NCBI GenBank assembly: GCA_036339735.1
Contig: JAYZAL010000061.1
Span: forward strand, 1 to 31,200
Direction of reading: 5' to 3'
From: Candidatus Poribacteria bacterium
GTDB taxonomy: Bacteria; Poribacteria; WGA-4E; UBA9662
DNA: 31,200 nt
In this document: positions 1 through 31,200 of the stretch, one piece after another
Layout: every line of letters starts with the position of its first letter
Position numbering within the stretch: the stretch's first letter is position 1
The notes under the pieces: generated by a model
The model's input: only the letters and a program-made list of their open reading frames with translations
Told to the model about the DNA's origin: nothing
Databases searched by the model: none
Position numbers and translations under genes: made by a program

Positions 1-185
1 TACAATACAACCACCTCCACCGTGATCGTGCTTGTATAATGTGGGATTCTCACAACGTGAGGCATTACTGGATGCCGCCATCTGTCCGATCACGTTTTAA
101 TTCGGCGCAGAAATCGCTCACTCGTTGGATGGATTACACGATCCCAGAACGAAGTATACCAGTGGCTGACAAGATTAATGATTGA
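1..185 (+). CDS. 3' end of a gene entering from the left edge, product unassigned
   Basis: Frame starting at base 3 is open (QYNHLHRDRACIMWDSHNVRHYWMPPSVRSRF...VADKIND) to TGA 183-185, followed by AT-rich intergenic DNA and a hairpin. Not in the ORF track because the start is outside the window. Confidence 0.6.
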   Translation, partial: QYNHLHRDRACIMWDSHNVRHYWMPPSVRSRFNSAQKSLTRWMDYTIPERSIPVADKIND

Positions 186-240
186 AAATCCTGGCTGTAA
201 ATACTAAATATAATTGAATAATATTTTCCCCTCACCAATT

Positions 241-287
241 ATGATCTGATCCCCAATAGGGTTGCTAATTACTTTGGGGCAGATTAT
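241..287. terminator. imperfect inverted repeat, possible terminator of the upstream gene
   Basis: ATGATCTGATCCCCAA ... TTGGGGCAGATTAT arms are near reverse complements, followed by GATTTT. Confidence 0.35.
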
Positions 288-424
288 GATTTTGGTCTTG
301 CTTCTTTGCTAAAGATCGTCGCTTTATCCCAGTGAAAAATTATACGATGAACTAATGATGATACTTCTTGCTTATATTACTGATGAGTTGATATTCTGAT
401 CATCTAACACCGATAGGAGATAGG

Positions 425-2806
425 ATGCAAACTTCGTTTATAGACTGTGTGATAGAGAATGGTTTTCTTAAATCTTTACAAGATAAAAACTCTGGCCAAA
501 ATTACATTGCTCCCAATGAGTTATCCCCACTATTAAGCATACGAGTAGGGGGTAAGACTTTCCTGCCAAATAGTATGGAGGTTATAGGTTCAGAAATGAT
601 GATTCACTATAACCAGACAGGTACCCAAATTAAGGTTGGATCTTGTGAATTGGACACGCATTTGACATTTGAGATTATCTCCGTTGACTCTGACTGCCCA
701 CTTGAATTAGTTGTTTGGGGACCATATTCAACGACTATCGGCCAAGTAATTGGAGACACTATAGGTGTGGTCAGAAATTCTAGATTTGCTATTGGTATAC
801 AATCTCTTAACCAAAAAACTTTGGGCGGGTTCCCAGAAACTGAGGACGATATTACTCCCAGCTACAGCATATTTGATCAGGACAGTTATACAGATATATC
901 CAGCGATTTTCAGCAAGAGAAAATCTTTCGAGGAAATACTGCTAAAGGAACAGATTTTGGTAGCGTTTTACAAGCATATTGTCGTAATCGAAGTAGGGAG
1001 CGGATGATACCTAACTGGAATTATGAAACATATACGGTACCAGCTTTTGAAGATGGGGGGATTATCGGTAGTAAAATCGCATTGTTTGGATGTCCAACCC
1101 AAAAGGTACTTGACATAATCGGGAGCATTGAAATAGCTGAAGGACTACCACATCCTACGATAAATGGTCAGTGGGCCAAAGAATCCTACGAAGCAACAGC
1201 TGCGTATCTAATTGCTGATTTCAGTGAAGGTAATATCCACCAAGCCTTAGAGCTCGTGAAGAAAGCAGGTCTCTCATATCTTTACCATAGTTCTCCTTTT
1301 AAGAATTGGGGACATTTCGAATTGAAGCCAGAATTATTTCCTAACGGCTGGGATGGTTTCAAGAATTGTGTTAAAGCTGCAGCCCAAAGCGACGTTCAGA
1401 TTGGTTTTCACACTTTGTCGAATTTTGTTACAACTAATGATCCTTATGTAACACCAGTTCCAGATAGAAGATTAGCTAAAGTTGGGTCAACCTATTTAAA
1501 AGACCATATCGACGATATCCAAACCGATATCTGGATAGAAAATCCTATTTTTTTTAAACAGGAAACTGAACTGAACGCAATCCTGATTGAAAATGAGTTG
1601 ATATCTTACGAAAAAATTAGCCATCAAGCCCCTTGGAAATTGATAAATTGTAGGCGAGGTGCTTGGGGAACTGACCCTTCGTCCCACAAAAAAGGTTGTC
1701 AGGTTGGAAAATTAGCCGACCACGGCTACAAGGTATTTCTCACGGATCTAAATTTATCGAAAGAAATATCTGAGAGAATTGCTGATTTCTGTTCGTATAC
1801 CGGAGCAACCCAAATTTCCTTCGACGGTCTTGAAGGAAATTTTTCGACGGGTCTGGGCCAGTATGGTCGAACTCTCTTTACAATGGCTTGGTATGAAAAG
1901 CTTGATCCACATCTCAGAGGAAAGGTTATCAATGATGCTAGCAATCCGGGACATTTTAATTGGCACGTTTACACCAGAATGAATTGGGGTGAACCGTGGT
2001 ATGCTGGGTTTCGGGAAAGCCAAACGCAATATCGGTTAAAAAATCAGGACTATTTTAGTCGTAATCTGATGCCACACATGCTTGGCTGGTTTGCCTTGAG
2101 AGAGGAAACTAGCGTTGAAGATGCAGAGTGGTTGCTGGCGAGAGCTGCGGGCTTCGATGCTGGTTTCGCCTTAGCCATGAGTTTAGATAGTAGCGCACAG
2201 CAACAGGCTGATGACAGCTCTGTTGGTAAGACCAATAACAATGTAGAAAATATTATTGAGGCCGTATCCCGATGGGAGACAGCCAGAATGTCTGGTGCTT
2301 TCCCGAAAGAAATCAAGCGTGATTTGCAAGATATCGATAAAGAATTTCACCTAAAATCGGTTTCGGGAGTCGGTGACCAATGGGATTTATTCCCGATTTA
2401 TTCTCATAAGGAAAAGTTCCAACTTATGTCTAATACTGGTCGAGAATCATCCGTTACATGCAAAATTAATAACCCCTATCAAGAGCAATATCTTTCTTTT
2501 ACTGTGGAAATACGAGGAGACAGTCGCGTTTCCGGCCTTACGATTGGTACATCAGAGAATTCATACATACAAATTGAGCGTCAGCTTTTGCCGGGAGAAA
2601 TCGCTAAGTTTGAAGGTTTCACAAATGTTGTGTTTTACTCAAATCAGTGGCAGAAATCTGGCCAACAGGATGTTGATCCTAGCCAGATTTGGGTTAAGAG
2701 CGGGTATCAAGATATCGAAATCAAAGGTCAAGTGGGGAATAACATGTCAGACATTCATATTGAGTTTCGGACTATGGGACCTCCTATTCGGCTTCGATCC
2801 AGCTGA
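425..2806 (+). CDS. uncharacterised 793-aa protein, probable (beta/alpha)8-barrel glycoside hydrolase-like
   Basis: RBS AGGAGA upstream. Beta-rich N-terminus, then the pattern 'YLIADFSEGNIHQALELVKKAG..PELFPNGWDGFKNCVKAA..VQIGFH' and 'QISFDGLEG', typical of GH27/31/36/101-like barrels. Family assignment is inference. Confidence 0.55.
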   Translation: MQTSFIDCVIENGFLKSLQDKNSGQNYIAPNELSPLLSIRVGGKTFLPNSMEVIGSEMMIHYNQTGTQIKVGSCELDTHLTFEIISVDSDCPLELVVWGPYSTTIGQVIGDTIGVVRNSRFAIGIQSLNQKTLGGFPETEDDITPSYSIFDQDSYTDISSDFQQEKIFRGNTAKGTDFGSVLQAYCRNRSRERMIPNWNYETYTVPAFEDGGIIGSKIALFGCPTQKVLDIIGSIEIAEGLPHPTINGQWAKESYEATAAYLIADFSEGNIHQALELVKKAGLSYLYHSSPFKNWGHFELKPELFPNGWDGFKNCVKAAAQSDVQIGFHTLSNFVTTNDPYVTPVPDRRLAKVGSTYLKDHIDDIQTDIWIENPIFFKQETELNAILIENELISYEKISHQAPWKLINCRRGAWGTDPSSHKKGCQVGKLADHGYKVFLTDLNLSKEISERIADFCSYTGATQISFDGLEGNFSTGLGQYGRTLFTMAWYEKLDPHLRGKVINDASNPGHFNWHVYTRMNWGEPWYAGFRESQTQYRLKNQDYFSRNLMPHMLGWFALREETSVEDAEWLLARAAGFDAGFALAMSLDSSAQQQADDSSVGKTNNNVENIIEAVSRWETARMSGAFPKEIKRDLQDIDKEFHLKSVSGVGDQWDLFPIYSHKEKFQLMSNTGRESSVTCKINNPYQEQYLSFTVEIRGDSRVSGLTIGTSENSYIQIERQLLPGEIAKFEGFTNVVFYSNQWQKSGQQDVDPSQIWVKSGYQDIEIKGQVGNNMSDIHIEFRTMGPPIRLRSS

Positions 2807-3060
2807 ATAACTAAATGAAATTTCGGTTGAGGACTTGAAAAAACAATGATTCTACTCAGTAATTATGTCGTAATAAGATATGGGTAAGTTGCCTAGTTGT
2901 GTGGATTAAGTAATTATGTTCGTAGGCTTATCAGATTCATCAATTAAAGTCGCGCACTTGGCATTATTCGATTCAGTCAAACTCTATAGCTGATTCTTTC
3001 TATTCTTGTTATATAATCTAGCTATTATAGTATATAAACGGTTACCTAAAGGATAAATAT

Positions 3061-3801
3061 ATGTTGACATCATCGGAAATGAAACAGTTTCAAGACGAGG
3101 GTTTTTTAGTTTTTGAGAATCTAATTCAGGGACCTAAGCTTGAGCACTATGTAGAGGTTTTTAATGATCTTGTGGAAAGAAGCCTATCTACGCCCATTGG
3201 TACTCCTCATTGGTCTTTTGAACTTAACGAAGATCGTGAACAAAACCAAGATCTACTACATAAGATTCAGGGAGTTTGTGTTCTAGAGTCAAAAATCTTA
3301 GACCTAGCCAAAGAAACAGTAATACTGGACCGTGTCGAATCACTTTTAGGGGAAAATCTAGATGTATTCGGTACTAAATTCTTTCCCAAACTTTCTGGAG
3401 GGGGCACTTCCGTCTTTTGGCATCAAGATAATTTCTACTTTGGAACACAATCTGATGAAATAATTAGTTGTGCCATTTACTTACAAGATTCCGATATCGA
3501 GAATGGATGTTTACGAGTCGTTCCCAAAAGCCACCTAACTGACGAAATTGCTCAGCACCACAGCAAAGATGATAGCTATGGTAGTTGGGTGGAAACGATT
3601 GACGAGTCACAAGTCGTGGATGTCGCTGTTCCAGCAGGGACGGTAGTGTTTTTCTCAGCCAATCTTCTTCATGGTACACACCCTAACACCAGCCAACGTA
3701 GTCGATACAGTACTGCTTGGCATTACATTCCGGGGAGTTTAAATCTAGAACACTTCCCTAGAGATGGATACGATGATCGGCATATTGTGCGTGGAATTTA
3801 G
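3061..3801 (+). CDS. phytanoyl-CoA dioxygenase (PhyH) family Fe(II)/2OG dioxygenase
   Basis: N-terminal 'LTSSEMKQFQDEGFLV', 'WHQD' HxD motif, 'NGCLRVVPKSH', distal His 'LLHG' and Arg 'SRY'. Confidence 0.92.
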   Translation: MLTSSEMKQFQDEGFLVFENLIQGPKLEHYVEVFNDLVERSLSTPIGTPHWSFELNEDREQNQDLLHKIQGVCVLESKILDLAKETVILDRVESLLGENLDVFGTKFFPKLSGGGTSVFWHQDNFYFGTQSDEIISCAIYLQDSDIENGCLRVVPKSHLTDEIAQHHSKDDSYGSWVETIDESQVVDVAVPAGTVVFFSANLLHGTHPNTSQRSRYSTAWHYIPGSLNLEHFPRDGYDDRHIVRGI

Positions 3802-3911
3802 GTTGATAACTAAGATATTTATGAGTTGGATTATCGATTTTTTAATAGAATCATGTTTTCCTTTCTTACACTCGATTTATAAATAGCTGACAAAAGGACT
3901 AAATTAGATTC

Positions 3912-4790
3912 GTGCAAATTCCATTGGAGTTACAATCACCACAGAAGTCGATGGTTGATAGTCCACATTTTTCGCCAAGCAGCGAATTTGATTGTCATGA
4001 TCCTTCAAACATAATTTTTCATGATCAACTTTACTATGTTTGGTATTCAAGGAATGTGGGAGATCATGAGTATGTGACCACACACTACGCGGTGTCTTCT
4101 GACGCTAATAATTGGACACTGAGAGGTGAAGCCTTACCTTCAGGTAAGGCTGGTTCTTGGGATGAATCCGGCAATCTAGCACCCTATGTGGCTTTTTGTG
4201 AAGGCTTGTACTATCTCTTTTATACTGGATTTCGAGACAGTAATTTATCGACACGACACTTAGGATATGCAGTAGCAGAAACACCTGCTGGGCCTTGGTA
4301 TCGTTCTCAAGAAGGACCTGTTTTGAAACAAAGTACAAATCAAGAGGAATGGGATAGTGATATGATGGGAGATACTAATCTCGTTTATCGTCAAGGGAAA
4401 TGGTGTCTTTACTTCAAAAGTAAACGATCAGGAGAATTACCTTGGCAAACGAGTGTTGGTTTGGCTACGTCTAAATCGATCAAGGGGCCCTATATTAAAC
4501 ACCCAAACAACCCCCTTTTTGCAGGACACGCTTTCTCAATCTGGGTGCATCGATACGGCTTAGCCGCAATCCGAGGTCGATATTGGACTGAGATATTATG
4601 GTCGGAAGATGGAGTTAATTTTGTTGATACAGGTGGTCGGATGAAAAATCAATCAACAGGTTTTTATTGCCCGGAAAATTTTGAAAATGGAATCAATGAT
4701 CGGGGTGTTGATTGGGGCTTCGATGTTGTAATGACAGACGGAAATAGGTATTTACAAAAATTTCACTGTCCAATGAAAGTAGTTAATTGA
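3912..4790 (+). CDS. five-bladed beta-propeller glycoside hydrolase, GH117-like (GH43/117 superfamily)
   Basis: Motifs 'DPSNII..YYVWYS', 'G..GSWD', 'A..PAGPW', 'GPYIKHPNNP..GH..IW' and 'WSEDGVNF' are collinear with GH117 enzymes. GTG start; exact start uncertain. Confidence 0.75.
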   Translation: MQIPLELQSPQKSMVDSPHFSPSSEFDCHDPSNIIFHDQLYYVWYSRNVGDHEYVTTHYAVSSDANNWTLRGEALPSGKAGSWDESGNLAPYVAFCEGLYYLFYTGFRDSNLSTRHLGYAVAETPAGPWYRSQEGPVLKQSTNQEEWDSDMMGDTNLVYRQGKWCLYFKSKRSGELPWQTSVGLATSKSIKGPYIKHPNNPLFAGHAFSIWVHRYGLAAIRGRYWTEILWSEDGVNFVDTGGRMKNQSTGFYCPENFENGINDRGVDWGFDVVMTDGNRYLQKFHCPMKVVN

Positions 4791-5067
4791 GCATGGATGA
4801 TTGGTAAAACAGGCAAAACTAATAATCAAAAAAGACAATATAATTAGTAAAAACATCGTGAAAAAACACGCGTTTATGCTGCTTGCACCAAGAGTGATTA
4901 ACACGAATAGGATACTAGGTGAAAGCTACAAAGATGAATATTTGTATTAAACTTTGAAAAACTAAGTTGCCAAGTTACCTTCTAAATGAATTTCGACTCT
5001 CATTATTAACTCATTCGCATTCATATGTGTTTGGTATTTGGTAAAATCCCTCTTCAGGAAATTAATT

Positions 5068-6243
5068 ATGAGTAAACTCACTACCCAGATTTTAAAAGAT
5101 TGCCGCTCTCATTTTGATGAGATTGTCTCTATCCGAAGAGATATTCATATGTATCCTGAAACTGGATTTGATGTTCACCGAACTGCAGGTATTGTTGCTA
5201 AGCAACTAGAAGATTCGGGACTGAAAGTTCGGGTAGGTGTAGGACAAACAGGAGTAGTGGGCGACATTAACGTAGTTGGAGCAACTAAACGGATAGCATT
5301 GAGAGCTGATATGGATGCTTTGCCTATGCAAGAGCTAGGGACCCCTGATTATAAATCTAGAATTAAGGGCAAGGCACATATGTGTGGACATGACGCACAT
5401 ACGGCTATGCTGATTGGTGCTGCTAAGATAATCAGCAAACTGAAGAATGAGTTAAAGACCAATGTGAGATTTATTTTTCAACCCAGTGAAGAACAATTTC
5501 CTGGCGGGGCGGCAGCTATGATTCAGGATGGAGTTCTAGATTCTGTTGATCAAATTTATGGCCTGCATGTCTGGCCATTACTGGAAACTAGCCAGTTTGC
5601 GGTCTGCCCTGGCCCAGCTTTTGGCCAACCAGATGTATTTGAAATCAACATTAAAGGTAAAGGCGGACATGCGGCCTTCCCTCACTTGACTACTGATCCT
5701 ATTTCAGTCTCTAGCCAATTCGTTTCAATGCTACAATCCATCGTTTCCCGGAATATTGATGGGCTTGAGTCTGCAGTTGTCAGTGTTACTCAGTTTCACG
5801 GTGGGACAGCTAATAACGTGATTCCTGAAGCAGTGAAACTGTCAGGAACTGTCAGAACGCTAAAAAAAGAGGTTCAGGTTAAAGTGCGACGTCGACTAGA
5901 AGAACTACTGGCAGGTGTTACCAATGCTCATGGTGCAACCTATGATTTATCATATCAGGAAGGTTATCCCGTAACCTATAATCATCAACCGTGTATCACT
6001 AAGGTTTTATCAATAGCAGAAGAGATCGTTGATTCGGATAAGGTTCTTTACCCTTACCCACCAATTCTGGGAGGAGAAGATTTCGGTTATTATTCACAAA
6101 AAGTACCGGCCTGTTTTATCTTGGTAGGTGCTGGTAATCAGGATAGAGGAATCGTTAACATGTGCCATGACCCTCGCTTCGATATTGATGAAGAATGTCT
6201 GATTTACGGAATGGCTATGCATGTTGGACTGGTTATTAATTAG
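5068..6243 (+). CDS. M20D family amidohydrolase (HipO/aminoacylase-like)
   Basis: Motifs 'RRDIHMYPE', 'ALRADMDALP', 'HMCGHDAH', 'FQPSEE', 'GKGGHAA', 'GEDF' and 'CHDPRF'. ATG 5068, preceded by AGGAA, is preferred over TTG 5038. Confidence 0.93.
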   Translation: MSKLTTQILKDCRSHFDEIVSIRRDIHMYPETGFDVHRTAGIVAKQLEDSGLKVRVGVGQTGVVGDINVVGATKRIALRADMDALPMQELGTPDYKSRIKGKAHMCGHDAHTAMLIGAAKIISKLKNELKTNVRFIFQPSEEQFPGGAAAMIQDGVLDSVDQIYGLHVWPLLETSQFAVCPGPAFGQPDVFEINIKGKGGHAAFPHLTTDPISVSSQFVSMLQSIVSRNIDGLESAVVSVTQFHGGTANNVIPEAVKLSGTVRTLKKEVQVKVRRRLEELLAGVTNAHGATYDLSYQEGYPVTYNHQPCITKVLSIAEEIVDSDKVLYPYPPILGGEDFGYYSQKVPACFILVGAGNQDRGIVNMCHDPRFDIDEECLIYGMAMHVGLVIN

Positions 6244-6536
6244 GTCAAGCCCTAATGCCAGATATATTCAATCAGGCTGCTATCCAGCCCGAGGCATAAG
6301 AACTTTTCTCAGTGGATTTCCCAAATCCGGATGCGCTTATTTCTTAACAAAACTCCTTCCGTTCTTTTCGTAATTGAGTTGTTTGACTCAGTTCAGTATA
6401 TTGAGTCATAGAAAAAATAGCTCTATCAAATCAATCAAAGAAAAGAATAATCTCCTAAGAATAAAATTTTATTGACCCTCTCTCATATTGTGTACTATGA
6501 CTGTTTTTCACACTAAATTAGGAACGGAGGAAACCC

Positions 6537-7493
6537 GTGAACCGAAAAGCAAAAATCTCGTTAGTGAGTTTTGGCCCTTTAAAAAGTAGCGAGAAAGATC
6601 GGCTTAAAAAGACATTAGCTAAAATGGAAGACTGCGTTGATCAATCAGCTCAGCTAAAAAGTGACTTGATTGCTTTTCCTGAAATTTGTAATTATCTGGG
6701 AGATATTAATCCATGGCAGTTTGAGCCGCTTGACGGCCCCACAGTAACTGCTATGAGTCGCAAAGCTAAGCAACACAACTTATATGTGGTTTGCCCACTT
6801 GGCACTATTGAAAATGGGAATAAATACAATAGCTCAGTTTTGATAGGTCGAAATGGAGAAATAGTTGGCGTCTATCACAAAAACTTTCCAACCCATGCGG
6901 AACTAGACATTGGGATTATTCCTGGTATAGAGGCTCCAGCTTTTCAAACTGACTTTGGTCGGGTAGGACTCAGCATTTGTTTTGATATCAACTACTGGGA
7001 AGTTGGTTCTGAATTATGTAAAAATGGATCTGAGTTAGTTATCTGGTCATCTATGTGGCCAGGTGAACGAATGTTGACTAAATGGGCAATTGAGTTTGGT
7101 TTCTACATTGGGTCTACTTATGCCCGACAATCTACCTTTGTAGATATTGCGGGTCGAGAAATGCTAACAAGTAATCGTAACATTAGTGATGCTGCAGGTA
7201 AATCGCCAGTCTCATCACTAGATTTGGATTTGAATCGACGTTTATTGCACCATGATAATAACATTGAGCGGTTACAGGAATTATATAAAAAATACGGGGC
7301 GACGGCTGCCTATTGTGAATGGTTACCTCAAGAATGCCTGATCGTTTTTGGGTCTCAGATTCCAGGTATATCAAGCGATGAATTGATTGAAGAGTTCAAG
7401 ATAGAAACGATGCGTTCCTATCTTGCTAGGGTCAGGAAGGATCGTCAATTAGCTCTAAATCATCAATATCCAGTAGTAGGGTCAGATTTCTGA
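6537..7493 (+). CDS. carbon-nitrogen hydrolase (nitrilase superfamily)
   Basis: Glu-Lys-Cys triad in 'FPE', 'YHK' and 'ICFD'. GGAGG RBS before the GTG start. Confidence 0.9.
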   Translation: MNRKAKISLVSFGPLKSSEKDRLKKTLAKMEDCVDQSAQLKSDLIAFPEICNYLGDINPWQFEPLDGPTVTAMSRKAKQHNLYVVCPLGTIENGNKYNSSVLIGRNGEIVGVYHKNFPTHAELDIGIIPGIEAPAFQTDFGRVGLSICFDINYWEVGSELCKNGSELVIWSSMWPGERMLTKWAIEFGFYIGSTYARQSTFVDIAGREMLTSNRNISDAAGKSPVSSLDLDLNRRLLHHDNNIERLQELYKKYGATAAYCEWLPQECLIVFGSQIPGISSDELIEEFKIETMRSYLARVRKDRQLALNHQYPVVGSDF

Positions 7494-7545
7494 AATTCCA
7501 GACAGTTCGTGAGTACAAGTCTATTTTAAAAAATATCGCTAAGTA

Positions 7546-7573
7546 AAAGGAGTACCGATTTGGGTACCCCTTT
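7546..7573. terminator. hairpin between convergent genes, probable bidirectional terminator
   Basis: AAAGGAGTACC-gatttg-GGTACCCCTTT: 11-bp stem with one mismatch (G-U on the minus strand), flanked by A/T runs. Confidence 0.6.
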
Positions 7574-7718
7574 CATCGAATGATCACTGAACCGTTACTT
7601 ATTCTGATTAGACCGATTTGGATTATATTTTAGGTCGAGCAAAAGTAATTTACATGAATGAGATAGAACTTCAAACTGGTAATTATTGTTCTTCTTGACC
7701 ATAAAATCTGAGACAGTT

Positions 7719-8810
7719 CTACTCCCACTCAACACGCGGTCCATCTACATAATCTAGAAAGCGATTGGCAACATCTGCTTGGCTAGTATCACCAGTATGA
7801 ACGATCACACGCCACCGAAAAGTTAGGGATTCATTCTCAGGCAAGTGATAATCAGGCTTAAACATCCAACAATTAGGAGCAAACAAACCATAACCACGTA
7901 CATGCCAAGTAGTTGGATAACGAAAATTTTTCGGATGATCAAAAACGGCGAACCCAACAGTTTCTCCATTATCAAGAGGGCCATAATAATCCATCCAATG
8001 AGATGGGAGGGACCAGCACCCTTTTTCATCTGTGGCACCATAAGCATTACGCATACTGCCTTCGGCATTGGCATTCATCGATGGGTTAACCCGAATGCAC
8101 AAAAACCCTCCCTCTTTGGTGTCACCAATTGTTATTGAACCGTGAGAAGCTTGAAGAGTCAGTGAAACATCAAGTACTACGGATCCCCGATCTGAATCAA
8201 ATAATCGATAGGATCGGCTATCGGTCATTAACGGCCTTTTATCTTCGTACCAGGTATTTTTTGATTCTATCAACAACGAAAGAGGATTGTGAGAAATCGA
8301 TATGTCATCTTGTTGAGTATGCCCAAATCCAGGCCGATCGGCTTGCTCGTTCCAACAATCGACGCCATTAATTGCACCTTGCATCAAGGTTAAACCACGT
8401 TGCCAAGGATGTTCACCTTTGGTCCAAGCCCCCATGGGCTCACGTAGCATGTTGACACCATTGGGTGAAAGAATCGGGTTGATAACTGGCTTGGGATAGT
8501 TGCTACCATGATGAAAGGTCATGAAAGGAGATCCAGCCAACGAAACATCTAATTTTCCGTCAGAGTCATTTGTGACAATACCCGCAGCAGCAGCTTCAGA
8601 ATCCAATTCCGAAACATCAAAACTTAACTGTGAATTACCTTCTATGGCCGGCAAATTGAGATGGTATATTGCAGAAGATGGGTCGCGCTCTGCTATTAAT
8701 CTCTGATTTGGACCTGTCAATTCTAAAAGAGGCGATTCAAAATCTTCTGGTGCCGGAATACTGGCTAAATGCGCTGGGCGTGAACGAGGGACGGAAAGTG
8801 TCAATTTCAT
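7719..8810 (-). CDS. DUF6807 / 'PmoA family' (PF14100-like) soluble protein, not a methane monooxygenase
   Basis: Motifs 'KPVINPILSPNG', 'EHPWQRGL', 'GDTKEGG..IRV', 'WMDYYG' and 'DHPKNFRYPTTWHVRGYGLFAPN'. No transmembrane helices. GGGAG RBS. Confidence 0.8.
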   Translation of the reverse strand: MKLTLSVPRSRPAHLASIPAPEDFESPLLELTGPNQRLIAERDPSSAIYHLNLPAIEGNSQLSFDVSELDSEAAAAGIVTNDSDGKLDVSLAGSPFMTFHHGSNYPKPVINPILSPNGVNMLREPMGAWTKGEHPWQRGLTLMQGAINGVDCWNEQADRPGFGHTQQDDISISHNPLSLLIESKNTWYEDKRPLMTDSRSYRLFDSDRGSVVLDVSLTLQASHGSITIGDTKEGGFLCIRVNPSMNANAEGSMRNAYGATDEKGCWSLPSHWMDYYGPLDNGETVGFAVFDHPKNFRYPTTWHVRGYGLFAPNCWMFKPDYHLPENESLTFRWRVIVHTGDTSQADVANRFLDYVDGPRVEWE

Positions 8811-8881
8811 ATATTAAATCTCCCAAAAAATAAATAGGCGAATGTTTTTTTGAATGGATCTCAGATAACGTTTACGGGCAC

Positions 8882-8905
8882 AAAAAAAGCCGAGGGGGGC
8901 TCGGC
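8882..8905 (-). terminator. intrinsic terminator in the leader of the DUF6807 gene
   Basis: Minus strand reads GCCGAG-CCCCC-CTCGGC-TTTTTTT. Confidence 0.75.
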
Positions 8906-8936
8906 AGGTTTCAAAAACTCATCACAACTCGCCGTG

Positions 8937-8965
8937 ATCCTATCAGAATTGGTCATTTCTGTCAA
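8937..8965 (-). promoter_or_regulatory. sigma70-type promoter (leftward)
   Basis: Minus strand TTGACA (8965-8960), 17-nt spacer, TAGGAT (8942-8937), with an extended -10 TG. Confidence 0.65.
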
Positions 8966-9033
8966 TGTGTAAAGCTACTTTAGCCCACTATAGGTTTTGG
9001 CTTTGTATTTGACAAGATTAAAGCGCAGCAAAC

Positions 9034-9062
9034 TTGACGAGATATAAGCGGTCGTTTATAGT
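9034..9062 (+). promoter_or_regulatory. sigma70-type promoter of the GH32-like gene
   Basis: TTGACG, 17-nt spacer, TATAGT; about 60 nt upstream of the GGAGG RBS and ATG 9126. Confidence 0.6.
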
Positions 9063-9125
9063 TGGCTAAATTTTTCCTTTCAATATACCAGTAAAATAAG
9101 CTCGTCTAAATCAGTGGAGGAGTAA

Positions 9126-10658
9126 ATGACAGATTACGATGATTATTTGATGAAATCCTATCACCTAAGAGACCAGTTGGTTGGTGATAAATTCAGACCT
9201 AAGTATCATTTTGTTCCACCGGAAGGTCGATGGAACGATATTAATGGGGCTATTTACTGGAATGGACGATACCACCTAGGTTACTTGCAGAAGATTTCTA
9301 ACGGCCCTAACCAACTTGATTTTTCAAGTTGGCAGCATATCTCAAGTCGGGACTTGTTACACTGGACTTATCATAAAGCTTATCTGAGTGAACCATTGGA
9401 AGGTTCAAAAGGAGATTATTTTAATAGTGGCGATGCTATGGAGGGTATGGAGACTCCAACTATCATCACTAATATGCCACGCAAAGGTATCTGCATCTAT
9501 CAGTGCCACGACGATAATCTAGAGCATTGGGAACCATTGGCTGAAAATCCTGTTATTTCCATCGAAGATGGACGGAATCACAGTTCTAAAGCACTTCGTC
9601 CTGAGGCTAAATTTCCAGATTGCGTGATTTTTGACCCCAGCGGTTGGAAAGAAGGTGATACCTATTACGCTTTAATAGGTAATAAAAATTATCAGGATGG
9701 TTATGAAGGTGATTCAACCAGTCTTTTCAAGTCAAAAGACCTAAGGTCTTGGAAATATATTGGTCCTTTTTATAAATCAGATCGAAAATGGACAGGAGAA
9801 GAAGAAGATTGTGCGTGTTCTGATTTTTTCCCTTTTGGCCAAAAACATATGCTCTTAATGCATACACATCAGCCTTATAGTAAGTGCCAGTATTATATTG
9901 GACAATATAAAAACGAAAAATTTTATCCCGAAACGAACGGTCAAATTAGTTATCAGGGAAGTATGTTGGCTGGACCAGAAACCTTGATTGATGGAAAAGG
10001 TAGAAGATTATTTTGGGGATGGATTCGTGATGCTCAGTCTACCGGAAGCTATGGTTGGAATAGTATTATGACGGTTCCTTGGCACTTTACGTCAACATCG
10101 GACAATAAACTAAAAATTCAACCGGTAGAGGAGTTAAAGGCTCTACGCTATAACCAACAAATATTCAATGATGTTGATTTATCCTCCAAAGACGAGATGG
10201 TTATTGATGGATTGTTTTCAGACTGTATGGAGCTAAATTTAACTATCGATTCACTAAAATCAGACCGATTTGGTCTAAAATTATTCTGCTCACCCGACGG
10301 TGAAGAACAGACTACTATAGTTTATGACCATACCCAAAAGGAATTTGTAGTTGATTTTGAGAGATCGAGTACGAACCAAGAACTGAGTTATCCTTGTGGC
10401 CAATTCGGAACGTCACTCAGTACTGGAAATTTCAAGCAAACGGTCCCTTACAATTTAGGAAGGAAGCAAGCCTTAAATCTCAATATTTTCGTCGATAGAT
10501 CGGTGATTGAAATTTTTGTCAATGGTGACATATGTATTGTGCAGAGAGTTTATCCTACTCGAGAAGATAGTCAAGAAGCGCGGTTGTTTACCAAAGACCG
10601 ACCAATTAGAATCACAAATATCACCAAATGGGATATGGAATCCACAAACCCTTGGTAA
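9126..10658 (+). CDS. glycoside hydrolase family 32-like protein with non-canonical catalytic motifs
   Basis: Motifs 'RPKYHF.P..G.WNDING', 'W.H..S.DL.HW', 'FDP', 'ACSDFFP' and 'GRRLFWGW', plus a C-terminal sandwich with 'IFVDRSVIEIFVN' and 'RVYP'. Confidence 0.88.
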   Translation: MTDYDDYLMKSYHLRDQLVGDKFRPKYHFVPPEGRWNDINGAIYWNGRYHLGYLQKISNGPNQLDFSSWQHISSRDLLHWTYHKAYLSEPLEGSKGDYFNSGDAMEGMETPTIITNMPRKGICIYQCHDDNLEHWEPLAENPVISIEDGRNHSSKALRPEAKFPDCVIFDPSGWKEGDTYYALIGNKNYQDGYEGDSTSLFKSKDLRSWKYIGPFYKSDRKWTGEEEDCACSDFFPFGQKHMLLMHTHQPYSKCQYYIGQYKNEKFYPETNGQISYQGSMLAGPETLIDGKGRRLFWGWIRDAQSTGSYGWNSIMTVPWHFTSTSDNKLKIQPVEELKALRYNQQIFNDVDLSSKDEMVIDGLFSDCMELNLTIDSLKSDRFGLKLFCSPDGEEQTTIVYDHTQKEFVVDFERSSTNQELSYPCGQFGTSLSTGNFKQTVPYNLGRKQALNLNIFVDRSVIEIFVNGDICIVQRVYPTREDSQEARLFTKDRPIRITNITKWDMESTNPW

Positions 10659-10757
10659 AAAACAAAGCTATCAATTTCAACGGTTGAAATGAGCTTATAC
10701 CTAAGACTTACCCACTAATCAGAGTGTTATTGTTTTTAGTTAGAAAGAGAAATCCAG

Positions 10758-11615
10758 ATGAAAACGAAAATTAACCTACTATTGGTTTTTATTTCTATGA
10801 CCAGTTGTAGTCAAGAGATGATGCTAAGCAACCACGTATCCTTAGATTGTATTCTAAGTCAGCCCTTAGGTGAAGTTCCGGAAAATCTGTACCTATTTGA
10901 GACCATACAACCGTCATCTGATTACCCGCCTTTTACCAAGAAGCTGACTGTTTGTGGTATTACTCTGGTTGCACAAGATGAAATCAGCGATTCTTTCATG
11001 AAAGATGTAGCTCAAACCGTTGCTGACATGTTTACTGTCGATAACCGGATAGATGTAGCCATGCAGGAAAAACTACTGACTAATTTATATCTCTATCGAG
11101 CGGTGATCCCAATTTTTGCCGGCGAAGATTGGAGTCTTAGCCAAAAGGAGGAACAGTTAATTGGTCAAACGAGGGCACAAAATAGCGTTTGCGATATCAT
11201 TATGGAGGGCGTAGACGGACAAGTAGTCGAAGTAGTTGAGCATATTCTCCACCATATTAGCAACGTTGGATTTCACCACACTCTACCGACAGAATGGGGC
11301 CTTTCTGACTCCTCTCGGTTGTACGAAATTGCCCAGCAAGCCATTGCGAGTGGCTATTTTGACATAAATGATTACTCAGAAATTAAGGCAGTTGGGGAAA
11401 GAAATAGGGTTATATTACAAGAATACGCTTATTGGATTATATACACGACATGGAACCTCAGAAAGACCTACGGGCCAAGAGAAAGTGAGTGGTCAATACA
11501 GACGGCTGAGGAATTAGAATCCAAACTGCCAAAATCTAGCCAGTTCGTGAAAGCAACAATAGAGAAAATTATCAGATGCCCACGTGAAAGAACCTTACGC
11601 TCTTTCATTCAATAA
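10758..11615 (+). CDS. hypothetical lipoprotein, possibly zincin-like fold
   Basis: Basic N-terminus, hydrophobic stretch and lipobox-like 'MTSC'. Motifs 'EHILHH' and 'QEYAYW'. Confidence 0.55.
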   Translation: MKTKINLLLVFISMTSCSQEMMLSNHVSLDCILSQPLGEVPENLYLFETIQPSSDYPPFTKKLTVCGITLVAQDEISDSFMKDVAQTVADMFTVDNRIDVAMQEKLLTNLYLYRAVIPIFAGEDWSLSQKEEQLIGQTRAQNSVCDIIMEGVDGQVVEVVEHILHHISNVGFHHTLPTEWGLSDSSRLYEIAQQAIASGYFDINDYSEIKAVGERNRVILQEYAYWIIYTTWNLRKTYGPRESEWSIQTAEELESKLPKSSQFVKATIEKIIRCPRERTLRSFIQ

Positions 11616-11863
11616 TCAATTGGATATAAGAATTCATCAGTAGGAATCAAATTAGTAACAATGTTACCGAAATGGAATTTAATAATTATAAACTCTAAGT
11701 TCCGATAGGCTGCTAAAAAAGCAGATGTTTAGCGATTCAAAAGTCTGGACTGCTATTTCGATTACACTAACGCTTATCTTTTATTCAACATGTCTTCTAC
11801 AGAAAGCCCAGAGTAGATACAGAGTAGATAGTTTGGAAAGGTTGAATGCCTACCTAAAATCTA

Positions 11864-13072
11864 ATGGACAAAAAAGAAAGACAAAAAATATTTCGATCAT
11901 ATAAACCCAAACAACTGTTTCCTGCTGAGCCCAATTTGGGGGGGTGGTACACCGAAGCAGAAATTGAGGCAGTCACCGAAACGATTCGTAAATCAATGAA
12001 CTGGCGAGTTGGATTTGGTTTTATTGTTGATGAAATTGTTGAATTTGAAGAATCCTTTGCTAAATATTGTGGAACTGATTTTGCCATTTCTTTGAGCACC
12101 GCTAGTGTAGGTCTAGACCTATCCATGCTTTGCTTAGACTTGCAGGCAGAAGATGAAGTTATTTGCCCAGCTATTAACTTTAAGGCTTCTCCCCTAGCTG
12201 TACTGGGTCAAAAAGCCAAGCTTGTATTTTGCGATATTGACCCTCGGACTTTCAATTGCGATCCTGCGGATGTAGAAAAACGAATTACACCAAGAACAAG
12301 GGCAATTTTCCCAGTTCACATGAACGGGCTTTCGGCACCAATGGACGATTTACTGGACATTGCAAATAAGTATCCTCATCCGGTACATGGTCCACCGAGA
12401 GTGATTGGAGACGCAGCTCGCGCCTGTGGTGGTGGATATAAAAGCACCAAAATCGGCAAGAAAGGTTGGATGAATGTATTTAGTTTTCATACCATGAAAT
12501 TGATGACGACTCTAGGCGAAGGTGGCATGATTACTACCGATGATGAGCAGTTAGCCCAAAAATTACGAGGGTTTCGCCAATGGGGTAATGAGTCAAGTGG
12601 ATGGGGTTCTAGCTACAAAATGACCAAAGTACAAGCTGCTGTTGGTAGTATCCAGTTACAGCGATTGGAAGATATGATCTCTCAAAGAGTCGAACGAGCT
12701 AATCAACGGTTGAAACTTTTGGAAGGAATACCTGAACTCTTATTGCCTTATCAGCCTGCTGAAAATGATCATACCTTTTACCTGTTTACATTACTTGTTC
12801 CACCGGAATGGGCTGGAGACAAGCGCGATAAACTATGCCAGATACTAAAAGAAGATTATCTAGTCGGCACGCTGGTGGGAAATCCACCGGTTTGGGAATC
12901 TCAGCCTTACATTTATTCTCAAACTTACCAACAAATCGAAACATTACCAGTTTCTGTCGAAATAGCCAGAAGACTATTTTGTGTTTCGCTGCACCCATTG
13001 ATGACTGAAGAAGAAAACACTTACATTGCAGCTGCTATCTGGGCAGCAGTGGAACGGATTAGAAACTTGTAA
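11864..13072 (+). CDS. DegT/DnrJ/EryC1/StrS family PLP-dependent aminotransferase
   Basis: Motifs 'EFEESFAKYCG', 'DEVICP', 'AIFPVHMNG', 'DAA' and 'FSFHTMKLMTTLGEGG' (PLP lysine). Confidence 0.93.
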   Translation: MDKKERQKIFRSYKPKQLFPAEPNLGGWYTEAEIEAVTETIRKSMNWRVGFGFIVDEIVEFEESFAKYCGTDFAISLSTASVGLDLSMLCLDLQAEDEVICPAINFKASPLAVLGQKAKLVFCDIDPRTFNCDPADVEKRITPRTRAIFPVHMNGLSAPMDDLLDIANKYPHPVHGPPRVIGDAARACGGGYKSTKIGKKGWMNVFSFHTMKLMTTLGEGGMITTDDEQLAQKLRGFRQWGNESSGWGSSYKMTKVQAAVGSIQLQRLEDMISQRVERANQRLKLLEGIPELLLPYQPAENDHTFYLFTLLVPPEWAGDKRDKLCQILKEDYLVGTLVGNPPVWESQPYIYSQTYQQIETLPVSVEIARRLFCVSLHPLMTEEENTYIAAAIWAAVERIRNL

Positions 13073-13261
13073 AATGGATTCGTTATGGTACTGACTTTAA
13101 TTGACACACTTCTGAAAACCAGAATTGGGTTAGACGTACTAGGAATATGATGGAATTGAATCTGGTTTTAGTATATTGACAGACAGATTCTGATCTGGGG
13201 GCGTTTGGTATATCCAGTTTATCTTTGATGATATTTTGATGGAAATAGGAAGGACGATACA

Positions 13262-14326
13262 ATGGATGAAGTCAAAATTGCTATTGTCGGCATGGGAATC
13301 GGTAAGCCGAATGCTATAGCATTGAATGCTAATCAGCGGGGTAGGGTCGTCGCTCTGTGCGATCTAGACGAAAACCGAATGGCTGAGCTAGCTAAAAATT
13401 TAAAAAGCCCGGTCAAAACTTACACCGATTACAAATCTGTCTGCCAGGCAACTGATGTAGATGCCATTTTCGTAGGTACACCTAATCAGTGGCATGTGCC
13501 GGTTGGTCTAGAGGCTGTCCGTAATGGAAAACACATATTGGTTACCAAACCCTTAGCTGATTCAGAAGTAGCTGCTCGCCGGTTGGTAGATGAGGCTGAA
13601 GAGATCGGCGTTGTTAATATGATGTCTTTAGGACATCGGTTTGGTGATTCTTGTCAGCATTTGGGGCAACTGGTCAAGGATGGATATTTCGGAGACTTAT
13701 ACTATGCCAAAGCGCGTAGTTTTCGCCGAAATGGAATTCCAATTTGGCGAGGGAAGGACCAGCTTCGTTTGAATTTTATTCAGGCTGGCGGTGGAGCTTT
13801 CCGTGATATGGGTGTTCATGTTCTAGATGCGTCGTGGTGGTTGTTAGGAACACCCAAACCAATTTATGCACTAGGTGCGGCAGGTGCAAAATTTGGGCCT
13901 CGTGGCTTGGGATATAATGGATCAACACCAAATCCTGAGATAGTTGAGCAGTTTAATACAGACGATTATGGAACTGGTTTTATCGTTTTCGAAGGAGGTG
14001 TCAGTATCCAAATCGAAAGTTTCTGGGCCGCACATCGCCCAAACGAAGTACAAATTGAGATATTTGGCACCGAGGCTGGAGCCAAGACTAATCCTTTAAC
14101 TATTTATCGAAACAGTGGAGGTCAACCGGAAGATTTGACACCGGAGGTAGAGAAGCAAACTCTCTCTTTTGAGCGAGTGGCTGAGCATTTCATCAGTTGT
14201 ATCCTGGATGGAAAAACCTGTCAGGCTCCGCTCCAACAAGGGTTGGAAGTCCAACGCATGATGGAAGCTATATTAAACAGTGCAGAAACTAGACAACCGA
14301 TAGATTTATCAAACCAAGATGTTTAA
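13262..14326 (+). CDS. Gfo/Idh/MocA family oxidoreductase
   Basis: Motifs 'IAIVGMGIG', 'TPNQWH', 'GKHILVTKP' (TKP in place of the usual EKP) and 'GGGAFRDMGVH'. Confidence 0.92.
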   Translation: MDEVKIAIVGMGIGKPNAIALNANQRGRVVALCDLDENRMAELAKNLKSPVKTYTDYKSVCQATDVDAIFVGTPNQWHVPVGLEAVRNGKHILVTKPLADSEVAARRLVDEAEEIGVVNMMSLGHRFGDSCQHLGQLVKDGYFGDLYYAKARSFRRNGIPIWRGKDQLRLNFIQAGGGAFRDMGVHVLDASWWLLGTPKPIYALGAAGAKFGPRGLGYNGSTPNPEIVEQFNTDDYGTGFIVFEGGVSIQIESFWAAHRPNEVQIEIFGTEAGAKTNPLTIYRNSGGQPEDLTPEVEKQTLSFERVAEHFISCILDGKTCQAPLQQGLEVQRMMEAILNSAETRQPIDLSNQDV

Positions 14327-14817
14327 TGAAAGATACTAAACGTAAAATGGGCAAAAATTGGTACCAAGAAGGAATCCGGGTCGTTACGAGCGACCAATTA
14401 GATCTTGATACTGCACAAACTCCTGGGATGACTCGAGCTGCCGCTATCAATCGGGCCAGTGTAGGAGCGGAAAAATTATGGGCAGGCACCGTTGAAATCC
14501 AACCTAACGCTAAGACGGGAGCTCATCATCATGGCCCTCTCGAGAGTGTGATCTACGTAATCAAAGGTAAAGCGCGCATGCGTTGGGGCAACCAACTGGA
14601 GTTTACGACAGAAGCTGGACCTGGGGATTTTATTTATGTGCCTCCTTACGTACCACATCAAGAAATCAATGCCAGTAAAGATGAGCCACTGGAATGTGTG
14701 TTAGTACGCAGCGATCAAGAAGCAGTCGTCGTCAATTTAGATATCCCAGAAGTCGAAGAACCAGAACAAGTTTTTTGGCAGGATCCAATTCACTCTGCAC
14801 CAGGAATTGACGATTGA
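14326..14817 (+). CDS. cupin domain protein
   Basis: Cupin motifs 'GAHHHGPLESVIYV' and 'GPGDFIYVPPYVPHQEIN'. Start overlaps the upstream stop (TAATG). Confidence 0.9.
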   Translation: MKDTKRKMGKNWYQEGIRVVTSDQLDLDTAQTPGMTRAAAINRASVGAEKLWAGTVEIQPNAKTGAHHHGPLESVIYVIKGKARMRWGNQLEFTTEAGPGDFIYVPPYVPHQEINASKDEPLECVLVRSDQEAVVVNLDIPEVEEPEQVFWQDPIHSAPGIDD

Positions 14818-14860
14818 TCTATTGGAAGATTGGTGCCATTTGAGAAGTGGATAGGGGGAT

Positions 14861-15709
14861 TCAATTGCTAGGCCATAAACGAGGAAAATATGGTCCATCA
14901 AACAGATCTCCATCCTTGACACTAGGTCCCATCAAATCGGCATTCGGGTGATAGCGCCCTTGAGAGTTAAAGCCGCAATCTTTTGGCATCATATGAACTA
15001 CAAAGGATAGTCTTGGTTGGTTAGAAAGATTTGGACCAGAACCATGGTAGGTTAGTGAATGATGAAAACTTGCTTGTCCTGCCTTAAGGATACACGGTTC
15101 AGTTTTCCAATCCATGTTGGGCGGACAATATTTTTTTTGCAGGCTTTCCAAGTCTTTCTCACCAAAAGTATTGGCATCGTGACGGAATCCCCACTGATGT
15201 GAACCTTCTACTACCTGCATGCCACCATTGGATTCATCGGTATCCTGTAGTGCGATCCAAGCAGTGCAAAAATTCATGGTATTAGCACACTGCCAGTGAG
15301 GATAGTCTTGGTGCCAACCGATATTATTGTCTAAATCAGGGTTTTTAATACCGTTTAAACCTGGCTTCCAAATCATCTGATCATGCCAAAGTCGGACTTC
15401 CTTTGTGTTCATCAGCAAAGATCCGATATAGCCAATGACCGGAGTTTGAACCATTTTACGCATAACTTTGTTGACCCACCAGCCATTGACTACTTGACGT
15501 ACAGCCGGATCATCTACTGTGAACTTGGGCTGTCTTAACCAAAAAAAACAGTCGTAGTCCCTCTGACCAGAACAAATTCGTTCAAGTTCATATCGCATCG
15601 CTTCAACTTCTTGGTCATTAAAAAGAACAGGGCTAATCCAATAACCCTTCTGTTGATAGGTAAAGAAGTCATTGTCGTCTAACTGAATATCGGCAGGCTG
15701 GAGTGGCAT
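14861..15709 (-). CDS. PhyH family Fe(II)/2OG dioxygenase
   Basis: Motifs 'WHQD', 'TAWIALQD..ESNGGM.VVEGSH' and 'TYHGSGPNLSNQPRLS'. Confidence 0.92.
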   Translation of the reverse strand: MPLQPADIQLDDNDFFTYQQKGYWISPVLFNDQEVEAMRYELERICSGQRDYDCFFWLRQPKFTVDDPAVRQVVNGWWVNKVMRKMVQTPVIGYIGSLLMNTKEVRLWHDQMIWKPGLNGIKNPDLDNNIGWHQDYPHWQCANTMNFCTAWIALQDTDESNGGMQVVEGSHQWGFRHDANTFGEKDLESLQKKYCPPNMDWKTEPCILKAGQASFHHSLTYHGSGPNLSNQPRLSFVVHMMPKDCGFNSQGRYHPNADLMGPSVKDGDLFDGPYFPRLWPSN

Positions 15710-15895
15710 ATTAAACTATTATTCATTTTTGTTTTTTGCAAGAGCCATTAACTATGATTCTTAGAGTTAGGTCTGATGTACAGTCGCTACAGAATCAACT
15801 AATCTTCTACTGTACATTATTATCCAGATTTTTGGAACCTGATTTAGCTAACTTTTTATTGTTAGGCAGGATCGAATTCGGTCTTAAAATACTGG

Positions 15896-17170
15896 CTAAT
15901 TCAAATCTACCGGTTGAAGCCAAGCTGATTCAAAATCATTGTTGGAATACGGATTTTCTTGTAGCTTAGATGAGATTACCTTAGCTCTTACATAAATTTC
16001 ATTTCCCTGAAACTGATAATTTACCTTGGTACCTGATTGGGTACTAAGAATTTTTCCGATTGATTGATGATTAATAATATCTTTCATATCCAGATTCCTA
16101 AACTGGTCTAGGTCTTTAATATCCTCTTTGACAACGCCAATGAATTGGGCGCGGTAGGTTACTCCGTTTTCAGGCTGAATCGTAATATTATAAGAGTTTT
16201 GATCAGATTGGATAGATTCTATATAAACGCCAGTTGAAGCGTAAAAATCTCCTTTTTCCATAGCATAAATAATCGACTCAGCTGTTAAATGAGCCGATTT
16301 AACCATAACCCATCCACGACCGGGATTACTTTTGCTAGTTTGGTAGTCGTGGTAATTGTGTGCGTCATCGGTAGCCAAACCGTATATAAGGCTTTTTTCT
16401 GGTTTAGTTAAGCGATAGGTTAAAATATAATCCCACATTTTTTCGGTACTCATATGGTCTTGATCACCATAGTTCCTGACAGCAGGATGGCCGTTGTAGA
16501 CTTCGAAAAATTTTTCTTTTTCAACTTCAGCTATATCTTTAGCGGTAATGGCCCAACCAAAGTTGGGGTGGTTAAGATGAACTAGGATCGGACGACCTGT
16601 TTCCTCTCTTTGTTGGTAAACGGCGTCTACGTTTTTTCTTATAACCTCTTGAACTGACTGTCCTGTTTGGGGTGGAATTATCGTTTTTAGGTTGGTAGCG
16701 TTGAGATGAACTGGTAGATTAACGTAACGCGCCGTAATCTCCTCACCTTGCATCAACAAGAATTGTGAGGGGGATTCGAATAAGGATCGAAACTCATCGA
16801 GTGGCTTCAAGCGGACACTCAAGCCGGATTCGGTATCCTCCGTCGATTCCACCCACGGGTGCCCAAATTTGGACAAATATTTTTGATAGGCTTCTTTTAC
16901 TGTTTTGCTGGCTGAGGACAACATGATCCATTTATTTCCTTCGGATAGGATGTTATGATCTGATAGCGCCAGAAAATTGTATCCGTGCTCAACATACCAG
17001 CTGACAATCATTTCGGGGAAATCATCGCCATCACTCCACAAAGAATGTGTGTGGAGGTTACCCTTCCACCATTTAGCCTTACTGCTATCTTCAGCTGATA
17101 TTAAAAAATGTAGATTCAGAAAGACCAAGGCCAAAAGAGTTGTTTTCAAAGATGTTTGCCACAAATACAA
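15896..17170 (-). CDS. secreted PHP-domain metallohydrolase (histidinol-phosphatase-like / CehA-McbA-like)
   Basis: Signal-peptide-like N-terminus. Motifs 'KGNLHTHSLWSDG', 'LSDHN', 'NHPNF', 'EVYN' and 'DDAH'. AGGAGA RBS before the TTG start. Confidence 0.85.
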   Translation of the reverse strand: MYLWQTSLKTTLLALVFLNLHFLISAEDSSKAKWWKGNLHTHSLWSDGDDFPEMIVSWYVEHGYNFLALSDHNILSEGNKWIMLSSASKTVKEAYQKYLSKFGHPWVESTEDTESGLSVRLKPLDEFRSLFESPSQFLLMQGEEITARYVNLPVHLNATNLKTIIPPQTGQSVQEVIRKNVDAVYQQREETGRPILVHLNHPNFGWAITAKDIAEVEKEKFFEVYNGHPAVRNYGDQDHMSTEKMWDYILTYRLTKPEKSLIYGLATDDAHNYHDYQTSKSNPGRGWVMVKSAHLTAESIIYAMEKGDFYASTGVYIESIQSDQNSYNITIQPENGVTYRAQFIGVVKEDIKDLDQFRNLDMKDIINHQSIGKILSTQSGTKVNYQFQGNEIYVRAKVISSKLQENPYSNNDFESAWLQPVDLN

Positions 17171-17296
17171 AATATATTTCTCCTGCTTCTTGAAATTAGG
17201 GTTGAGTTAATACATAAAAATTGTTGATTATAAAATTAGTATAGGTACAGGAACCTGTATTTAGCAGTCAGATAAACAAAAAGACTAGACAATTGA

Positions 17297-18103
17297 TTAA
17301 CTTTGGGCAGAAATATGACGTTGCCAAAGGTTGATAGATTTTTGGCAGAAAAATCTATTGGTCAGCATGAGTCTGGGTTGATTAGACGTATTTGAGCTAA
17401 CTGCATGAAACAACCTAAGATCTATTAAATAAATATCACCAGGATCTCCGGTCAATTCAATAATAGACAAATCAATATCCCCTGATCTACCCTTGTCCAA
17501 TAATAGATTTTCTCGATTTTTGGTTTTGGGTGAAAATAGCTTAGCGAAAAAATGTTCCTGTTTATTGAGTCTTCGTTTTACCTCCTTCGAGGACATGAAA
17601 TCTTGACAATCGAGCATTCGATGTGAACCTGCAATGACTAAAGTACCTCCTCCTTTTGGCTCGACCTGATCAAGAAAAGTAAAAATTTGTAGACCGATGG
17701 GTTGGTTATGGGGCAACCGAGGGAAATCTAGGTGCCACATCGAATACGGTACTACCCATTGGCCATTAGTGGGCAAAGTAATCAAGAACTGCCAAGGACT
17801 TTTTTCATTTTCAGATGAATTTAGATCCATTTGATTTTTAGTCAGAGTAGATACTAAATCTATCAAGTTTTCATGATCAAGCAATTGTAGCTCATCCGTC
17901 TCTTTTAACTCCTTTCTGATGAGTTTTACTTCTGAATCGGGCAAATCTATCAGATCATTTTTTTTGTATTGCCAGTATCCATTTTTTCTGGCACCTCGGT
18001 TCTCAAATGAAGCATAAACACGCTGTCGAATTGGATCAATGGAACTAGAAGGAAAAAACCCCTCTAAGCTAATGATACCTGACTGTTCGAATTCTTTTTG
18101 CAT
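17297..18103 (-). CDS. PhyH family Fe(II)/2OG dioxygenase
   Basis: Motifs 'WHLD', 'GGGTLVIAGSH' and 'G.PGD..L....LFHAVSSN....PRLM'. The start may be the in-frame CTG at 18139, behind an AGGGAG RBS. Confidence 0.85.
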   Translation of the reverse strand: MQKEFEQSGIISLEGFFPSSSIDPIRQRVYASFENRGARKNGYWQYKKNDLIDLPDSEVKLIRKELKETDELQLLDHENLIDLVSTLTKNQMDLNSSENEKSPWQFLITLPTNGQWVVPYSMWHLDFPRLPHNQPIGLQIFTFLDQVEPKGGGTLVIAGSHRMLDCQDFMSSKEVKRRLNKQEHFFAKLFSPKTKNRENLLLDKGRSGDIDLSIIELTGDPGDIYLIDLRLFHAVSSNTSNQPRLMLTNRFFCQKSINLWQRHISAQS

Positions 18104-18664
18104 GGCTGCGAGTTGATCAGGATTTCGCCAAATGTTCAGCTGAATAGTCTCCCTTTTACTGTTAAATATTCAGATGGTTGAGGATTAAAATTCTTTTTTG
18201 CTTTACTGGTTTATTATCAATCGATACTAATTAATAACATGAAAGTGTTAAATTCCAAAATCAGCTTTGTGACATTTTTCATCAAAGTTTAGGACTGGAT
18301 TCAATCAGGCTGATATTTTACAATGAGTAATCTTTTGATTAAAGACTGAGATACACCACCCAATGAAATTATTGTCCAATAGTATTACAATCAGACAGTA
18401 GTCTGATTGAATATTTTTCAGGTTTGTTAGTGTCTCAGAATTTGAACAACAAGATTCTGAGGCAATCAATTCTCGATAACCAGATTAGCAAGTAGATGTC
18501 AAGCACTACCAGTAGACAGTAAAACCGGATGGATGCCATCTGCTGGCTTGATTTAAAATCGGATATGTCTACGGACAATTGAGGATAGGCCGGCGAAACT
18601 ATGATGGCTGGTAATAATTTACTATCATGTTGAATCAATAATTCATAATTACTAACGAAGGAAA

Positions 18665-19555
18665 GTGCCAATGACAGCTGTCGTACCCCTCAGAACTCTA
18701 GATCCGATTCAAATAGAAACTTTTCAGAATCAAGGTTATTTAGTGGTTCGACAAGTCGTACCATCATCGGATTTATTGCCCTTGGTAGAGGTCGTTTCAG
18801 GTGTAGTTGATCGGCAAACAGATGATTTGTATGCTGAAGGTAAAATAACTGATCTCTGTCGAGAGGTTGATTTTACACAACGTTGGTATCGGGTTTTGCA
18901 GCAGTTTGGTGGCCAAAATGAAGTTTTTGGGTGGCACACCAGTGTTTTTAGCCAAGCTTTATTCAATTTAATTGTTCACCCGTCAATATTGGATGTAGTA
19001 GGATCTCTAACAGAACATGAGATCCAGTTCAATGGCGATTTTTGGGTTCGACCTAAGTTGCCAGACGAAAAACTGACTACCCTTCCTTGGCACCAAGACA
19101 GTGCTTACATGCCGAATACCGAAAAAAATACTCATTTAACTGTTTGGATGCCGTTGGTCGATGTTGGTGCTGAAAATGGAACATTGCAATTCCTTCCAAA
19201 CAGCCATCTACTAGGTTTAAAGCCCCATCATCATATTGACGGCGAATCATTTAAAACTCCCAATCAGGACCCATCGGTGGGAAGTGATTGTATCGAGACA
19301 TTAAAGATGAAAGTTGGGGACTTAGTTATTTTTCATAATCTTGTCTTTCACCGTTCCCTTTTGAACCGAACAAAGTCAATCCGTTGGTCAGTTGATTTTC
19401 GTTACAGTCAGACAAATACGCCGCTGGGTAATTTATGGCATAAACCCATCTCATGTGTGGTACGGAGTCATTGCTCTCCCAACAAAGTAGCATCTTGGAA
19501 TGATTGGCAAACAATGTGGGAAGATAGTCCTCACAAATCTAGCTTCCGATGGTAA
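18665..19555 (+). CDS. PhyH family Fe(II)/2OG dioxygenase
   Basis: Motifs 'PWHQD', 'TVWMPLVD...ENGTLQFLPNSH' and 'FHRSLLN....IRWSVDFRY'. Confidence 0.92.
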   Translation: MPMTAVVPLRTLDPIQIETFQNQGYLVVRQVVPSSDLLPLVEVVSGVVDRQTDDLYAEGKITDLCREVDFTQRWYRVLQQFGGQNEVFGWHTSVFSQALFNLIVHPSILDVVGSLTEHEIQFNGDFWVRPKLPDEKLTTLPWHQDSAYMPNTEKNTHLTVWMPLVDVGAENGTLQFLPNSHLLGLKPHHHIDGESFKTPNQDPSVGSDCIETLKMKVGDLVIFHNLVFHRSLLNRTKSIRWSVDFRYSQTNTPLGNLWHKPISCVVRSHCSPNKVASWNDWQTMWEDSPHKSSFRW

Positions 19556-20082
19556 TCAAATTAACTCAGATCGTCAGAATTAGGAACAAGATTTCGTATT
19601 TAAAACCTTGAATCGATTAATAAGTAATAAGACATTATCGTCGGGGCATAATTATATGAATATTATTTCAACGTTATTTTTATTAAACGACTAACTTGAC
19701 TATATCATTCTCGATTAATAAGTTTGAAGAAACGAAATAATTCAGCCAAATATGGTCTGTCTCATATTATTTTAAGCACCCAACACCTAATCTCATTACT
19801 TTGAAAGTGAAAAATATATCTTGTTGAGTGCTAACGATTAAGTATATAATGACCAACTGTCCACTTTGGAGCTTTTGTCAACTTACACCCCGATCAGAAA
19901 CATCCGAACCTCATATCCTGAATAGATTTTACTTTTTTTCAATATCTCAATACTGTGCGACGAGCATAGTTAGTGTAAATTTCCTTTGAATTGTGGCTAC
20001 CGAATTATATTTGTGCTGCTTTTGTATCAAAAGGATGATGTAACCAAAAAAAGAAGCGATACTAAGAATACAAAGGGAGACA

Positions 20083-20190
20083 ATGGGAATGGACAAATAC
20101 AAATTCACTTTACTAGCTAAATCAAAAAAAAATTATCCATCATTGAATCTGTTGTTTTTCTTGCCTGATTTCGTTGAGGTGAAAATATGA
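20083..20190 (+). CDS. possible 35-aa leader ORF coupled to the giant gene
   Basis: AAAGGGAGA just upstream of ATG 20083 (and ATG 20089). Reads MGMDKYKFTLLAKSKKNYPSLNLLFFLPDFVEVKI*, and its TGA overlaps the next ATG (ATGA). Confidence 0.3.
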   Translation: MGMDKYKFTLLAKSKKNYPSLNLLFFLPDFVEVKI

Positions 20191-23100
20191 AAAGACCCGC
20201 CGATCAAAAGATTATCTGCCATATTTACCAGTTACTTGTTGTTGTGCTTTTTTCTACTAGTTTGATGGCGTCACCATATATTTTCGACGGATATGATCAC
20301 CAGCATAATGGGATTGCCCATCACCACAGCCATGATCAAGATGAGTATCAATTTAATCGGCTCTCGGACGCGGTTCCGATTGATTTGAACAAAAACCACT
20401 TGAAAGTTTTACCAGTCTTGTTAATTCCTAGCGATCTGAATCCAACAGTGGCCGATAAAGATACTGTAGCTGGCCAAATTAAGACACTAATGCTAGAAGT
20501 TCAGACTTTTTATCAAGACCAGATGGCAGCAGATGGTTATCTGGATGATGATGGAATAGGAAAAACGTTTGAATTGGTTGAGGACCCATCAGGTCAAGTC
20601 ACTGTCTACCAGAAGGTCGGTGCACATAGCCTTAGTGAATACGATTCGTGGGCCGCGAATTGGAGTGGGAACTTGATCAATAATATATACCCGGATCTAG
20701 GATCAGACAATACGTTACAAGCTGACTACCCGGAAGACAGGACCATCTATTACGTGGTTATGTTAGACGTAGCTTATACAGGTGGTATAGCTAAAGCGAA
20801 TAGCCCAAGTTCGGGCATCTGTGTGGTATCGACAGAAAATTTAAATTCGGCGCTGACTACACATGAACTAGGTCATGCATTTGGTCTAGGTCATGATTGG
20901 AGGCCTGCAACTTTCGGTGCTGATGGCCGGCAAAAATATTATATTTTGGGATACCGTTGGTTTGGTAAGAGTGGGTCAGATATTATTTTATCTAGCCTAG
21001 CTAAGGCTATTGTGGGAAGCAGCCCTTTTTTCAATAGAGGAGATTTTGACAGCTTTGATATTACTGCTTTTTCAGCGCCTCAGATAGAAGTCTCCTCCAA
21101 CTCCTCTTATCCTTCCGGATCGATGACTCATCAAGTAGATTTTACAATTACCGATAATGATGGGCTTCATATGGTTGCTTTCTATGGAAGGGCTGATGTA
21201 GGCAGTTCGTTCAGTAATTATCGTTACAATGGTGATACGGTCCCAATCTCCTCTATACCTGGAGAATCTTTTTCTTTGATCGACGGTAGAACTTCTTTTA
21301 CCGGGTCATATAACTTTGGTACGCATGAATCAGCCACAACCGATTTAGAAACCTTCTATTCACCAGGCTCCTCCAGCCAGCAAGCTGAAGTGCGACAGGT
21401 TTATCTGCTAGCAATTGATAGGACAGGAAAGCAAACCTGGCACAACATATTGCTATATCACGAAAACCGAATTCCAACCAGACATATAATCGAAGCCGGT
21501 GAATCTTTGAATGAGGTTTTGTATTCCAGAGCGTGGCCTAAAGATGAAATTATCTTCAATGCTGATTCTGTCGAGACAGAACCTATTTATATCTACAAGA
21601 ACAACTTGAAAATTTCGTCAGCTGACCCAAAAAACCCTAGACGAATCCCTGTTGAGGTCAGAATCGAGGGCGCAAAATCAATTCGATTAAGTTCTCTTTC
21701 TATGCCTAACGTATATATGGCTCCTGATTCGACCGATATAACGGTTGAAAACTGTGAAATTACCAATCCAAATTCCTACCCGTATGTTGGAGTGGATATT
21801 GGTCAAGGAGCAGAAGTGACTTTGGTCAACACTCTGATCTATGACCATAATGTGGGGGTTCAGCTGGCTGGTGCTGATTTAAGTGTCATCAACTGCACCA
21901 TCGTTGACAACACTTATGAGTTTTTATCTCCAGGAACCAATACTATCAATATTGTTAATACTATTTTTGCTGAAAACTCTTCCGGTTGGGATGTTCCTTC
22001 CTCACAACTGATAAATATATCTAACTCATTATTCGATAGACCTTTACCAACCAATGTCTCAGCTGAGAATGGAAATATATCAGGGGACCCGAAATTCCAA
22101 GATGCAGCAAACAGGGATTATCAATTGCAGGATAGTTCTCCGGCTATTGATGCGGGAAGTACTAACATAACTAGCCTACCAAATACAGATAAGATCGATA
22201 ATCAGCGAATTTTCGGTGATACGGTCGACATAGGTGCTTATGAGAATGGAAGTCTCCGACAAACGGTCACTGTCAATATTCCTGATACCAATCTACGATC
22301 TCTTCTAGAACAAGCACTGGGCAAGGGTAATGGTGACTCCATTACTGACCTTGAACTGGATGGGTTAAGTGGACAACTGGATGCCTCTAGTTCCAGCATT
22401 AGTAATCTAGCCGGTTTAGAATACTGCATTAACTTGACTGTCCTCAATTTGCATGACAACCAGATTAGTGACCTTAGTGCTTTATCCAACTTGTTGACTA
22501 GTCTAACCGAATTGGACCTGTCTCAAAATAGGATCAGTAACATCAGGCCAATATCTAATTTGACTAAGGTGACGGACCTAAATTTGCTGGGCAATCAAAT
22601 AACAGACATAAGTTTATTATCCAATTTAGCTAACTTAATCGAGTTGAATCTGGGTGGGAACCAAATAACTGATATAAGTGTGTTATCCAACCTGTCTAAC
22701 TTGGCAGAACTGAATTTACTCGGCAACCAATTACCTGCTGAGGCAGGACTAATCATACAAGAACTTAAAGATAGGTCCGTAAACGTTACACATGGTTTCA
22801 TTCAAGAACCGATAGATGTCAATATTCCAGATGCTAATTTGCGAAAATTATTAGAATGGGAATTGGGTAAAAATGCTGGAGATCCAATTAACCATCTTGA
22901 AATGGCTAGTATAGTTAGTTTTTGGGGCCTTAATCGTTTAAGTAATTTTATCAGCGACCTAACCGGTTTAGAATATTGTGTTAACCTTACTCGTTTAGAT
23001 TTGAGGCATAATCAATACATTAGCGACCTTAGCCCCTTATCCAATTTGACGAAGCTGACTCACCTCGACCTAGAAGATAATCAGGTTCGCGACCTTAGCC

Positions 23101-26100
23101 CCCTAGCCAATTTGACGAGTCTGACTCATCTATATCTACCCGGTCGTGCTGGTAAAAACCAGATTAGTGATATTGGACCTTTATCCAATCTGACTAACCT
23201 GAAGGTCTTAGTATTAAGCGGCCACCCGTTCGGCGGGAATATTAGTCTTCTATCCAATCTGGTTAACTTGACTTACCTCGATCTAGAAGTTAACCAGGTT
23301 CGCGACCTTAGCCCCCTAGCCAATTTGACGAGTCTGACTCATCTAAATCTTCACATCAACCAGATTAGTGATATTAGTCCCCTATCCAATCTGGTTAACT
23401 TGACTTACTTGAGTCTGGGTGAGAACCAAATTACTAATCTGAGAACTTTGTCTAATCTGACTAACCTAGAGTCCCTACACTTAAGTGGAAACCCGATCAT
23501 CAATATTAGTTCCCTATCCGGTCTGACCAATCTGACTGAATTGTATTTGAGTTCGAACCGCCACCGTGATGAAATCAGAGACATCACCCCCTTATACAGC
23601 CTGACTAGCCTAGAAGAATTAGGCCTGAGTCACACGAAGATTAAAGATACAAGTTTCTTGTACAACATGACTAGATTGACCCGATTAGTTTTAGTAGATA
23701 ATCAGCTTGAAGACATAAACTTTGTTTCCAACTTGACTAATCTGACTGACTTGACGCTAAACTCCTTAATGAGCGAGGAACCATATGCCAACCAAATCAC
23801 CGATATTACTCCTCTGACTCATTTAGACAATTTGACTGAGCTATATCTTTACAACAACCAGATTAGTGATATTGGACCTTTGTCCAATCTGACCAATCTG
23901 AATAGGTTGTATTTGTATTCTAACCAAATTAATGACATTAGCCCGTTGTCTAATCTCAGCAACCTAACAGTCTTGGACTTACAGCAAAACCCATTAACTA
24001 CGCGTTCAACATCGATCATTCAAGAATTAAGGGGGACTGGAGCAACTGTTTTACATGATGATCCACTTCCAGAGGTTGTGATAGCCAGTATTCCCGATAC
24101 TAATCTGAGAAAGTTGCTCGAACAAGAATTGGGTAAGGATGTAGACGATCCTATTTCAGTGTCAGAACTTTCCGCGTTGAGTGATAGACTGGATCTTTCT
24201 GACGCCAACATTGGAGATGTCAGAGGTTTAGAACACTGCAACAACCTAAATGAGCTGAAACTAAATGCTAACCAAATCACCGATATTACGCCTCTGACTC
24301 ATTTAGACAATTTGACTGAGCTATATCTTCACAATAACCAGATTAATGATATTGGACCTTTGTCCAATCTGACCAATCTGACTGAATTGTATTTGTCTTC
24401 TAATCGGATCAGTGACATTATCTCATTGTCTAATCTTAGCAACTTAACCTACTTAGACCTAGAGAACAACCCACTGACGGATAGTGCAGAATCAATCATA
24501 CGGATCCTCCAGAATAATCAGACTACGGTTCAGTACAATCCAATTCCTACCGCATTAGTAGTGAAAATTCCCGATGTTAATTTACGTTATCAGATAGAAC
24601 AAGCCCTCTCTAAAGATTCTGGTGCTTCCATTACTAGGATTGAATTAGGTCAAATAAGTAACTTAGATGCCTCGAATTCTAGTATCACGGACTTGAGAGG
24701 TTTAGAACACTGTACCAACCTGACCAACTTGAATCTAAGTAGTAACCAGATCACGGATCTTGGTCCTTTATACAGCTTGACTAACTTGGGCGATCTTAAT
24801 CTGCATAACAATCAGATTAGTCATCTTGGGATTTTGTCCAATTTGCCTTATCTTTACAGCTTGAATCTATCCGATAACCAACTCGATAATATTGCTTCAT
24901 TATCAAGACTATCCTACCTAGAGGTCTTAGACGTTCAAAACAATCATTTATCTGCCAGTGCCGGAAGTGTCATACAGAAACTCCGAGATGGTGCGACTAC
25001 GGTCATTCATGACCCAATACCCGCAGCAATAATCGTGAATATTCCCGATTCCAATCTGAGAACAGCATTAGAAGGCGAACTGGGTAAAAATCCAGGCGAA
25101 CCTATTACCGATCTGGAGTTATCTGAGTTACATCGCCCAACCGAAGCACAAAATACAGGGGGCTGGTTATATCTCGTATCTAGGAACATTACAGATCTGA
25201 GAGGTTTAGAATACTGTACCAACCTGACCAAATTGAATCTAAGTAGTAACCAGATCACGGATCTTAGTCCTTTGTATAGCTTGACTAACTTGGGCGATCT
25301 TCGTCTGACTAACAATCAGATTAGTGATATTGAACCTTTATCTAGCCTGGTTAATCTTACTAACTTGGAACTCGGAGCGAATCAAATCGACGACACCAGT
25401 CCGTTGTCTAATTTAATTAGCCTGACCGAATTGGCTCTTTCTATCAACCAAATTACTGATGTAAGTTCATTGTCGAGCTTGACTAGCCTTACTGATCTAG
25501 ATCTAAGACATAATCTGGTTAAGGATCTGACTCCTCTGTCAAATTTGAGTGAACTTCGATTTCTGAATCTAGGAGGGAATCGGGTAGACTACATTGGTAG
25601 TTTGTCAAAGAACAATTACCCGCATCTTATCTACCTGGATTTAAAAGAAAACCCGTTGACAGCTAGTGCGGGATCGATCATTCAAGGACTCAAAGATGAC
25701 GGAATTAATGTTGAGCATGAATCGATTCCAGAAGCACAATTCGTCAATTTTCCTGATGCTAATCTAAAAGCTATCTTAGAGCAAGCACTGGGAAAAGATA
25801 GTGGCGCTACAATTACCGACCTTGAACTCAATGAAATTAGCAGGATAGATGCGTCAGGCTCTAACATCACTGACCTGACAGGTTTAGAACTTTGCCATAA
25901 TCTAATTAACTTAGACTTAAGCCACAACCAAATTAGCGGCATTACCTCTTTGGCCGGATTAATTAGCCTGACTGACTTAGATTTAGACAACAACCAGATT
26001 AGCGACATCAGCCCCTTAACTGACTTAATCAACCTTATTAATCTGAATTTAGTTGGTAATCAATTGACGGCTAATGCAGATTCAATTATACATACCTTCA

Positions 26101-29100
26101 AAGAGGCCGGCACAACCGTTATACATGACGAAATACCAGAAATCATCCCTGACGCTAACTTACGCCATAAAATCGAGCAAGCTTTAGGTAAATATTCAGG
26201 TGATCCTATTAGCCATCTGGAGCTAGCTGAACTTAGCCAAAGCCTAGATGCTTCGGGCGCTGGTATCACTGATTTGAGTGGTCTACAACACTGTACTAAC
26301 TTAACTTCTTTAAATCTAAAAAATAACCAAATTGATGATATTACACTCTTGACTAATCTGAGTAACTTGACTCAGTTAGAGTTGTCAGGGAATAACATTA
26401 GCGACCTTAGCTCTCTATCCAGGTTGACTACACTTAACCAACTCGAACTGGAAGATAACTCGCTGACGAGTATAGGTGATCTCAAAGATCTAGTCCAACT
26501 TCAAGTTTTGCGGCTGGATAAGAACCAAATCACTGAAATCAGTTCTCTGTCCGGACTGAATCAATTAATCGAATTAAGTCTTTCAGGAAACCAGATTGTT
26601 GACATTAGTTCTTTGTCCCGGCTGACTGATTTAGCTAAACTCCATTTATATGAGAACGAGATCATCGATCTTAGACCAATTTCTGACTTGACTGATCTGA
26701 CTAGATTAAGTTTATCCGATAATAAAATTACCAATCTTAGCCCTTTAGAAAAATTAACCCAACTAACTCATATCTATCTGGACGGTAACGAGGTTAGCGA
26801 CCTGAGCATTTTGTCCAACTTGGATAACGCTACCGAATTATGGTTGGGCCAAAACCAGATTCGTGACATCAGCCCCTTATCGAATTTAGCTGGCTTAACA
26901 AATCTAAGCTTGCCTGACAATCAGATCAGTTATCTTGGCACCGTGGACAGCTTGAACCAACTAGCCATAATAGATCTGAGAGATAACCAAATAAGTCACA
27001 TTAACGAGTTATCCGACTTATCTCAGTTGTCGGAATTGAAACTGGAAGGGAATCCGTTAAAAGCTGGTGCTCGGTCGATTATACAAGACTTGAAAACTGA
27101 TGGTGCCATCGTAACACACGATGAAATTCCTACTAATATCATCGAAGACTCAAACCTAAGAGCTGTACTTCAAGAAGCTTTAAATATAAGTCAAAACGAC
27201 CCAGTCACCGCAGCCGACCTAGATGACCCGAATTTGACAACTTTAACAGCAAGTGGACGCTCAATATCTGATTTGACAGGTTTGGAATATGGGATTTATC
27301 TAACCAACCTTGATTTAAGCGGAAATGATATCGACAATATTACCCCTTTATTAAGTCATTCGGGGCTTGGCAGCGGTCATGTGGTTGACTTGACAGGAAA
27401 CCCATTAACCTACGAAATATATTCCAAACAAATTCCAGCCTTAACAGAAAAAGGAGTAACAGTCTACTTCAATCCTCCCGGCGATACTATTTTTATTCCT
27501 GATGCCAATCTTCAAAGAATACTGGCAACTGCTTTTGGCTTAGAAGACACAAATCAGTTTATTCCTTCATCACACTTTTCTACTTTGACTGAACTTGATG
27601 CCCCATTGTCATCTATTACCAACCTAAATGGATTGGAACACTGTGTCAACCTGAAACAATTGTCATTGGAATATAATAATATCAATAACATTGACATACT
27701 TAGTTCTCTAAATCAATTGTCTTACCTCGCTCTAAGTTTTAACCAGATTGACGACATCTCGTCCTTAGAAGAATTGATCAATCTCGACGAAGTCTATCTC
27801 GATAACAACAGAATAAAAAACATCCAATCTTTGGTCGATAATGATGGCATTGATTCTGATAGCGACTACCTACTCTTGACGCACAATCCATTGAGCAATG
27901 TTTCAATGACACATCTAATTCCTCAATTAGAAAGCAGGAATGTAACAGTAAGCGCAGATTATATTGATAATGTGATTGCTTTTTCAGATCCAAATTTAGA
28001 AGGTCTAATTCGGGCAAAATTGGACCAACCTATAGAATTATTAACGACTACTAATACCTCCAGCCTTAAAGATTTAGATGCCCAAAACTCCGGTATAACT
28101 AATTTAGATGGCTTGAATGATTTGAAAAACCTAAATGAGCTAAATATTAGTTTTAATCCACTAAGCGAACATGCGGCATTTCACCAGATTGATGAACTGC
28201 AAATCAGTGGTGTAGAGGTAACTCATGCCGTTGGGCATTGGTTAGTTGATCGACAACAAGACTCAGATCCAATCGAAGTTTTATCTAAACCGGATGAGAT
28301 TGACTCTGAGCCTGATCTAGCATCAACTCCCTACTTGGATGGTACTCACGACTGGGTTGCAATACCTAATCGTATTTTGATTAATTTAGGTGGACCTTCG
28401 GTTAATAAGACTATCACCACTATTTTCAAGGTCGATAATTCCTCAATTGAGCAGCATAAACAAGTGATTTATGAGCAAGGAGGAGACAAACGCGGTCTTA
28501 ACCTATATGTTCACAAAGGTCGGTTATATGGAGGCGGATATAACAGAGAAGTTAGTGAAAATAATTGGCAGGGTGAATGGATTTCTACTTCTATTAGTTC
28601 CGACAAGTGGTATAAGGCTTCTTTGGTTTTACGGCGGAACACTCAAGTCATTGAAGATATTAACCTAGAGCTTTGGCTCAATGGGAACCTGATTTCTATT
28701 CAACCGGCCGCTAAAATTTATGGTGATACTGGCGAAATTGGTATTGGAAATGTCAATCAATCCACACTATTTCATGATGGTACTAGCCGTCAACAACCGA
28801 ACCATTTTTTTGCTGGTTCAATTGCTAGTATTTCTATCTATAATACAGCTCTTCCTGAAAACAGCTTGCAAGCTATGACGATTGGATCTTTAGCTAGTTT
28901 AGAAACCATCTGGTCAGATGACCCAGAACAACCATCAACAATTGAGTATAGTTCCGATGAAATAATTAAACCACTAGGAAAACTGAATTTTAAGCCTGTT
29001 AATGGTAGCAGTACGATAAAAAGTATTAGATGGTATTTAGCGCCAGATGGTCATGGGGATGAATTGGATGCTCCGAAAACGCTGGCCAATCCAGCTGCCA

Positions 29101-31200
29101 TTAAATTATACGGATATATCGGGGACAAAAATGAAGATCGTCTAATTTCTACAGCTGAGACGTCTGGTCAAGGTAATAGTTTCGTATTCAAATTTGGCCC
29201 GACCTCATCTGAAAATCAAAATGAAGATGTTTTATTCTCCGTCAATTCAGGGGAAACATTCTATATCGATTTAGCGATTGATCCTAGCAAATTAACAACG
29301 CTCGAAAATCGACAACAAATAGTACAGCTAAGTTTGTCTCTGAGTAATATCGAGACTACTGCTGTCGGTGGATTAAGTCAATCCTATGATGATTATGGCC
29401 AACCGAAGGGCCATCGCTGGAGAGATGAACTCCAGCCAGCATTGGATTCTCCATTAGAGATTAGAGTGGAATTAGTCAAAAAACAACCACTGACCGTATC
29501 ACCGAAGTTTGTTGAGCTCCGTTACCAAGCAGGTGGTGTCACCCAGATGTATGATCCTTCAACTGACAATTGGGTGTCTCCGAGAATAATTTTCACCAAT
29601 GAAACCAGCTTAGAAAAAACTTATTCACTAGAAGAGACAGCTCGAGTTTCACCGCCCGGTTTGGTATCACTCACACCGGTTGACAGTGATTCTAATAATC
29701 CGTTACCTGATGGGTCAGCGGATATTAGCGACATTAAAACTTTGTTTACTGATGACGATCTGACTGTAGAAATTAGCTATAGTGGAGCTTTGACTCACCA
29801 TCAAGATCAGAAAATTATCGGCCAAATATTGATAGACACAGGCCGGCCTGACAACACTATGTCAGCACCTCCGGCTAGTCATTTCGGCTTTGGATCCAAC
29901 CAGACAATGGCAGTCGATTTACAGGTTGAATTGATCCAAGTTAATGGGAAAGTTGTAGCTGAATTGAATGACACTCAGGATTCCGACCCAATCGGTCGTT
30001 TCTTGGTCAAGCACGTTTTTGGTCAAGCCGGCCAAACCAATCAGTTACTGGTTAGAATTCCTAGGTCTTTGTTGGATAAGTCGGATAAACAACCGATCGG
30101 TTTAGCGGTTCAGCTGGAGGAAGATTGGATGCCGAATCGGGATTTACAGGCTGCGACCATCGCTTTTACTGATGTTGGACCTTGGACACCAACTGACCTC
30201 AGCTGGTTCCAGCTGGAAGCCAATAATGTAGCCTTAGGCATAGATGAAGCAACGAAAACTAAAAGTTTAAATGTCACTATGCCAAATCCACCAAGTGCAG
30301 GTATTCACTATGCCAGTCTAAAAATTGATGATGGTAATGGCTTCTCATTCAATCTCCCAATCAGTCTGTCGGTCAGTGATAACCAATTAGCCAACTTAGA
30401 CATAAGACCTAGGACAGTGGGTGAAGATATTCTAGTCCGGGTAGGTGACACCTACCAATTCTCCGTGATTGGAAAGGATATTAATGGTCTGAACGTGGAT
30501 ATCAGCGGACAAACAGTCATCAACTGGGTTGTGGGTGATCCTACCAAAGGTGGAGTATCGTCCACTGGTTTATTTAATGCTATTGCTGTTGGTTCAGTCA
30601 GAGTGGAAGCTAGTATTGGCAATGTGGTAGGTCAATCGGCTAGGATCGAGATTATAGAGAAGATTTTGGGCGATTCGACTGGTACGACTCCATCGATAGA
30701 CTACCCAGATGGTCAGCCAGATGGCAAAGTAGATATCTTTGATCTGGTCAATATGGCTAATCATTGGCATCAGACTGAATCTGATACAACTGCCAGTGTT
30801 AAGGAGTTTAAAGCTCTGGATATTGCTGGTAAAGGTGGATTCGATCAGGTAGACAAGAAAGTTGATATTTTTGATCTAGTAGTTTTAGTAGACAATTACG
30901 GTACTGGAATAACACCTGCACCTGCACTGGCCGCACCGGCGATCCTGGCTTCATTACCCACTTTCGAGGGTGGAAGTAGCGATTTGCAAGTAGTCAGCAC
31001 CGATAATACCAGTCAATCTGGTAGCCGAGTTCGTACGATTATTGATCAGCAAATCGAGCTAGACATACTACTGAATCAAGTGCCTAATCTGTATGCCTAT
31101 AGCTACGATCTGGTCTACGATCAACAAAAGTTAGACTTAATAACTCAGGAAGATGGCCGACCTGTCTTCCAAGATGGATCTATGTTCAGAACTGAAACGG
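20187..31200 (+). CDS. giant secreted multidomain protein (>3670 aa, 3' end outside the window): zinc metalloprotease, beta-helix, 10 LRR modules, LamG, Ig, dockerin, cohesin-like
   Basis: GAGGTG RBS and ATG 20187. Manual translation stays open to the window end (MKRPADQKIICHIYQLLVVVLFSTSLMA... to ...FQDGSMFRTET). The lack of any long + ORF here in the supplied track agrees with there being no in-frame stop. Confidence 0.93.
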   Translation, partial: MKRPADQKIICHIYQLLVVVLFSTSLMASPYIFDGYDHQHNGIAHHHSHDQDEYQFNRLSDAVPIDLNKNHLKVLPVLLIPSDLNPTVADKDTVAGQIKTLMLEVQTFYQDQMAADGYLDDDGIGKTFELVEDPSGQVTVYQKVGAHSLSEYDSWAANWSGNLINNIYPDLGSDNTLQADYPEDRTIYYVVMLDVAYTGGIAKANSPSSGICVVSTENLNSALTTHELGHAFGLGHDWRPATFGADGRQKYYILGYRWFGKSGSDIILSSLAKAIVGSSPFFNRGDFDSFDITAFSAPQIEVSSNSSYPSGSMTHQVDFTITDNDGLHMVAFYGRADVGSSFSNYRYNGDTVPISSIPGESFSLIDGRTSFTGSYNFGTHESATTDLETFYSPGSSSQQAEVRQVYLLAIDRTGKQTWHNILLYHENRIPTRHIIEAGESLNEVLYSRAWPKDEIIFNADSVETEPIYIYKNNLKISSADPKNPRRIPVEVRIEGAKSIRLSSLSMPNVYMAPDSTDITVENCEITNPNSYPYVGVDIGQGAEVTLVNTLIYDHNVGVQLAGADLSVINCTIVDNTYEFLSPGTNTINIVNTIFAENSSGWDVPSSQLINISNSLFDRPLPTNVSAENGNISGDPKFQDAANRDYQLQDSSPAIDAGSTNITSLPNTDKIDNQRIFGDTVDIGAYENGSLRQTVTVNIPDTNLRSLLEQALGKGNGDSITDLELDGLSGQLDASSSSISNLAGLEYCINLTVLNLHDNQISDLSALSNLLTSLTELDLSQNRISNIRPISNLTKVTDLNLLGNQITDISLLSNLANLIELNLGGNQITDISVLSNLSNLAELNLLGNQLPAEAGLIIQELKDRSVNVTHGFIQEPIDVNIPDANLRKLLEWELGKNAGDPINHLEMASIVSFWGLNRLSNFISDLTGLEYCVNLTRLDLRHNQYISDLSPLSNLTKLTHLDLEDNQVRDLSPLANLTSLTHLYLPGRAGKNQISDIGPLSNLTNLKVLVLSGHPFGGNISLLSNLVNLTYLDLEVNQVRDLSPLANLTSLTHLNLHINQISDISPLSNLVNLTYLSLGENQITNLRTLSNLTNLESLHLSGNPIINISSLSGLTNLTELYLSSNRHRDEIRDITPLYSLTSLEELGLSHTKIKDTSFLYNMTRLTRLVLVDNQLEDINFVSNLTNLTDLTLNSLMSEEPYANQITDITPLTHLDNLTELYLYNNQISDIGPLSNLTNLNRLYLYSNQINDISPLSNLSNLTVLDLQQNPLTTRSTSIIQELRGTGATVLHDDPLPEVVIASIPDTNLRKLLEQELGKDVDDPISVSELSALSDRLDLSDANIGDVRGLEHCNNLNELKLNANQITDITPLTHLDNLTELYLHNNQINDIGPLSNLTNLTELYLSSNRISDIISLSNLSNLTYLDLENNPLTDSAESIIRILQNNQTTVQYNPIPTALVVKIPDVNLRYQIEQALSKDSGASITRIELGQISNLDASNSSITDLRGLEHCTNLTNLNLSSNQITDLGPLYSLTNLGDLNLHNNQISHLGILSNLPYLYSLNLSDNQLDNIASLSRLSYLEVLDVQNNHLSASAGSVIQKLRDGATTVIHDPIPAAIIVNIPDSNLRTALEGELGKNPGEPITDLELSELHRPTEAQNTGGWLYLVSRNITDLRGLEYCTNLTKLNLSSNQITDLSPLYSLTNLGDLRLTNNQISDIEPLSSLVNLTNLELGANQIDDTSPLSNLISLTELALSINQITDVSSLSSLTSLTDLDLRHNLVKDLTPLSNLSELRFLNLGGNRVDYIGSLSKNNYPHLIYLDLKENPLTASAGSIIQGLKDDGINVEHESIPEAQFVNFPDANLKAILEQALGKDSGATITDLELNEISRIDASGSNITDLTGLELCHNLINLDLSHNQISGITSLAGLISLTDLDLDNNQISDISPLTDLINLINLNLVGNQLTANADSIIHTFKEAGTTVIHDEIPEIIPDANLRHKIEQALGKYSGDPISHLELAELSQSLDASGAGITDLSGLQHCTNLTSLNLKNNQIDDITLLTNLSNLTQLELSGNNISDLSSLSRLTTLNQLELEDNSLTSIGDLKDLVQLQVLRLDKNQITEISSLSGLNQLIELSLSGNQIVDISSLSRLTDLAKLHLYENEIIDLRPISDLTDLTRLSLSDNKITNLSPLEKLTQLTHIYLDGNEVSDLSILSNLDNATELWLGQNQIRDISPLSNLAGLTNLSLPDNQISYLGTVDSLNQLAIIDLRDNQISHINELSDLSQLSELKLEGNPLKAGARSIIQDLKTDGAIVTHDEIPTNIIEDSNLRAVLQEALNISQNDPVTAADLDDPNLTTLTASGRSISDLTGLEYGIYLTNLDLSGNDIDNITPLLSHSGLGSGHVVDLTGNPLTYEIYSKQIPALTEKGVTVYFNPPGDTIFIPDANLQRILATAFGLEDTNQFIPSSHFSTLTELDAPLSSITNLNGLEHCVNLKQLSLEYNNINNIDILSSLNQLSYLALSFNQIDDISSLEELINLDEVYLDNNRIKNIQSLVDNDGIDSDSDYLLLTHNPLSNVSMTHLIPQLESRNVTVSADYIDNVIAFSDPNLEGLIRAKLDQPIELLTTTNTSSLKDLDAQNSGITNLDGLNDLKNLNELNISFNPLSEHAAFHQIDELQISGVEVTHAVGHWLVDRQQDSDPIEVLSKPDEIDSEPDLASTPYLDGTHDWVAIPNRILINLGGPSVNKTITTIFKVDNSSIEQHKQVIYEQGGDKRGLNLYVHKGRLYGGGYNREVSENNWQGEWISTSISSDKWYKASLVLRRNTQVIEDINLELWLNGNLISIQPAAKIYGDTGEIGIGNVNQSTLFHDGTSRQQPNHFFAGSIASISIYNTALPENSLQAMTIGSLASLETIWSDDPEQPSTIEYSSDEIIKPLGKLNFKPVNGSSTIKSIRWYLAPDGHGDELDAPKTLANPAAIKLYGYIGDKNEDRLISTAETSGQGNSFVFKFGPTSSENQNEDVLFSVNSGETFYIDLAIDPSKLTTLENRQQIVQLSLSLSNIETTAVGGLSQSYDDYGQPKGHRWRDELQPALDSPLEIRVELVKKQPLTVSPKFVELRYQAGGVTQMYDPSTDNWVSPRIIFTNETSLEKTYSLEETARVSPPGLVSLTPVDSDSNNPLPDGSADISDIKTLFTDDDLTVEISYSGALTHHQDQKIIGQILIDTGRPDNTMSAPPASHFGFGSNQTMAVDLQVELIQVNGKVVAELNDTQDSDPIGRFLVKHVFGQAGQTNQLLVRIPRSLLDKSDKQPIGLAVQLEEDWMPNRDLQAATIAFTDVGPWTPTDLSWFQLEANNVALGIDEATKTKSLNVTMPNPPSAGIHYASLKIDDGNGFSFNLPISLSVSDNQLANLDIRPRTVGEDILVRVGDTYQFSVIGKDINGLNVDISGQTVINWVVGDPTKGGVSSTGLFNAIAVGSVRVEASIGNVVGQSARIEIIEKILGDSTGTTPSIDYPDGQPDGKVDIFDLVNMANHWHQTESDTTASVKEFKALDIAGKGGFDQVDKKVDIFDLVVLVDNYGTGITPAPALAAPAILASLPTFEGGSSDLQVVSTDNTSQSGSRVRTIIDQQIELDILLNQVPNLYAYSYDLVYDQQKLDLITQEDGRPVFQDGSMFRTET
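20400..21450 (+). other. metzincin-type zinc metalloprotease domain plus adjoining beta domain of the giant protein
   Basis: HELGHAFGLGH (HExxHxxGxxH) encoded at 20862-20894, preceded by 'EVQTFYQDQM...G.GKTFEL'. Boundaries approximate. Confidence 0.85.
21480..22245 (+). other. right-handed parallel beta-helix with a choice-of-anchor-Q-like tail
   Basis: Coils 'ITVENCEITN', 'LVNTLIYDH', 'VINCTIVDN' and 'IVNTIFAEN', then 'GDPKFQDAANRDYQLQDSSPAIDAG...VDIGAYE'. Confidence 0.85.
22278..28227 (+). repeat. array of ten capped internalin/SDS22-type leucine-rich-repeat modules (~67 repeats of 22 aa)
   Basis: N-caps of the form '(I/F)PDxNLR..(L/I)EQALGK..G..IT..EL' start at about 22278, 22824, 24090, 24567, 25041, 25749, 26145, 27141, 27495 and 27981. 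Repeats follow 'LTxLxLxxNQIxDIxPLSNL'. C-caps follow 'NPL....SIIQ.L...G.TV.H'. Confidence 0.93.
28230..28875 (+). other. LamG-like jellyroll (concanavalin A-like) domain
   Basis: Motifs 'LDGTHDWVAIP', 'KQVIYEQGGDKRGLNLYV', 'DKWYKASLV', 'LWLNG' and 'FAGSIASISIYNTAL'. Confidence 0.85.
30387..30660 (+). other. bacterial Ig-like (Big_2-type) domain
   Basis: 'LDIRP...VRVGDTYQFSVIGKDING...NWVVGDPTKGGVSSTGLFNAIAVGSVRVEASIG'. Confidence 0.8.
30669..30902 (+). other. dockerin-like duplicated Ca2+-binding motif
   Basis: 'GD...DGKVDIFDLVNMANHW' and 'LD...DKKVDIFDLVVLVDNYG', followed by a 'PAPALAAP' linker. Confidence 0.8.
31040..31200 (+). other. start of a cohesin-like beta-sandwich (truncated by the window)
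   Basis: 'QQIELDILLNQVPNLYAYSYDLVYDQQKL' fits the cohesin pattern 'v.v.v....nl.g.qf.l.YD...L'. Confidence 0.55.

Follow-up and report, generated by a model that had tools for sequence, protein, structure and literature searches.

What protein is encoded by the very long reading frame that runs off the end of this poribacterial contig, and what might it do for a free-living marine bacterium, the lineage to which the host belongs? The window, meaning the whole stretch of DNA analyzed, is a complete contig (C61) of 31,200 bp. Inspection of the ORF listing and of the translation showed that the plus-strand frame 20187..31199 proceeds from its ATG for 3671 residues, unbroken and stop-free to the window end, bearing out an earlier claim, made from the letters alone, of a single open frame of more than 11 kb. 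At a G+C content of ~40%, we calculate that ~6% of random codons would be stops, so that chance is excluded as the source of 3671 open codons. Because the window is the whole contig, the truncation of the gene is due to the assembly and not to the window. The preliminary description also called the gene hidden and missing from the ORF track. It is indeed absent as a completed ORF, since the frame leaves the contig, but it is not hidden, as public records hold close relatives named hypothetical protein or choice-of-anchor Q domain-containing protein. The features of the locus are as follows.

20176..20181, + strand: Shine-Dalgarno-like GAGGTG, 5 nt upstream of the start codon, read from the sequence
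20187..31200, + strand: giant gene, of which the window contains 3671 codons, ATG start, 3′ end cut by the contig end
20187..20270, + strand: probable Sec signal peptide, aa 1-28, judged by eye, pattern kept in relatives
20271..20393, + strand: His/Asp-rich segment, aa 29-69, preceding the catalytic domain and disordered in the model
20394..21056, + strand: metzincin catalytic domain of OgpA/AMUC_1438 type, aa ~70-290, from model, structure and profile matches
20862..20897, + strand: zinc-binding motif HELGHAFGLGHD, aa 226-237, with HELGHAFGLGH at 226-236
21069..21476, + strand: beta-sandwich domain, aa ~295-430, following the catalytic domain as in OgpA
21594..22256, + strand: region resembling a right-handed beta-helix, aa ~470-690, with a choice-of-anchor Q domain at its end
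22278..28256, + strand: ten capped internalin-type LRR modules, aa 698-2690
28338..28862, + strand: LamG-like jelly-roll domain, aa ~2718-2892 (Laminin_G_3 E 6e-4, below cut-off)
28974..30386, + strand: beta-rich region without assigned fold, ~470 aa, aa 2930-3400
29493..30173, + strand: stretch varying strongly between strains, aa 3103-3329
30435..30635, + strand: Ig-like domain of Big_2 type, aa 3417-3483 (E 1e-4; 22.7 bits, just under the 22.8 cut-off)
30699..30902, + strand: putative, divergent dockerin, aa 3505-3572, containing two DIFDLV segments (Dockerin_1 E 0.069)
30972..31199, + strand: cohesin-like domain, first ~76 residues, aa 3596-3671, with the remainder and the sorting domain beyond the contig

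An AT-rich spacer of 630 bp lies upstream of the Shine-Dalgarno site. Apart from the gene itself, no ORF of at least 150 aa overlaps it, and no Rfam family matches there; two shorter ORFs (102 and 116 aa) lie across it in antisense. The adjoining genes are of ordinary metabolism and provide no functional link.

Gene integrity and the missing 3′ end

Relatives of 3858 and 3693 aa that are 94-98% identical to the window protein provide the missing 182 residues, in which the cohesin-like domain is completed and a sorting domain of T9SS type A (CTD) follows. Judging by these relatives (3858 aa), the full-length protein would contain about 3,860 residues. Relative P0003 is 94% identical over the query region searched, and a contig of an independent seawater run extends beyond the window end with the same residues as P0003. 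A second relative, P0002, is without aa 1228-1387, showing that the number of modules varies among near-identical relatives. The final 300 bases of the window overlap no other contig of the genome, and nowhere in it is the P0003 tail encoded at >52% identity; the 3′ end of the gene is simply unassembled. The sorting domain that the preliminary description had hoped to find past the contig end exists, as a T9SS type A CTD, in the 94-98% identical relatives.

A frame of this length built from repeats could also be an assembly chimera of several LRR genes, a reading that we hold to be extremely improbable. Five joints in contigs from RNA and DNA runs do skip 504-3012 bases within the LRR array, and one module is absent from P0002. 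However, four of the five joints are supported by 21-27 letters on the shorter side, as is typical of repeat artefacts, and the internal DNA repeats are short and diverged (≤230 bp at 85%). The same domain order is present in two other assemblies, over 3693 and 3858 residues, and contigs from two independent DNA runs cover 30/30 and 25/30 bins of the gene, such that those of one run span all 30. An in-frame stop or a misassembly splitting the ORF, either of which would have undone the earlier single-frame proposal, was not seen.

The N-terminal protease

The probable Sec signal peptide shows a charged start, a hydrophobic core and L-M-A preceding S-P. Residues 24-66, which reach through most of the His/Asp-rich segment, have pLDDT <50 in the AF2 model, and alignment shows that relatives carry a Cys-containing motif in the segment corresponding to aa 29-69. 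The model of the protease (pLDDT 76.5, pTM 0.76) was compared with known structures. In the Foldseek search the first nine matches were all OgpA or AMUC_1438 (E 4e-15 to 5e-13), followed by ADAM33 at 3e-6. With VIA-align, six OgpA/AMUC_1438 entries were matched at Z 21.2-22.1 with 286-313 residues aligned (best match AMUC_1438 at Z 22.1, 289 aligned, rmsd 3.9), and the next, TACE, at 13.6. These alignments span model residues 70-424/451 and hence both the catalytic domain and the beta-sandwich, for which the domain limits of OgpA were taken from the available text of its structural paper (PMC7518263). A profile of six Poribacteria domains searched against PDB sequences likewise gave 8dek_B (E 1.6e-11) and 6z2o_A (E 1.9e-11), with BaP1 the best other protease at 5e-5. 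By contrast with these matches, no Pfam protease model was above its cut-off. Reprolysin_5 scored 18.7 bits (cut-off 27), Reprolysin_4 17.5 (22) and Reprolysin_3 17.7 (22.4), over only ~30-50 residues around the motif. Thus the domain falls outside the reprolysin/ADAM group (MEROPS M12B), since those models stay below their cut-offs and the ADAM and venom metzincins reach a structural Z of only ~13. From fold and profile together, the protease belongs with the OgpA/AMUC_1438 O-glycopeptidases. The earlier assignment of an HExxHxxGxxH protease holds as far as the motif is concerned, but the enzyme is not a generic one; its kinship with OgpA and AMUC_1438 suggests a narrower substrate range.

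Among 16 aligned sequences, H226, E227, H230, H236, D237 and Y256 are invariant, leaving the catalytic residues intact. The residue at the Met-turn is Leu254 (Y-I-L-G-Y) and not Met, a departure from the metzincin definition, while the turn itself and Tyr256 are retained. Leu also occupies this position in one of the five other Poribacteria sequences aligned, the remaining four having Met. Because the substitution recurs in the family, and because fold and profile both place the domain there, Leu254 alone does not exclude the protein from the OgpA/AMUC_1438 group. At the glycan site, the sequence alignment pairs Y188, invariant in the six-sequence Poribacteria alignment, with Y171 of AMUC_1438, whose alanine mutant is described as inactive in the available text of PMC9513282. 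The same kind of alignment sets Asn220 at the place of Y217, the second aromatic of the site, so glycan dependence is not supported residue by residue.

To our knowledge, OgpA-type O-glycopeptidases have been characterized from one gut bacterium only, Akkermansia muciniphila, where they cut mucins, and they are metzincins without a MEROPS classification. OgpA (Amuc_1119; PDB 6Z2D/O/P/Q), which bears the trade name OpeRATOR, matches the two-domain fold at Z 21.2-21.6 over 286-300 aligned residues and likewise combines a catalytic Glu with three His ligands and a Met-turn region, though its motif, HELGHGLNLPH, is without the middle Gly. Unlike the giant protein, OgpA is a stand-alone enzyme of 385 residues, and it cleaves N-terminal to O-glycosylated Ser/Thr (PMC7518263, as far as available). 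AMUC_1438 of Akkermansia muciniphila (PDB 8DF2, 8DEK) shares with the window protein the motif form HELGHxFGLxH and has the same succession of metzincin catalytic domain and beta-sandwich. In both proteins Pfam PF12044 is touched only by a short stretch around the motif (available text of PMC9513282). AMUC_1438 is far smaller, with a C-terminal NPCBM module that ends near residue 639 in the portion of the same paper at hand, and it carries this CBM51-like module where the giant protein has the beta-helix, ten LRR modules, LamG, dockerin, cohesin and T9SS CTD. The structure-based identity of the two is ~14%, and the activity of the giant protein is a prediction; Y217 and the Met-turn Met of AMUC_1438 are replaced by Asn220 and Leu254. 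In its available text, the AMUC_1438 paper points to many uncharacterized relatives in environmental bacteria and nowhere mentions Poribacteria (PMC9513282).

Of the 151 genomes sampled from the phylum, 128 carry the protease domain, frequently more than once, and in these it is joined to many different binding arrays. When stand-alone relatives of the protease were sought through a word index, just four matches appeared.

Binding array and C-terminal cassette

The beta-helix-like region ends in a choice-of-anchor Q domain (NF041518, residues 643-686, 45.6 bits against a cut-off of 25). A DUF5123 match in the region stays below the Pfam cut-off, the record of relative P0004 carries PF13229 and PF05048, and for 143/150 among the matches listed this region is the best-matching part. 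The LRR array that follows accounts for more than half of the protein length. Pfam LRR_4 matches it at E 1e-172 in 35 two-repeat stretches, the count used here; a stricter regular expression gave 34 units. Ten N-cap motifs of the type IPDxNLR mark the starts of the modules, each of which ends in its own short C-terminal cap. The LRR domain of Listeria internalin A (PDB 2OMU and others), with which the protein shares 22-residue repeats and the N-terminal cap, matches one module at E 5e-79. The NCBIfam internalin_A model is matched in eight stretches, with 762 bits against a whole-protein cut-off of 1600, and only its LRR parts match; it is the best of the NCBIfam internalin models, every one of which stays below such a cut-off. 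Typical of internalins are an inter-repeat Ig domain and either an LPXTG or a GW anchor, for none of which the Pfam and NCBIfam scans of the giant protein gave a match, and the ten capped modules in tandem set it apart from the Listeria proteins. Judged by these features the protein is not an internalin, though its modules would work like internalin LRR domains. Next is the LamG-like domain, 37% identical to a protein called LamG-like by NCBI and with no match among PDB sequences at E 0.1.

Residues 2930-3400 gave zero Pfam or NCBIfam matches and no usable match in the ESM Atlas, and their AF2 model, built from a five-sequence alignment, has a pLDDT of 43.7, too low for a fold search. Of 80 substitutions against P0003, 42 fall in the strain-variable stretch, where the comparison with a run contig gave 20 nonsynonymous and 3 synonymous codons among the differences listed. 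A diversity-generating retroelement was considered as the source of this variation and rejected, the changes not being restricted to adenines.

The protein closes with a Big_2, dockerin, cohesin and CTD cassette. The two DIFDLV segments of the putative dockerin align with canonical dockerins from paralogous cassettes, relative to which the first loop is altered and the second has a 7-residue insertion; this dockerin is absent from the genome scan at E 0.01. On full-length P0003 the cohesin-like domain reaches 23.9 bits (E 5e-5), marginally under its 24.1 cut-off. The dockerin-cohesin-CTD cassette is present in four other ORFs, and the genome is rich in cohesin and dockerin modules on CTD proteins. 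The window itself is without the CTD, as the contig ends first; on P0003 this domain reaches 30.2 against 23 (TIGR04183) and 31 against 27 bits (Por_Secre_tail, PF18962), and T9SS CTDs were found at 33 other places in the genome at E 5e-19 or better. As to the secretion machinery, a PorV match lies above the Pfam cut-off (28.7 against 27), and two PorU-like C25 peptidases, one of which, on C38, has a FlgD_ig/CTD-type end, score 281 and 273 bits, below the cut-off of 420. A 2176-aa ORF is SprA-like at E 1e-18, below the curated cut-off and without a Pfam match. The GldL, GldM and GldN models had no match in the 92%-complete genome, nor in control genomes, a result that does not argue for the absence of these proteins.

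The earlier domain list was thus largely correct, the phylum it pointed to fits as well, and its statement that no characterized protein has this architecture stands, as none turned up. The protein is a new arrangement of known parts and not a new kind of system. Dockerin-bearing peptidases in an inferred cellulosome-like system have likewise been described in another Gram-negative lineage, in Ca. Stygibacter (Cloacimonadota), together with a cohesin scaffold of 3,755 aa that bears a T9SS-type CTD (available text of PMC8542988). There, cohesins and dockerins reside on separate scaffold and enzyme proteins (PMC8542988, same portion), whereas one dockerin and one cohesin adjoin in the giant protein, directly before the CTD. 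Poribacterial LRR (PF12799) and WD40 proteins that carry signal peptides as well as TIGR04183 domains were described in 2014 by Kamke et al. (PMC3909097), the available text of which contains the words peptidase, dockerin and cohesin zero times each. Compared with the repeat proteins described there, the giant protein adds an enzyme at its head and cohesin and dockerin modules at its foot.

Proposed surface display, occurrence and competing readings

Near-identical copies of the gene occur in marine metagenomes, the seawater data coming from many studies, with at least 15 runs containing half or more of its sampled words. A look-up in metatranscriptomes, proposed in the preliminary description, found the gene in six RNA libraries, which may also carry DNA, at 26-65% of the sampled words, and contigs from RNA libraries, which hold no information on transcript ends, cover 28/30 and 26/30 bins. 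Among the matches listed, 24 runs are labelled as marine, seawater or plankton metagenomes or as one coded organism, and none of these 24 bears a sponge label.

We lean toward the reading that the giant protein is a T9SS-displayed surface protein that binds and cleaves its targets and is possibly specific for glycoproteins. The Sec signal peptide would direct passage over the inner membrane, and the type A CTD would direct a T9SS-like route over the outer membrane and attachment to the cell surface. The C-terminal cassette would then form the foot, and its dockerin and cohesin may pair with partner modules. Because the CTD is at the C terminus, the N-terminal protease would be the end most distant from the cell. 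This far end would consist of an OgpA/AMUC_1438-family zinc endopeptidase, with metzincin catalytic domain and beta-sandwich, followed by the beta-helix. The ten LRR modules and the LamG-like domain may bind protein or glycan ligands and keep the substrate, or the particle that bears it, near the protease. As OgpA and AMUC_1438 cut only beside O-glycosylated Ser/Thr, the substrates would most likely be mucin-like glycoproteins that belong to marine gels, particles or cell surfaces and serve as food. The earlier picture of a surface capture-and-cleave machine with a protease at the tip of a stalk therefore fits the architecture and the CTD of the relatives, while export, orientation and ligand binding are the parts that we infer.

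With the same surface display, the enzyme might instead be a general metalloprotease acting on unmodified proteins captured by the LRRs, with no need for an O-glycan; there is an appreciable chance of this, although we do not expect it. Only one of the two AMUC_1438 glycan-site aromatics has a counterpart (Y188, with N220 at the place of Y217), the weak Pfam and PDB sequence matches are to reprolysins, and the zinc motif ends in HD, as in the adamalysin signature. The authors of the AMUC_1438 study, in its available text, moreover call the family large and its roles possibly diverse (PMC9513282). Set against this are the structural Z of 22 for OgpA/AMUC_1438 compared with 13 for ADAM or venom enzymes, and the requirement for an O-glycan of both characterized members of the nearest family (PMC7518263; PMC9513282, as far as available). 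Another reading makes the protein mainly an adhesin, or a component of a surface coat or network, whose function would lie in the LRR array and the dockerin-cohesin foot, with the protease acting only on the protein itself or its neighbors, in maturation or shedding. The share of the length given to LRRs, the abundance in the genome of CTD proteins with cohesin and dockerin modules, and the module missing from P0002 are consistent with this, as is the Cys motif ahead of the catalytic domain of relatives, which we take to resemble a latency switch. We nevertheless judge it unlikely, as the family keeps its catalytic residues without exception and the protease domain is paired with varied binding arrays in most sampled genomes, so that a shared enzymatic task with varied targeting fits better than self-processing.

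Attack on other cells and host interaction, two of the roles first suggested for the protein, are unsupported, the runs with the gene pointing to seawater and the marine environment throughout. More broadly, a tool for interaction with eukaryotic cells, whether for evasion of hosts or grazers or for attack, seems very unlikely to us. The LRR modules are close to those of internalin A, the strain-variable stretch suggests an arms race, and such roles are discussed for poribacterial LRR proteins in the available text of Kamke et al. (PMC3909097). This reading is at odds with the labels of the 24 runs and with the absence of translocation or toxin domains in the Pfam and NCBIfam scans, and it leaves the OgpA-type protease unexplained.

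The repeat arrays of Poribacteria, LRR here and WD40 in relatives, have long been interpreted as eukaryote-mimicking decoys. Tentatively, and with more doubt than confidence, we suggest that they may instead be the targeting arms of phylum-wide OgpA-type glycoproteases, displayed through a T9SS-like route and linked by dockerins and cohesins into a cellulosome-like surface machine for mucin-type glycoproteins rather than for cellulose, while the strain-variable domain would be under diversifying selection and mark a surface arms race. The OgpA-type catalytic unit now extends over the majority of genomes sampled from an entire phylum, major sponge symbionts among its members, and is attached to the same repeat proteins for which roles in host interaction have been discussed. 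The N-terminal 430 residues form a compact unit suited to expression and assay. If glycoprotein cleavage proves true, the repeat proteins would gain a concrete, testable job, and a route would be indicated by which the bacteria feed on mucus-like organic material, in the sea as well as in sponges.

Architecture and integrity of the giant reading frame

The giant gene is a single stop-free frame of 3671 codons (window 20187-31199, forward strand), with a GAGGTG site 5 nt ahead of its ATG and a 630-bp AT-rich spacer upstream. Because the G+C content is ~40%, a chance origin of this frame is excluded. The only overlapping ORFs are antisense and short (102 and 116 aa), and an Rfam search over the region matched no family. 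The single open frame of more than 11 kb and the multidomain architecture put forward in the preliminary description are real, with the following domain order.

Domain order of the giant protein (residues counted from its ATG)
aa 1-28: start resembling a signal peptide, by visual inspection only
aa 29-69 (window 20271-20393, forward strand): His/Asp-rich segment, disordered in the model
aa 70-430: protease unit, from model and profile comparisons
aa ~470-690: beta-helix-type region with a choice-of-anchor Q domain at its end (45.6 bits, cut-off 25)
aa 698-2690: ten LRR modules, each with an IPDxNLR-type opening cap and a short conserved closing cap
aa ~2718-2892: LamG-like domain (Pfam E 6e-4, below cut-off)
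aa 3417-3483: Big_2, borderline (22.7 bits, cut-off 22.8)
aa 3505-3572: divergent dockerin, from a sub-threshold Pfam match and alignment with paralogous dockerins
aa 3596 onward: start of a cohesin-like domain

Every domain named beforehand proved right, yet most calls outside the LRR array are sub-threshold or borderline. Pfam LRR_4 matches the protein at E 1e-172 over 35 stretches, and one LRR module matches the LRR domain of Listeria internalin A (E 5e-79); the NCBIfam internalin models match by the LRR parts only and fall below their whole-protein cut-offs. The LamG-like region is 37% identical to a protein named LamG-like by NCBI. Residues 2930-3400 match no family in Pfam or NCBIfam and gave no usable hit in the ESM Atlas, and their AF2 model, built from 5 sequences, is poor (pLDDT 43.7).

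The source genome (4.32 Mb, 107 contigs, 92% complete) contributes the window as an entire contig of 31,200 bp, and the gene is truncated by the contig end. Neither an overlap with its final 300 bases nor the coding sequence of the missing tail is present on any other contig. Querying with residues 2690-3671 yielded five proteins, including P0002 (3693 aa, 98% identical to the query) and the full-length P0003 (3858 aa, 94%), both of which extend 182 residues past the final residue of the window. The P0003 tail completes the cohesin-like domain (Pfam Cohesin 23.9 bits, just below the cut-off of 24.1, E 5e-5) and ends in a T9SS type A C-terminal sorting domain, or CTD (PF18962, 31 bits against 27; TIGR04183, 30.2 against 23). 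In addition, a contig from X3, an independent seawater run, overhangs the window end, and its in-frame translation matches P0003 over the ten residues that follow this point. The preliminary description asked for the stop codon and the sorting domain; both were reached through relatives and reads, not from the present assembly.

The internal DNA repeats of the gene are short and diverged, the longest being 230 bp at 85%. Contigs from the DNA run X3 cover 30 of 30 bins of the gene and those from X2 cover 25 of 30, and no in-frame stop was seen. Single-base deletions are present in one low-depth RNA-library contig, from run X16. Five joints in run contigs skip 504-3012 bases within the LRR array, with a shorter side of just 21-27 letters in four of the five, and we read these as repeat effects. 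One LRR module (aa 1228-1387, window 23868-24347) is absent from P0002 and sits exactly between two 85%-alike DNA repeats. The gap may therefore reflect natural variation in module number or collapse in some assemblies.

The 15 ORFs upstream of the giant gene include an M20 peptidase, a CN hydrolase, a DegT aminotransferase, a GFO oxidoreductase and a cupin, together with four PhyH-family paralogues within 17 kb; none of these genes is linked to the giant gene.

Upstream genes (window positions)
3061-3801 (+), 14861-15709 (-), 17297-18103 (-), 18665-19555 (+): PhyH-family dioxygenases
9126-10658: GH32, near the PhyH paralogues
3912-4790: GH43-like gene, near the PhyH paralogues
425-2806 (+), 10758-11615 (+), 15896-17170 (-): ORFs of 793, 285 and 424 aa, no Pfam family at E 1e-5

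Kinship and spread of the protease head

The model of residues 1-460 (mean pLDDT 76.5, pTM 0.76) places the protease head with two Akkermansia muciniphila O-glycopeptidases, OgpA and AMUC_1438. In a Foldseek search of the PDB, rows 1-9 are all OgpA (6Z2D/O/P/Q) or AMUC_1438 (8DF2, 8DEK), at E 4e-15 to 5e-13, followed by ADAM33 at E 3e-6. By VIA-align, six OgpA/AMUC_1438 entries reach Z 22.1 (289 aligned, rmsd 3.9) to 21.2, with TACE next at 13.6 and venom metalloproteinases at ~13. The aligned range, from model residue 70 to 424-451, takes in the beta-sandwich as well as the catalytic domain that precedes it, the same two-domain layout as described for OgpA (PMC7518263). A profile of six Poribacteria protease domains run against PDB sequences found 8dek_B (E 1.6e-11) and 6z2o_A (1.9e-11), the best other protease being BaP1 at 5e-5; at the level of sequence, the evidence thus agrees with the fold match, independently of the model. 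Both AMUC_1438 (PMC9513282) and the giant protein touch Pfam PF12044 solely through a short stretch around the motif.

The 16 aligned relatives all share H226, E227, G229, H230, G233, H236, D237 and Y256. At the Met-turn the giant protein has Leu254, a position occupied by Met in most relatives and by Leu in one other. OgpA and AMUC_1438 are reported to cleave immediately N-terminal to O-glycosylated Ser/Thr (PMC7518263, PMC9513282), and AMUC_1438 activity is described as needing two tyrosines, Y171 and Y217 (PMC9513282); the former aligns with invariant Y188 of the giant protein, the latter with Asn220. Membership of the head in the OgpA/AMUC_1438 family is well supported. Because Leu254 and Asn220 argue for caution, we infer only tentatively that its proteolysis may depend on glycans.

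In several relatives (P0157, P0013, P0158, P0162, P0164 and P0166), the segment preceding the catalytic domain, aa 29-69 of the giant protein, includes a motif with a Cys, HFCGV-T/I-D or CGYDHQ; the giant protein has Asp in place of this Cys. The motif is reminiscent of the cysteine switch in matrix metalloproteinases, and the segment may serve latency. For OgpA, no proenzyme form is known (PMC7518263). In P0013 and P0114, the signal-peptide region is separated from the catalytic domain by a TPR-like insertion of ~170 residues.

The source genome has one copy of the protease domain. With E 1e-5 as the threshold, 128 of 151 sampled genomes of the phylum contain a match. By family within the order, the window's genome excluded, the counts are 1/3, 9/10, 23/26 and 94/100; at the same threshold, none of 11 genomes from the five other families in the phylum sample gave a match. 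Up to 11 matches occur per genome, in frames of ~340 to 6,670 aa. Relatives found by word search join the domain to LRR, WD40-type propellers, Big_1 and CTD, and NCBI names place three of them in Candidatus Poribacteria. The closest, P0157 (partial, 55% identical), has the same domain order as far as its sequence goes, and P0004 (2396 aa) retains head and foot without the LRR array. When residues 1-690 were compared with the library, the best match lay in the beta-helix-type region for 143 of the best 150 matches listed and in the protease part for the other seven (P0004, P0009, P0013, P0020, P0027, P0078 and P0114).

Proposed surface route and the dockerin-cohesin foot

The source genome has the CTD at 33 further places (E 5e-19 or better). 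PorV has one match above its Pfam cut-off (28.7 against 27), and two large C25 peptidases score 281 and 273 bits against the PorU model, below its cut-off of 420; the PorU-like peptidase that was scanned, on contig C38, has a FlgD_ig/CTD-type domain at its end. A 2176-aa ORF gives four matches along the SprA model, the best at E 1e-18 and below cut-off, and no Pfam match. The GldL, GldM and GldN models are silent in this genome and equally silent in control genomes.

Four other ORFs (contigs C58, C100, C45 and C94) share the dockerin-cohesin-CTD cassette, with canonical dockerins in these paralogous copies, and two further ORFs (C64, C53) have cohesin-CTD. Genome-wide, Dockerin_1 has 18 matches, 15 above cut-off (two of these only with neighbouring matches), and Cohesin has 14, 11 above cut-off. 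Cohesin/dockerin ORFs mostly end in a T9SS-type CTD, and some have two cohesins. A comparable system, inferred for a Cloacimonadota lineage, is described as combining dockerin-bearing peptidases with a CTD-bearing cohesin scaffold (PMC8542988). Some of the other giant CTD-bearing ORFs have a dockerin-cohesin-CTD foot like that of the giant protein.

Cohesin/dockerin examples in the source genome
C91:4381-5238
C41:280-1077
C36:41824-43449
C50:11756-12322
C77:81185-81724

Other giant CTD-bearing ORFs in the source genome
C58: 3356 aa, 5'-open; cadherin/VCBS-like repeats at its start, by eye
C94: 7432-aa frame
C53: 4738 aa
C16: 4207 aa
C100: 4209 and 3444 aa

Variation, occurrence and proposed function

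The window protein differs from P0003 by 80 substitutions, and 42 of these lie in aa 3103-3329 (window 29493-30173), 6% of the length and inside the region of unassigned fold. Against run X15, aa 3116-3211 show 20 nonsynonymous and 3 synonymous codons among the differences listed, a sample beyond which lie 141 further differences; the changes in the variable stretch are not adenine-restricted. Judging from such substitutions, we read the stretch as an exposed segment of the protein that is probably under diversifying selection.

The giant gene occurs whole or in part in 20 of the 24 runs listed; these 20 stem from 15 studies, and in 15 runs at least half of its sampled words are present. All of the runs are labelled marine, seawater or plankton, or by a coded organism. 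Six are RNA libraries (word shares 0.26-0.65), and in two of these, which belong to separate studies, contigs span 28 and 26 of the 30 bins. The RNA-library contigs show presence in the libraries and are insufficient as proof of transcription.

Every module of the giant protein is known already, and LRR/CTD proteins of Poribacteria were described in 2014 (PMC3909097). The OgpA-type head, its phylum-wide spread and the dockerin-cohesin foot are absent from the main texts of the papers searched: by term search, the main text of the AMUC_1438 paper (PMC9513282) does not mention Poribacteria, and that of Kamke et al. (PMC3909097) contains none of peptidase, dockerin or cohesin. We lean, if only slightly, toward a T9SS-displayed surface protein whose LRR, LamG and beta-helix modules would capture ligands, which the OgpA-type metalloprotease, at the end far from the cell, would then cleave, the substrates probably being glycoproteins.

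What the first reader, a model, noticed from the sequence alone, without database searches (positions are those of the whole stretch)
22278..28227. Ten independently capped LRR solenoids of very different lengths strung in series
Seen in sequence: not one long solenoid but ten units, each with its own N-cap and C-cap. My manual repeat counts are about 6, 16, 5, 5, 8, 4, 13, 3, 5 and 2. A cap cysteine ('GL(E/Q)xC') is kept in 8 of 10 units. Known: internalins carry a single capped LRR domain, and lamprey VLRs get diversity from variable repeat number between fixed caps. Inference: a one-chain repertoire of distinct binders, each with a different concave surface, steering one protease to many targets.
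Basis: partly seen in the sequence, partly recalled or inferred. Interest (0 to 1): 0.75.

Follow-up and report, generated by a model that had tools for sequence, protein, structure and literature searches.

The report
Ten capped LRR domains behind a protease
A giant secreted protein of a free-living marine Poribacterium really does carry ten separately capped leucine-rich-repeat domains in a row behind a mucinase-like metalloprotease, but such multi-domain LRR chains turn out to be common in uncultured bacteria and show no sign of being a fast-evolving binder repertoire.

Summary
Residues 698-2686 of a 3' open ORF of more than 3671 aa hold ten internalin-type LRR domains. Each has a helical N-cap and a helix-plus-strand C-cap. 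Repeat counts are 6, 16, 5, 5, 8, 4, 13, 3, 5 and 2, and a cap cysteine is present in 8 of 10.

The full protein (3858 aa in near-identical metagenome copies) reads: signal peptide, metzincin head, beta-helix, ten LRR domains, LamG, Ig-like, dockerin/cohesin-like parts, T9SS-type sorting tail. The head's predicted fold and its family profile match the O-glycopeptidases OgpA and AMUC_1438.

Related heads in other Poribacteria carry 1-2 such LRR domains in 18 of 31 ORFs examined, so a protease-LRR link is plausible. The "repertoire" reading is not supported:
- Concave positions are no more polymorphic than convex ones (25/228 vs 27/304).
- The array is better conserved than the protein's tail.
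- Chains of 10-13 capped LRR domains also occur in proteins without any protease.

The array is not invariant. A same-genus genome has only domains 8-10 and no head. Two near-identical variants show in-frame repeat-unit deletions, which may be assembly artefacts.

Verdict: a new variant of a known kind, of moderate interest. The scan noted tandem capped-LRR modules before, in another genome.

The parts
20187..20270 (+). Signal-peptide-like N-terminus (aa 1-28)
   Evidence: Read by eye from the translation: basic start, hydrophobic stretch, then LMA|SP. The first 33 aa are 67% identical to the start of the G001 homologue.
20319..21596 (+). Metzincin-like head (catalytic domain plus beta-sandwich), OgpA/AMUC_1438-like; zinc motif HELGHAFGLGHD at 20862-20897
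   Evidence: Family profile A3 against PDB: 8dek E 1.9e-13, 6z2d E 8.8e-12. AF2 model with mean pLDDT 64.6. Foldseek: 6z2p E 2.6e-15, TMt 0.59; 8df2 E 7.5e-15. Pfam gives only sub-threshold Reprolysin hits. The head alone against PDB is not significant (E 0.04).
21684..22277 (+). Right-handed beta-helix-like region with a choice-of-anchor Q domain
   Evidence: NCBIfam choice_anch_Q, 41.8 bits (cut-off 25), at aa 643-686. Pfam DUF5123 at 25.5 bits is below its cut-off of 35.1. The fold itself was not modelled.
22278..22823 (+). LRR module 1 (aa 698-879), 6 repeats, cap Cys 747
22824..24089 (+). LRR module 2 (aa 880-1301), 16 repeats, five of irregular length, cap Cys 931. It holds the sites of the 44-aa deletion, the mosaic tract and the left end of the 160-aa deletion seen in variants
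24090..24566 (+). LRR module 3 (aa 1302-1460), 5 repeats, cap Cys 1351
   Evidence: AF2 pLDDT above 90 over most of it. A 241-nt repeat is 83% identical to the end of module 2.
24567..25040 (+). LRR module 4 (aa 1461-1618), 5 repeats, cap Cys 1509
   Evidence: A 203-nt repeat is 80% identical to module 5.
25041..25748 (+). LRR module 5 (aa 1619-1854), 8 repeats, cap Cys 1677, N-cap with a 10-aa insertion
25749..26144 (+). LRR module 6 (aa 1855-1986), 4 repeats, cap Cys 1903
26145..27140 (+). LRR module 7 (aa 1987-2318), 13 repeats, cap Cys 2036
27141..27494 (+). LRR module 8 (aa 2319-2436), 3 repeats, no cap Cys, C-cap of the IPxLxxxGVxV type. It is the first of the three modules shared with the G001 homologue
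27495..27980 (+). LRR module 9 (aa 2437-2598), 5 repeats, cap Cys 2486
27981..28244 (+). LRR module 10 (aa 2599-2686), 2 repeats (cap repeat plus the NPL repeat), no cap Cys
28332..28853 (+). LamG / concanavalin-A-like lectin domain
   Evidence: Not found by Pfam in this copy. The aligned stretch of the G001 homologue scores Laminin_G_3 35.6 bits, cut-off 27.6. The Atlas lead scores 0.84 and is a lead only.
30435..30635 (+). Big_2-like Ig domain (below cut-off)
   Evidence: Pfam Big_2 21.3 bits against a cut-off of 22.8.
30720..30902 (+). Two dockerin-like Ca-binding segments (motif KVDIFDLV, twice)
   Evidence: Read by eye; no Pfam hit in this protein. Dockerin_1 is found at the same place in other multi-LRR proteins (P0010, P0017, P0023).
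31053..31199 (+). Start of a cohesin-like domain, cut by the contig end. The full-length copy continues for about 187 aa to a T9SS-type sorting domain
   Evidence: P0003: Cohesin 19.4 bits (cut-off 24.1) and Por_Secre_tail 26.3 bits (cut-off 27). The G001 homologue scores Por_Secre_tail 27.4 bits. The 3' end is not assembled in G000.

Best explanation
The finding lies in a giant surface or secreted protein of a pelagic Poribacterium.

Shown:
- The domain order is signal peptide, metzincin head of the OgpA/AMUC_1438 kind, beta-helix, ten internalin-type LRR domains each with its own N-cap and C-cap and joined by linkers of about 5-10 residues, LamG-like lectin domain, Ig-like parts, dockerin/cohesin-like parts, and a type-IX-secretion-type C-terminal sorting domain.
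- The ten LRR domains are old and diverged from each other, and they are conserved in the population.
- The same head family is habitually joined to 1-2 such LRR domains in other Poribacteria.

Inferred:
- The C-terminal tail fixes the protein to the cell surface.
- The LRR chain acts both as a long segmented arm, tens of nanometres if extended, and as a row of protein-binding exosites with different acidic, Tyr/His-rich concave faces.
- These sites hold glycoprotein-rich material (marine particles, mucus, eukaryotic surfaces) so that the distal head can cut it.

The protein arose by joining a head + beta-helix + modules 1-7 block onto an older 'modules 8-10 + LamG + tail' protein. It is occasionally remodelled by ordinary recombination between similar repeats.
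For: Architecture.

Caps and independent folding. Foldseek best matches are InlA, InlF and the Roco LRR, E 1e-22 to 4e-19. The N-cap aligns to InlA residues 14-131 and to repebody N-caps.

Head:
- Profile against PDB: AMUC_1438 E 1.9e-13, OgpA E 8.8e-12.
- Predicted fold: OgpA E 2.6e-15, TMt 0.59-0.61; AMUC_1438 E 7.5e-15. The next hits are ADAM33 and fragilysin at about 1e-5.
- Passages read in PMC9513282 state that both are metzincin O-glycopeptidases of a large, mostly environmental family.
- The zinc motif is invariant in 12/12 variants.

Head-LRR coupling: 7 of 11 plus 11 of 20 head-bearing ORFs of other Poribacteria have 1-2 N-caps downstream. P0005 has two such heads and many LRR domains.

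Surface export:
- Por_Secre_tail scores 26.3 bits in P0003 and 27.4 bits in the G001 homologue.
- There are 20 Por_Secre_tail matches, and about 38 places with paralogous tails, in this genome.
- Kamke 2014 (passages read) reports this tail on poribacterial repeat proteins.

Conservation: LRR region 97/1989 polymorphic sites against 131/982 in the tail. Own copy against G002: 16 differing codons of 1946.

Distinct concave faces.

Composite origin: the G001 ORF of 1841 aa aligns at 59% identity over 1564 aa, from module 8 to the end, and has neither a head nor modules 1-7. Modules 1-7 and 8-10 have different C-cap types.

Presence and possible expression: 14 DNA runs and 6 RNA-library runs of marine or seawater samples hold it.
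Against: - No binding partner, substrate or activity is shown.
- The head alone has no significant PDB sequence match (E 0.04). Its model is only moderately confident: mean pLDDT 64.6, with the stretch after the zinc motif below 50, so a Met-turn could not be checked. Pfam and NCBIfam place it in no peptidase family above cut-off.
- Concave and convex faces are equally polymorphic. This fits a passive spacer as well as it fits a binder.
- Multi-LRR chains exist without any enzyme.
- The sorting tail is not in the window and scores just under the Pfam cut-off in P0003. SprA_N gives only a sub-threshold match in the genome (22.5 bits against 27).
- RNA-library contigs do not prove transcription.
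Confidence: 0.5

Rival explanations
1. Purely structural stalk. The ten LRR domains are a rigid or semi-rigid spacer that holds the head and beta-helix away from the cell surface, as Ig-like repeats do in giant adhesins. They have no ligands of their own.
For: - The head is at the far N-terminus and the sorting tail at the C-terminus.
- Linkers are short and conserved, 5-10 aa.
- Concave sites are no more and no less polymorphic than convex ones (25/228 vs 27/304).
- The array is strongly conserved between the two MAGs.
- Foldseek TMq of 0.64-0.66 for the two-module model against single long solenoids hints that neighbouring modules may line up.
Against: - Relatives of the head carry only 1-2 LRR domains, which is too short for a stalk.
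- Each unit keeps both caps instead of fusing into one solenoid.
- Concave faces differ strongly between modules and are rich in Tyr, His, Asp and Glu, while convex faces keep a consensus.
- The inter-module linker is predicted with pLDDT below 50, and pTM is 0.65.
Confidence: 0.25
2. Multivalent adhesin independent of the protease. The LRR chain, with LamG and dockerin/cohesin, mediates attachment to eukaryotic cells, particles or other bacteria (a 'eukaryote-like protein' role). The head is a passenger gained by fusion.
For: - The G001 homologue has modules 8-10 + LamG + tail and no head.
- P0010 has 12 directly abutting capped modules. P0011 has 13 N-caps, with 7 C-caps found by my model. 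In both, the first module starts right after a signal-peptide-like N-terminus and no enzyme domain is present.
- Dockerin_1 and FlgD_ig tails recur in such proteins.
- Poribacterial LRR and WD40 proteins carrying Por tails were reported before (passages read).
Against: - The head-LRR pairing recurs in 18 of 31 poribacterial ORFs and in P0005. This is hard to explain if the two parts were functionally unrelated.
- The organism is a seawater lineage, not a sponge symbiont. This rests on the G002 record title, the sample labels and earlier notes.
Confidence: 0.15
3. Evolving binder repertoire. Intragenic recombination among repeats creates strain-level diversity of binding surfaces, in a loose analogy to VLR assembly.
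For: - Two of 12 variants have in-frame deletions that lie exactly between identical repeat tracts. One removes 160 aa and fuses modules 2 and 3; the other removes 44 aa, which is 2 repeats.
- Two variants carry a mosaic tract replacing about one repeat length (29 aa) across two adjacent repeats.
- DNA repeats of 241 nt (83% identical) and 109 nt (86%) lie at those places.
Against: - Of the 12 other copies, 10 keep the array indel-free apart from one residue; 9 of these cover all ten modules.
- There is no excess of change at concave positions.
- Modules are mostly 60-70% identical at the DNA level, which means they are old.
- The contigs of the four runs that I laid break exactly at these repeats, and none shows the deletion joints. 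The deletions may therefore be assembler collapses.
- No sign of a dedicated diversification mechanism was noticed among the annotated neighbours in the window, and none was searched for.
Confidence: 0.07

Closest known systems
Listeria internalin domain (InlA, InlB, InlF; PDB 1o6t, 2omz, 4fmz, 1h6t)
   Same: Both have a helical N-cap followed by 22-residue repeats of the type LxxLxLxxNxIxDIxxLxxLxxL. Sequence matches cover InlA residues 14-131. Foldseek gives E 1e-22 with 31-35% identity. NCBIfam internalin models are the best hits.
   Different: Here there are ten domains per chain instead of one. There is no Ig-like inter-repeat domain (LRR_adjacent was not found); each domain ends in a helix + strand C-cap instead. 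There is no LPXTG or GW anchor but a T9SS-type tail. NCBIfam scores are far below the cut-offs (752 against 1600). The host is a marine Poribacterium.
Uncharacterised multi-LRR proteins of public metagenomes
   Same: They have the same capped domain type, many copies in series with unequal repeat numbers, short junctions of C-cap followed directly by N-cap, and often a dockerin and a FlgD_ig/Por-type tail. Among the top 150 representatives, 131 have 2 or more N-caps, 55 have 5 or more, and 3 have 10 or more.
   Different: Most carry no enzyme head. None is described in a paper that my searches found. The present protein adds a metzincin head, a beta-helix and LamG.
OgpA and AMUC_1438 O-glycopeptidases of Akkermansia muciniphila (PDB 6z2d/6z2p, 8dek/8df2)
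   Same: Both have a metzincin-type zinc motif and a catalytic domain plus beta-sandwich. The profile match is E 1.9e-13 and the fold match is E 2.6e-15 to 8.7e-13. In both cases an accessory binding module is fused: the NPCBM/CBM51-like module in AMUC_1438 (passages read).
   Different: Identity to the model is only 13-16%. Glycan-binding residues and the Met-turn were not verified. The accessory part here is a chain of LRR domains, not a carbohydrate-binding module. Activity is untested.
Slit (animal axon-guidance protein) with four LRR domains D1-D4
   Same: Several LRR domains, each with its own caps, are strung in one secreted chain. One passage read in PMC3691968 confirms the four domains. 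That the separate domains bind different partners is recalled.
   Different: Slit is eukaryotic, with 24-residue repeats and cysteine-rich disulfide-bonded LRRNT/LRRCT caps (recalled). Here there is one buried Cys or none per domain. This is analogy, not shown homology of the arrangement.
EndoS of Streptococcus pyogenes (Pfam LRR_EndoS, PF23952)
   Same: A short capped LRR domain sits inside a secreted enzyme that acts on a glycoprotein. The Pfam model matches each of the ten modules (10 stretches, 134.3 bits).
   Different: EndoS has one LRR domain and a glycosidase, not a peptidase. The role of the LRR domain in EndoS is only recalled and was not checked here.

Membership tests
Class 1 internalins (Listeria) | Helical N-cap plus 22-residue LRRs | tested here: met
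   PDB sequence matches to InlA, InlB and InlF include the cap. AF2 places helices at residues 10-20 and 30-34 before the first strand. Foldseek gives E 1e-22.
Class 1 internalins (Listeria) | Ig-like inter-repeat (LRR_adjacent) domain after the LRRs and an LPXTG/GW wall anchor; score above the NCBIfam cut-off | tested here: not met
   No LRR_adjacent hit. The C-terminus is Por_Secre_tail-like. internalin_A scores 752 bits against a cut-off of 1600, and InlH 644.8 against 1050.
Pfam LRR_EndoS (PF23952) capped LRR domain | Score above the gathering cut-off, whole-domain match | tested here: met
   131.1 bits in P0001. 134.3 bits with 10 stretches in P0003, the best covering profile positions 1-116.
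OgpA/AMUC_1438 metzincin O-glycopeptidases | Zinc motif HExxHxxGxxH | tested here: met
   HELGHAFGLGHD at aa 226-237, invariant in 12/12 variants and in 11 poribacterial paralogues.
OgpA/AMUC_1438 metzincin O-glycopeptidases | Sequence or fold similarity of the catalytic and beta-sandwich domains | tested here: met
   Profile A3: E 1.9e-13 and 8.8e-12. Foldseek: E 2.6e-15, TMt about 0.6 over roughly 400 columns. Caveats: model pLDDT is 64.6, and the head alone gives E 0.04.
OgpA/AMUC_1438 metzincin O-glycopeptidases | Met-turn and O-glycan-binding residues; glycan-dependent cleavage | tested here: inconclusive
   The stretch after the zinc motif has pLDDT below 50. Residue-level comparison was not done, and activity is not testable with these tools.
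Type IX secretion cargo | C-terminal Por_Secre_tail / TIGR04183-type sorting domain | tested here: inconclusive
   The tail is absent from the window because the contig ends. P0003 scores 26.3 bits against a cut-off of 27; the G001 homologue scores 27.4 bits. There are 20 matches elsewhere in the genome.
Type IX secretion cargo | T9SS machinery in the genome | tested here: inconclusive
   Only SprA_N was searched. It gave one sub-threshold match (22.5 bits against 27) in a 2176-aa ORF. Other components were not searched.
Slit-type tandem LRR architecture | Several LRR domains in one chain, each with its own caps | tested here: met
Slit-type tandem LRR architecture | Cysteine-rich, disulfide-bonded LRRNT/LRRCT caps | tested here: not met
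   There is at most one Cys per module and none in the C-caps. The Slit cap chemistry is recalled.
Lamprey VLR-like diversification | Hypervariable concave face; repeat cassettes assembled between fixed caps | tested here: not met
   Concave 25/228 against convex 27/304 polymorphic sites, p 0.46. 10 of 12 variants have the same array. There are only occasional repeat-unit deletions and one mosaic tract.

The most novel reading that the evidence does not exclude
Bacteria may possess a widespread, undescribed class of 'poly-LRR' surface proteins: Slit-like chains of up to 13 separately capped internalin-type domains exported with T9SS-type tails. In these, each domain would be an independent binding site. 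In Poribacteria this class would have been recruited as the substrate-capturing arm of OgpA-like O-glycopeptidases. The present protein would then be a cell-bound 'fishing line' that binds several different glycoprotein targets of marine particles and feeds them to one protease, with repeat-level recombination adjusting the set between strains.
Probability: 0.2. Interest if true: 0.7.

Novelty: new variant of a known kind. Interest (0 to 1): 0.48.

Why it matters
Structural and functional work on bacterial LRR proteins, as far as I recall it, has centred on single-domain virulence factors such as internalins and YopM. This case and its relatives show that environmental bacteria often string many separately capped LRR domains into one exported chain. 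That arrangement is otherwise familiar from animal Slit.

The fusion to a head resembling the Akkermansia O-glycopeptidases extends that recently defined peptidase family to free-living ocean bacteria. It also suggests how such cells might hold and cut glycoprotein-rich marine particles.

It offers a natural set of ten small, stable, differently surfaced LRR domains for binding studies.

It is not a new kind of machine, and nothing suggests immune-like diversification.

Tried and rejected
- Metagenome scan for relatives of the post-LRR domain: 88 pattern matches, none confirmed. The genome-contig scan found only the G002 contig.
- Head profile A2 against PDB was swamped by WD40 repeats that follow the head in some paralogues. 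I trimmed it to A3.
- Own head alone against PDB: nothing significant.
- Pfam and NCBIfam on the head: only sub-threshold reprolysin-like hits.
- Read laying to test the 480-nt and 132-nt deletion alleles: only Logan contigs were available. They break at the repeat borders (23111, 23324, 23840, 24320, 24758, 25262), and the listed joints have sides under 30 nt. The alleles could therefore be neither confirmed nor excluded.
- Codon-level dN/dS by position class: DNA was available only for G002, which differs at 16 of 1946 LRR codons (9 amino-acid-changing, 7 synonymous).
- N-cap nearest-neighbour comparison to see whether the ten modules arose by internal duplication: identities of 45-65% both to each other and to caps of other proteins gave no resolution.
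- Literature searches for bacterial tandem LRR domains found no relevant paper. One search used 'tandem LRR domains' and 'internalin'. One search used four phrases and listed 25 of 176 papers. One search (Poribacteria + cohesin + dockerin) found one unrelated preprint.
- The relative orientation of neighbouring modules could not be read, because no model coordinates or PAE are returned.
- Assembly chimera rejected: there are independent copies in G002 and in ENA assemblies.
- The two minus-strand ORFs inside the region (25007-25315 and 25682-26032) were taken as chance frames inside the giant gene and not studied further.

Full report
**1. What is there**

The window is a whole 31.2-kb contig (C61) of a 4.32-Mb MAG with 107 contigs, 92% complete. 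Its last 11 kb are one ORF, 20187..31199 (+), 3671 aa, with no stop before the contig end.

A motif scan finds ten N-caps of the type IPDxNLRxxLExxLGK at aa 698, 880, 1302, 1461, 1619, 1855, 1987, 2319, 2437 and 2599. HMMs built from these confirm them and find ten C-caps of the type NPLxxxxxxIIxxLxxxGxxVxH. Segmentation gives 6, 16, 5, 5, 8, 4, 13, 3, 5 and 2 repeats, 67 in total. The GLExC cysteine is present in 8 of 10 modules.

Three checks do not depend on my own models:
- Pfam's whole-domain model LRR_EndoS matches ten stretches in the full-length copy.
- The consensus of 120 unrelated homologues shows both caps.
- AlphaFold2 on modules 3+4 (121-row alignment) gives mean pLDDT 86.4. There are helices before the first strand of each module (10-20 and 30-34; 169-181) and a helix after the last (139-148; 296-306, followed by strand 310-312). 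pLDDT is above 90 over most of both modules. It is below 50 in the linker (151-163) and in one N-cap loop (181-191). pTM is 0.65.

Foldseek's best matches are internalin A, InlF and the Chlorobium Roco LRR (E 1e-22 to 4e-19). PDB sequence matches include the internalin N-cap.

**2. The whole protein**

Near-identical full-length copies exist in public assemblies, for example P0003 of 3858 aa. They add about 187 aa: the rest of a cohesin-like domain (19.4 bits, cut-off 24.1) and a Por_Secre_tail-type sorting domain (26.3 bits, cut-off 27). In G000 this 3' end is not assembled. The genome holds about 38 places with paralogous tails, which probably broke the assembly.

In front of the LRRs lie three parts:
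- a signal-peptide-like start (read by eye);
- a head with the motif HELGHAFGLGHD;
- a region with a choice-of-anchor Q domain (41.8 bits) that looks like a beta-helix. It was not modelled.

Behind the LRRs lie three more:
- a LamG-like domain, supported through the homologue's Laminin_G_3 score of 35.6 bits and an Atlas lead of 0.84;
- a Big_2-like domain, below cut-off;
- two dockerin-like segments (read by eye).

**3. The head**

Pfam gives only sub-threshold reprolysin-like hits, and the head alone finds nothing significant in the PDB.

A 12-row profile of the catalytic region, built with homologues from other Poribacteria (A3), hits AMUC_1438 (8dek/8df2, E 1.9e-13) and OgpA (6z2d, E 8.8e-12). 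Snake-venom and ADAM metalloproteinases follow at 1e-5 or worse.

An AlphaFold2 model of the head is only moderately confident: mean pLDDT 64.6, with the core at 70-93 and the stretch after the zinc motif below 50. Its nine best structural matches are those same two enzymes (E 2.6e-15 to 8.7e-13, TMt 0.48-0.61, about 400 columns). ADAM33 follows at 7e-6.

Passages read in PMC9513282 describe AMUC_1438 as a Tn-antigen-dependent O-glycopeptidase of the metzincin class. It is related to OgpA and founds a large, mostly environmental family. More precisely, it is probably a relative of O-glycopeptidases. The Met-turn, glycan-binding residues and activity are unverified.

**4. Organism and setting**

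The sister MAG's contig is titled 'Candidatus Poribacteria bacterium'. Earlier notes of this scan call the genome a free-living marine Poribacterium.

Marine and seawater metagenomes from 11 studies hold at least 77% of the stretch's sampled words. Six RNA-library runs hold 26-68%. One of them covers all 30 bins with contigs, which does not prove transcription.

The neighbours are metabolic genes: four PhyH, GH32, GH43, M20, DUF6807 and DegT. They give no clue to the protein's function.

**5. Is the array a diversifying repertoire?**

Variation between repeats. Across 38 canonical 22-mers, entropy is 3.22 bits at concave positions 3, 5, 7 and 8. It is 2.24 bits at convex exposed positions and 0.47 bits at framework positions. 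The assignment of faces follows internalin structures as I recall them. The ten concave faces are thus very different. They are acidic and polar with many Tyr and His: D32, S31, N30, E27, G20, Y18 and H15 of 228.

Variation in the population. Among 13 copies at 96% identity or more (own, G002 and 11 collection proteins; they are not independent, and this is amino-acid level only), the polymorphic sites are:

| Site class | Polymorphic / total | Share |
|---|---|---|
| Concave | 25/228 | 11.0% |
| Convex | 27/304 | 8.9% |
| Framework | 8/399 | 2.0% |
| N-caps | 18/528 | 3.4% |
| C-caps | 9/289 | 3.1% |
| Whole LRR region | 97/1989 | 4.9% |
| Head | 24/697 | 3.4% |
| Tail | 131/982 | 13.3% |

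Concave against convex gives Fisher p 0.46. Several of the concave changes belong to one mosaic tract.

Own copy against G002: the LRR region differs at 16 of 1946 codons (9 amino-acid-changing, 7 synonymous), the head at 4 of 681 and the tail at 92 of 929. That is too little for dN/dS.

Exposed residues vary more than buried ones, as in any LRR protein. There is no concave-specific excess, and the array is among the best-conserved parts of the protein.

**6. Is the array invariant?**

It is not.

(a) A same-genus genome (G001, about 91% complete) has an 1841-aa ORF with the same signal peptide. It then has about 300 aa of Ig-like sequence and only three LRR modules. These align with modules 8, 9 and 10, with module 8 one repeat shorter. 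LamG and the rest of the tail follow. Identity to P0003 is 59% over 1564 aa, from aa 2320 to the end, and there is no zinc motif. In G001 a head + beta-helix ORF without LRRs lies elsewhere. Modules 1-7 share one C-cap type (SIIQxLKxxG) and modules 8-10 another (IPxLxxxGVxV). The giant protein therefore looks like a head + beta-helix + seven-module block joined to an older three-module protein.

(b) Of the 12 other near-identical copies, 10 keep the array apart from one residue. P0002 lacks 160 aa, exactly between identical tracts of modules 2 and 3, which would fuse them into nine modules. P0295 lacks 44 aa (two repeats) between two LSNLVNLTYL tracts. P0287 and P0288 carry a mosaic tract in module 2.

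DNA repeats of 241 nt (83% identical, spacing 480) and 109 nt (86%) sit at these places. Logan contigs of four runs break exactly there, and none shows the deletion joints. The deletions may therefore be assembler collapses. The mosaic tract is not a simple collapse.

**7. How unusual is the architecture?**

A search of 1.84 billion representatives with modules 3+4 gives 70,185 hits at E 1e-3 or better and 4,962 at 1e-30 or better.

Of the best 150, my N-cap HMM finds 2 or more caps in 131, 5 or more in 55, 8 or more in 8, and 10 or more in 3. Direct junctions of C-cap followed by N-cap occur at least once in 27 and at least five times in 4 (the C-cap model is narrow).

P0010 (2464 aa) has 12 N-caps and 12 C-caps, all abutting, spaced 138-229 aa. 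P0011 (2157 aa) has 13 N-caps spaced 117-249 aa. Both start right after a signal-peptide-like N-terminus and have no enzyme domain. Dockerin_1 with a FlgD_ig/Por-type tail follows the LRRs in P0010, P0017 and P0023; P0028 has the FlgD_ig tail without a dockerin hit.

Smaller relatives come from Poribacteria, Desulfobacterales, Spirochaetales, Anaerolineales, Bacillota and Listeria, and are named 'internalin A' or 'LRR domain-containing protein'.

In this genome the protein holds 10 of the 14 N-caps found.

I found no paper on such bacterial chains. Kamke et al. 2014 (passages read) already noted abundant LRR and WD40 genes with Por-type tails in Poribacteria. This scan noted a four-module capped-LRR array in another genome before.

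**8. Head-LRR coupling**

I fetched 32 regions around head matches in other Poribacteria. The first 12 were chosen among the best or largest hits. The next 20 were taken in E-value rank from the remaining matches, with a few skipped.

They yielded 31 ORFs with the zinc motif. Of these, 7 of 11 and 11 of 20 carry one or two internalin-type N-caps downstream, and none carries more than two. Some have WD40 repeats behind the head.

A 5552-aa metagenome protein (P0005) has two such heads, many LRR domains of another subtype and two of this subtype. The pairing is thus a family habit. This supports a functional link, for example an exosite or targeting domain. The expansion to ten domains is confined to one lineage among the genomes searched.

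**9. The cap cysteine**

It aligns with a buried framework position. In 708 N-caps of other proteins this position is Ala 428, Cys 120, gap 112 and Leu 32. With at most one Cys per module it cannot form intramodule disulfides.

**10. Verdict**

The thing is real, old, conserved and probably expressed.

It is best read as a surface-exported O-glycopeptidase-like enzyme on a long arm of ten separately folded LRR binding domains. I cannot separate 'binder row' from 'stalk' with these tools. The VLR-like repertoire idea is not supported. The architecture is a large example of a widespread but undescribed class, and the enzyme fusion and its composite origin are the new points.

Interest is moderate (0.48). 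Novelty: new variant of a known kind.

Noticed in passing
L019, L020, L023, L024 (sponge-type Poribacteria genomes G012, G024, G032): In several paralogues the same metzincin head is followed by WD40 repeats before the LRR module(s). The head family is therefore combined with more than one kind of protein-binding repeat.
   Followed up: partly
P0005 (5552-aa ENA protein): A giant protein with two copies of the OgpA-like head. It has about a dozen LRR domains of a different, 24-residue subtype, each with a Cys-containing N-cap and followed by an Ig-like domain. It also has two internalin-type modules, each followed by an Ig-like stretch (read by eye), and cadherin/FN3 domains.
   Followed up: partly
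L016 (G001:C41), frame +0, aa positions 818-2973 of the frame: A head + beta-helix ORF of 1102 aa is followed, after a single in-frame stop, by a 1052-aa ORF in the same frame. This may be a broken gene, a read-through or a sequencing error.
   Followed up: no
window 31092-31199 and about 38 places in G000: The cohesin-like + sorting-tail cassette is repeated on about 30 contigs at 33-52% identity, often at the ends of ORFs of 1000-7400 aa. It probably caused the contig break at the end of this window.
   Followed up: partly
window 3061-3801, 14861-15709 (-), 17297-18103 (-), 18665-19555: There are four PhyH-family (phytanoyl-CoA dioxygenase-like) genes within 17 kb. GH32, GH43, an M20 peptidase, DUF6807, a DegT aminotransferase, a GFO/IDH/MocA oxidoreductase and a cupin lie among them.
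   Followed up: no
L014 / G002:C119: The G002 assembly carries 124 ambiguity codes across the 11.6 kb aligned with the window. They are concentrated at window 29600-30400 (59 of them) and probably reflect strain mixtures.
   Followed up: no
window 29200-31199: The 3' third of the gene is much more diverged between G000 and G002 (99 of the 137 fixed differences lie beyond 29200) than the first 9 kb. This hints at a recombination boundary or relaxed or diversifying selection on the tail.
   Followed up: partly
window 425-2806 (+), 10758-11615 (+), 15896-17170 (-): Three ORFs of 793, 285 and 424 aa have no Pfam family at E 1e-5 or better.
   Followed up: no
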